DNA of 34,270 nt from a virus (lineage: Duplodnaviria; Caudoviricetes), in the IMG/VR virus record IMGVR_UViG_3300037461_000334, positions 1-34,270 of that record; one strand, 5' to 3'. Shown in pieces: positions 1 to 34,270 of this stretch. Numbering within the stretch: position 1 is the stretch's first letter; the number at the start of each line of letters is the position of its first letter. The translations under genes were made by a program, and so were the position numbers. The notes below the pieces were generated by a model. The model saw only the letters and a list, made by a program, of their open reading frames with translations. It ran no database searches and was not told the DNA's origin.

Positions 1-134
1 CCACCGTAACTGTCAACTAATTCTAATCCGCTCCTTTGTGTTGTGAAAAAATTCGCCCTACTTGCCCAGTACTGGCTCCACGACTGCGACTTGTTGCCTG
101 CTATCGGGAGGCCGCCGATGAAATTCCATCCCAT
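1..134 (-). CDS. hypothetical protein, 5' part only (MGWNFIGGLPIAGNKSQSWSQYWASR...), probably tail-associated
   Basis: Manually translated; ATG at 134, 8 nt after the upstream stop; frame open to the window edge; not in ORF track. Confidence 0.6.
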   Translation of the reverse strand, partial: MGWNFIGGLPIAGNKSQSWSQYWASRANFFTTQRSGLELVDSYG

Positions 135-142
135 ATCTTAAT

Positions 143-799
143 TTATTTAAATTCACAAACTATATTACCATACACGGGATCCAAAGCACCATCACCGCCC
201 GAACTTAACAGCGCAATAAAAACATCACCCTTCGCCTCCGCAACCAAATTTATCCACTCGCTTGCAATACATCTGTTAGTAATATTAACAGCACAACTAA
301 CCTCAGAAACTCCAATATCACTAAAACCAGCCGCCGTAGTGCTGAAAGTAGCACTATACCTCAATAGCAATTTATTATTACTCGCCCCCGCAGTACCCGC
401 CTTCATAACAATTAACCGTACCTGACTGAACCCCGTCAGGTCAACTCTATGCTGTGACTGATAAGGCAAATTCTTAAAGAACTGCAAAGCCACAGGGCTA
501 TTAGTATCTGTCACCGCAGCCCCGTCAGCAAAGAGCGTGACCCTGTATCTTATTGCACCCGCACCCGCATAACCATCATGTGCATGATCCGGTGCAGCCT
601 TTAAATTCCAGTTGTCAATATCAACATCGGTAACAAACCTATTCAGCCCGTTCTGCTCAATAATAGAAGCCGGATGAGTCTCCGGATGTGTATAACCCGT
701 CACCGGATTAGCCACCAGGTATGAGGCAACGCTTGAACCGATAGCCTCCTGGCTTGGCTGCCCTACACGCTTTAAGTAGCTGATTAAGTTGTGATTCAT
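143..799 (-). CDS. putative tail fibre / tail-associated protein
   Basis: Position after tail-tip gene; YTHPETHPASIIEQ..NRFVTD and HAHDGY motifs resemble phage tail-fibre shaft motifs; beta-rich C-terminus. Confidence 0.55.
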   Translation of the reverse strand: MNHNLISYLKRVGQPSQEAIGSSVASYLVANPVTGYTHPETHPASIIEQNGLNRFVTDVDIDNWNLKAAPDHAHDGYAGAGAIRYRVTLFADGAAVTDTNSPVALQFFKNLPYQSQHRVDLTGFSQVRLIVMKAGTAGASNNKLLLRYSATFSTTAAGFSDIGVSEVSCAVNITNRCIASEWINLVAEAKGDVFIALLSSGGDGALDPVYGNIVCEFK

Positions 800-3744
800 A
801 TTATTTCACATAAATCTAAATTCCAATCTCTTGGCTTAACATTAAACTCCCCGGCAATCGGCACTAATATACGGTTATTTCCTCCGTAAGTATTTAGTGA
901 GTCCTGTACGTTTCCCAATAGGTTTAGAGTCGTTTCATCTCCTTGCGAGTTGTCCTCTTTAATCATTACCTGGTTAAAGTCCTTGCATCTGCTGTATTGG
1001 TCTTTGATCTCATCACCTATTAAATCAATAAGCTCAGTTGCTTCACTTCCGCCCCTGCTGTTCCATACTGTTGAATATGATACGGCCTCTGTTATTGCGA
1101 CTTCTTCCGTTACCCCGTCACAAAGTATATTTGCTGCGCCCGTTAGTCCGGTTAGTGTTATGGTATCTATCCTTACCGTGCAAGCCACGTATGCCTGAAT
1201 ATCATCAACGTCACCGGTCATATCGCCCGTTGCGGGATCCACTGTTACAGCGAAATCAGAGAAGCCCTCAAATTTAACTGCGTAACTTCCGCCCCCCGCA
1301 TCATGCTTGGTTATGGTTATCCCTGCTGCGCTATATGCCCCTGTATTATCAGTAATAAAATTATCACACGTGGTACTTGAATCAGTATCCCATGTCATTG
1401 TCTTGTCAACCACGCCCGTGCAATGCACCGTTATAGTCCCGTTAGTGCCGCCCGGATACAGATATTGGATCTTATTTGTGCCTGCTATAAACGCTTGTGT
1501 GTTTACCACCGTACCCGATAGGTTGCCTGATGAATTTGTTATAGTGGTGCTCCCGGTGAAATCAGCGTTTACCGTTGACTTGCCCGTCATCACTATGTCC
1601 TCATCTGAACTGGTGACGGTTATATCTGTGTAATCAGCGGCATGGTCTGTGACAAAGGCTGCTGCTGCTTCCGCTAATGTGTCCCTTTCAACAACGGCAA
1701 GAGCACCGGTGAACTGCTCAAGAACCCCGGCAATAGACGTGTCCTCAATATCACCCAAATGGAATTTAAAATCTTTCTCCCTGCCGTTAAGACTGTTTAA
1801 TTTAGTGTATTCCCTAAAGACCACTTCCTGGGCTTCCTCTCCGAGATACTTTTTGAATTTAGCGATCCTCTCATCCCAATGCACGTGCTCAAACCACTTT
1901 TTACCATGAAAGCCTGAAGTCCAGTATTCAAAGAACCCGATCTTTTTGGCCCTCATTACTGTCAGGTTCGTAGTGGTTTCATTAAATTTAATGTTATCCA
2001 ATGCGATCACAACATCAGATGAATCGGGCGTGTACCCTTCATAAAGGGTTATGGTATAAGGGCCATCGGCAGGCAAGCCGTCAAGTATTCTTGTCTCCCA
2101 TGTGGTCCACCCGGAAACACCAGCCGGAATGTCTATATCAACATCAATAAAATCAGCCGAACTGTTCCATTTGCTTTCAAGCTCATCATAATTATAAAGG
2201 TAGTTATTTGAGTTGTCGGCCTTTATCCTTATTCTTATCATCCCTGTTGTGACCGCCCCTGTGTTGTAAGTCAGATAGTCAAATGTAAGAGTGAAATCAT
2301 TTGAGGTTGTTTTCCCGTAAGTGCCAAATTGCTGAAATACATATGCATCAACATTGCCGATTATCTGCTCGCAACCAAGTATTATACCTCTGGTTATTGA
2401 TGGTATAGAAAAGGTTACCAGTGGGGGGCTTGATGGAGCCCAATAAATAGAACCTGCTTCATAGATGGCTTTTAGCTGATAGTTTTTAATCCAACTCTCC
2501 TTATATGAATAATCCTGAAATATATTTATTTTCTTAACCGGTGATTTTGGCATAGAGCTTCCACCCCGCACCTGGATCAGATTACTTGCCGTACCGGTAC
2601 GATCAATATACTGATCAGCGGAAATACTTACCGAGGTTTTAGTTATACTATCAGTAAAGTATCTCCCATAAACCGTTGAAGATGCGAGTTCAACAGGCCG
2701 GTAAATAGTGAACACCCCGCCCCATTGCCTGATCGAAGCCCCGTATTTATTTAATATGTAAGTAAGTGCCTCATCACAATACATATCCCTAAATACATCA
2801 ACATCTATTTTTATCTGGTCAAGAGGACTATCCCCTGTTCCTGTTTGCATTGAGTTCTCATACAGGTTTACAAACTCCTTAAATTCAGTTGCATCAATCT
2901 TTCCGAGTATGTCAAGCACTATCTGTGACTCAAGCCTCCGACCTGTATAGTAAGTGTCATCAGTTGTCGAGTTCGTGTACTTATAAATATAATCACCAAG
3001 AAGATCAAGCCCGTCAGTGCATTTTATATTTATATTATAAGGCGGTGTGTCGTATGGCTCTTCGTAGTTATCAGCGATAACCCAGCCCGTCCAGTACAGT
3101 TTTGATTTCTTAACGCAGAATATCTCTGTTATCTCATAATCAACGGAGGCCGTTGACCAGAAGATCAGCCGTGAGGTACCCGTCCATGATGCTGTAAGCT
3201 CTGCAAAATTCCAGCCTTCAGATATCACATCAACCTTGCTTTCAATAGTCCATGCCTCATTTGTCAAAGACAAAGTCGGGAGTGACCCGGAGTTCTTAAC
3301 ACACTTGAAATAAATATAAACCTTATCCCCGCTCGTAAGCGAAAATAAATTTGAGTTTACTCCGCCATTACCCGATGAGTTAACCGCATCAAAATCAAGA
3401 GTGCTTATTGTTAATGTCTCATACGGATCGCCTGTCGTATTATTCGCCCATGCAGTTATTAAGTTTGCACCCTGAAATATATTGACCTTGTAATCAAAAT
3501 CAGTTGAAGCCAGAAGCCCCTTATACTGGAAGTTGCTTTCAGAAATAACGCCGATATTCGCATGGCTGGGATGAAAAGCCTCATTGAAATCATCTGAGTC
3601 AGATAGAAACTCAATCATTAACGGATCCTCAGATGGTTTCATTTCAGTAACCGCCCCGGTATGCCCGTCTTTCAGGAAGTCAATTCTCCAATCAACGTTA
3701 TACTTGTCTTTAAATTGGTTTCTATATGCTATCCCGTCAGCCAT
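796..3744 (-). CDS. large tail-tip/baseplate hub protein (982 aa)
   Basis: Immediately follows tape measure gene; T/S/D/G-rich beta-type sequence; overlapping stop/start with neighbours. Confidence 0.6.
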   Translation of the reverse strand: MADGIAYRNQFKDKYNVDWRIDFLKDGHTGAVTEMKPSEDPLMIEFLSDSDDFNEAFHPSHANIGVISESNFQYKGLLASTDFDYKVNIFQGANLITAWANNTTGDPYETLTISTLDFDAVNSSGNGGVNSNLFSLTSGDKVYIYFKCVKNSGSLPTLSLTNEAWTIESKVDVISEGWNFAELTASWTGTSRLIFWSTASVDYEITEIFCVKKSKLYWTGWVIADNYEEPYDTPPYNINIKCTDGLDLLGDYIYKYTNSTTDDTYYTGRRLESQIVLDILGKIDATEFKEFVNLYENSMQTGTGDSPLDQIKIDVDVFRDMYCDEALTYILNKYGASIRQWGGVFTIYRPVELASSTVYGRYFTDSITKTSVSISADQYIDRTGTASNLIQVRGGSSMPKSPVKKINIFQDYSYKESWIKNYQLKAIYEAGSIYWAPSSPPLVTFSIPSITRGIILGCEQIIGNVDAYVFQQFGTYGKTTSNDFTLTFDYLTYNTGAVTTGMIRIRIKADNSNNYLYNYDELESKWNSSADFIDVDIDIPAGVSGWTTWETRILDGLPADGPYTITLYEGYTPDSSDVVIALDNIKFNETTTNLTVMRAKKIGFFEYWTSGFHGKKWFEHVHWDERIAKFKKYLGEEAQEVVFREYTKLNSLNGREKDFKFHLGDIEDTSIAGVLEQFTGALAVVERDTLAEAAAAFVTDHAADYTDITVTSSDEDIVMTGKSTVNADFTGSTTITNSSGNLSGTVVNTQAFIAGTNKIQYLYPGGTNGTITVHCTGVVDKTMTWDTDSSTTCDNFITDNTGAYSAAGITITKHDAGGGSYAVKFEGFSDFAVTVDPATGDMTGDVDDIQAYVACTVRIDTITLTGLTGAANILCDGVTEEVAITEAVSYSTVWNSRGGSEATELIDLIGDEIKDQYSRCKDFNQVMIKEDNSQGDETTLNLLGNVQDSLNTYGGNNRILVPIAGEFNVKPRDWNLDLCEII

Positions 3745-4963
3745 TCCGCCTGTTGCTTATTCTTATATCTTTCCCTCTTATTTGTCCCTGAACTGTTAAT
3801 GCCTGATTTGCCAGTATCCCCTGTAATCCCATATTGCCATATCCACTACTTACCGGCGATCCCGTTCCTCCCGTCAGTGCTGAAAGGTTTGGAAATAGAT
3901 TTGCCATTGTCATTAATGGCTGACCGGTAACAACAGAAAGCAACATCAATATGCCGGCTTTCGCTGCCACCTCCATAACCATCCTCTTGAACCCGGCTAT
4001 CATCATATCAGCCATTGACTGGAACCCTTCTCCTGCTGTTGCAAACATATTACTGAATGAATCAGCAAGGCTTAGGATGATTTGTTCCTGTTCCGCCCAT
4101 AATATATTCTGCTGAATGATCTGATTAGCCTGAATATCAGCAAACTTAACCGGGGCAAGTTCAGGATTGACATTAAAACCTAATCCCCTCGCTGGAGTTA
4201 CCCTTTCCCTTCCCTGTAATGTCTCTAATTTATAACCAGACTCAAGATATTGAAGGGATTGCCTGTATTTCTGAAACTCCTCATCGGCTTGTCTTGCCGC
4301 CTCTGCATCCCTTTCAAATGCCTCTGCAAGGCCGTAAAGTTTTGGAGTTACCTGAGTGGCAAGGGCGTTAAGTGTCCGGGCCTCACGGTCAAACCCCATT
4401 AAAGTCTGTAATTGTGTAGCCGTTACAATAAACCCTTTCCTTAATTCCTTATCATCGGGATTTTTCTCAAGTGCAGTAATATACCAGTTAGCCTCCTCCT
4501 TTAAATTGGCTATTTGAAATTGTTTGCGTTCATTATATATTTTAAGTGCTTCAGATGCGAGCTTTGTTTTTTCAGCTTCGGTTGTGGCAGCATCAGCCAT
4601 TTTATAACGCAGCTCTTCTATCTGAGTTGTTAATTGAGCTACCTTAACGCCCTCAAATAGATTCTTTTCCTGTATATCATTCCATTCCTTTTGTCTCTGA
4701 ATAGCCTGATAAATAGAATTAGCATTTAATAAGTGTCCCTGCGTAAGGTCGGCAAGTACCTGTTTATAAGCAGCTCCGGCAAGGCTTAATAATTTCTGCC
4801 CCTGCTCCATATTACGGAAGGCATCATTGACAAGTTTCATTGCACCACCGGCAGCGGCAAGCGTACTACTTAAGCCAATAAAGCCTTTATTAGCTTTCTC
4901 TAATCCCTGAAGAAAGCCATTTATATTAAGTGCGAGTTCCGCTTCAAATCTTTGCTTTGCCAT
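3737..4963 (-). CDS. tail tape measure protein (short, 408 aa)
   Basis: Follows tail chaperone pair; A/Q/E/K-rich helical/coiled-coil sequence with hydrophobic G/A-rich segment near the C-terminus. Confidence 0.75.
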   Translation of the reverse strand: MAKQRFEAELALNINGFLQGLEKANKGFIGLSSTLAAAGGAMKLVNDAFRNMEQGQKLLSLAGAAYKQVLADLTQGHLLNANSIYQAIQRQKEWNDIQEKNLFEGVKVAQLTTQIEELRYKMADAATTEAEKTKLASEALKIYNERKQFQIANLKEEANWYITALEKNPDDKELRKGFIVTATQLQTLMGFDREARTLNALATQVTPKLYGLAEAFERDAEAARQADEEFQKYRQSLQYLESGYKLETLQGRERVTPARGLGFNVNPELAPVKFADIQANQIIQQNILWAEQEQIILSLADSFSNMFATAGEGFQSMADMMIAGFKRMVMEVAAKAGILMLLSVVTGQPLMTMANLFPNLSALTGGTGSPVSSGYGNMGLQGILANQALTVQGQIRGKDIRISNRRNG

Positions 4964-5327
4964 ACCTTTTTAAAATTCGCTCTTTCTCTTCCTCAGTCGG
5001 AATCATCCGGCCAAATAACTCAAGAGTCTTTTCGTAATCATCACGTGACATTCGCTGAACAACCCTTTCCTGATCAGTAACAAGCGGGTAAATGCTTTCA
5101 AAACTTATCGGAGAGGATCCCTGCTTGCGGTTGACGTTTGCCAATATCCCAGCTACTATCCTGTCAACCTCTTTCCTGCGTGCCTCCCTTCTCTCATAAC
5201 CCTTACAGGCTATCTCTACCTCCGGGAAGGTCATTGACCAGAACTCCCAGGGCTTTAATCCAACCTCCCCGCAAGCGTAAGAAAGAACATCATGCCAGGT
5301 TATCTTCCTGGCTTCTACCGGTTTCCC
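4944..5327 (-). CDS. tail assembly chaperone, frameshifted C-terminal (gpT-like) part
   Basis: -1 frame open from the GGGAAAC slippery site (5321-5327): KPVEARKITWHDVLSYACGEVGLKPWEFWSMTFPE..., continuous with ORF 4944..5234. Confidence 0.75.
   Translation of the reverse strand, partial: GKPVEARKITWHDVLSYACGEVGLKPWEFWSMTFPEVEIACKGYERREARRKEVDRIVAGILANVNRKQGSSPISFESIYPLVTDQERVVQRMSRDDYEKTLELFGRMIPTEEEKERILKRYGKAKI
5294..5327 (-). promoter_or_regulatory. programmed -1 ribosomal frameshift signal (G GGA AAC plus downstream hairpin)
   Basis: Minus strand GAG GGA AAC CGG TAG, then GCCAGG-AAGATAA-CCTGGC stem-loop 8 nt after the heptamer; canonical position between tail tube and tape measure genes. 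Confidence 0.8.
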
Positions 5328-5704
5328 TCTGGTTCTCCTATCGTCTTACCCATTATCCGGCCTTCCAATGCACCGACATTAAGCAGATCAAAAGCACCTT
5401 CCGTATTGTCTATAAAGTGAATTATCTGATCAATATTATGCTTGACCGGCTCTCCTTTGATCCTGCAGGCTGACTGGTAAGCACAGAAGAAAAGCTCATA
5501 ACGCTTAAAGACGTTAGGGGCCTTATCAATGATTATCTCATCCCCTTCTTTATGCACCTCTCCGTAAATCCCGGTTTCTGGGACCTGCCAGAGTTCAATA
5601 TTGCCGTTCAGCTCGCAAAACAGTTTCAGCGCATTAGTCCCGAACTGGAAACCAATTACCTCCTGATCATTTTTTAATTCAACAAATCCCCTTGCATTAT
5701 TCAT
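5315..5704 (-). CDS. tail assembly chaperone (gpG-like)
   Basis: Between tail tube and tape measure genes; ends at a slippery heptamer. Confidence 0.75.
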   Translation of the reverse strand: MNNARGFVELKNDQEVIGFQFGTNALKLFCELNGNIELWQVPETGIYGEVHKEGDEIIIDKAPNVFKRYELFFCAYQSACRIKGEPVKHNIDQIIHFIDNTEGAFDLLNVGALEGRIMGKTIGEPEGNR

Positions 5705-5716
5705 GGTTGCTCTTTT

Positions 5717-6130
5717 TTACGATGATGCTACTGTTCCCTTGTCGATTGGCCCGTCAGCCTCAAAGCCTCCGTTAATAGATACGGCCTCGTTCTTTTTAGC
5801 TGATAAGGAAAGGTTTTTCCCAAGTGCATAACCTGAGAACTTCAGCCCGCCTCCGGTCCCGTCAATAACCGCCATTTCGAGGAATACCCTTGTTTCCGCA
5901 TCCAGAATATCAAAGATTTCCTCCACGTTAAAGGTTAACGAGGGGTCACAAAGGTTACTAAAGGAGACATCCCAGTCTTTCTCTCCATAAAGCCGGTAAG
6001 CCCAGTTACCTGAGTCCTTACTTGAATACTTGATATTTGATGCGTTAATATTCAGGGTAAAATCCTCACTTGCCCCCATAGTAACACCGTCAACAACAAG
6101 TAACATTTTTGTTCCGTTAAATACTGCCAT
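5717..6130 (-). CDS. major tail tube protein (TP901-1-like)
   Basis: NGT start, SSKDSGNW...G.KDWDVS motif, synteny. Confidence 0.85.
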   Translation of the reverse strand: MAVFNGTKMLLVVDGVTMGASEDFTLNINASNIKYSSKDSGNWAYRLYGEKDWDVSFSNLCDPSLTFNVEEIFDILDAETRVFLEMAVIDGTGGGLKFSGYALGKNLSLSAKKNEAVSINGGFEADGPIDKGTVASS

Positions 6131-6131
6131 T

Positions 6132-6605
6132 TTATACTTCCTCCAAGATTAATTTAATTATAATTGATTTCATTAATTCCACTCCTTTATCGGTTTCGTA
6201 CCGCTGTGATGACATTGAAAGAATCGTACAGATCACCGTATTAAATCCTGATATGCCAGCAACCGCCTGTCCTCCACTCCCGGTGAATGATGATACCTCC
6301 GGCTGCTTAACTGATCCTCTGATCTGTGTCAGTATATCTTCAACAATAGAATCCAGTTGTGCATAACCCTTCCGGTTGCCTGCATCATCAGCATATACCT
6401 CAATTATCGCCTGGTGCTCTGTTATCCATTTGTCTTTAGTAGATAACTCTTCGCCCATAAAATAATTTTCACCAAGCAGGATATATGGCTTCGCCTTGTT
6501 TGCTGTGGCAAATGAATACACGGGTATCCATGAGCCGTTATAGCTTATTGCCCCGTGAAGTATATTATATAACCATTGCCTTATATTGCCCGATGCGTCT
6601 TTCAT
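6132..6605 (-). CDS. tail terminator / tail completion protein (DUF3168-like)
   Basis: PVYS...PYILLGE motif; synteny before tail tube. Confidence 0.7.
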   Translation of the reverse strand: MKDASGNIRQWLYNILHGAISYNGSWIPVYSFATANKAKPYILLGENYFMGEELSTKDKWITEHQAIIEVYADDAGNRKGYAQLDSIVEDILTQIRGSVKQPEVSSFTGSGGQAVAGISGFNTVICTILSMSSQRYETDKGVELMKSIIIKLILEEV

Positions 6606-7090
6606 AAGCTCTGCCTTCTACCTATTTGTGCTATTGTTGGTTCATTACCCCTTTTCTCTTCAAATCCCATATTTTTTAACTGTGCCTTCAACTCATAAAC
6701 AGTAAGTCTGAAATTATCCATTAAATAAGGATGACGTTTCATCCCCTTATGTTTCTTATGTGTCCACCATTCAGAGGCATATTCCCTGTCTGCTGGATGT
6801 ATTACCGCACTATCACCCGTACCCCATTCAACGTAAGGCGCATAAAAAACGTGTGTGTAAACAGCTCCACCGAATATATTACCAAATGTTTCCCGCCCAT
6901 ATTCACTTGCTATTTTTGCCCTTAAAATTCCATCATCACTCGGAGCGTCATTTTTCGCCCTTCTTTCAAGAGTTGTTATAGATGCTTTAATAATATTTGA
7001 GCACTTATCCCGGTTCTCCTGAGATAACTTACCCACCCACTTAGAAAAGGCGTTCTTATCAATATTAGTATGTAAAAAAGCCTGTGCCAT
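6602..7090 (-). CDS. HK97 gp10-like neck/tail component
   Basis: AK..AP.DDG.LR, YAPYVEWGT and GM..HPYL motifs. Confidence 0.8.
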   Translation of the reverse strand: MAQAFLHTNIDKNAFSKWVGKLSQENRDKCSNIIKASITTLERRAKNDAPSDDGILRAKIASEYGRETFGNIFGGAVYTHVFYAPYVEWGTGDSAVIHPADREYASEWWTHKKHKGMKRHPYLMDNFRLTVYELKAQLKNMGFEEKRGNEPTIAQIGRRQSL

Positions 7091-7416
7091 TAATTATATG
7101 CCGTAACCGTTAAATCATCCATTTTTTCACTCGGAACAACTGAATGAATAGTATAATAATTACCATCCCATAATATCCGGTGACTTGCCCCGCTCAAAGT
7201 ATAATCACTCCTCTTCCGGATAGTAAATTCAACAGCCGTCTTATACTTTATCCCTCCCTGCTCCAATGCTCTTGACTGCGATAATGTCATAGCCCTGCCC
7301 CATTCATAATAGGTACTTACCCATGTGGTTACTGATCCGCCCTGCCCGTCCTCCGTCTCAGTACCAACCTGGATAGTTAAATAGTGCCTCCGTTTTCCTG
7401 CCTGCGTTAAAACCAT
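7090..7416 (-). CDS. head closure / head-tail joining protein (SPP1 gp16-like)
   Basis: AGKRRHYLTIQ, DGQGG...TW, FTIR and RILWDG.YY.I motifs. Confidence 0.85.
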   Translation of the reverse strand: MVLTQAGKRRHYLTIQVGTETEDGQGGSVTTWVSTYYEWGRAMTLSQSRALEQGGIKYKTAVEFTIRKRSDYTLSGASHRILWDGNYYTIHSVVPSEKMDDLTVTAYN

Positions 7417-7994
7417 ACTTTCCTCCTGTAAGGTCCGGCCTCACGCCGGGAGTTGTTTGTTAATTCTGTACTGCCAGATATTCCGATATTTTCCCTCAGA
7501 TCATACTGAGTGACAATCTCTTTCAGAATACACTCCTTTAATTTAGTCGGGAGCGTCTCAGTGTTATCATCCCCATAACCCGCTGTGTATTCAACCCGGT
7601 AGCTGTTTGATGCGTATGTGCCTTTGGTTGACCAGTATTTATTTATCTTCAGAACAAAATCCTGATCGCCATAAACCCAGTAATCTGTATTTACAGTAAG
7701 CTCCGTTTCCGTGCCTTCAGCATCAATCCGGTAAACCTTGTCAACAGAAATATGCGGGCCATATGGCAGTTCAAACTCCATATCTTCCGGGGGTTTGATC
7801 CATGTAGCATGGATAGTCTTTTCAGCAAAAGAAGAAGCGGTATACTCCTCCAGTGCCTGACGACACGAAGTGATAAGCATTGTTAATATATCCTCATCTT
7901 CAGTGCCCGTGACCTTACACCATGCCTTTGCTTCAGCAAGCGTTACCGGTTCGGTTGCTAAATCAGTTACTGTCCGTATCTGTAGGTTTTTCAT
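7407..7994 (-). CDS. head-tail connector protein (HK97 gp6-like)
   Basis: EPVTLAEAKAWCKV, ED..L..LI, LPYGP, VEYTAGYG motifs, Y..RE near C-terminus. Confidence 0.85.
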   Translation of the reverse strand: MKNLQIRTVTDLATEPVTLAEAKAWCKVTGTEDEDILTMLITSCRQALEEYTASSFAEKTIHATWIKPPEDMEFELPYGPHISVDKVYRIDAEGTETELTVNTDYWVYGDQDFVLKINKYWSTKGTYASNSYRVEYTAGYGDDNTETLPTKLKECILKEIVTQYDLRENIGISGSTELTNNSRREAGPYRRKVWF

Positions 7995-8305
7995 CTTAAT
8001 TTATTTGGTGGCCTTTCGCCGTCATAAATCTTAACCAGTCCACGATTAGCAAGTGATTTGAACCGCCTTGCCGGAAGGTCCTGAACATCCCCCTCATACA
8101 GGTCCTCAATCATCCCCTTATAGTCATGCAGTACAATAACCCGAACATGACCATCAGGAACCGGGACCTTAGTCAGGTAAATCTTCTTTTGAAAGACCGG
8201 TTGTCCTTCCTGTTTCTCTTTTATTGCCGAGCTTATCGTTTCGACAATAATCGGTTGCTTGATCTTCTTCTTGATCGTGTTCTCTGTTGTCATTGCCTTG
8301 CTCAT
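7991..8305 (-). CDS. hypothetical head-module protein
   Basis: ATGA-coupled on both sides; C-terminal GDVQDL...R...L..RGLV resembles small proteins often found after capsid genes. Confidence 0.6.
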   Translation of the reverse strand: MSKAMTTENTIKKKIKQPIIVETISSAIKEKQEGQPVFQKKIYLTKVPVPDGHVRVIVLHDYKGMIEDLYEGDVQDLPARRFKSLANRGLVKIYDGERPPNKLR

Positions 8306-9276
8306 AGTCTTTTCATTATTGCATCCATTAAAAACTGTTCCATGTCATTAAGCTCTTTGGTATGTGATTTACATACCTCTTCAGCCCTTTTAAGTGCCCT
8401 TGTACTTGCCTTCTTGTACTCTTCCGGGTCATCCAGCTTCTTTATCGCCTCAATCCATGACAGAGGACTTTCAACCCGACAATAAATACCAGCGTCACCC
8501 ATTGACTCCTGTAATCCGGGAGTCGGGTTTGCTATAACAGGAATACCGGAAGACATCGCCTCAATAGCGGTTCTGCCATAGCTTTCATAAATTGAAGGCA
8601 TTAACAGAATCCTTGTTTTGCTGTAAATCTTTTTAGCATCCGATGTATTGGCCATGTATTCAACATTTGCCAGCCCCTCATCTTTAAGTTGTTTCCCGTA
8701 CCCGCCTTCAACACCGAGAAAGCTGTAATCCGGGAGCAGCCGAGCAAGATCGTGGAATAATGGCGATCCCTTGCGCTCAAAAAGGTTAATAAGGGTTAAC
8801 TTATTCCCCTTCTTTGCAACCTTATACCGCTTCGGATCCACCGGCGGATGAACAACAACGGAAGGGTTAGGGTATGCAAGCTCTTTAGCTGTGAAATTTG
8901 AATTATAAATACAATAAACAAATCTACCCTGTCCCCTGGGTTTGTCCTTCACCCTGATAACGTCAAAATTATTTGTGTTATGGATAACCACCGTGACAGG
9001 TTTATGATAAGCCTGTGCCATGTTAATAGCCTTGCCGGAGCGGTCCAGATGCGTTATTATCATGTCGCAGTTCTTAACAGCATCATGTGTGTAGCTGAAA
9101 TCATCCAGGTTAACCTGAACGCCCTCAAACTCGTAAGGCTTCAGCCTGCTTATCGGAAGCACCACCTCCACTTTATGCCCGGATGATACAAGGTGCTTGC
9201 ACATCTCATGGAGCATCCATTCAGCCCCTGCGTTCTGAATTGGCGGATAACCATGAATCATTACTAAAAATTTCAT
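8302..9276 (-). CDS. glycosyltransferase family 4 (GT-B)
   Basis: YPP..NAGAE N-terminus; KG; LLMPS.YESYGRTAIEAMSSGIPVIA (EX7E signature). Confidence 0.9.
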   Translation of the reverse strand: MKFLVMIHGYPPIQNAGAEWMLHEMCKHLVSSGHKVEVVLPISRLKPYEFEGVQVNLDDFSYTHDAVKNCDMIITHLDRSGKAINMAQAYHKPVTVVIHNTNNFDVIRVKDKPRGQGRFVYCIYNSNFTAKELAYPNPSVVVHPPVDPKRYKVAKKGNKLTLINLFERKGSPLFHDLARLLPDYSFLGVEGGYGKQLKDEGLANVEYMANTSDAKKIYSKTRILLMPSIYESYGRTAIEAMSSGIPVIANPTPGLQESMGDAGIYCRVESPLSWIEAIKKLDDPEEYKKASTRALKRAEEVCKSHTKELNDMEQFLMDAIMKRL

Positions 9277-9899
9277 ATTCGTTTATAAAATTTGTTTTCA
9301 AAAATCTGATAGTCTGTGTAAGCGTTTATAAAGTCGCTGTAATCTTTCCTCTGATAGCTGATCATGGGATATGTCATAAAGAACTGCCTGTATGGGGCCT
9401 GCTGCCTGTACCAGTCATCTATTATCCATATCCGGTTGTAATCGTAGTTATGAAGTATGTACTTAATAAATCTTTTGCTCAATATTGTGGCGTGCATGAG
9501 CCATGCGCCCTGCACCTTTACCAGTGATTTACTTTCTTCCCCCTGGTAATTGGTAACCTTCTTAATGTCTCCCGTCAGGTTACAACCCAGGTAAAGCATA
9601 TCCCACTCAATTGGTAAATCTTTCCACGCTTTTTTAAGCACTTCCTCCCATCCGTCAACCAGTTCAAAATCATCTTCAAAGAACACCAAAGCCTCCCCGT
9701 TGCCTTTAACACGGAGCATCTGCAAAAAGTCTTTCATGTAGTGCCGGTGCTTGTCCGAGTAATCGCAGACGGTTGTATAATGCGTCACTGGGTTTATGTC
9801 ATACATCTTACATATCTCCAAACATCGCTCCCATCTGTCCTTTCGGGCTTCAAGCCCTATCACTACAACATCTCCTATTTCATTAAGAAAAGAACTCAT
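9273..9899 (-). CDS. glycosyltransferase family 25-like
   Basis: VIGLEARKDRW, LVFFEDD, LP.EWDMLYLG, H(A), IDDW motifs. Confidence 0.8.
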   Translation of the reverse strand: MSSFLNEIGDVVVIGLEARKDRWERCLEICKMYDINPVTHYTTVCDYSDKHRHYMKDFLQMLRVKGNGEALVFFEDDFELVDGWEEVLKKAWKDLPIEWDMLYLGCNLTGDIKKVTNYQGEESKSLVKVQGAWLMHATILSKRFIKYILHNYDYNRIWIIDDWYRQQAPYRQFFMTYPMISYQRKDYSDFINAYTDYQIFENKFYKRI

Positions 9900-9904
9900 A
9901 ATTT

Positions 9905-9940
9905 AAAAAGAAGGGAAGGGGTGACTCAGCACCCCATCCC
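9905..9940 (-). terminator. rho-independent terminator after major capsid gene
   Basis: Minus strand GGGATGGGGTG-CTGAGT-CACCCCTTCCC followed by TTCTTTTT. Confidence 0.8.
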
Positions 9941-9956
9941 AACCAACCTACCATGA

Positions 9957-11201
9957 CTATGCAGATCCCTGAGCAAGGGCTGAAGTAAATGAACCGTATA
10001 TGAAGGCTTTTGCACGGTAAACAGCAATAGTTATCCTTTCGGAAATCCTCACCGTTACCATACCTTTTATGAAGTTGTCTTCATTCTCATACGACAGTTC
10101 AAGACTCATCTGCCTGCGGTCGAATACCTGTGCGCCCCTCTTACCGTCACCGACAAGGAATTGCCCTGCTGTGATAGCAGTAGTGACAATTACCGGAACA
10201 CCATCCAGGGTGATCTGTCCGTTTGGCATAAATATCCAGGGGTGAATATAATTACCGTTATCATCTTTGGTCAGCTTGATAAGAGTAGCATCTGTCGGGT
10301 GGATAAGTGCGAACGTGGGTTCATACTCATCATCCCTTGCCTGCCTCATTGCGTCAACCAAAATATCAATCCTTGATATATCACTATCAGCAAGGTTATC
10401 AACGTATGCAGTTGCACTAGTTGTAAGACCTGATAGGTTAATACCGGTTCCCGGACCATAAAGAAGCTGATAGTTCTCTTTCAGTTTCAGTTTAGACGGG
10501 AGACGGCTGTTAATGTAGCTTGTCAGTCCTTCAACATCTTCCAAAAGCTCTTCAGACAAAAGAACATAAGCGGTGATCTTCCTTACAGTAGCAGTACCAA
10601 CAGCCAGATCAAAGTCACTCTGTCCGTATTCCTGAGCTTCAGCAACCAGCAATGAACCATCACTAAGGGCGGATTCATATACATAAGTTACCGAGCTGGA
10701 TGAGGTAGTACCGGCGGAGATAAGGTCACGCACCCTGAAAGTAGTATCAGGATCAAAAACAATCTCGGTCTTATGATCAGGAGCGATAACGGCACCGGTC
10801 AGAGTGTTGCTCTGAGTCATATCATCAGCTTTGATGTCAATATTCAGGCTCTTGTTCTTACGGATATAATCTTTGATGTCCCCGTTCTTTGACTTCTGCT
10901 TAACCTCAATTATCGCATTCTTAACCGCATCACTGAAGGTCATGTTTTTAGGATCAATGACAACATCAGCCCTCTTGAGTTTTGTCTCAAGTGCGTCAAC
11001 CTGGTTCTGAAGATCGTTGTATTTCTTCAGTTCCGGTTCCAGTGCTTCCTTTGCAGCCTGCACCAATTCGCCTTTCATTTTCTTGAACTCTTCAGCAGGC
11101 ACTTCTCTGGCCTTCTTTGAATAGTCCTCCAGCTTCGCATCAATGGATTTACCCAATGACTCCAGCTGTTCATTCAGTCTTTTTATTTCCTGTTCGTTCA
11201 C
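9957..11201 (-). CDS. major capsid protein (HK97 fold, N-terminal coiled-coil delta domain)
   Basis: Coiled-coil N-terminus; KITAYVLLSEELLED, QLLYG.GTG.NL.GL, KDDNGNYI, L.GVPV, F.KGMVTVR..ER motifs. Confidence 0.95.
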   Translation of the reverse strand: MNEQEIKRLNEQLESLGKSIDAKLEDYSKKAREVPAEEFKKMKGELVQAAKEALEPELKKYNDLQNQVDALETKLKRADVVIDPKNMTFSDAVKNAIIEVKQKSKNGDIKDYIRKNKSLNIDIKADDMTQSNTLTGAVIAPDHKTEIVFDPDTTFRVRDLISAGTTSSSSVTYVYESALSDGSLLVAEAQEYGQSDFDLAVGTATVRKITAYVLLSEELLEDVEGLTSYINSRLPSKLKLKENYQLLYGPGTGINLSGLTTSATAYVDNLADSDISRIDILVDAMRQARDDEYEPTFALIHPTDATLIKLTKDDNGNYIHPWIFMPNGQITLDGVPVIVTTAITAGQFLVGDGKRGAQVFDRRQMSLELSYENEDNFIKGMVTVRISERITIAVYRAKAFIYGSFTSALAQGSA

Positions 11202-11947
11202 TTTTCTAATGATTTAATGTTTAACTTAATTTTACTTATTATCTCATCAGCAGTCACTGTCACTGTTTTCGGCTCTTCCTGTTTTTGTGTGGTCTGACCC
11301 GGCACAATTCGCACAGCGAGTGAAAGAACAAGCTGCTTAATCTGATTAAAATGTATTTCAAGACTCCTTGCGGTGTCATCTGTATAACTACCCTTTATTG
11401 CTGTTTCAAGAGCAGATAATTTTTGTATTAAATAATCCCATGTCTTCTGATCGGGAGCACCCTCGGACTTAACCGTCTGTACAAGTGCATCCATGTTAGC
11501 ACCCCAGCTCACCGTACTGCCCTCCCATAATTTCAGCTCTGTCAGTTTCTGCGTTTCCTGTCTTTCATCAACTTCCCTCTTTACTACCTGGTAGCCGATT
11601 GAATGCTCAGTTAAAACCTTATCCCGGTAAAGAAGTAATACATCCTTGCCAAGTGAGGTTTCGCTGATCTTTGACTCAAAATAAAGCCCGTGCTTATCTT
11701 CCTTTAGAATAGTTGGCTTTGATATGACCTTATAAGGATCATGCTGAAAGAGGTGAAGTATCCGGGGCCTTGCGCTCTCCGGTCCGTTCTCCCTGAGTGT
11801 CTTCTTAAAAGCACCATGAATAACTATGTCATTGTCTGAATCCTTTACATCAAACACCGAAAAGTACCCGGTAACCATACCGCTCTTTTCATCCACGTCC
11901 TTAACTGCGTCAACAGTAAGGTCCTTATACATCATAAACTCATTCAT
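11198..11947 (-). CDS. HK97-family prohead protease
   Basis: GYFSVFDVKDSDND, GAFKKT, LFQHD, EDKHGL, SIGY, LWEGS.V.WGAN motifs. Confidence 0.95.
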   Translation of the reverse strand: MNEFMMYKDLTVDAVKDVDEKSGMVTGYFSVFDVKDSDNDIVIHGAFKKTLRENGPESARPRILHLFQHDPYKVISKPTILKEDKHGLYFESKISETSLGKDVLLLYRDKVLTEHSIGYQVVKREVDERQETQKLTELKLWEGSTVSWGANMDALVQTVKSEGAPDQKTWDYLIQKLSALETAIKGSYTDDTARSLEIHFNQIKQLVLSLAVRIVPGQTTQKQEEPKTVTVTADEIISKIKLNIKSLEK

Positions 11948-12735
11948 GCTATTCTTTTTAATTCAAACGCTATTGCACATCGACAATTAATAACCTCTCC
12001 CGGATCCCCTGACATATCACCCGGACAATCCATTTCCGAATCCCCGACTCGGAATTTCTCATCCTGGTTAATAGGACTCTGTTGCTCTGCTGCCAGATGC
12101 GTATCTCTTACCCTTGCGTCTTTGGTTGCTATCCAATATTTCACAAATGGCATATTAAGCTCTTTCATGCCTTCAAGGCTTCCTGCATTGGAAGCACTTA
12201 CAACCTCCGTGCGGGCAATCCTCAAAGCTCTCCATGTGTTTATCTCAGGTGCAACCTTTCTCAGTCCTTCCCTTATTGAAGCAGCCGTCTGATCAGAACC
12301 CCATCCCTGCTCTGTCGATCTGGTTATCTTAGCACGTATTATTCGTAAAGCAACCTCTCTTGATGCTGCATTTATTGATGTTATTTTCTTACCTAATCTG
12401 AATTTGATATAATCCCTCATCCTCCGGGTCCAGTCATCATCTGAGTTAGGGTTAAATCCTTTCTTATGCTTCCGATACTCCTCTTTGGCAAAGTCAGTAC
12501 CTACAACAGTCCAGCACCTGTCAAGCATCTTTTCAACAGGCAAAGAATCGAATTGAACTATCACCTCATAGTTACCATAGTTGTCAGATGTTATCTTATC
12601 AGCTAACTCCCGGAATTGTCTGTTAAGCGTATTCTTGAATGACTGATGAAATACCGTCTCATATTTGCGTCTTTTCAGATCGACAGACTTCCAGTAAAGC
12701 ACACTATGTTTAACCTCTGTAATCATCAATAGCAA
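11944..12735 (-). CDS. minor head morphogenesis protein (Mu gpF / SPP1 gp7 family)
   Basis: RA.RIARTE, K.W....D.RVR.TH, PGD and INCRC motifs. Confidence 0.9.
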   Translation of the reverse strand: MLLMITEVKHSVLYWKSVDLKRRKYETVFHQSFKNTLNRQFRELADKITSDNYGNYEVIVQFDSLPVEKMLDRCWTVVGTDFAKEEYRKHKKGFNPNSDDDWTRRMRDYIKFRLGKKITSINAASREVALRIIRAKITRSTEQGWGSDQTAASIREGLRKVAPEINTWRALRIARTEVVSASNAGSLEGMKELNMPFVKYWIATKDARVRDTHLAAEQQSPINQDEKFRVGDSEMDCPGDMSGDPGEVINCRCAIAFELKRIA

Positions 12736-14098
12736 GCATCTTTAAAGATTCATCAAGCGCAACATCACTAACCCCTCCCTGGGAAGCCGGGAATAGCCCC
12801 GCCGGTATCATATACTCGTTCATTATCGGATTAATCTCATCAATCTCAAATCCCATGATCTCTCTTCTCTCATTGCCATTAACCCACCAGCACTGACTAA
12901 GTGCAGAAGCCAGATATTGAACATCCTCCTGAAGCTCGGAAATCATTGAGGTATCGAAATCGGCAAAAAACCTCCCCTTGTATCTTGGTTCTATAAAAGC
13001 ATTGAATGAGTCTCTGAACTGTGTGAGTGCTGGGATAACCGCATTGGTATATACTGCACTTCCCGCCTCCTTTGTGTTTGAATAAGTTTTATTTCCTGCA
13101 TCATTAAAAAGCTCAGACGGCACATGGAAGAGGTTGCAGATAAACCTCAGATCCATTTTATCTGACTCAATGATATTCATATCCACCGGACTCATCCCCA
13201 TCTGCTGCCATAGTATATCAGCGGAGGTAACTAATGTCTTCCCTGCGTTCTTCGGTCCTGTTTTCTTTGCAAGCCTCTTCTCAATCATTTCAGCTTGAGC
13301 ATCTGTGAGTGCAGCCTCTCCGGGCTTGCCGGTAATCATACCGTAAGCACCCATATTCTGAAAAGATGCCACTGATGCGTCATAGCTTGAGTTACTCCGA
13401 GTGATGACCCTCCTCCCTGCCCTGATAGGTGATAGACCAACAAGGAAAGAACCAGACGCATATTCAGGAGTCCAGTACTTGTTATGGATAACCTCTTCCG
13501 CCGGGATGGTTACTGTCTGATCAGGCCGGTAAGTATAGCCCTTAACCGGTTGCATCCTCCCACCGGGTATAGGGGCAATAATCTGAGACGGTAAAACCCA
13601 CATCTCTTTGATAAGACCTGCGTTGATACCGTTAGTCGGACCTATGCAATGCGTATAGCTGTTGCCGGTTACCAGTTTAAAACCGACCTGTTGCTCAATA
13701 AACTCACTCCAACCCTGCAAGGGGTTTGGTTTCTTAAATAACCCCTCTAATTCGTGACCCTCCACCTGTGCTAACGCCTTTGTACGTACTATCGACCGCT
13801 TGATTCCCAGATGAGGTGACGCAGACTTATAGAGGCGGAGGGCTTTTTCATTCTTGACTTCGTAAACATACCAGGGGATTGATCCGGCCTTCTGTGCTAT
13901 AAAGCTGACTATCGAATAGACAGTCGGGTTAAAAAGGTATCCGTCATTTATGTAGGTTTCCATATCGTCACCTATGTAAACCGGATTGCCCCCGAGGTTC
14001 TGCATCAGCTTCGCATACATCTCACTGCCAATGGCCTTACGCAGGTCATTGATCTGTTTCTTGAAAACAGAACGGAATATCGAATCCTTAATGGCCAT
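12710..14098 (-). CDS. portal protein (HK97 family)
   Basis: KPNP, GNSY, GLSPI, MSPVDM, F.VP.EL, TYSN..EA, NE.RE..G motifs. Confidence 0.95.
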   Translation of the reverse strand: MAIKDSIFRSVFKKQINDLRKAIGSEMYAKLMQNLGGNPVYIGDDMETYINDGYLFNPTVYSIVSFIAQKAGSIPWYVYEVKNEKALRLYKSASPHLGIKRSIVRTKALAQVEGHELEGLFKKPNPLQGWSEFIEQQVGFKLVTGNSYTHCIGPTNGINAGLIKEMWVLPSQIIAPIPGGRMQPVKGYTYRPDQTVTIPAEEVIHNKYWTPEYASGSFLVGLSPIRAGRRVITRSNSSYDASVASFQNMGAYGMITGKPGEAALTDAQAEMIEKRLAKKTGPKNAGKTLVTSADILWQQMGMSPVDMNIIESDKMDLRFICNLFHVPSELFNDAGNKTYSNTKEAGSAVYTNAVIPALTQFRDSFNAFIEPRYKGRFFADFDTSMISELQEDVQYLASALSQCWWVNGNERREIMGFEIDEINPIMNEYMIPAGLFPASQGGVSDVALDESLKMLAIDDYRG

Positions 14099-14203
14099 AT
14101 ATAAACAGGATTAGCCGCTCAGAGGCGGCATTAATACCGAAAAGCAAACCGTTATAAGTTTGCATATTTATCCACACTATTTTAGTAGCACTTAAATCAG
14201 ATG

Positions 14204-14211
14204 CAAAGGTA
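14204..14211 (-). promoter_or_regulatory. Bacteroidota-type -7 promoter element upstream of portal
   Basis: TACCTTTG matches TAnnTTTG in an AT-rich intergenic region. Confidence 0.55.
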
Positions 14212-14228
14212 ATACACCTTAGTTTATT

Positions 14229-14247
14229 TTTATTTAGACTGAATAAA
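14229..14247. promoter_or_regulatory. 19-bp 9-1-9 palindromic operator-like site (copy 1)
   Basis: TTTATTTAG-A-CTGAATAAA; 17/19 identical to the site at 21932-21950. Confidence 0.55.
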
Positions 14248-14298
14248 AATTAATTAACTAAAAAAGGGGGATTATTAACTATCCGGGCGGAAAGTCAA

Positions 14299-14508
14299 TT
14301 ACTCAATGATGCACTTAATTGTCAGCGTGTCGTTTATAGCATGAACGCTCCAATACTGCCCACGAGATACCTCGTATTGATTTGTGACGGGCAAGTCCTG
14401 CATTATGATTGTATCGCCTGGTATCTCATTAACCCATTCGACACAACAATAATCCTTGCTCCCAGTGCATCCGGCAATGATCAATAAAATGAATATCAGC
14501 TTTTTCAT
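14299..14508 (-). CDS. small lipoprotein
   Basis: MKK, hydrophobic core and IAGC lipobox; TAAATTTG motif 4 nt upstream of ATG. Confidence 0.7.
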   Translation of the reverse strand: MKKLIFILLIIAGCTGSKDYCCVEWVNEIPGDTIIMQDLPVTNQYEVSRGQYWSVHAINDTLTIKCIIE

Positions 14509-14524
14509 AATACAAATTTATGAA

Positions 14525-15784
14525 TTATCTCAATACAAACTCCGCTTTTTTAAGCATTAAATCAGTCACCGCATAGACAAGTGCGTCAATCCTGCCTGGT
14601 GATATATTGCTCTCCCTTGCATCCCAGCTTGTCATCTGGTCCTCTAATTTATCCAGTCTCCCGATATGATGAACCATGCCCCTTTCATATAATGCAACTA
14701 CCGGTTCCGCCCGTGCGACCTTGCCCCTATTGGCATGAACAGAGACAACCCTTGCCCTCGCATCTATATTTCGGATTATGGTTTTGACCATATCCCACCC
14801 CTGATTAACCTCTGCAACTATATGATCACCCTCATACTTGAATAATGTCCTTATCCCGTAAGTAGCCCATTGGTTAGGCGTGTATATCCCGGATACATCA
14901 TCAATAATGTAACAATGGCCGTCAATACCAACTCCCGCAGCAACAATCCCGGCCTCATCTGAGCTCTGCGTTGCCGTGCCTGAAGGATCAATAGCCACAA
15001 CCACTTTATTGTAAGCCGGGAATCCATTTAACTCCGGCCCCTTCTCTACCCTGTACTTATCAATTATATCATACCTCCAGAGTGCACCTTCAACATCATC
15101 AACAAACTCCCCAAATCTAAACCGCTTCTGTTGCCGGTGGCTGAGTGTTGATAGGACAGTATCTATATAATCAGGCGGAAGGTTCGCAAGGTTATCATCA
15201 GGGTTCATCCTCATGTGAGAGAATAAAGCCCTATCAATAGCCTCATTGCTTTCCGGGTTAATATTCTGAATAAACAACTTATATATCCAGTGTTGTGTGC
15301 TTGGCGGGTTACAATCAACATATATCCGGTTAATCAGCCCGGTTTTCTGTGCGAGCCTGGTTAATAGTGTTGAATAACTGCTCCACGTAACCTGTGATGC
15401 CTCGTTAACAAATATGGTTGAATACTCATTACCCAGCACCTTTTCAGTCCTCTCCTTATCATCCAGACCACCGAGCCAAACCTGAGAACCGTTACCGCAA
15501 TCAATAAACCAATCAGATTTATTATAATTAGGCTTAAAACCAGGGAAACACAGAGAAAGGACTTTGGGGATAGTGTCATACCAGAGGCTTTGCTTTGCGT
15601 GATTGAATGCGAAACGCACTATTAAATGCCGTGAACCAGACTCTTTTAATGCACGTATAAAAATTTGACGAATGATGATAAATGATTTCCCGCTCCGGCT
15701 CCCCCCGTATAACAGGGTGTATTTCGGCTCTGATCCCATCAGCCTGACCGCCTCCCTTTGCTTGTCTGTCTTTACAAAGGTCAT
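14525..15784 (-). CDS. terL: terminase large subunit
   Basis: Walker A YGGSRSGKS, Walker B IFVNEAS, DCNP coupling motif, nuclease AIDPS...DEAG, AEVNQG, K..RAEP, PGRIDAL. Confidence 0.95.
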   Translation of the reverse strand: MTFVKTDKQREAVRLMGSEPKYTLLYGGSRSGKSFIIIRQIFIRALKESGSRHLIVRFAFNHAKQSLWYDTIPKVLSLCFPGFKPNYNKSDWFIDCGNGSQVWLGGLDDKERTEKVLGNEYSTIFVNEASQVTWSSYSTLLTRLAQKTGLINRIYVDCNPPSTQHWIYKLFIQNINPESNEAIDRALFSHMRMNPDDNLANLPPDYIDTVLSTLSHRQQKRFRFGEFVDDVEGALWRYDIIDKYRVEKGPELNGFPAYNKVVVAIDPSGTATQSSDEAGIVAAGVGIDGHCYIIDDVSGIYTPNQWATYGIRTLFKYEGDHIVAEVNQGWDMVKTIIRNIDARARVVSVHANRGKVARAEPVVALYERGMVHHIGRLDKLEDQMTSWDARESNISPGRIDALVYAVTDLMLKKAEFVLR

Positions 15785-16128
15785 GCCTTCTGGTCATCTG
15801 TATCAAATTTCAAAGTGATACCGCCGGAGTGTTCTATCTCCTGCTTATCGCTCCACCCAAAGTTTTTAAGGGCAAATATAGAACCGGCAGCCGCCCCCTC
15901 ATGGAGATTAGCCTCATATACGGCCTCTACTCTTAATCGTGCCTTTTTAATAGTGTAACTAAATTCACCATCCTGCTCATACCTATAAAACGATTGACGG
16001 CTCTCAAAACCAAGCGCAAGAGCTAATCCCGTTATTGTGGGTTTGTTTTTATCCAGTGTCCCCCAATACTTATCTATTGCCTCTTGAAGCTCCTCTGCTG
16101 TTTTATATTTGGGTGGTCTTCCTGCCAT
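15781..16128 (-). CDS. terS: terminase small subunit
   Basis: GRPPKY, PTITGLALALGF.SRQS, IFALKNFGW.DK.E motifs; directly upstream of terL. Confidence 0.85.
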   Translation of the reverse strand: MAGRPPKYKTAEELQEAIDKYWGTLDKNKPTITGLALALGFESRQSFYRYEQDGEFSYTIKKARLRVEAVYEANLHEGAAAGSIFALKNFGWSDKQEIEHSGGITLKFDTDDQKA

Positions 16129-16132
16129 ACTG

Positions 16133-16140
16133 CAAAGTTA
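16133..16140 (-). promoter_or_regulatory. Bacteroidota-type -7 promoter element immediately upstream of terS
   Basis: TAACTTTG-CAGT-ATG. Confidence 0.55.
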
Positions 16141-16151
16141 CTACACATTGA

Positions 16152-16445
16152 TCAATCTGCAATAAAAGTAGCGTTCTCCAGCATATAAGCTATATTAGCC
16201 TTCTTGCTGATGATATGCTTTGATTTCATCCGGCTTAGCTCTGTCCGGTTGCATACCATGATAATATCAGAGCTGTAAGGAAAGCAGTAGTGCCTCTTTC
16301 CCGTTGCTACCGTTCTCTTCCTTGCGTATATCCTTGCAAGTAAATGGCGACCATAGCCGGCAAATGAATGAGCGGTGAACTTGTCACTTATATAAATAAA
16401 ATGCAAATTCTTTACAAATAGCTTTATGTTTGTCCAGATTTTCAT
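16152..16445 (-). CDS. hypothetical basic protein
   Basis: ORF coupled (TAATG) to the upstream glycosyltransferase. Confidence 0.6.
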   Translation of the reverse strand: MKIWTNIKLFVKNLHFIYISDKFTAHSFAGYGRHLLARIYARKRTVATGKRHYCFPYSSDIIMVCNRTELSRMKSKHIISKKANIAYMLENATFIAD

Positions 16446-17029
16446 TAATTATGAACAAATAAGGGTTTATTAACATGAATAAGATCGTATTTATTAGCAA
16501 TAGATAAGGCCCGGCACTCTTCAGCATAGATACCGTCAGCATCGAAATCAACATGATTGAACCCTATCGCTTTCGCAACCGGGTACTTAACAATAAAAGC
16601 TCCCATGTCTATATAACTCCTTTTCAACTGTGACTCATGCACCGTGTATTTAAAATGAGAATGAACGGTGTCGCAGTAAACTATCCCGATAGTCCGGGAG
16701 CATTTACCGAGCATGGTTTCAACAAATACCGGCACATACCAGTTATCATCATTGGTCAGTAATATATAATCCATATCATCGCCCTCAAGTGCATCCAGCA
16801 TCTTCTTCCTGTTCGGATGGCCATACAACCCGTTGCGTTTGGCTGATGCATAAAACTCTATGCGCTTGTCATCATATAGCCCCATGACCTCACAGATTGA
16901 TTTCGGGGCTGGACCATCATACATGATATAAAGTTTCCATCGTGGATCCGTCTGCCGGATGAAACAATCAATAAGCCCCCTTAATTCAATGGGCCTTTCA
17001 TAAGCTACTGCGATAACGTGTAATATCAT
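16445..17029 (-). CDS. glycosyltransferase family 2 (GT-A)
   Basis: VAYER..L, QTDP.W.L.IMYDG, TNDDN (DxD-like), IDMG, DADG motifs. Confidence 0.85.
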   Translation of the reverse strand: MILHVIAVAYERPIELRGLIDCFIRQTDPRWKLYIMYDGPAPKSICEVMGLYDDKRIEFYASAKRNGLYGHPNRKKMLDALEGDDMDYILLTNDDNWYVPVFVETMLGKCSRTIGIVYCDTVHSHFKYTVHESQLKRSYIDMGAFIVKYPVAKAIGFNHVDFDADGIYAEECRALSIANKYDLIHVNKPLFVHN

Positions 17030-17718
17030 TCCGGTTGCATTAATTCACATTTGCGACAAATAATATCCGAGTCCTGTTCATTTGATAGCATGGTATAATC
17101 TTCCCGGTTCAGGTTATCAAAATGGGTATCGTACAAGTTGCCTATGCAATGCTTTAATCCGTAATCCTGGCAGCACAAATAAACATTTCCATTTGGAAGT
17201 ACCACGTTATGATCAAATTTCTTCTCCGCAAAAAGACAATGGAAGGTACCTAACTGCTCCGGCCTGTCCCATACATTCCCTGCCCTTGACCATTTCCATT
17301 GATCGGTAATAACAGCCGTTCTACCCTGGCATATCTTTCTTTCAAATAGTTCTTTTTTCTTTGCAAATTCAGCAGCATCAGCGTGAGGGTAAAGATGAAA
17401 GCACAGATCGGTAAACTGCACACCCTTTAAAAATTGCACATCTGACTTGCTGAAGTTACTCAGGGTTGTATAGAGGACAACCTTATATCCCCGGTCAAAT
17501 GCATACCATATCATTTGCGCCCCGAATGAATTATAAAATATCTCTGAAAATCCTGAAAAGTCGATCCTCACATCTTTGGGTACATTGGATAAAATATGGA
17601 TAAAGTTTTCAAGAGTCATTGATCTTAACCCCTCATAAGACTTCCTTAATAACCCCTGCGGACAGTAAGCGCATCCCACCGGGCAACCGATATATGATGT
17701 TATTTCAAGCGTTCTCAT
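17026..17718 (-). CDS. radical SAM protein with SPASM/twitch domain
   Basis: GCPVGCAYCPQ (CxxxCxxC), FSGFSE, C-terminal C...GNVYLCCQDY..IGNL...CRKC. Confidence 0.9.
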   Translation of the reverse strand: MRTLEITSYIGCPVGCAYCPQGLLRKSYEGLRSMTLENFIHILSNVPKDVRIDFSGFSEIFYNSFGAQMIWYAFDRGYKVVLYTTLSNFSKSDVQFLKGVQFTDLCFHLYPHADAAEFAKKKELFERKICQGRTAVITDQWKWSRAGNVWDRPEQLGTFHCLFAEKKFDHNVVLPNGNVYLCCQDYGLKHCIGNLYDTHFDNLNREDYTMLSNEQDSDIICRKCELMQPE

Positions 17719-18508
17719 TAAATATAGCGTTTATTTCTCTTTGTATACAGTCAGCGTAATCGTGGTATTCTATTGCCTTAACGTAGTTCTCAAGCCGTGA
17801 CAGCTGACACTTGTAGTAATCTCTTTCCTCAAGTGAGTTGCAAATCTTTATCAACTCGTCAACTGAGGTAAATTTTAATATACCTTCAGGGTTAAAGAAA
17901 TTATCCACGTTACTTGCCCCCCAATAGATCGGAACCGTGTTAGTGATCATTGGATCAATCAGCTTTTCAGAAAATGAGTTTGGATAATCATAACTATCTA
18001 TGGCAATATGGAACATAGTTCTCATGGCCCTCTGCTTATCCCGTTTGTCGTATCCAAGCTCCAGCTCGCTCCTCATCCCGGTCCTTGCTCCGGTATAAAA
18101 CCACTTCGGGACCTTTATTTCGTCACGTCTTTTATATAACTCATGTCTCAATGAATGACCGGGACAAGCGTTGCGAGCAGAGAACACAGCGGAGACTCCA
18201 AATATTTTTGGTATATTTATCTCAGGCTTGCAGAATGCAGTTAACCCGATAAAAAAGCGGGCTTTCGGTAGGTGTAAAAGTTCAGGTATAAATGTAAGCA
18301 GATAATCAAATCTGTCCTGATTATCAATGATCAGCTTGTTGAAGTGTCCCTCCGGCTGGATGGTTGCAAATATAACTGTCGTTCCTATTTTGGGAAAGCC
18401 TTTGAGATATTCGGGGATTTCATAATCAATAACCAGGTCAACCGGCGAAGGCACGGTTATCTCATGGTCAAGAATTTCCTCGAAGTTTGCGTATATGTTT
18501 GCCTTCAT
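17705..18508 (-). CDS. GT10 alpha-1,3-fucosyltransferase-like glycosyltransferase
   Basis: FHIAIDS....FSEKLID.....TVPIYWGA resembles the GT10 fucosyltransferase motif. Confidence 0.75.
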   Translation of the reverse strand: MKANIYANFEEILDHEITVPSPVDLVIDYEIPEYLKGFPKIGTTVIFATIQPEGHFNKLIIDNQDRFDYLLTFIPELLHLPKARFFIGLTAFCKPEINIPKIFGVSAVFSARNACPGHSLRHELYKRRDEIKVPKWFYTGARTGMRSELELGYDKRDKQRAMRTMFHIAIDSYDYPNSFSEKLIDPMITNTVPIYWGASNVDNFFNPEGILKFTSVDELIKICNSLEERDYYKCQLSRLENYVKAIEYHDYADCIQREINAIFNENA

Positions 18509-19086
18509 ATTTTCGGTAACCTTTTAAAATCAGCATTGCCCCATGTCCGACCTATCCATTTAACACCCATCAGATAAAATCCCTGTTCATACAGCCATTC
18601 TACAACATCCATAAACATGGGACAGCCCTCGTAAAGCTCTGCCCTGTAAACTTCAACCTCAACTGTCTTAATGCTTTTAAGCGATTCAACCGCCCCCTTC
18701 AGTACCTCCATTTCATAACCCTGAACGTCAATATGCAGATGGTCATAAAGCGACCGGTCGTATTCTATATTGTCCAGCTTATCAATGAAACACATTTCCT
18801 TTCCTGAAAAAACTATATCAGGATACTGCTCCAGGTGAACAAGCGGGTTAAGCACCGAGCAGGATTTTCCGCCGTGAACCTTCTCAAGATTTATCATAAC
18901 CGCCCCGGTCATGTTACCGATTGCCAGTCGAAAGGTCTTGATGTTGTCTTTCTTTGGCAGTATCTCACACATCTTTTTATATGTTTCGGCAATGGGTTCA
19001 AAAAATATAAAGTTTTCAACCCCTTCGGCAACCCAGCCCTCATACTCCTGCGCAAGGTTTGCACCAACCTGAATAACTCCTTTCAT
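18505..19086 (-). CDS. FkbM-family SAM-dependent methyltransferase
   Basis: QVGAN, FFEP, AIG, KLD, IDVQGYE.EVLKGA, EV...ELYEG motifs. Confidence 0.9.
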   Translation of the reverse strand: MKGVIQVGANLAQEYEGWVAEGVENFIFFEPIAETYKKMCEILPKKDNIKTFRLAIGNMTGAVMINLEKVHGGKSCSVLNPLVHLEQYPDIVFSGKEMCFIDKLDNIEYDRSLYDHLHIDVQGYEMEVLKGAVESLKSIKTVEVEVYRAELYEGCPMFMDVVEWLYEQGFYLMGVKWIGRTWGNADFKRLPKI

Positions 19087-19892
19087 ACTGGTTTAAATGT
19101 TGAATCCGGTTTAGGTATGTCAAATAAATATTGAGCTATCGCCTCGCCATTGCGGAAGCACTGCTCGTGCCATTGTAAGGTCTGTGTATAGTGCCACCCG
19201 GCTCCCATCTTCTTATTCCATTCGCTTAACCGCTTCTGATAGTCAGCAATTTTCTGCATATACAGCTCAAGATTCCAGAACTTATAATGCAGTACCTTCC
19301 ACTCCCGATCGGTACACATCCTTATCCCCCGACTATCCTGGTTCTTGTCAAGAGGACTGGCCCAATGCGCCCCGGTAACATAGCGTATCTCACTTATTTC
19401 CTCCGGGCGGAAGCAACACAGCTTCTCCTCCGGCACATGATAAGTTCCCCTCTGTGAGTGAACAAAGGGATGATCGGCTGTGTATAACGGAGCATTTAAA
19501 GAAATCATATTGTACCCGCAGGGCTTGATCATATTAAAACCCCTTTTGTAAACCTCAGTAAGGTCAAGATCAAATACAGGTTTCCCTTCAATCACTCTTG
19601 CCCTGCAAAATATTTCATCGAAATCGACAATGACAACCCACTCGCATAGCCCCCTTGATTCTTTCCACGAATAATTTTTTATTTCAAGATACAGGTCATC
19701 CCTGATCTGATTATCGGAATCATAAAGACGAATCTCAACACGGGGATCCTGCTGTAATAATTCAACCGTGTTATCCGTACTCATATTGTCATATACAACT
19801 ATCCGCTCCGCCTCTTTATACGCAGTAAGAAAGTTTTTAACGAAGTGGCTTTCGTTATACGTGAGAGTATATACGTGTATCCTGTTTTTCAT
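19083..19892 (-). CDS. glycosyltransferase family 2 (GT-A)
   Basis: Probable start MKNRIHVYTLTYNE at 19892 (ATGA overlap); VYDN.STDNT, WVVIVDFDE, LHYK motifs. Confidence 0.85.
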   Translation of the reverse strand: MKNRIHVYTLTYNESHFVKNFLTAYKEAERIVVYDNMSTDNTVELLQQDPRVEIRLYDSDNQIRDDLYLEIKNYSWKESRGLCEWVVIVDFDEIFCRARVIEGKPVFDLDLTEVYKRGFNMIKPCGYNMISLNAPLYTADHPFVHSQRGTYHVPEEKLCCFRPEEISEIRYVTGAHWASPLDKNQDSRGIRMCTDREWKVLHYKFWNLELYMQKIADYQKRLSEWNKKMGAGWHYTQTLQWHEQCFRNGEAIAQYLFDIPKPDSTFKPV

Positions 19893-20542
19893 CCTATATG
19901 TTTGCAATATTTGTCTAATAATGTTACTGCTCTGAATCCCTTCTGATAATAAGCCTGTCCGATCCTGCACTCGGTTAATGCGTTAAAATCTCCAGGCTGA
20001 ATAAACCCGGTAAACGGAGCAACCAGTTGATAATCCGCCAACCGCCTTAAGCCAGGATTCCATGAGAAACCGTGCCATGATCCACCGAGTGCTCCGGTTG
20101 CCATGTACCGGTAATTAATATTTTTGAGGTTATAAACCGTTGGTTCGACCGGGTGAGTGTTCGTGTCCTGCAATCCCCTTAACCATACCTGTAAAATCTT
20201 TGGAAACTCCTCAAGTATCTGAAGGCTCGCACTCATAAATCCTGACTTGTAGAACTCCCAGTCATTCTCTAAATGAAAGATAAATGGAGTTTTAACCTTG
20301 CTATAAGCCCAGTCAATAGAGGGTATTTGCCCCTGATTAGTCCGGTTAAAAAATAACCTTACCGGTATATGAAAATCGAACAATTCAAAGTATTGTCTTA
20401 TCTCATCATGCACCTCCTGTTTGCCGGAGTCGTCAATCAGTATTATCTCATCAAGACAAACATCATTGAACTCCATAAATGAACTGAAGGTTTGCCTTAA
20501 CAAACTAACCCGACCGCATGATGTGATGACAAGAGTTATCAT
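19889..20542 (-). CDS. glycosyltransferase family 2-like
   Basis: ITSCGR..LL..T..SF, IDDSG, N.GQ..SID.AY, FHLENDW, FSWNPGLRR, HIG motifs. Confidence 0.8.
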   Translation of the reverse strand: MITLVITSCGRVSLLRQTFSSFMEFNDVCLDEIILIDDSGKQEVHDEIRQYFELFDFHIPVRLFFNRTNQGQIPSIDWAYSKVKTPFIFHLENDWEFYKSGFMSASLQILEEFPKILQVWLRGLQDTNTHPVEPTVYNLKNINYRYMATGALGGSWHGFSWNPGLRRLADYQLVAPFTGFIQPGDFNALTECRIGQAYYQKGFRAVTLLDKYCKHIG

Positions 20543-21138
20543 GCCATATTTATTTTTGCGTTCTCTTCCATTTCTGCCCGGTAATCAAAATCCGTAAGCC
20601 GGATGTCTGAATAACTCGGCCTCTGCCATGCGATAAGCGGAGAGCAGACAAAGCAGTTAAGTAGTGCCTGACCTCTCATAAATAGCCAGTGATCAATCTG
20701 ATTAAACTCTTTATTATCGGGATCCCATAACTCTATCATCTTTCTCCTTCCCTTTGCACTGTAAAGCATAGCATGGGTACAATGAACCCCGCCGGTAATC
20801 ATATACAGATTTTCGCTGTACTTAATCGCAGGTGTTTTAACATTTGCACCCAGATAAAGAATATCAAAATCAGAGGGTAATTGTTTAATAGCCTTCAGAA
20901 ATATATCACTCCAATTATCCGATAGATGTATGTCATCTTCAAAGATCAGTATTGAATGATTGAAGTCCTGTTTTAAAACTGCATGATGACTCAAAGCACA
21001 GCCCCTCTCCCCGCTATGTGATACTATTGCGGAGAACCTTTGATAATCGGTTATGCCGGCCTTCTCAAGCTCACTGACAGTCTCTGACCAGCGATCCTGA
21101 CGAAAATCCAAATTAATGACAATTATATCAAGCCCCAT
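20539..21138 (-). CDS. glycosyltransferase family 25-like
   Basis: INLD.RQDRW, RFSAI, GCALSH, LIFEDD, DILYLG, THA, ID.W, QRPSYSDI motifs. Confidence 0.9.
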   Translation of the reverse strand: MGLDIIVINLDFRQDRWSETVSELEKAGITDYQRFSAIVSHSGERGCALSHHAVLKQDFNHSILIFEDDIHLSDNWSDIFLKAIKQLPSDFDILYLGANVKTPAIKYSENLYMITGGVHCTHAMLYSAKGRRKMIELWDPDNKEFNQIDHWLFMRGQALLNCFVCSPLIAWQRPSYSDIRLTDFDYRAEMEENAKINMA

Positions 21139-21908
21139 ACATTTGTTTTCAAGTTATCACTTGAACAGGTATTTTCATCCCTGTATTCATGCAACCTCTC
21201 TCCCAGCCTTAACCCGGTTACTTTTATTTTTGTCTTATCATTGCCGTATTTTTGAATAAAAGCAGAGGCTAGATCAATTAATTTATAAGCATCCATCGGC
21301 ACTGTATGAGTCCCCGGATCATCCATTTTTGAAAGTATGAAATCAACGATAGTCTGCGGTGAAATGAAAAACCGAGTCATATCCATTGATGTTATACTGA
21401 TTTCGTTCTTTTCCCTTATCTGATCAAGCCATATATTTAAAACCGATCCATTCGACCAGAGTATATTCCCTGATCTTATGTTTGTAAACCCAGCCTGCAA
21501 TACAACAGCCTCAATCAGTGATTTAGTCCGCCCGTAAACTGAGCCCGGATTAACCGCCTTGTCACTGCTCATGTTAATCAGCTTACAGCCATTAAGAATA
21601 CAGGCGTTAATAACATTTAATGAACCCTGCACGTTTGTCATTATGGCCTCCCGTGCGTTCTGCTCACAAATGTCAATATGTTTTAGTGCCGCTAAATGGA
21701 AGCAGTAATCCTGCCCCTTAATCGCTTTATAAACGCCGGATGAATCCCTTATATCCCCAATTATGTAATTAAATTCCGGGTGCTTCGCTTTCATTTCAGC
21801 CTGCCTCTGCTCTCCTCTTGAAAATATAGTAACATCATAACCTTTAAGGCTTTTTGCCATACATCGACCAATTGTTCCCGTTCCCCCGGTTATTAGGCTT
21901 TTTTTCAT
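21123..21908 (-). CDS. NAD-dependent nucleotide-sugar dehydratase (UDP-GlcNAc 4,6-dehydratase, PseB/FlaA1/CapD-like)
   Basis: ITGGTGTIG, GDIRD, FHLAALKH, TNV.GS.NV, SSDKAVNP.SVYG.TK, MTRFF, GLR.GERLHE motifs. Confidence 0.9.
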   Translation of the reverse strand: MKKSLITGGTGTIGRCMAKSLKGYDVTIFSRGEQRQAEMKAKHPEFNYIIGDIRDSSGVYKAIKGQDYCFHLAALKHIDICEQNAREAIMTNVQGSLNVINACILNGCKLINMSSDKAVNPGSVYGRTKSLIEAVVLQAGFTNIRSGNILWSNGSVLNIWLDQIREKNEISITSMDMTRFFISPQTIVDFILSKMDDPGTHTVPMDAYKLIDLASAFIQKYGNDKTKIKVTGLRLGERLHEYRDENTCSSDNLKTNVWGLI

Positions 21909-21931
21909 ACTGTAAATTTCAGCATATTATT

Positions 21932-21950
21932 TTTAATTAGACTAAATAAA
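21932..21950. promoter_or_regulatory. 19-bp 9-1-9 palindromic operator-like site (copy 2)
   Basis: TTTAATTAG-A-CTAAATAAA upstream of the glycosylation operon; 17/19 identical to 14229-14247. Confidence 0.55.
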
Positions 21951-22074
21951 TATAAAAGGTTATTAACTAATTGCATGAAGCTATTAACTTAACTATATCT
22001 GCTCAAATAGAGTGATTAGAGTAGGATTGTTACTTATACCCGGTAGTTGTATGCAAGCGTAAAAGACACAGCAT

Positions 22075-22838
22075 TTAATCAACTGTTGTGCAACTTTTAC
22101 CGTATTTTTTAAAAGCCCTGCCCGCTTCGGTTTTTTCAAAACCGTTTGAATTATCATAGTGCTTTGGGTATGGTTTCTCTTTTAGTAAACATTTTGCAAT
22201 TGATTTTTGGTTAATAAAATAAATGTATCTGAATTGCCTTAATTCAATTTTAGTTGCTTTTTCGTGGAATCCTTTAGCCTCTAATCTTGCTTTACTGTTC
22301 CTGTTATTATTAGTTATATGGCTGTTGTGGTAAATCTCATTTTCAAATTCCCACATTACATTCGTGTGTTCGCCATAAAACTTGAAATTAGCCGCTTGGT
22401 AAACAATACCCAAACCACCACATCTTTCATCAGCAAAACTCTGAATCCATTTTACTTTGGGAAATTTGCCACGAATGTATTTTATACTGTATGATATTGC
22501 CCTGCTTTCTGTATTTCTTGGTGCTTTATCATCAAACCACATTCGGTTTAATTCTTTATACTCATTTAGTTCTGTATCACTAACAACAGATGCCATACTT
22601 TGCGGATTCATTGCATATCCATATTGTAATACACCCAAAAGCTCGCCATTTATAAAACAGCCCAAATGAATATGAGTTGTTGCATCATTACAAACTTTGT
22701 GGCTATAATGGTTTTTTATTACCAGCTCTTTGCTTTTTTGTTTTGCAATTTCTTTAATATAAAAATCAGGTTCACCAAAGCCAATTATTTCAGGTTTACC
22801 AAATAATGTCGGGTTTGTAATATAATTTTTTTTGCCAT
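22075..22838 (-). CDS. mom: Mu Mom-family DNA adenine modification protein; ATG at 22838 is out of frame across an A8 run (254 aa if one A is added or -1 slippage occurs)
   Basis: NHYS, HLG.F....L.GVLQYGYAMNP, ELNRMW..D..PRN.ESRAISY, WIQSFADERCG..G.VYQA.NF, QFRYI, PYPK match recalled Mu Mom sequence; Mom frame continues upstream of the track's TTG start (22665) to the A-run at 22826-22833. Confidence 0.85.
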
Positions 22839-22902
22839 CGCTCTGCTTTTAAAAAATACTATTGTCGTTCATTTAATTATCATTTGCGGTTAAAAAACGC
22901 CA

Positions 22903-23004
22903 GCATACAACACGTTGTATATGTCAGTTTTGCCAATTGGCTTTTGTGCTTTGAATCGAAGTATGTGCGTGGCAAAACCGAACACATACAACCATTCGTT
23001 AGGT
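22903..23004. repeat. integron attC-like imperfect hairpin
   Basis: Arms GTTGTATATGTCAGTTTTGCCA (22914-22935) and TGGCAAAACCGAACACATACAAC (22970-22992), bounded by ..ATACAAC (ends 22911) and GTTAGGT (22998-23004). Confidence 0.6.
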
Positions 23005-23110
23005 TGCATACTCGCCCTCGCTATTTTTTAAAGGCATTAACAGGCGAAATCCAGGACAACGGCAGTTTTGACAAACAGCCGTGACACATGACAATGACAG
23101 GCTACTGAAC

Positions 23111-23995
23111 CTACAAGTATGTAAGTTCAATAGCCTTGAAAATTTGATACGGTACATAAGGATTAACTGAGTTACCAAGTGCTCTTATTCTGTCCACCCG
23201 ATGGGATACCCTTGCATTACTTCTGCAAAGTTCGGATGCAACTTCAATCCAGTCTCGTAACCAATTTGCCTGCCCGGTTCGTCTAATCGTTTCCGATTCC
23301 CTTTTTGTTTGCTCATACCGGGCGTATCCTTCCAAGACCTCGCAGTCAATGTAGCAATCGCTGTCTGGACATCCATTCCACCCGTCCCGTGTATTCCCGG
23401 ACTGTTTGCCGATTGCGCCTTCAAAGTTGGAATTGACTTCAATTTGCCTGTTAAAGTTAATGTTACCGGCCGGGTTTTGTCCCCATTGCTGTACTGATAA
23501 TTTCCGCTTTCTTGACTCCTGATTGTAGGCAATGATCCATACCCGTTCTCTTTTATCCCACGCTCCGACGCTTGCAGATGGAATAATAAACGGTTGGACT
23601 TCATAACCCTCACCTTCCAGCGCAAGGCAAATATTTTCGAGTTCCATTCCGATGATCCCAGGAACATTCTCACCAACGATGAAAGGCGACCGTACCTCTC
23701 GTATAACTCGAAACATTTCCGGCCAGAGATGACGGTCATCTCCTTTCCCTTTTTGCTTCCCTGCAACGGAAAAAGGTTGGCAAGGAAACCCTCCTGTAAT
23801 GATGTCGATTTTTCCTTCATATTCTTTACCATTAAAATCTTTAATATCCAGATAGCACTTTGATTCAGGAAAATGCTTTGCAACCTTTGAGTTGCACCAT
23901 TGATCAATCTCAACATGAGCAATATTATTCCAACCCATCCATGATGCAGCTAACTGAAAACCCCCGATACCGTTGAATAATGCTAAGTGATCCAT
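23111..23995 (-). CDS. dcm: DNA (cytosine-5)-methyltransferase, alpha subunit
   Basis: Motif I LFNGIGG, IV GGFPCQPFS, VI ENVPG, VIII KRERVW, X ALGNSV; motif IX not evident in this frame. Confidence 0.9.
   Translation of the reverse strand: MDHLALFNGIGGFQLAASWMGWNNIAHVEIDQWCNSKVAKHFPESKCYLDIKDFNGKEYEGKIDIITGGFPCQPFSVAGKQKGKGDDRHLWPEMFRVIREVRSPFIVGENVPGIIGMELENICLALEGEGYEVQPFIIPSASVGAWDKRERVWIIAYNQESRKRKLSVQQWGQNPAGNINFNRQIEVNSNFEGAIGKQSGNTRDGWNGCPDSDCYIDCEVLEGYARYEQTKRESETIRRTGQANWLRDWIEVASELCRSNARVSHRVDRIRALGNSVNPYVPYQIFKAIELTYL
23185..23922 (-). CDS. nested alternative-frame beta subunit of the C5 methyltransferase (true start probably internal)
   Basis: 245-codon same-strand overlapping ORF ending TLTARSWKD...KLHPNFAEVMQGYPIGWTE (target-recognition/motif IX-like). 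Confidence 0.65.
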   Translation of the reverse strand: MLMLRLINGATQRLQSIFLNQSAIWILKILMVKNMKEKSTSLQEGFLANLFPLQGSKKGKEMTVISGRKCFELYERYGRLSSLVRMFLGSSEWNSKIFALRWKVRVMKSNRLLFHLQASERGIKENGYGSLPTIRSQESGNYQYSNGDKTRPVTLTLTGKLKSIPTLKAQSANSPGIHGTGGMDVQTAIATLTARSWKDTPGMSKQKGNRKRLDEPGRQIGYETGLKLHPNFAEVMQGYPIGWTE

Positions 23996-24092
23996 GTTTC
24001 TATTAATTTTGGCCTACCGGCCACGCCTGTTAAAGCCTTTAAAAATAGGTTGCATACCATATCGGGTATAATTTCAGCAAATACACGCCTAT

Positions 24093-24503
24093 TCATACCT
24101 TATCGGGTATAAGTTGCCTAACCTTATTCCAATACCTGTCAGTTCCTCTGCCGGATCCATTCCAGTCCCTCGCAATTTTCTCATAGTCCCGCCCTCTTGC
24201 ATAATACCGGAAGACCTTTTCAGCCTTGCCCCTGTTAAGCATATCGGATAACTCATACCTTATGCCTGTCCTCTGATAATAGTCGTCGAGCCTTATCTGC
24301 CGTACCTGGAAGAAGCCATAAGCCTGCTCGCTGTGATTAATTGCGCTGTCATTATGCGAGCTTTCAACAAAACCGATAGCATCTATTAACCTTGCATAAC
24401 AGTCAACCGGCGGGGTATATTCAACGCAAATTGTGCGGTACTCCGGGGCGTAAATCTCCGCAGAGATAAGCAGGAAGAAAAGTAGTTTAATTATTCGCTT
24501 CAT
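24093..24503 (-). CDS. lysozyme/transglycosylase-like protein with N-terminal signal peptide
   Basis: AI..VES (catalytic Glu), A.G.FQ, IAR.WNG...YW.KV motifs; MKR plus hydrophobic N-terminus. Confidence 0.65.
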   Translation of the reverse strand: MKRIIKLLFFLLISAEIYAPEYRTICVEYTPPVDCYARLIDAIGFVESSHNDSAINHSEQAYGFFQVRQIRLDDYYQRTGIRYELSDMLNRGKAEKVFRYYARGRDYEKIARDWNGSGRGTDRYWNKVRQLIPDKV

Positions 24504-24524
24504 TGCATTTGTTTTTGCCGTAAA

Positions 24525-24770
24525 TTATTGCTTAATGTACGGCATAGTTTCGAAAGATTCTGTCGCCATTATTTGCTTATTTTGCGACAACTCCGCAAGC
24601 CTTTGCTGTACCCTAATCTCATTACCACTAATAAGATAACATACTAATTTTCTGCCCATAACACACTTTCTTAATACTCGCAAAGCCTTAAAAGAAGTAT
24701 AATTATTTCCCGTAACCCCCTCGGCTAATAACTTATTGACTACAACATCTAATAATTCTTCTTGCTTCAT
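24525..24770 (-). CDS. hypothetical protein
   Basis: ORF track; co-oriented, tightly packed. Confidence 0.55.
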   Translation of the reverse strand: MKQEELLDVVVNKLLAEGVTGNNYTSFKALRVLRKCVMGRKLVCYLISGNEIRVQQRLAELSQNKQIMATESFETMPYIKQ

Positions 24771-24771
24771 C

Positions 24772-24969
24772 TCATTTAACCTCTATTATCCATCCTAAAA
24801 TTTTGTCAACCTCGGCATCCGATAATTCAGATGTTGTTTTATATCCCTTAGATATTCCATATTCCAAAACTCTTTTGACATTCCGCTTACTTAAAAACCT
24901 CCCCCTGTGTGTAAATGCTGGATAGCTTCTATTAAGTTGGTCTAAGGCTCCTTGTATATCTGCATTCAT
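24772..24969 (-). CDS. hypothetical protein
   Basis: ORF track; ATGA overlap. Confidence 0.6.
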   Translation of the reverse strand: MNADIQGALDQLNRSYPAFTHRGRFLSKRNVKRVLEYGISKGYKTTSELSDAEVDKILGWIIEVK

Positions 24970-25274
24970 AATCCTAAATCTTTCCTTAGTTGCTCAATTT
25001 CAACCTCTAATTCACATTTCATTCCAAAATACTGGTTTGGATTGCTTAAATGAAATCCATTCTTAAGGATATAGAGTAATGCCAGCGTTGCATCAATTAA
25101 CTTATCCTTTTTCTCTGTCAATTCCTCAAAATGCTGATTCGCATTTGCTTCATAAATATCGGGATTACATAATGCCTCAAACTCGGCAATCTTCATAATC
25201 TCATCAGCACATTTTCCTATATTCGCAAAATTTGGAAAATACTTTTGTAGAATTTTAAATACTTTCTCTTCCAT
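24966..25274 (-). CDS. hypothetical protein
   Basis: Likely start MEEKVFK at 25274, just after the upstream stop (track ORF extends to 25322). Confidence 0.55.
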   Translation of the reverse strand: MEEKVFKILQKYFPNFANIGKCADEIMKIAEFEALCNPDIYEANANQHFEELTEKKDKLIDATLALLYILKNGFHLSNPNQYFGMKCELEVEIEQLRKDLGL

Positions 25275-25275
25275 G

Positions 25276-25449
25276 TTAATTAGTTTCTTCATTGTTCGTA
25301 GGTTTATATAAATGAATCCCAACGGTTATAAATAATAGACTTATGCTCATCCCGCAATGTATGGCATCTGTACAGGTGCTTATATTGAATCCCAGATGAA
25401 GGGACTTAACCACCCTGTAATGGTTGCGATATGAAAAGTATAGTTTCAT
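25276..25449 (-). CDS. small hypothetical protein (57 aa)
   Basis: Manually translated MKLYFSYRNHYR...; fills the gap with TAATG coupling. Confidence 0.45.
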   Translation of the reverse strand: MKLYFSYRNHYRVVKSLHLGFNISTCTDAIHCGMSISLLFITVGIHLYKPTNNEETN

Positions 25450-25604
25450 TATTCGTTATTCAATAATTTACCCATTTTCTTTAATAACTCTCGCTCAAGA
25501 ATTATATCATTGGCATCCTTTAATTTACGGGCACGGCCAATAAACCACAGGAAACCCATAACTATCAGGACGATTAAGGCGGACCACATCAGTAATTTTA
25601 TCAT
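25449..25604 (-). CDS. small membrane protein (51 aa)
   Basis: Manually translated MIKLLMWSALIVLIVMGFLWFIGRARK...; ATGA overlap with upstream gene. Confidence 0.55.
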   Translation of the reverse strand: MIKLLMWSALIVLIVMGFLWFIGRARKLKDANDIILERELLKKMGKLLNNE

Positions 25605-25834
25605 TGGATTAGATCACTAATGTTAATATTATAATCCTCATAAAGCCCGTTAATCGCATCAAATATTTCACCAATAGCCTCATCCGCCGTCTGTAAATTA
25701 CTATTCTCCGTCCGCCGCCGTAGGTTGTAACTTATATCCGATAGCACAATAGCCATATCCAGCGACTTGACACATCTCATGTGCGCCATTCTGTCATCGG
25801 GATCATCCAGATTAAATTCAAGTGTTGCTTTCAT
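25601..25834 (-). CDS. hypothetical phage protein
   Basis: ORF track; ATGA-coupled. Confidence 0.65.
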   Translation of the reverse strand: MKATLEFNLDDPDDRMAHMRCVKSLDMAIVLSDISYNLRRRTENSNLQTADEAIGEIFDAINGLYEDYNINISDLIQ

Positions 25835-26229
25835 GGTTTATCAGGTAAAATGATTTTATTAAAGTCCAGTTTGTGCTTAACATAACCATAGTTATTGCGG
25901 AACTTGTAATCAGTTTCAATTAAGCATTTAGCCCGTGTCATTGAATTATAGAACGGCTGATGCGTATCATAGCACCCGGTTAATAATGATACCTCCCGGA
26001 AGCTCCAGCCACAGTCATTGTATAGCACATAGCGCAATAAGTGCCTGCCGTCAGATAACTCCCGCTCCCTGCACTTGCTTATTATTCCGCTTTCATTTGC
26101 CTCAAATAGCCGGGCAATACACCCTGTCAGTGTCTCCGGCAAATGGTCGATGGTGCTTACCACTCCCGGACAGGTGTAGAAGTTGCGCCCCATACGCCTG
26201 TCGATTATTCTGTCTGCTATTACTTGCAT
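25831..26229 (-). CDS. DnaA C-terminal (domain IV)-like helix-turn-helix protein
   Basis: I.SK.R.REL.D.RH...Y.L....GWS..E.....H pattern resembles DnaA_C. Confidence 0.5.
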   Translation of the reverse strand: MQVIADRIIDRRMGRNFYTCPGVVSTIDHLPETLTGCIARLFEANESGIISKCRERELSDGRHLLRYVLYNDCGWSFREVSLLTGCYDTHQPFYNSMTRAKCLIETDYKFRNNYGYVKHKLDFNKIILPDKP

Positions 26230-26232
26230 AGG

Positions 26233-26793
26233 TTATTTTCTTTTAATACCAAAATCGGATTTTCTAATCTTACACATCTTCCCATCTTTACCGTGAAAAA
26301 CAATTCCCTCAATGTCATTCTTTATATCTGATAAATAATCTTTAATTGATTCGAAAGAAAAATCAGTAATAGGGACCCGGCAACATCCATGCTGAATTAA
26401 ATAATGCTTATCGTAACCTTCTGGATTGCCTTGTATTTTCGGCCCGCATAATTCATAAGTACCATCAGCCCACTCGTTAATAACAAAAGCCTCAAAAAAA
26501 TACTTATCTGCCGGTTCGCTGATCTCACACCTTACCCAATGTGGCCAATGTCCAGTAATCGGATCGGGGTCCTGACAGGATATTGCATTAGCCGGGACTT
26601 GTTTCCCCTTCTTTACATCATAACGCTTGTATAATTTGCCATTAATAACAGCGCAGGCCGTGCCGTCAAACTTCCTTGTCGGTATGCCGGGCTCATTAAA
26701 AACCCATTGATTTTCCGGGTTAACCTCATTAATTACCCGGCCCAAATCATTGGGGTCTTTCTTAAAAAGTGTGGTTATCTTTTTCATTTGCAT
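26233..26793 (-). CDS. ATP-dependent RNA ligase-like nucleotidyltransferase (DUF5565-like)
   Basis: Ligase motifs: I TRKFDG, III YELCG, IV EGIVF, V KIRK. Confidence 0.7.
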   Translation of the reverse strand: MQMKKITTLFKKDPNDLGRVINEVNPENQWVFNEPGIPTRKFDGTACAVINGKLYKRYDVKKGKQVPANAISCQDPDPITGHWPHWVRCEISEPADKYFFEAFVINEWADGTYELCGPKIQGNPEGYDKHYLIQHGCCRVPITDFSFESIKDYLSDIKNDIEGIVFHGKDGKMCKIRKSDFGIKRK

Positions 26794-26999
26794 AAGGTTT
26801 TATTTAATTCCATTTTCTTGAACTCTCGTATATTTGATTTCTTTGGTATGTATGCGAAGCCGTGATTGTCCATTAAGTAAACCCTGCCCCTGTCAATGTC
26901 CTTTACAGTTGCGTGAATAGTGAACGGAACAGCCTGCCCATCTTTGCCAACATAGAAGCGGAATAGCCCGAAGTCGCCGACTTTAATATCCTTTGTCAT
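26784..26999 (-). CDS. hypothetical protein
   Basis: ORF track; co-oriented. Confidence 0.55.
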   Translation of the reverse strand: MTKDIKVGDFGLFRFYVGKDGQAVPFTIHATVKDIDRGRVYLMDNHGFAYIPKKSNIREFKKMELNKTLCK

Positions 27000-27000
27000 A

Positions 27001-28323
27001 CTAAAATGGTTTTATTTCTTCTTGTGAAATCTGTGTTAATGATTTGTTATGATAAAGTGCAATGTCATTAAGTGCACCGTTGCGGTTCTTTGCTATCTCA
27101 ATCATCATAACATCCTGCGAGCTTATCTCATTGCCCTCTGCCATTACTGTCCTGATGCCATAATAAGCCGGTCGGTGAATAAAGCAAACTATATCCGCAT
27201 CTTGTTCAATAGCCCCCGACTCACGCAAATCTGATAACCTGGGTTTCTTATCGCTTCTGTCCTCTACTGACCTGTTAAGCTGTGATAAAGCAATAATCGG
27301 GATGTTCATTTCCTTTGCAATAGCCTTTAATCCCCGGCTTATCTTACTTACCTCCTGCTCCCGGTTTGATCCCTCCGAAGTCATCAACTGTAAATAATCT
27401 ACAATGGCAAGTTTAATACCGTTACGAATTATTAACTTTTTGATTTTGCTTTTTAATTCAAAAATCGAAAGTGCAGGTGTGTCATCTATGTAGATTGGCT
27501 TAACCGCAATGGCATTACTGTCATCAACCAGCTTGTCGTAATTTATCTGTGCATTACGGATCTCGTGGTTCGTATACCCGGAGACACCAGATAGCAGTCT
27601 GCCCGTTAATTCACTTTCGCTCATTTCAAGTGAAAACATACAGGCCGGAAATCCGTAATTTGCCGAATTAGTTAAAAGCGACAAAGCAAGCGCAGTCTTA
27701 CCCATTGATGGCCTCCCTGCAATAATGATTAAATTGCCCGGCTGCCAACCTCCTGTTATCCTGTCTATCTTCGTAAACCCGGAAGCAACACCAACAAGGC
27801 TTTTCTCTTTGTTGTATATTTTGCCAATTTCAATAAGCAATTCATCAACACATCTATCTATCCCTTTCGGCTCTTTGTTTTGTGTCAGATTAGAAATACT
27901 GAATAATTCACTTTCCGCATATTCAATTACCTCCTTTAAGTCAGACTCAAAAGCCATTGATGAAATCTTATACCCGGCATTTATCAGTTGCCTTAGTGTA
28001 TGTTTCTCCCGAATGATATAAGCATACTTAACCAGGTATAAGTCGGTAACTATCTCATGGGTGAATTTAACCAGTGCCGGAATCCCGAAGTTATCTAACT
28101 GCCCCTTTGCCCTTAATGTGTTGGTAACGGAAATTATATCTGTTGAGCCTGTTTCCCTTGCTGTTTCAATAATAGCCGTGTATAGTTGTCTGTGCGATTC
28201 CTGGTAAAACATATCAGGAGTTACTATGCTGGATATTTCAAAGACTGCATTTGGATATGACAGGCAAGTTCCTATAACAGCCCTCTCAGCGTCTATTGCT
28301 TGCGGAAGTATTTTATCTGTCAT
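27001..28323 (-). CDS. dnaB: replicative DNA helicase
   Basis: PQAIDAE.AVIG, AGRPSMGKT, FSLEM, VDYLQL, LSQLNR, SDLRESGAIEQDAD, IAKNRNG. Confidence 0.97.
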   Translation of the reverse strand: MTDKILPQAIDAERAVIGTCLSYPNAVFEISSIVTPDMFYQESHRQLYTAIIETARETGSTDIISVTNTLRAKGQLDNFGIPALVKFTHEIVTDLYLVKYAYIIREKHTLRQLINAGYKISSMAFESDLKEVIEYAESELFSISNLTQNKEPKGIDRCVDELLIEIGKIYNKEKSLVGVASGFTKIDRITGGWQPGNLIIIAGRPSMGKTALALSLLTNSANYGFPACMFSLEMSESELTGRLLSGVSGYTNHEIRNAQINYDKLVDDSNAIAVKPIYIDDTPALSIFELKSKIKKLIIRNGIKLAIVDYLQLMTSEGSNREQEVSKISRGLKAIAKEMNIPIIALSQLNRSVEDRSDKKPRLSDLRESGAIEQDADIVCFIHRPAYYGIRTVMAEGNEISSQDVMMIEIAKNRNGALNDIALYHNKSLTQISQEEIKPF

Positions 28324-28985
28324 CTTATCTGGTCTAATGGTTTGCAGTTAAATACCGGAATATCTGGTTTTTTGTTTTCAGGTTTAAACCAAACGCTAAT
28401 CATTTTCTGTTTCCAATTTTTTACGGGCTTATTTTTACTGTCATGCCAATCACCTACATCGTAATAGTTAAAAGCCTTTATAGCCGCATCTTCTGTATAA
28501 CCTTTTTCATTAAAGTATTTTTTTACCTCTTCAAGCGTGGGAATTATTCTCTCTTCTTTCTTCTTCTTTATTTCTTTTCTTTCTTTATATTCTTTCTCTG
28601 TTGTTGTTTGTTTGTTGTTTGTTTGTTGTTCGTATGTTGTTTGTGTGTTGTTGGTTTGTTGCTGATCTTGGTATTTATCATAATTACAGATAGTTATCCT
28701 TGTTAGTTTGTTTGTTGATTTTCGTACTATCATTTTATCATCTTCTAACCGTTCTAAAAACGTTCTTACTGACTGCATACTCATACCGGTTTGCTTACTT
28801 ATGTTCTGAATTGAGGTAATAAATTCACCCCTCTGTACTACCTCTAAGGCACTACCAACAAGCACCTTTTTTTCCTCATAATTAGCCCTGAATAAAAACC
28901 AAATCCATGCTTTGAAATACCGGTTATTTTTAAATATCCAATGATCCATAATAGACCTATGAATCTTAATCCATCCCTCTGTCAT
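28320..28985 (-). CDS. replication initiator / replisome organiser
   Basis: GWIKIHRS N-terminal winged-helix region, RGEFITS, ITICNYDKYQ, Q/T/N low-complexity linker, PTLEEV..YF...W....KNWK C-terminal domain; adjacent to dnaB. Confidence 0.8.
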   Translation of the reverse strand: MTEGWIKIHRSIMDHWIFKNNRYFKAWIWFLFRANYEEKKVLVGSALEVVQRGEFITSIQNISKQTGMSMQSVRTFLERLEDDKMIVRKSTNKLTRITICNYDKYQDQQQTNNTQTTYEQQTNNKQTTTEKEYKERKEIKKKKEERIIPTLEEVKKYFNEKGYTEDAAIKAFNYYDVGDWHDSKNKPVKNWKQKMISVWFKPENKKPDIPVFNCKPLDQIR

Positions 28986-29392
28986 AGACTATTCAAGCTC
29001 TCCTTTAAGCTGGATAATTGACTGTCCTTAAAATCATATCCGATAACAAACTCTTTCCGGCTGTTAAATATGGCCATCCTGAATAAGTTATCTGCTGTAA
29101 GCAGAAGAGTTCTAGTTCCATTAGACCAGTCGCTTATTTCTGTAATAGAAGCGTTATCATAGTTTAAGCCTTTAAGGTCTTGTACTATTGAATGACAGTC
29201 CTCACATAGGGTTATAAGGTCTTTGTCGGGATTTTCCCAGGGTAATAATCCCCGGTGATAAACCTTATGATGTACGTTTAAGGTTTTCTTTTTACTCTTG
29301 CAAAGCTGACAGGTAAAGTTATCACGGTTCATTATATCTAACCTCTTGCGCTGCCAGCGTGGATCTTTTAATAATTCATCGTATTTGCTCAT
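28982..29392 (-). CDS. HNH endonuclease
   Basis: DPRWQRKR..I..RD.FTCQLC...LNVHH..Y...LITLCEDCH. Confidence 0.85.
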   Translation of the reverse strand: MSKYDELLKDPRWQRKRLDIMNRDNFTCQLCKSKKKTLNVHHKVYHRGLLPWENPDKDLITLCEDCHSIVQDLKGLNYDNASITEISDWSNGTRTLLLTADNLFRMAIFNSRKEFVIGYDFKDSQLSSLKESLNSL

Positions 29393-29558
29393 GCTTTTTT
29401 ACTACAAAATTATTGACTAACATATAGTTGTCTGCGGTTTTTAACGACTTTTATTACTCACAACATCTGTTAAAAATCCGTTAAAAACTCTGTCGCATTG
29501 ATTGTGTTAAAGAATAAGTCTAATTGGCTCATAGTTGGTTCATAGTTGGTTCATTCAT

Positions 29559-30131
29559 TTATCCCCATTGTTCTGCCATAGCTTTAGCAATACAGGGGAA
29601 GGTTTTACTTCTTAATTTTGCTCTGTCTTTTGATGGTGGCATTTTCCAGCAAGTTTGTTTTTCCGGCTTGACTATATTAGTTGGTATTAGCTCTGGAAGT
29701 CCAAAAAGCCATAAACAAGTTGCCTTACTTTCATTATGTCCAAATTGCCAGGGTTGAATAATCTGAGAATATTTAACCCAAAATTTATTAGCGTGTTTGT
29801 GTTGGATGGGATTCTCAATGCAAATTGACTTGCCTGAAAAACCATAATGAATAAATTTCTGAAAAAACGCTACCGCATCAATCATTTCATTCCATAAATT
29901 TCTTTCACTTAACCAGCGAACGCCGGAATTAGCAAGCCTTGTGCATGGCGGGTGTGCAATAACCAAATCCCATTTTTGGGCGTATAGCGTTTTTATCGCA
30001 TCATCTTGGATATGCCATTCAGGATGTCCGCCCGAACATGGTAGTATATCACAACTGTATGCCTCATGTCCCCTTTCCCTAAAGGCAATACATACCGCCT
30101 GGCTTTCCTCGCAAGCAACTAATACTCTCAT
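29559..30131 (-). CDS. putative divergent DNA cytosine methyltransferase
   Basis: VLVACEES, SCDI, D.VIAHPPCT (PC), IENP, QPWQFG, K.TCLW, RSKTF..IA.AMA.QWG; common phage family. Confidence 0.65.
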   Translation of the reverse strand: MRVLVACEESQAVCIAFRERGHEAYSCDILPCSGGHPEWHIQDDAIKTLYAQKWDLVIAHPPCTRLANSGVRWLSERNLWNEMIDAVAFFQKFIHYGFSGKSICIENPIQHKHANKFWVKYSQIIQPWQFGHNESKATCLWLFGLPELIPTNIVKPEKQTCWKMPPSKDRAKLRSKTFPCIAKAMAEQWG

Positions 30132-30319
30132 TTATAAAGCAGTTTAGTCAACAGGTTAATGTCTTCCCGCAGCCGGTTCTCCCGGATAATAAGTTTAACC
30201 AGCTCGGTTGAATGCATCTGCCGGGTGCTGTTCTTTTTCAGGACAATATCACACCGCTCGCTTATCAGTTCTGCGAGCTTCTTTTTGATGCGGTAACGCA
30301 ATGGGAATAGGTGTATCAT
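30128..30319 (-). CDS. hypothetical protein
   Basis: ORF track; ATGA overlap. Confidence 0.5.
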   Translation of the reverse strand: MIHLFPLRYRIKKKLAELISERCDIVLKKNSTRQMHSTELVKLIIRENRLREDINLLTKLLYK

Positions 30320-30335
30320 TTTGTGAACTTTAGAA

Positions 30336-30506
30336 TTATAAAATGCAGATAAAAATTAAGGCGAGGGCATAAATAAAAAAACTAATAAACTTGCCTATAA
30401 ATTCAGCAACTTCATGTAATTCATCTGCTGATAACATTACTAAAAGGCTGTCTATTAGTTTTCCCAAAGTGGCTGTTGACAAAACAATAATTATATAAGT
30501 TTTCAT
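30336..30506 (-). CDS. small membrane protein (56 aa)
   Basis: Manually translated MKTYIIIVLS...FFIYALALIFICIL; ATGA overlap with upstream ORF. Confidence 0.45.
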   Translation of the reverse strand: MKTYIIIVLSTATLGKLIDSLLVMLSADELHEVAEFIGKFISFFIYALALIFICIL

Positions 30507-30718
30507 TTTGTGCTAACTATTTTAAGTAATACAAATTCATCATTGTTGCAGAAGCGACCGTCTTCCGGTGCTATAATTATTGTTTTACCGCCGTCAAGCA
30601 ACTGATCCTCACCCCTGGGTAATCCCATAAGGAACGCCCCGGTTTCAGTAAGCACGGCGATCTTGCAAAGCATCTGATCTTTGATGTGATAAGCCCTGTA
30701 TTTCGATAGGTTTTTCAT
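30503..30718 (-). CDS. hypothetical protein
   Basis: ORF track. Confidence 0.55.
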   Translation of the reverse strand: MKNLSKYRAYHIKDQMLCKIAVLTETGAFLMGLPRGEDQLLDGGKTIIIAPEDGRFCNNDEFVLLKIVSTK

Positions 30719-30832
30719 TTTTTACGGTTATTTAATTGTTGATATATCTCATCACTAATAGCTGTATTTTGACTTAATGTTGTAATAAGTCATCATTTTG
30801 TGAACTTCTTACGGCTATTCATTAGTACGTTG

Positions 30833-31558
30833 TTATGAACAAATTGCAATTCGCTTTTTGTTAAATAAGCTGTGAAGATTACGCTCATTAACTATAACAT
30901 CTCTTAAGGATTTGTTTTTGTGTAATAAATTGTGGCAATTAATACACACTATCAATATATTTTTTTTATTATGCAGGTTGATATGACGGGGTCTTTCACT
31001 TCTAAAAATGATGTGATGTGCCTCGTATTTTATTGAATTTGATACACCGCAATATTCACAATATATATAACCAACATCATCAATCATTCCCTGCTTTATC
31101 TCCTTGCTATTCTTTATGAATACTCTTTCACCGGGCGTACTTTTCCTTGCCGTTCTTGTATAATAACCATTTCTATATGCCGGGTTCCCGGTTCCAAGTA
31201 TTTTATTAGCCTTTTCTTCCGACCAATTATAAGATCTTAATTGCTTCTTATTTTGTATTCTACAATTTGCGGAGCAAAATTTATCAAGACTCGTATATGG
31301 TGTGAATGTTTTGCCACAGTAAAGACAGTCTTTGATCTTTGGCCTTTTACTTATTCTTTGAATATCGGCAATGCGTTTGCACTTTAAAGAACAATATTTA
31401 TTTGTAGTTGCCTTTGGCATAAACATTTTTCCGCAAATAACGCAAGGCTTTTCTTTGAAGAATCTTTTATTTATCCTTTTCCAGTATTCCCTATGGCATT
31501 TTTTAGAACAATAAATATTCCTGCCATTTGTATCCTTTCCGCAAAATTTACAATTCAT
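30833..31558 (-). CDS. HNH (homing-type) endonuclease with three N-terminal zinc-ribbon repeats
   Basis: Three C..CGK...(Y/F)CS..C repeats, GNP.YR.G, C-terminal CEYCG...EAHHI...N...VC..CH...H. Confidence 0.85.
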   Translation of the reverse strand: MNCKFCGKDTNGRNIYCSKKCHREYWKRINKRFFKEKPCVICGKMFMPKATTNKYCSLKCKRIADIQRISKRPKIKDCLYCGKTFTPYTSLDKFCSANCRIQNKKQLRSYNWSEEKANKILGTGNPAYRNGYYTRTARKSTPGERVFIKNSKEIKQGMIDDVGYIYCEYCGVSNSIKYEAHHIIFRSERPRHINLHNKKNILIVCINCHNLLHKNKSLRDVIVNERNLHSLFNKKRIAICS

Positions 31559-31630
31559 ATTTTTAGCTTAACAAACAAACCATTAAGAACAACAGCAAGC
31601 CGATTAACTCAAGAATGTAATAGATCTTTT

Positions 31631-32098
31631 TCATTTGTTGCTTTTTAACCATTCATGTATCTTGCCGGAGCAGTAGTCTTTAATACCTTCAACAGCCCCA
31701 TCCTTTCTTATTATCCATCCTTTCCCGTATTTCATATTTGCCCACTTCTCAATTTCTTCATCTGTCAAATCAGGCTTGATTTTGTTTTTGCTGTCAGCTT
31801 TCCTATGGTTAGATAGTATTTCAGAGTTTTTAAACCACTCCTTAATATAAGTTGTGTTGTCTGTCAAATCAGGCTTCTCTTGCCCCTGAGTGAGTTCATC
31901 GGCAATAGGCTGAAGATACCAATCAATATTATTAAGCCAGTTATCTTTTTGATGCTGATTTAAATGATTGAAATAACATAACACTGTACCAGCCGGAGAA
32001 TTATTGTCATATTTTTTATAATGAGCAATATACTGACCATCTTTCGGCAAATCCGCTTCTGATAGGATGTAAACCTTTTTAAATAGTTCTGTTTTCAT
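31631..32098 (-). CDS. hypothetical protein
   Basis: ORF track; internal KPDLTD duplication. Confidence 0.6.
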   Translation of the reverse strand: MKTELFKKVYILSEADLPKDGQYIAHYKKYDNNSPAGTVLCYFNHLNQHQKDNWLNNIDWYLQPIADELTQGQEKPDLTDNTTYIKEWFKNSEILSNHRKADSKNKIKPDLTDEEIEKWANMKYGKGWIIRKDGAVEGIKDYCSGKIHEWLKSNK

Positions 32099-32454
32099 GC
32101 CAGCTTGTCTTTAAAATGATTAATAAGTATTTCCATTTTCGCATTATAGAAGTCATTAGAAGTCTTGTAGCCCTCCGGTGTCTGCTCCCATAGCCTGTAA
32201 AGCACAGCCCGCAGCCTCTGTGATGGCGGCTTGCCCGTGTCAGTAAACTCAACCCGTATCTTATCCATCTCATCCAGCTCCTGCGTTGCAAATGGATCCG
32301 GAGAGAAAGCCAGGTATCCGACCTTTTGGAATGAATACCTGACGTTTGCTGACTGTTCAGGGCTTAACTCGTTGGTTTCAAAAGTCAGCCTTTCGCCCCG
32401 GTCATTCATGGATGTGTACCGGGTAAGTATTGCCGGGAGTTGAAATGTTCTCAT
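32095..32454 (-). CDS. hypothetical phage protein
   Basis: ORF track; K.PSQRLRAVLY..WEQ motif; ATGA-coupled. Confidence 0.65.
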   Translation of the reverse strand: MRTFQLPAILTRYTSMNDRGERLTFETNELSPEQSANVRYSFQKVGYLAFSPDPFATQELDEMDKIRVEFTDTGKPPSQRLRAVLYRLWEQTPEGYKTSNDFYNAKMEILINHFKDKLA

Positions 32455-32924
32455 AACTGAACCTTAACCTTCGTTTTACTTGTCTTACTTGGCCTGTTTA
32501 TGAAAACACCGCTATCCGCATCTACAATACCGGGTGTGTTTACGGGAATAGATTGCAGAAACTTCTCCCGTTCTTTCATCTTTTCCTTTATGTCATTTTG
32601 TGCTTTATTAAGGTCATTCCAGACCGGATCGCCACACCCCTCATAGTCATACCGCACCCCGGTTTCCGACATAGATAATTTTGCCCCGCTAACCGTGATT
32701 GTTTTCTCCTTGTCATAAAGGAAAAACTCCTTTTGAAAGCAGTATTCTACATCATCATCCTTAAGAATGTCTGATATGGTTTTCTCTATTACTTTTAGTG
32801 CCACAAGTAATTTAAGGGGATCCTTTGTGCCCGATAGTATTTCGCCCTTCAGAGACTTATAAAATGCCATTCCCTGCTCTCTATTGGAGGGAAGATTGCT
32901 GATTGTTGAAATTGTTGTTTCCAT
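32451..32924 (-). CDS. hypothetical phage protein
   Basis: ORF track; coupled to neighbours. Confidence 0.65.
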   Translation of the reverse strand: METTISTISNLPSNREQGMAFYKSLKGEILSGTKDPLKLLVALKVIEKTISDILKDDDVEYCFQKEFFLYDKEKTITVSGAKLSMSETGVRYDYEGCGDPVWNDLNKAQNDIKEKMKEREKFLQSIPVNTPGIVDADSGVFINRPSKTSKTKVKVQL

Positions 32925-32926
32925 AA

Positions 32927-33559
32927 TTAAAAAGGTAAATCATCATCGTCTTTTGTCTGTGACTGTGCTTCTGTATGTATGGCCTGTGGCTCAACCATTT
33001 TCTTATATTGCTCGGATGACTTTATTTTTTCCTTCATCCAATCTGATAGCGTTTCAAATACATCCCAGTTAAACTCCTCAAAGCATAACACCCTGGTTAA
33101 ATTGATCTGGTCTGGACACGACTGACCCTTCATTAATGGTGTTATAGATGCCACCCTTACATAGGTTTTGCCCGGTTCCTTCCCCGCTTCGTGGATTATA
33201 TTTAAATTACAGGGCTGTCCGAGCAGTTTTGTGATGTCAAAACGCTTTGCCTCCTCTTCTGTATATCCTTTACCTCTCCAGCTTTCTAAATCTCTTCTTA
33301 AAGTGCTTTTTTCGTGCATGGAAAGTGTATAGGTCTTACTTACTACATAAGGCATAGGTCTTTCACCATCCTTAAACACCGCAAGCTCAGTAGGTAATTC
33401 CCATGTTATATTAACCTTATGAGCCTTCTTCTTTTCGCCATTAAACTCAGTTTCAATAGTGCCTATCTCAATCATTGAGTAGCACCTTGCCGGATACATC
33501 CCAGGATCAACCTGTGAGAAGTTTCCGCCTTCTTTTTTTTCTGCATAAATTCCTGCCAT
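32927..33559 (-). CDS. putative single-stranded DNA-binding / replication protein
   Basis: Likely start MAGIYAEKK at 33559; OB-fold-like beta pattern; acidic DDDDLPF C-terminal tip typical of SSBs. Confidence 0.65.
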   Translation of the reverse strand: MAGIYAEKKEGGNFSQVDPGMYPARCYSMIEIGTIETEFNGEKKKAHKVNITWELPTELAVFKDGERPMPYVVSKTYTLSMHEKSTLRRDLESWRGKGYTEEEAKRFDITKLLGQPCNLNIIHEAGKEPGKTYVRVASITPLMKGQSCPDQINLTRVLCFEEFNWDVFETLSDWMKEKIKSSEQYKKMVEPQAIHTEAQSQTKDDDDLPF

Positions 33560-33563
33560 AGTT

Positions 33564-33698
33564 TTAATTATTATTTCTGTTATATTCAAATTGTTCATCT
33601 GCTGCCTGTTCTTTCAGTCGCTCATCTTCCTCCTCGCTGAACTCCGGCTCATTCCAGGGCGACCGGGGATCAATAGCCAAATAGTCCTCCATGCTCAT
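33564..33698 (-). CDS. small acidic protein (44 aa)
   Basis: Manually translated MSMEDYLAIDPRSPWNEPEFSEEEDERLKEQAADEQFEYNRNNN; fills the gap exactly. Confidence 0.5.
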   Translation of the reverse strand: MSMEDYLAIDPRSPWNEPEFSEEEDERLKEQAADEQFEYNRNNN

Positions 33699-33701
33699 AA
33701 C

Positions 33702-34270
33702 TTAATAATTTAATGCTTCATCTTTGGTTATAAACCCGTGAATACCATGAGAGCATTCAATTAATGGAGACGGATCGAATGAATCAGGTCGGGTTATTTT
33801 GCCCACCTTATATAAGGTTTTATTATTGTGCATTCCCATCCCCTCCTTAAGTCTTTCTTTACCATCCCATATAGCAATGGTTTTTACATAAGAAAATCGG
33901 CATTTTCTCGATCCAATAGCATTAACTCTTTTTGCTTCTGCCGGGACTAATAGTTGTGCAATTAAACCGTCTTTTAATTTCTTCCATACAATTAAATCTC
34001 CTTCTGGTAAAATTGTATTTTGAGAATATATTTTATCAAGGTTTGCCCCGTCAAGGTTTGCCCCGTCAAGGTCTGCCCTGATAAGGTTTGCCCCGTCAAG
34101 GTTTGCCCCGTAAAGGTTTGCCTTGATAAGGTTTGCCCCGTCAAGGTTTGCCCCGTCAAGGTTTGCCCCGTCAAGGTTTGCCCCGTAAAGGTTTGCCTTG
34201 ATAAGGTTTGCCCCGTCAAGGTTTGCCCCGTCAAGGTTTGCCCCGTCAAGGTTTGCCCCGTAAAGGTTTG
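33702..34270 (-). CDS. pentapeptide-repeat protein with DUF5758-like C-terminal domain (5' truncated)
   Basis: Frame from 34268 reads (A)NLYG-ANLDG-ANLIK... then LPEGDLIVWKK...RKCR...ECSHGIHGFITKDEALNY-stop at 33702; the track shows the wrong (TGQTL) frame. Confidence 0.85.
   Translation of the reverse strand, partial: NLYGANLDGANLDGANLDGANLIKANLYGANLDGANLDGANLDGANLIKANLYGANLDGANLIRADLDGANLDGANLDKIYSQNTILPEGDLIVWKKLKDGLIAQLLVPAEAKRVNAIGSRKCRFSYVKTIAIWDGKERLKEGMGMHNNKTLYKVGKITRPDSFDPSPLIECSHGIHGFITKDEALNY
34036..34270. repeat. 15-bp coding tandem repeat (TCAAGGTTTGCCCCG and variants)
   Basis: About 15 near-identical units running off the window end. Confidence 0.95.

Follow-up and report, generated by a model that had tools for sequence, protein, structure and literature searches.

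Among tailed phages, glycosylated virions have been described for a few mycobacteriophages, where the sugars were framed as antibody shielding. The O-glycosylation was assigned to gp108-110 of Che8 and gp35-38 of Corndog (Freeman et al. 2023, PMID 37329881), capsid glycosylation is stated to require gp110 and gp38 (PMC12363180), and the Che8 glycans were reported at the C-termini of the capsid and tail tube proteins (PMC12619734). On the Che8 genome, genes 108-110 were found to lie at the right end, two genes ahead of terS, and the Corndog genes 35-38 were found in the head module. The giant viruses PBCV-1 and mimivirus are likewise described as encoding glycosyltransferases, methyltransferases and sugar synthesis for their own particle (PMC9614988), but their hosts are eukaryotic and the PBCV-1 glycans are reported as N-linked (PMC7826918). 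Variable clusters of several glycosyltransferases with sugar-synthesis genes were read as host-surface modifiers in cyanophages (PMC7824862) and Gratiaviridae (PMC8008677).

The window, which is the whole analysed stretch of 34,270 nucleotides (virus record IMGVR_UViG_3300037461_000334), belongs to an uncultured wetland phage whose host is probably a member of Bacteroidota. It was found to contain ten sugar-pathway genes, eight immediately before the DNA-packaging genes and two right behind the capsid gene. With moderate confidence, the ten genes are read as likely forming one late-expressed, phage-encoded system, which would attach an O-linked glycan to the C-terminal serines of the capsid (GSA) and tail tube (ASS) proteins. 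The chemistry of such a virion-glycan trait has already been reported for a few mycobacteriophages.

Genes before the terminase genes

The eight genes were found on the minus strand (16445-21908) in the order given by the first-pass annotation and were translationally coupled, with overlaps of 4-16 nt. The gene at 21123..21908 encodes a short PseB/CapD-family NDP-sugar 4,6-dehydratase of 261 aa (Pfam PF02719, E 7e-56; PDB 2gn4, E 1e-41) in which the superfamily and catalytic motifs are kept, the GxxGxxG, S-D-K and YxxxK motifs being aligned with PDB 2gn4. The enzyme was found to be equally short in L021, L035, L036 and L066 and it fails the PseB equivalog TIGR03589 (166 bits vs a cut-off of 407.75). 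It is followed by a GT25-family glycosyltransferase (20539..21138; PF01755, E 5e-10), which was found to be 29% identical to the capsid-linked GT25; its homologues (32-42%) lie directly behind the capsid genes of other phages, and its family HMM matched Che8 gp110 (E 2e-7 in a 9-protein set). Two GT2 glycosyltransferases follow, GT2a (19889..20542; PF00535, E 1e-8; 53% to L021) and GT2b (19083..19892; PF13704, E 3e-11; 64% to L021). The most likely start of GT2b is predicted to be the ATG at 19892, as in L021, and a longer GTG frame opens at 19970.

An FkbM-family SAM methyltransferase (18505..19086; PF05050, E 8e-12; TIGR01444 above cut-off) was followed by a GT10-like glycosyltransferase of uncertain donor (17705..18508; 53% to L021), which matched PF00852 below the cut-off (E 6.5e-4, 19.8 bits vs 23.9) and PDB FucT over residues 150-223 only (E 7.5e-6), the motif region being aligned with FucT of H. 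pylori. The next gene (17026..17718) encodes a short radical-SAM enzyme with SPASM/twitch cysteines (Pfam SPASM, E 1e-7), which contains CxxxCxxC (C12, C16, C19) and in which C161, C182, C183, C221 and C224 were found to be invariant across 26 homologues. BtrN is a radical-SAM dehydrogenase, and it was the sole PDB match of the family profile (E 1.2e-7, full length); the window enzyme resembles BtrN (PDB 4m7s) in its short length, CxxxCxxC motif and twitch region, but the similarity is remote. The conserved last gene of the variable cassette, GT2c (16445..17029; PF00535, E 1e-6), was followed by a terminase gene within 4 ORFs in 36/47 loci examined, and its nearest Atlas clusters were 96-100% viral.

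The family calls of the first-pass annotation were thus upheld by Pfam for the PseB/CapD-like, GT25, three GT2, FkbM and radical SAM/SPASM proteins and were weak for GT10. Its placement directly upstream of terS/terL holds for orientation and side; strict adjacency to terS does not, because a coupled 97-aa ORF (16152..16445, minus strand, 1-nt overlap with GT2c) and a 23-nt gap separate the run from the terminase small and large subunit genes (14525..16128, minus strand; Pfam and PHROG). For this ORF, no family was found in Pfam/PHROG searches and no homologue among the relative loci compared. Membrane components had been described as lacking, and no 19-residue hydropathy window above 1.35 was found in any of the eight proteins. 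The cassette GC and GC3 matched those of the structural genes, and Logan contigs spanning terL, terS and the cluster, from a run that may be the source sample, were found to have even depth and no differences.

Genes behind the capsid gene

The glycosyltransferase inventory near the packaging genes, in which the eight listed genes are real, was incomplete, since the minus strand holds two more glycosyltransferase genes, flanked by the capsid gene and the head-tail adaptor. GT25c (9273..9899) has a GT25 fold (AF2 pLDDT 96) and was found directly behind the capsid gene in 19/19 loci. The best PDB matches of its model were human ColGalT1 (Z 17.9), which is a protein-directed enzyme, and mimivirus R655 (Z 16.6), and it also resembles many other giant-virus GT25s. 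Remote homology to Che8 gp110/Corndog gp38 was found with hhalign (87.6%, E 3.5e-6), and gp110 and gp38 were matched in the HMM search at E 2e-7 and 2e-5 (9-protein set). No match of GT25c to cultured phages was found by tblastn, and no mycobacteriophage protein was named among its best 50 BFVD matches, several of which are unnamed.

GT4c (8302..9276; PF00534, E 3e-13; GT-B fold) matched PHROG 26352, annotated as 'unknown function' (E 5e-74). The capsid gene was found just upstream of it in 66/80 viral loci, and GT4c was present in 48/48 capsid-adaptor intervals, a count partly due to selection, as GT4c itself was the query that retrieved many of the cassette-bearing loci. Locus searches with single proteins had little sensitivity (nothing for GT4c, one distant locus for PseB), whereas alignment queries worked. 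The maximum hydropathy window of the pair was 0.78. GT4c is followed by the coupled orf104 (7991..8305, minus strand), a small conserved 104-aa ORF with 38-52% identity in 8 relatives and no named family in PHROG, Pfam or Atlas. Between the capsid and GT25c genes, a terminator-like stem-loop and T-run (9905..9940, minus strand) was read from the sequence; it was absent from the sites listed by the scan. A sigma-70 promoter scan was set aside, as it gave 58 sites vs 44.7 +/- 6.8 by chance.

Like Che8 and Corndog, the window phage has a methyltransferase and soluble glycosyltransferases encoded next to the terminase or within the head module, a GT25-like enzyme, and Ser at the capsid and tube C-terminus (GSA and ASS in the window, GS and GS in Che8, GS and DS in Corndog). 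It differs in the use of both sites, with ten genes rather than three or four, in encoding a nucleotide-sugar dehydratase, a GT10-like enzyme and a radical-SAM enzyme of its own, in the penultimate position of the capsid Ser and in its probable Bacteroidota host. The window GT4 was unmatched by Che8 108-110 and Corndog 35-38; these proteins belong to PHROG 854, 1721, 8858, 4447 and 6608, none of which was matched by the window proteins, and pairwise phmmer gave no match. A counterpart of GT4c is gp20 of the cultured Streptomyces phage TurkishDelight, which was found to contain two tandem domains of the same GT4 family (PHROG 26352; HMM E 1e-173) in the head module, in a phage whose capsid hexamer and tail tube proteins also end in Ser; unlike the window, no GT25c partner was present in the stretch examined. 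TurkishDelight gp20 is annotated only as a glycosyltransferase and no function was found for it in the searches made, although TurkishDelight-type GT4 genes may be listed by Freeman et al. 2023.

C-termini of the capsid and tail tube proteins

The HK97-fold major capsid protein (9957..11201, minus strand; PHROG 10; HK97 gp5, E 2e-67) ends in GSA, and its penultimate residue Ser413 (codon 9963-9965) is the predicted acceptor. The tail tube protein (5717..6130, minus strand; PHROG 1407; PF06199) ends in ASS and is a predicted second acceptor. In the capsid family of the window, the G[ST]A/GSGS end, a pattern defined after the data were seen, was present in 43/43 proteins followed by a capsid-side cassette vs 1/32 without it; on the looser measure of Ser/Thr in the last two residues, 15/32 cassette-less capsids also qualify. 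A second, distant capsid family contained a Ser/Thr end in 70/70 proteins with the cassette vs 2/25 without it. The capsid counts, which were taken from relatives, correspond to 4-5 independent contrasts (3 in one family, 1-2 in the other); the phylogenetic contrasts that differ all run in the predicted direction, and the sign test was not significant. The tube tails of the second family contained a Ser/Thr end in 13/14 vs 1/7, whereas those of the window's family did not discriminate (24/26 vs 3/4).

The rows left out were 36 duplicates, 6 cassette-less rows with <1.3 kb downstream, 4 open ends and 4 low-scoring rows in the first family, and 36 duplicates, 4 cassette-less rows with short downstream, 1 open end and 2 low-scoring rows in the second. 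The low-scoring rows of the first family include L130, a cassette-bearing distant capsid ending in AFLYV, and L128 was scored as cassette-less although GT4c lies further upstream. HK97 likewise has a capsid ending in GS and a tube ending in S, yet its bases 1-10000 contain no annotated glycosyltransferase, so that such ends are not unique to phages with glycan genes.

Distribution and host

Ahead of the terminase, glycan genes of differing content were found in 6/6 close relatives for which 2 kb or more could be seen. One related contig (L021) was found to contain all eight genes in identical order, with open frames kept at 53-64% protein identity, and sub-blocks recur. A near-identical host LPS/capsule locus, named beforehand as the observation that would count against a phage glycan pathway if related phages also lacked the cluster, was not encountered: no close copy was found in plasmids or in the 351-401 sampled Bacteroidota genomes, which were searched with no positive control. 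Prophages of the host were sought in the same manner (GT4c 0/401, GT2c 0/401, GT10-like 0/351; no positive controls). Since no host prophage was found, the host assignment is based on weak signs, namely DnaB scores of 312-314 bits against two Bacteroidota vs 250-293 against three others, and BT4734-like and SprB domains in the relatives.

Alternative explanations

A virion glycan from a cytoplasmic pathway, as proposed at the outset, is the best-supported reading, to which the capsid-linked GT25 and GT4 pair, the remote gp110 homology and the C-terminal serines were added; the term fucosylated depends on the sub-threshold GT10 match. We infer that the eight pre-terminase genes and the capsid-linked pair work on one glycan. 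It is possible, though unlikely, that two separate virion glycans are made, a short one by GT4c and GT25c on the C-terminal serines and another by a GT2c-primed cassette on other virion proteins such as Ser/Thr-rich tail proteins or internal sites; a 982-aa tail protein was found to be 18% Ser+Thr. GT4c occurs without the cassette, which was missing in 8/8 more distant GT4c phages, and GT2c was found behind no capsid gene among the loci examined. GT2c cassettes also precede the terminase in crAss-like and other phages showing no GT4c; complete crAss-like genomes with such cassettes gave no match to GT4c, nor to GT25 in 2 genomes, in searches run with no positive control, and a Ser/Thr end is missing from most of their likely capsid proteins. 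Of the GT2c homologues, the 33 weakest (30-36%) are mostly found near replication genes of large phages, tblastn against cultured phages returned one jumbo-phage contig only, and GT2c showed no similarity to Che8 gp108 or gp110. A single glycan is favoured by the movement of extension-type families, as GT25, GT32-like and GT11 were found both before terS and behind the capsid gene, and by the Che8 pre-terminase cluster, which serves the capsid and tube termini.

That the cassette acts in the cytoplasm to remodel the glycans of the host surface, be they on LPS, capsule or glycoproteins, and so leads to superinfection exclusion, is considered improbable. GT25, GT10, GT2, FkbM and PseB are typical of LPS/capsule loci, and the similar cyanophage and Gratiaviridae clusters were read in this way as an interpretation only. 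In Gtr serotype conversion, however, the variable glycosyltransferase cluster is accompanied by GtrA/B/C-type membrane parts, whereas no membrane component was found among the ten genes, no integral membrane flippase or transferase of Gtr type was found among the eight (hydropathy <=1.35), and only four ORFs with at least 3 predicted segments turned up in a screen of 54 related loci. Coupling places the genes in the late operon, the ORFs scanned in the complete relative G001 and in the window (itself incomplete, with a 38,819-base contig on record) included no integrase, and the capsid-tail pattern would be left unexplained. Hypermodification of phage DNA by the glycosyltransferases together with Mom/Dcm, suggested earlier as another target, received little support and is judged very improbable, even though the Mom and Dcm genes adjoin the cassette and some phage glycosyltransferases acting on DNA are reported as GT-A or GT-B types that may be encoded close to terminases (bioRxiv 10.1101/2023.12.21.572611). 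The same source ties DNA glycosyltransferases to 5mYOX or ThyS, neither of which was found among the window ORFs scanned; ThyS (thymidylate-synthase-like hydroxymethylase) was found in 0/5 relatives, 2 of them complete, with the control positive in 10/14 genomes, and a TET/JBP dioxygenase was found in 0/5, but with the control positive nowhere. In L021 the cassette is complete and has neither a Mom nor a Dcm gene next to it, and Mom/Dcm look like separate swappable units: the genes lie between inverted repeats, a different contig from the Logan run shows the mom unit replaced, and mom has a lower GC (0.34) and an out-of-frame ATG. Hardly credible is recently captured host cargo without a selected role. 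In its favour are the variation of the cassette among relatives and the absence, within the cluster, of a reductase or aminotransferase to partner the PseB-like enzyme, but conservation appears largely to refute this idea, given the kept frames and order in L021 and the recurring sub-blocks; the GC and GC3 match with the structural genes and the missing close cellular copy in the sampled genomes also stand against it.

Proposed mechanism and significance

For the virion glycan, GT4c would place the first sugar on the terminal Ser/Thr. It is the candidate priming enzyme because, in the actinobacterial group, no other glycosyltransferase was found behind the capsid gene and the Ser/Thr end follows the presence of GT4c; alternatively, GT25c, the gp110 relative, may prime or add the second sugar. 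GT2c would join the variable part, which GT2a, GT2b, GT25 and the GT10-like enzyme may extend with nucleotide sugars of the host and with a 6-deoxy-HexNAc precursor supplied by the PseB-like enzyme, followed by putative O-methylation by FkbM and oxidation or epimerisation of a sugar carbon by the BtrN-like radical-SAM enzyme. Exchange of the pre-terminase cassette between sister phages would give each its own surface glycan. It is tentatively suggested, with some doubt, that the GT4 of PHROG 26352 is a second widespread priming family for virion O-glycosylation, serving actinobacterial and Bacteroidota-type phages whose capsid families are distant, and that sister phages use the pre-terminase cassette as a swappable 'virion serotype' locus to make different O-antigen-like coats from rare sugars of their own, one of them here radical-SAM-tailored, with related cassettes in environmental crAss-like phages.

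From the analysis, GT4c emerges as the candidate enzyme and Ser413 as the predicted residue, with TurkishDelight and prophages of Streptomyces/Kitasatospora as cultured test systems, and a soluble glycosyltransferase labelling a short C-terminal tag would, if true, be a tool for glyco-engineering. Wetland phages meet no antibodies, and a conserved capsid cassette together with a variable glycan locus in such phages would point to other pressures, among which capsid-sensing host defences, grazers, proteases and adhesion may be candidates.

Genome setting and source

The window was found to contain most of a siphophage genome with all gene-sized ORFs on the minus strand, comprising genes for replication, a gene resembling lytic transglycosylases, the dcm and mom genes, the eight-gene glycan cluster and terS/terL, together with portal, protease, HK97-fold capsid, connector and tail genes. 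The same proteins were also found on a contig of 38,819 bases. The only sequencing run found to contain this phage was labelled as a wetland metagenome; contigs of run X1 covered the terL-mom stretch evenly and showed zero differences, and X1 may be the source sample. The host is probably, on weak grounds, a member of the Bacteroidota. A short tandem repeat at 33992-34270 reached the contig end and was probably the cause of the assembly break. An RNA ligase of the RLIG1 family was present among the early genes (26233-26793, minus strand). The gene at the tape-measure position (3737-4963, minus strand), named from position only, encoded just 408 aa (315-530 in relatives), which implies a short tail.

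The eight-gene cluster and the mom and dcm units

The eight ORFs of the cluster (16445-21908, minus strand) were found in the order PseB-like, GT25, GT2a, GT2b, FkbM, GT10-like, radical SAM and GT2c, with overlaps of 4-16 nt and no membrane-like segment in any of them, confirming the order, translational coupling and absence of membrane components described in the first-pass annotation. Its family assignments held for all of the ORFs except GT10, for which the match fell below the cut-off. The same gene order was found in a related phage locus (L021), where all eight genes (53-64% identity) and three inserts lay between a transglycosylase-like gene and HNH/terS/terL, an interval containing no mom or dcm. 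Compared with the PseB chain in the PDB, the PseB-like protein was some 80 residues shorter and had kept the catalytic motifs; this short form was also present in four relatives. The radical-SAM protein belonged to a real family of 115 proteins with BtrN as the sole PDB relative.

Inverted repeats were found on either side of both the mom (22046-22911) and the dcm (23025-24045) units, and in a lower-depth contig of the same run 22048 was joined to 22997 through 633 other bases, with one side of only 29 bases. These other bases and the inverted repeats suggest exchangeable gene cassettes, and both units look unrelated to the glycan genes. The mom gene (22075-22838, minus strand) was GC-poor, and an 8-A run separated its ATG at 22838 from the body of the gene, which lies in another frame, with phase variation, slippage or decay as the alternatives. 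The Dcm region (23111-23995 and 23185-23922, minus strand) contained a second long ORF that overlaps the gene in a different frame and also matched a methyltransferase PHROG (phrog_1008), an arrangement like that of C5 methyltransferases whose two subunits come from overlapping frames.

The pre-terminase site in related phages

The FkbM-GT10-radical SAM-GT2c block was also found in loci L392 and L399. Other close relatives kept only GT2c of the eight genes, the remaining space being occupied by RmlD-like, GT32-like, GT11, aminotransferase, acetyltransferase, heptose-pathway and methyltransferase genes. Among the 47 best-scoring GT2c loci, which include crAss-like phages, a terminase gene was present at most four ORFs from GT2c in 36, none was present within four ORFs in 8 (2 of which end there), and 3 were unscorable; 33 weaker homologues lay mostly near replication genes of larger phages. 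Glycan genes preceded the terminase in 6/6 close relatives (portal at least 57%, 2 kb visible) and in 0/8 distant phages with GT4c, the capsid-side glycosyltransferase.

Environmental crAss-like loci (L035, L036, L038, L045, L049 and L066) contained variable glycan cassettes with GT2c last, directly before terL. The low-GC contigs L403/L471 and L394-L398, one of them a 405-kb IMG/VR record, contained long glycan clusters around the radical-SAM family of the cluster, with GT10, GT11, GT25, deoxysugar enzymes and B12 radical SAM. In L216, another phage, whose portal is P22/SU10-like, a pathway of nonulosonic-acid type (NeuB, PseB-like, aminotransferase, two GNAT and CMP-transferase) was found directly behind the adaptor gene at 9046-15167.

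The capsid-linked glycosyltransferase pair

The stretch separating the capsid gene from the head-tail adaptor was found to contain two extra glycosyltransferase genes, overlooked in the first-pass annotation, namely GT25c (9273-9899) and GT4c (8302-9276); a small conserved ORF comes next. In the capsid-protein search, which included some near-duplicates, GT25c directly followed the capsid gene in 19/19 loci and GT4c came next in the 16/16 that were sufficiently long. The GT4c search gave 80 viral loci, with the capsid gene just upstream in 66, a start too near GT4c to reveal it yet an adaptor behind in 11, and another arrangement in 3. Prophages of Streptomyces, Kitasatospora and Actinomadura also have GT4c, there behind capsid genes of a distant family, and the cultured Streptomyces phage TurkishDelight has it as a tandem. 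GT4c matched PHROG 26352 (function unknown) and has a GT-B fold.

The fold of GT25c was predicted with pLDDT 96, the best solved matches being human ColGalT1 (Z 17.9, rmsd 2.6, 199 aligned) and an unnamed oligomeric glycosyltransferase (Z 17.9), followed by mimivirus R655 (Z 16.6) and beta-1,4-galactosyltransferase (Z 13.1); sharing a fold does not fix the acceptor. In locus L316 a GT25/gp110-like gene occupied the place of GT4c, and the capsid ended in GS. Two other tailed phages (L476, L482) contained radical-SAM homologues and glycosyltransferases between the capsid and adaptor genes.

Capsid and tail-tube C-termini

O-linked glycans are reported at the capsid and tail-tube C-termini of mycobacteriophages (PMC12619734). 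The capsid and tube of mycobacteriophage Che8 both end in GS, and those of the window in GSA and ASS, respectively. The modified residue in mycobacteriophages is taken to be the terminal serine. In the capsid family of the window, a G[ST]A or GSGS end was found in 43/43 unique proteins with the capsid-side cassette versus 1/32 without, and Ser/Thr within the last two residues in 43/43 versus 15/32. The distant actinobacterial family contained a Ser/Thr end in 70/70 versus 2/25, and its close cassette-less relatives (about 61% identity) contained acidic or hydrophobic tails. Tubes of the second family followed the pattern (13/14 versus 1/7), and those of the window's family were not clearly separated (24/26 versus 3/4). 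Trees built without the tails gave three independent contrasts in the window's family and one or two in the second, none in the wrong direction, and a sign test cannot reach significance. Two counter-examples were HK97, which ends in GS with no glycosyltransferase annotated in its first 10 kb, and locus L130, with the cassette and the capsid end AFLYV.

Proposed pathway and alternatives

A single virion-glycosylation pathway encoded at both sites is the favoured reading, held with moderate confidence, mainly because the GT25, GT32-like and GT11 families were each found at both the pre-terminase and post-capsid sites. The strongest rival, in which the virion is still glycosylated by two separate systems, is rather unlikely; it arises because crAss-like phages contain GT2c cassettes with no detectable GT4c or GT25 and mostly lack Ser/Thr-ended capsids. 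Both readings place the glycan on the virion, so that a virion target, whether through one pathway or two, is considered probable. Remodelling of the host surface fits less well than a virion target and is improbable, and DNA modification, also a poorer fit, is very improbable.

In the single pathway, GT4c would be the likely primer, because it was the sole glycosyltransferase found behind the actinobacterial capsid genes, the Ser/Thr end tracks it, and GT25c was missing from 15/48 capsid-adaptor intervals. GT2c, which stays last in cassettes that otherwise vary, would likely join the variable part, and the remaining glycosyltransferases, FkbM and the BtrN-like enzyme would extend and tailor the glycan. 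The PseB-like product would depend on a host enzyme, as the cluster contains no partner reductase or aminotransferase; in L035/L036 an aminotransferase and acetyltransferase follow the same short dehydratase. Fucose, if used, would be host-supplied.

Che8 gp110 and Corndog gp38 are reported to be essential for mycobacteriophage capsid glycosylation (PMC12363180). No report of this GT4 capsid cassette or of Bacteroidota-phage virion glycans was found in the mainly non-subscription literature searched. On the circular map of Che8 the glycosyltransferase genes lie just before the terminase, and the GT25 family of the window is a remote relative of gp110/gp38. Judged from the sequences, the system of the window would work like that of Che8/Corndog but is a non-member at the protein-family level.

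Follow-up and report, generated by a model that had tools for sequence, protein, structure and literature searches.

A mom gene in a phage contig probably lies in an integron-like cassette of a hairpin-site family linked to an Xer-like recombinase

How a gene can come to sit in a phage genome as a discrete unit, with complementary ends and a foldable DNA site beside it, is the question raised by the mom gene of a linear virus contig of 34,270 nucleotides (G000), analysed here over its whole length as 'the window' and estimated to be 85% complete. Entirely on its minus strand, the window encodes head genes of the HK97 type, a block of glycosyltransferases and genes for replication. A reading made from its sequence alone (below, the sequence-only reading) had proposed that mom forms an integron-like gene cassette, and this proposal is borne out in its essentials by a replacement allele, by hairpins that lie in arrays next to unrelated genes and by units that move with the hairpin in front. 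From comparative sequence analysis, we consider it probable that the 952-bp unit defined in Table 1 is a gene cassette belonging to a hairpin-site family found in Bacteroidota and in their phages, likely inserted by an Xer-like recombinase from the host or from another phage.

The AT-richness of mom, noted earlier, is real (34% GC versus about 42% around it), but two other regions of the window, 24500–25500 and 30500–32000, are equally low. The neighbouring epimerase, used as a query for close relatives, yielded one distant match only, and the stretch itself is present in one sequencing run (X1), there as contigs, which may be the source of the window. Beside the terminase, glycosyltransferases, an FkbM methyltransferase, a SPASM protein and the epimerase (8302–9276 and 16445–21908) could glycosylate the virion or its DNA, and two palindromic AT-rich 30-mers, 87% identical (14224–14253 and 21927–21956), precede the portal and epimerase genes as a possible late promoter or operator.

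Table 1. Features of the mom locus and its surroundings (positions in the window).
Feature	Position	Strand	Basis or remark
Sugar epimerase	21123–21908		neighbour of mom on one side, with the C5 methyltransferase (23111–23995) on the other
Left site receiving the cassette, without hairpin; docking (attI-like) position	21994–22048	+	54 of 55 nt common with L116
R′ half-site, left end of cassette; crossover within GTT/AAC 22046–22048	22046–22054	+	identity with L021, L023 and L024 stops exactly at 22046
Probable cassette unit, 952 bp: mom (reverse) and its hairpin	22047–22998	+	L116 replacement; the same body recurs in 8 further contexts
mom reading frame, 257 aa between stops	22075–22848	-	PF25680, 8bv8
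7-codon leader frame	22849–22872	-	conserved in all sister cassettes
R″ half-site, complementary to R′ of the left end	22903–22911	+	
attC-like hairpin, Bacteroidota family	22905–23004	-	match to model R2; 86% identical hairpin in LR756500.1
Second, decayed cassette	22998–24046	+	starts at GTT 22998; R″ and hairpin missing after 24045
Inner inverted repeat of second cassette (22 nt), left arm	23025–23046	+	arms co-vary in L122
C5 cytosine methyltransferase, cargo of second cassette	23111–23995	-	PF00145, TIGR00675
Inner inverted repeat of second cassette, right arm	24024–24045	+	

The two half-sites are, as first described, exact reverse complements in the places where they had been reported; there is no direct extension on either side, and beyond them follow a T–T mismatch, a G–T pair and then four further paired bases. 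Equally confirmed in its place is the imperfect hairpin, with arms of 22 and 23 nt, one unpaired base and a closing GTTAGGT at 22998–23004, and the left core, GTTGTAT, matches GTTRRRY at six of seven positions. When both strands are folded, as had been proposed, the minus (gene-sense) strand does better (z −1.7, versus −0.8 for the plus strand), although the fold of the integrated hairpin is only modest. The 9-mer pair is by itself weak evidence: the window holds 127 perfect inverted 9-mer pairs spaced 600–1100 nt apart, two of which start with GTT. Since both the pair and the fold are weak, the significance of the locus has to come from a family model and from comparative data. The left site does not fold (z +0.7 and +0.8) and bears a weak likeness to the profile of recombinase-adjacent docking sites (score −1.7 versus a member median of 13; rank 33 of 1229). 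A 14-nt motif within it (22032–22045) recurs inverted past the methyltransferase gene, at 24058–24072 and 24100–24113, one of the inverted copies lying inside the 3′ end of an ORF at 24093–24503.

The covariance model (R2) was built from 45 unrelated recombinase-linked hairpins, out of 159 candidates, none of them from the window or from mom loci; compensatory change occurs in 16 of the 23 pairs of its alignment, and the family stem carries no conserved extrahelical base. Applied to the window, R2 finds the hairpin in front of mom as its sole significant match (minus strand, 42 bits, E 3e-6; next best E 0.77), in the same polarity as the recombinase-linked sites. The 86% identical hairpin listed in Table 1 is one of eight array hairpins in the 462-kb phage LR756500.1, where it stands beside other genes – similar hairpins do, in other words, accompany unrelated genes elsewhere, and in arrays. 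The sister-cassette hairpin is present in five GTDB genomes, and its confinement to Bacteroidota among these matches suggests Bacteroidota as the host group of this phage.

Genome neighbourhoods show the existence of this hairpin-site family and its tight link to an Xer-like recombinase. In the 80 best of the 229 viral loci that have the enzyme, 229 hairpins lie upstream of it (in 284 kb) versus 13 downstream (in 426 kb), set against a detector background of 10 matches in 381 kb of shuffled sequence, and 227 of the 229 upstream hairpins have the same polarity. In bacterial genomes, the hairpins are found downstream of the recombinase in three of four cases, the contig ending in the fourth. None of the five Bacteroidota genomes with the sister hairpin contains an integron integrase above the TIGR02249 cut-off; their best matches belong to a recombinase family that resembles archaeal XerA more than IntI4 and has, in the insertion region, 23 residues where IntI4 has 65 – about 42 fewer. 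The window itself, as far as 85% of the genome allows, encodes no tyrosine recombinase, nor any remnant detectable by profile, which extends the earlier observation that it lacks an integron integrase. No recombinase in cis was found in five mom-cassette records, one of them a complete genome, or in five further array records that include the 462-kb phage; a related contig (G006) carries an integrase, but one outside the array-linked family. The 'host or distant tyrosine recombinase' invoked by the sequence-only reading would most likely be a member of this Xer-like family without the IntI insertion. As for cargo, 20 of the 60 longest frames (of 139) in recombinase-linked arrays have a Pfam match, 15 being methyltransferases; this agrees in part with the anti-defence function proposed for the cassettes, although the copy of mom in the window is frameshifted. 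One cassette array, in Pedobacter, also contains a group II intron (L137, 1793–3225).

Both boundaries of the mom cassette are shown by sequence comparison with a replacement allele in G006, an 86-kb contig, 97% complete, that comprises the loci L116 and L121. It has the left site of the window up to its GTT and a counterpart of 22997–23029, 650 nt apart and separated by a 96-aa gene without a hairpin, followed by a 79-aa gene with a hairpin of its own. Identity with the window breaks at both predicted GTTs, so that the boundaries proposed earlier hold, with an overlap of only 3 nt. As G006 is otherwise not a close relative, the common sequence represents a shared module rather than a strain variant. 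The two contigs also share positions 1–102, 25453–25852 and 34038–34270 of the window, despite unrelated core genes; these modules include the 15-nt tandem repeat that a pentapeptide-like frame carries at the end of the contig. On the right, agreement among L116, L120, L122 and the window sets in with the G of 22998; to the left of it, their sequences diverge. Run X1 contains one 7365-nt contig with the left flank of the window, mom and the hairpin, without a single difference, as well as a separately assembled contig with the joint 22048–22997 as in L116, including its loose-end letters. The viral loci retrieved with the left-flank motif numbered eight, of which one was relevant, the other seven matches being due to chance, while the right-site motif retrieved three, all relevant; the empty-site allele that the sequence-only reading had proposed to look for was not found among the viral left-site matches, and no excised circle was seen.

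A similar picture is given by sister cassettes. A cassette-start motif was found in 30 loci (4 viral, 26 metagenomic), of which 11 encode mom, in eight contexts; the remaining 19 were set aside, mostly as chance matches, with L106 and L109 representing other cassettes. The sister mom bodies measure 858–875 nt and are 68–79% identical, their identity with the window ending at 22046. In six contexts, the hairpin in front of mom is 90–97% identical, the sequence before its AAC differs and the downstream sequence is only 33–60% alike, which identifies the unit as a hairpin plus the gene that follows it and supports the orientation proposed before, in which the hairpin in front of mom belongs to mom. 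The association is not invariable: the window hairpin is only 43–51% like that of the sister mom cassettes, L098 has mom without a hairpin and the first gene in L116 likewise lacks one, so that hairpin and gene have not always stayed together; in one context the hairpin is a chimera. Of 196 viral relatives of mom, the best 80 include 12 loci with complementary GTT/AAC ends, with nine different end sequences (50 of 2000 in mismatched controls). On a Mom tree of 60 rows – the same 80, less five dropped for internal stops and with identical rows merged – the cassette state changes 12 times, at least 11 of the changes being forced by well-supported branches, and the Mom of the window is nearest to the non-cassette L002 (82%), not to L021 and L023, which share its ends. 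This pattern indicates that Mom entered or left cassettes repeatedly and that bodies were exchanged, with homologous exchange also shaping mom units.

Movement can be followed more closely in cultured flavobacterial phages, in which the Xer-like family is also present: Polaribacter phage Freya, whose enzyme matches the family profile with E 2e-62, encodes both a recombinase and hairpins of the same families, whereas the window encodes no recombinase. When parts of 5 of 10 isolates were compared with Freya_10, Freya_9 was found to lack exactly 307 nt, corresponding to one hairpin and the gene behind it, the junctions overlapping by the 3 nt of an AAC; a stretch of 902 nt that ends on an AAC is missing from Freya_8, the other junction being the start of the record; and in Freya_6 a different sequence abuts the same AAC next to the integrase. 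Aligned records of cultured isolates thus show the AAC-precise loss of a whole unit. In the paper describing their isolation, the recombinase gene was read as a lysogeny integrase, and 'integron' and 'cassette' do not occur in its main text (PMC8776804).

The phage hairpin precedes its gene, the reverse of the arrangement in bacterial arrays. In 138 of 142 distinct phage array segments, the strand that bears the longest frame is the one whose first spacer is long, and 56 of these 138 ORFs start inside the upstream hairpin; in the bacterial arrays L109, L125 and L137–L139, most genes are on the opposite strand, facing the classical way. One cassette of L125 (6085–6892) is phage-style, its gene starting inside the upstream hairpin within an otherwise classical-facing bacterial array, and hints at host–phage exchange. 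The hairpins are imperfect, with an unpaired central spacer, and the gene-sense strand folds better in 199 of 214; in classical attC sites, it is the recombining bottom strand that has the more stable fold (PMC5027507). The two ends of a cassette vary in concert although hundreds of unrelated bases separate them, their pairing extending over about 14–15 bp; 35 of the 45 pairs examined in the family have a G–T at position 11 (pairs that had been selected for at least six matches), and the mom cassette fits this extended pairing, G–T at position 11 included. The site of the mom cassette in its circular form is predicted to fold at −26.6 kcal/mol, versus −19.9 for the integrated form. Cassette movement could be pictured as follows: the gene-sense strand would fold as single-stranded DNA and be cut at the AAC that precedes the hairpin; the cassette would leave as a circle, its two ends pairing into a long stem; and the circle would then re-enter at another AAC site.

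Several other explanations deserve consideration. That mom occupies a classical attC cassette, mobilised by an IntI of the host, as a single attC without an integrase of the kind seen in phage CALINs, is unlikely, even if the cores, the folded site and the strand skew match attC and IntI1 recombined five of six phage attC sites in one study, one from Polaribacter phage P12002L among them (PMC9892861): none of the five sister-hairpin genomes has a match above the TIGR02249 cut-off, the arrays track the shorter recombinase, extrahelical bases are not conserved in the stem of the family and, of 142 phage genes, 138 have the non-classical orientation. We regard as quite unlikely an arrangement in which both strands recombine and the gene body (22046–22911) and the hairpin are separately exchangeable modules. 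It could accommodate the divergence of the window hairpin from those of its sisters, the 86% identical hairpin beside other genes in LR756500.1 and the hairpins missing in L098 and before the first gene of L116, but six sister cassettes keep the upstream hairpin without having any downstream one in common, the deletion in Freya_9 took a hairpin along with its gene, and, among 12 homologous segment pairs, none has the downstream hairpin alone in common (both are shared in seven, which are identical records, the upstream one only in three, two of them independent, and neither in two).

There is very little to be said for the hairpin being only a terminator, a promoter or a 5′ leader structure, with sharp boundaries produced by homologous recombination between repeats – the outcome that would have spoken against a cassette from the beginning. 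The hairpin does lie 5′ of mom, a weak terminator-like match exists on the minus strand (23011–22984) and the tree is mosaic; yet terminator-like matches are near chance (3 versus 1.7 ± 1.4), the hairpins stay below the gathering score of every Rfam family (the best weak match, CyVA-1, with E 0.011, is below cut-off), the breakpoints overlap by only 3 nt and the co-variation of the ends spans unrelated sequence. A promoter scan was likewise near chance, and the Bacteroidota −7 motif was absent from the minus strand of 21900–24300. The hairpin may nonetheless have a second, regulatory role besides. Least probable of all, to the point that we reject it, is a canonical reading on the minus strand, in which the hairpin belongs to the previous cassette and an attC of mom's own has decayed downstream. 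Classical integron cassettes do carry attC after the gene, and the 9-mer pair would fit equally well; the upstream hairpin, however, travels with mom, the Freya_9 deletion comprises a hairpin and the gene following it, and 56 of 138 phage ORFs begin inside the hairpin upstream of them.

Returning to a hairpin-first cassette as the preferred reading, its cargo is clearly a Mom protein, matching Pfam PF25680 (E 2.6e-67) and, over its full length, PDB 8bv8 (E 4.9e-53). In the 8bv8 alignment, counted by hand, the positions of H48, Y49, R101, S114, D139 and Y149 of phage Mu Mom are kept; in contrast to Mu, the gene lies here in a cassette, lacks com and has its start codon out of frame. The last point had been overlooked by the sequence-only reading: relative to all eight sister cassettes, the window has a 1-nt deletion in an A run (22826–22833), which puts the ATG at 22838 out of frame and leaves TTG 22665 and ATT 22821 as the first in-frame alternatives. 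A contig of run X1 has the same letters at the frameshift, but X1 may consist of the window's own source reads. As the sequence stands, full-length Mom would be made here only by slippage on the eight As or from the weak ATT start. Mu Mom is described as conferring broad restriction resistance and as toxic if overexpressed (PMC7261163). A 20-nt intergenic stretch at 25352–25371 is complementary to mom coding sequence at 22586–22605 in 19 of 20 positions.

The adjoining second cassette has its complete end in L120 and L122 but not in the window. Three cargos of it are seen (window 22998–24058; L120 2501–3304; L122 271–1284) – a C5 methyltransferase, an N6/N4-type methyltransferase assigned by motif and a 166-aa frame – and the arms of its inner repeat co-vary among them. 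In the window, a 12-nt direct repeat of the cassette start follows the right arm, where the end should be. A small strong hairpin at 23059–23082 (z −4.5), between an AAC and a GTG, has a stem that co-varies in L120 and L122 and is possibly a second type of site. Nested in another frame of the C5 methyltransferase gene is a 254-codon minus-strand frame (23185–23949) that matches PHROG 1008, resembling the known kind of two-subunit methyltransferases with an overlapping frame. With no recombinase in the sequenced 85% of the genome, a neighbouring cassette without its end and a frameshifted mom, the array of the window has probably been frozen as a relic, its loading having taken place in trans or at a time when the enzyme was not yet lost.

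How does this compare with known systems? Classical integrons (PMC5027507, PMC7790495), as described there, share with the present family the GTT/AAC crossover core, complementary ends, an imperfect hairpin with an unpaired central spacer, one strand made more stable by G–T pairs and an array end at which the recombinase adjoins a docking site. They differ from it in that the linked recombinase here lacks the insertion carrying the I2 helix – held necessary for cassette capture, and letting IntI act on folded single strands (PMC7790495) – in that no extrahelical bases are conserved and the ends pair over about 14–15 bp with a G–T at position 11, and in that the genes in phages occupy the opposite strand and are preceded by the hairpin. 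The window unit would work like an integron cassette, yet departs from the classical family in three defining respects: conserved extrahelical bases, an IntI with the I2 insertion (searched for in G000 and the five Bacteroidota genomes) and the order of gene and then attC on the top strand.

Arrays of attC sites with methylase genes have been published for phages before: Qi et al. 2023 described phage attC sites and CALINs without integrase, reading their DNA methyltransferase cargo as anti-restriction (PMC9892861). Their attC-like sites, in integrase-less phage genomes that include one Bacteroidota (Polaribacter) phage, resemble ours, and the 17 CALINs of their Table S1 may include members of the hairpin family; the sites are read there as IntI substrates, and we saw in the text no mention of an Xer-like recombinase linked to the sites, of a hairpin-first polarity, of mom as cargo or of alleles that replace one another. 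IntegronFinder 2 reported one complete integron in Bacteroidetes proper (PMC9024848). A literature search that left most subscription journals outside its range found no publication on an Xer-like, hairpin-first system in Bacteroidota phages.

We are evenly divided on a broader proposal, namely that Bacteroidota phages run an integron equivalent of their own, in which an Xer-like recombinase without the I2 helix would recombine folded single-stranded sites without extrahelical bases, load hairpin-first anti-restriction cassettes (methyltransferases, Mom) and serve enzyme-less phages in trans, the A8 run tuning down toxic Mom rather than killing it. Integrons are bacterial stores of resistance and anti-phage genes; if the proposal is true, a phage cassette system with counter-defence cargo and an enzyme without the I2 insertion would be the matching shuffling device for phages, as well as a living model for the step before IntI. 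The cultured Freya phages and their host make the cassette system testable now, and the locus analysed here adds to it a clean replacement allele and shows Mom repeatedly entering and leaving cassettes.
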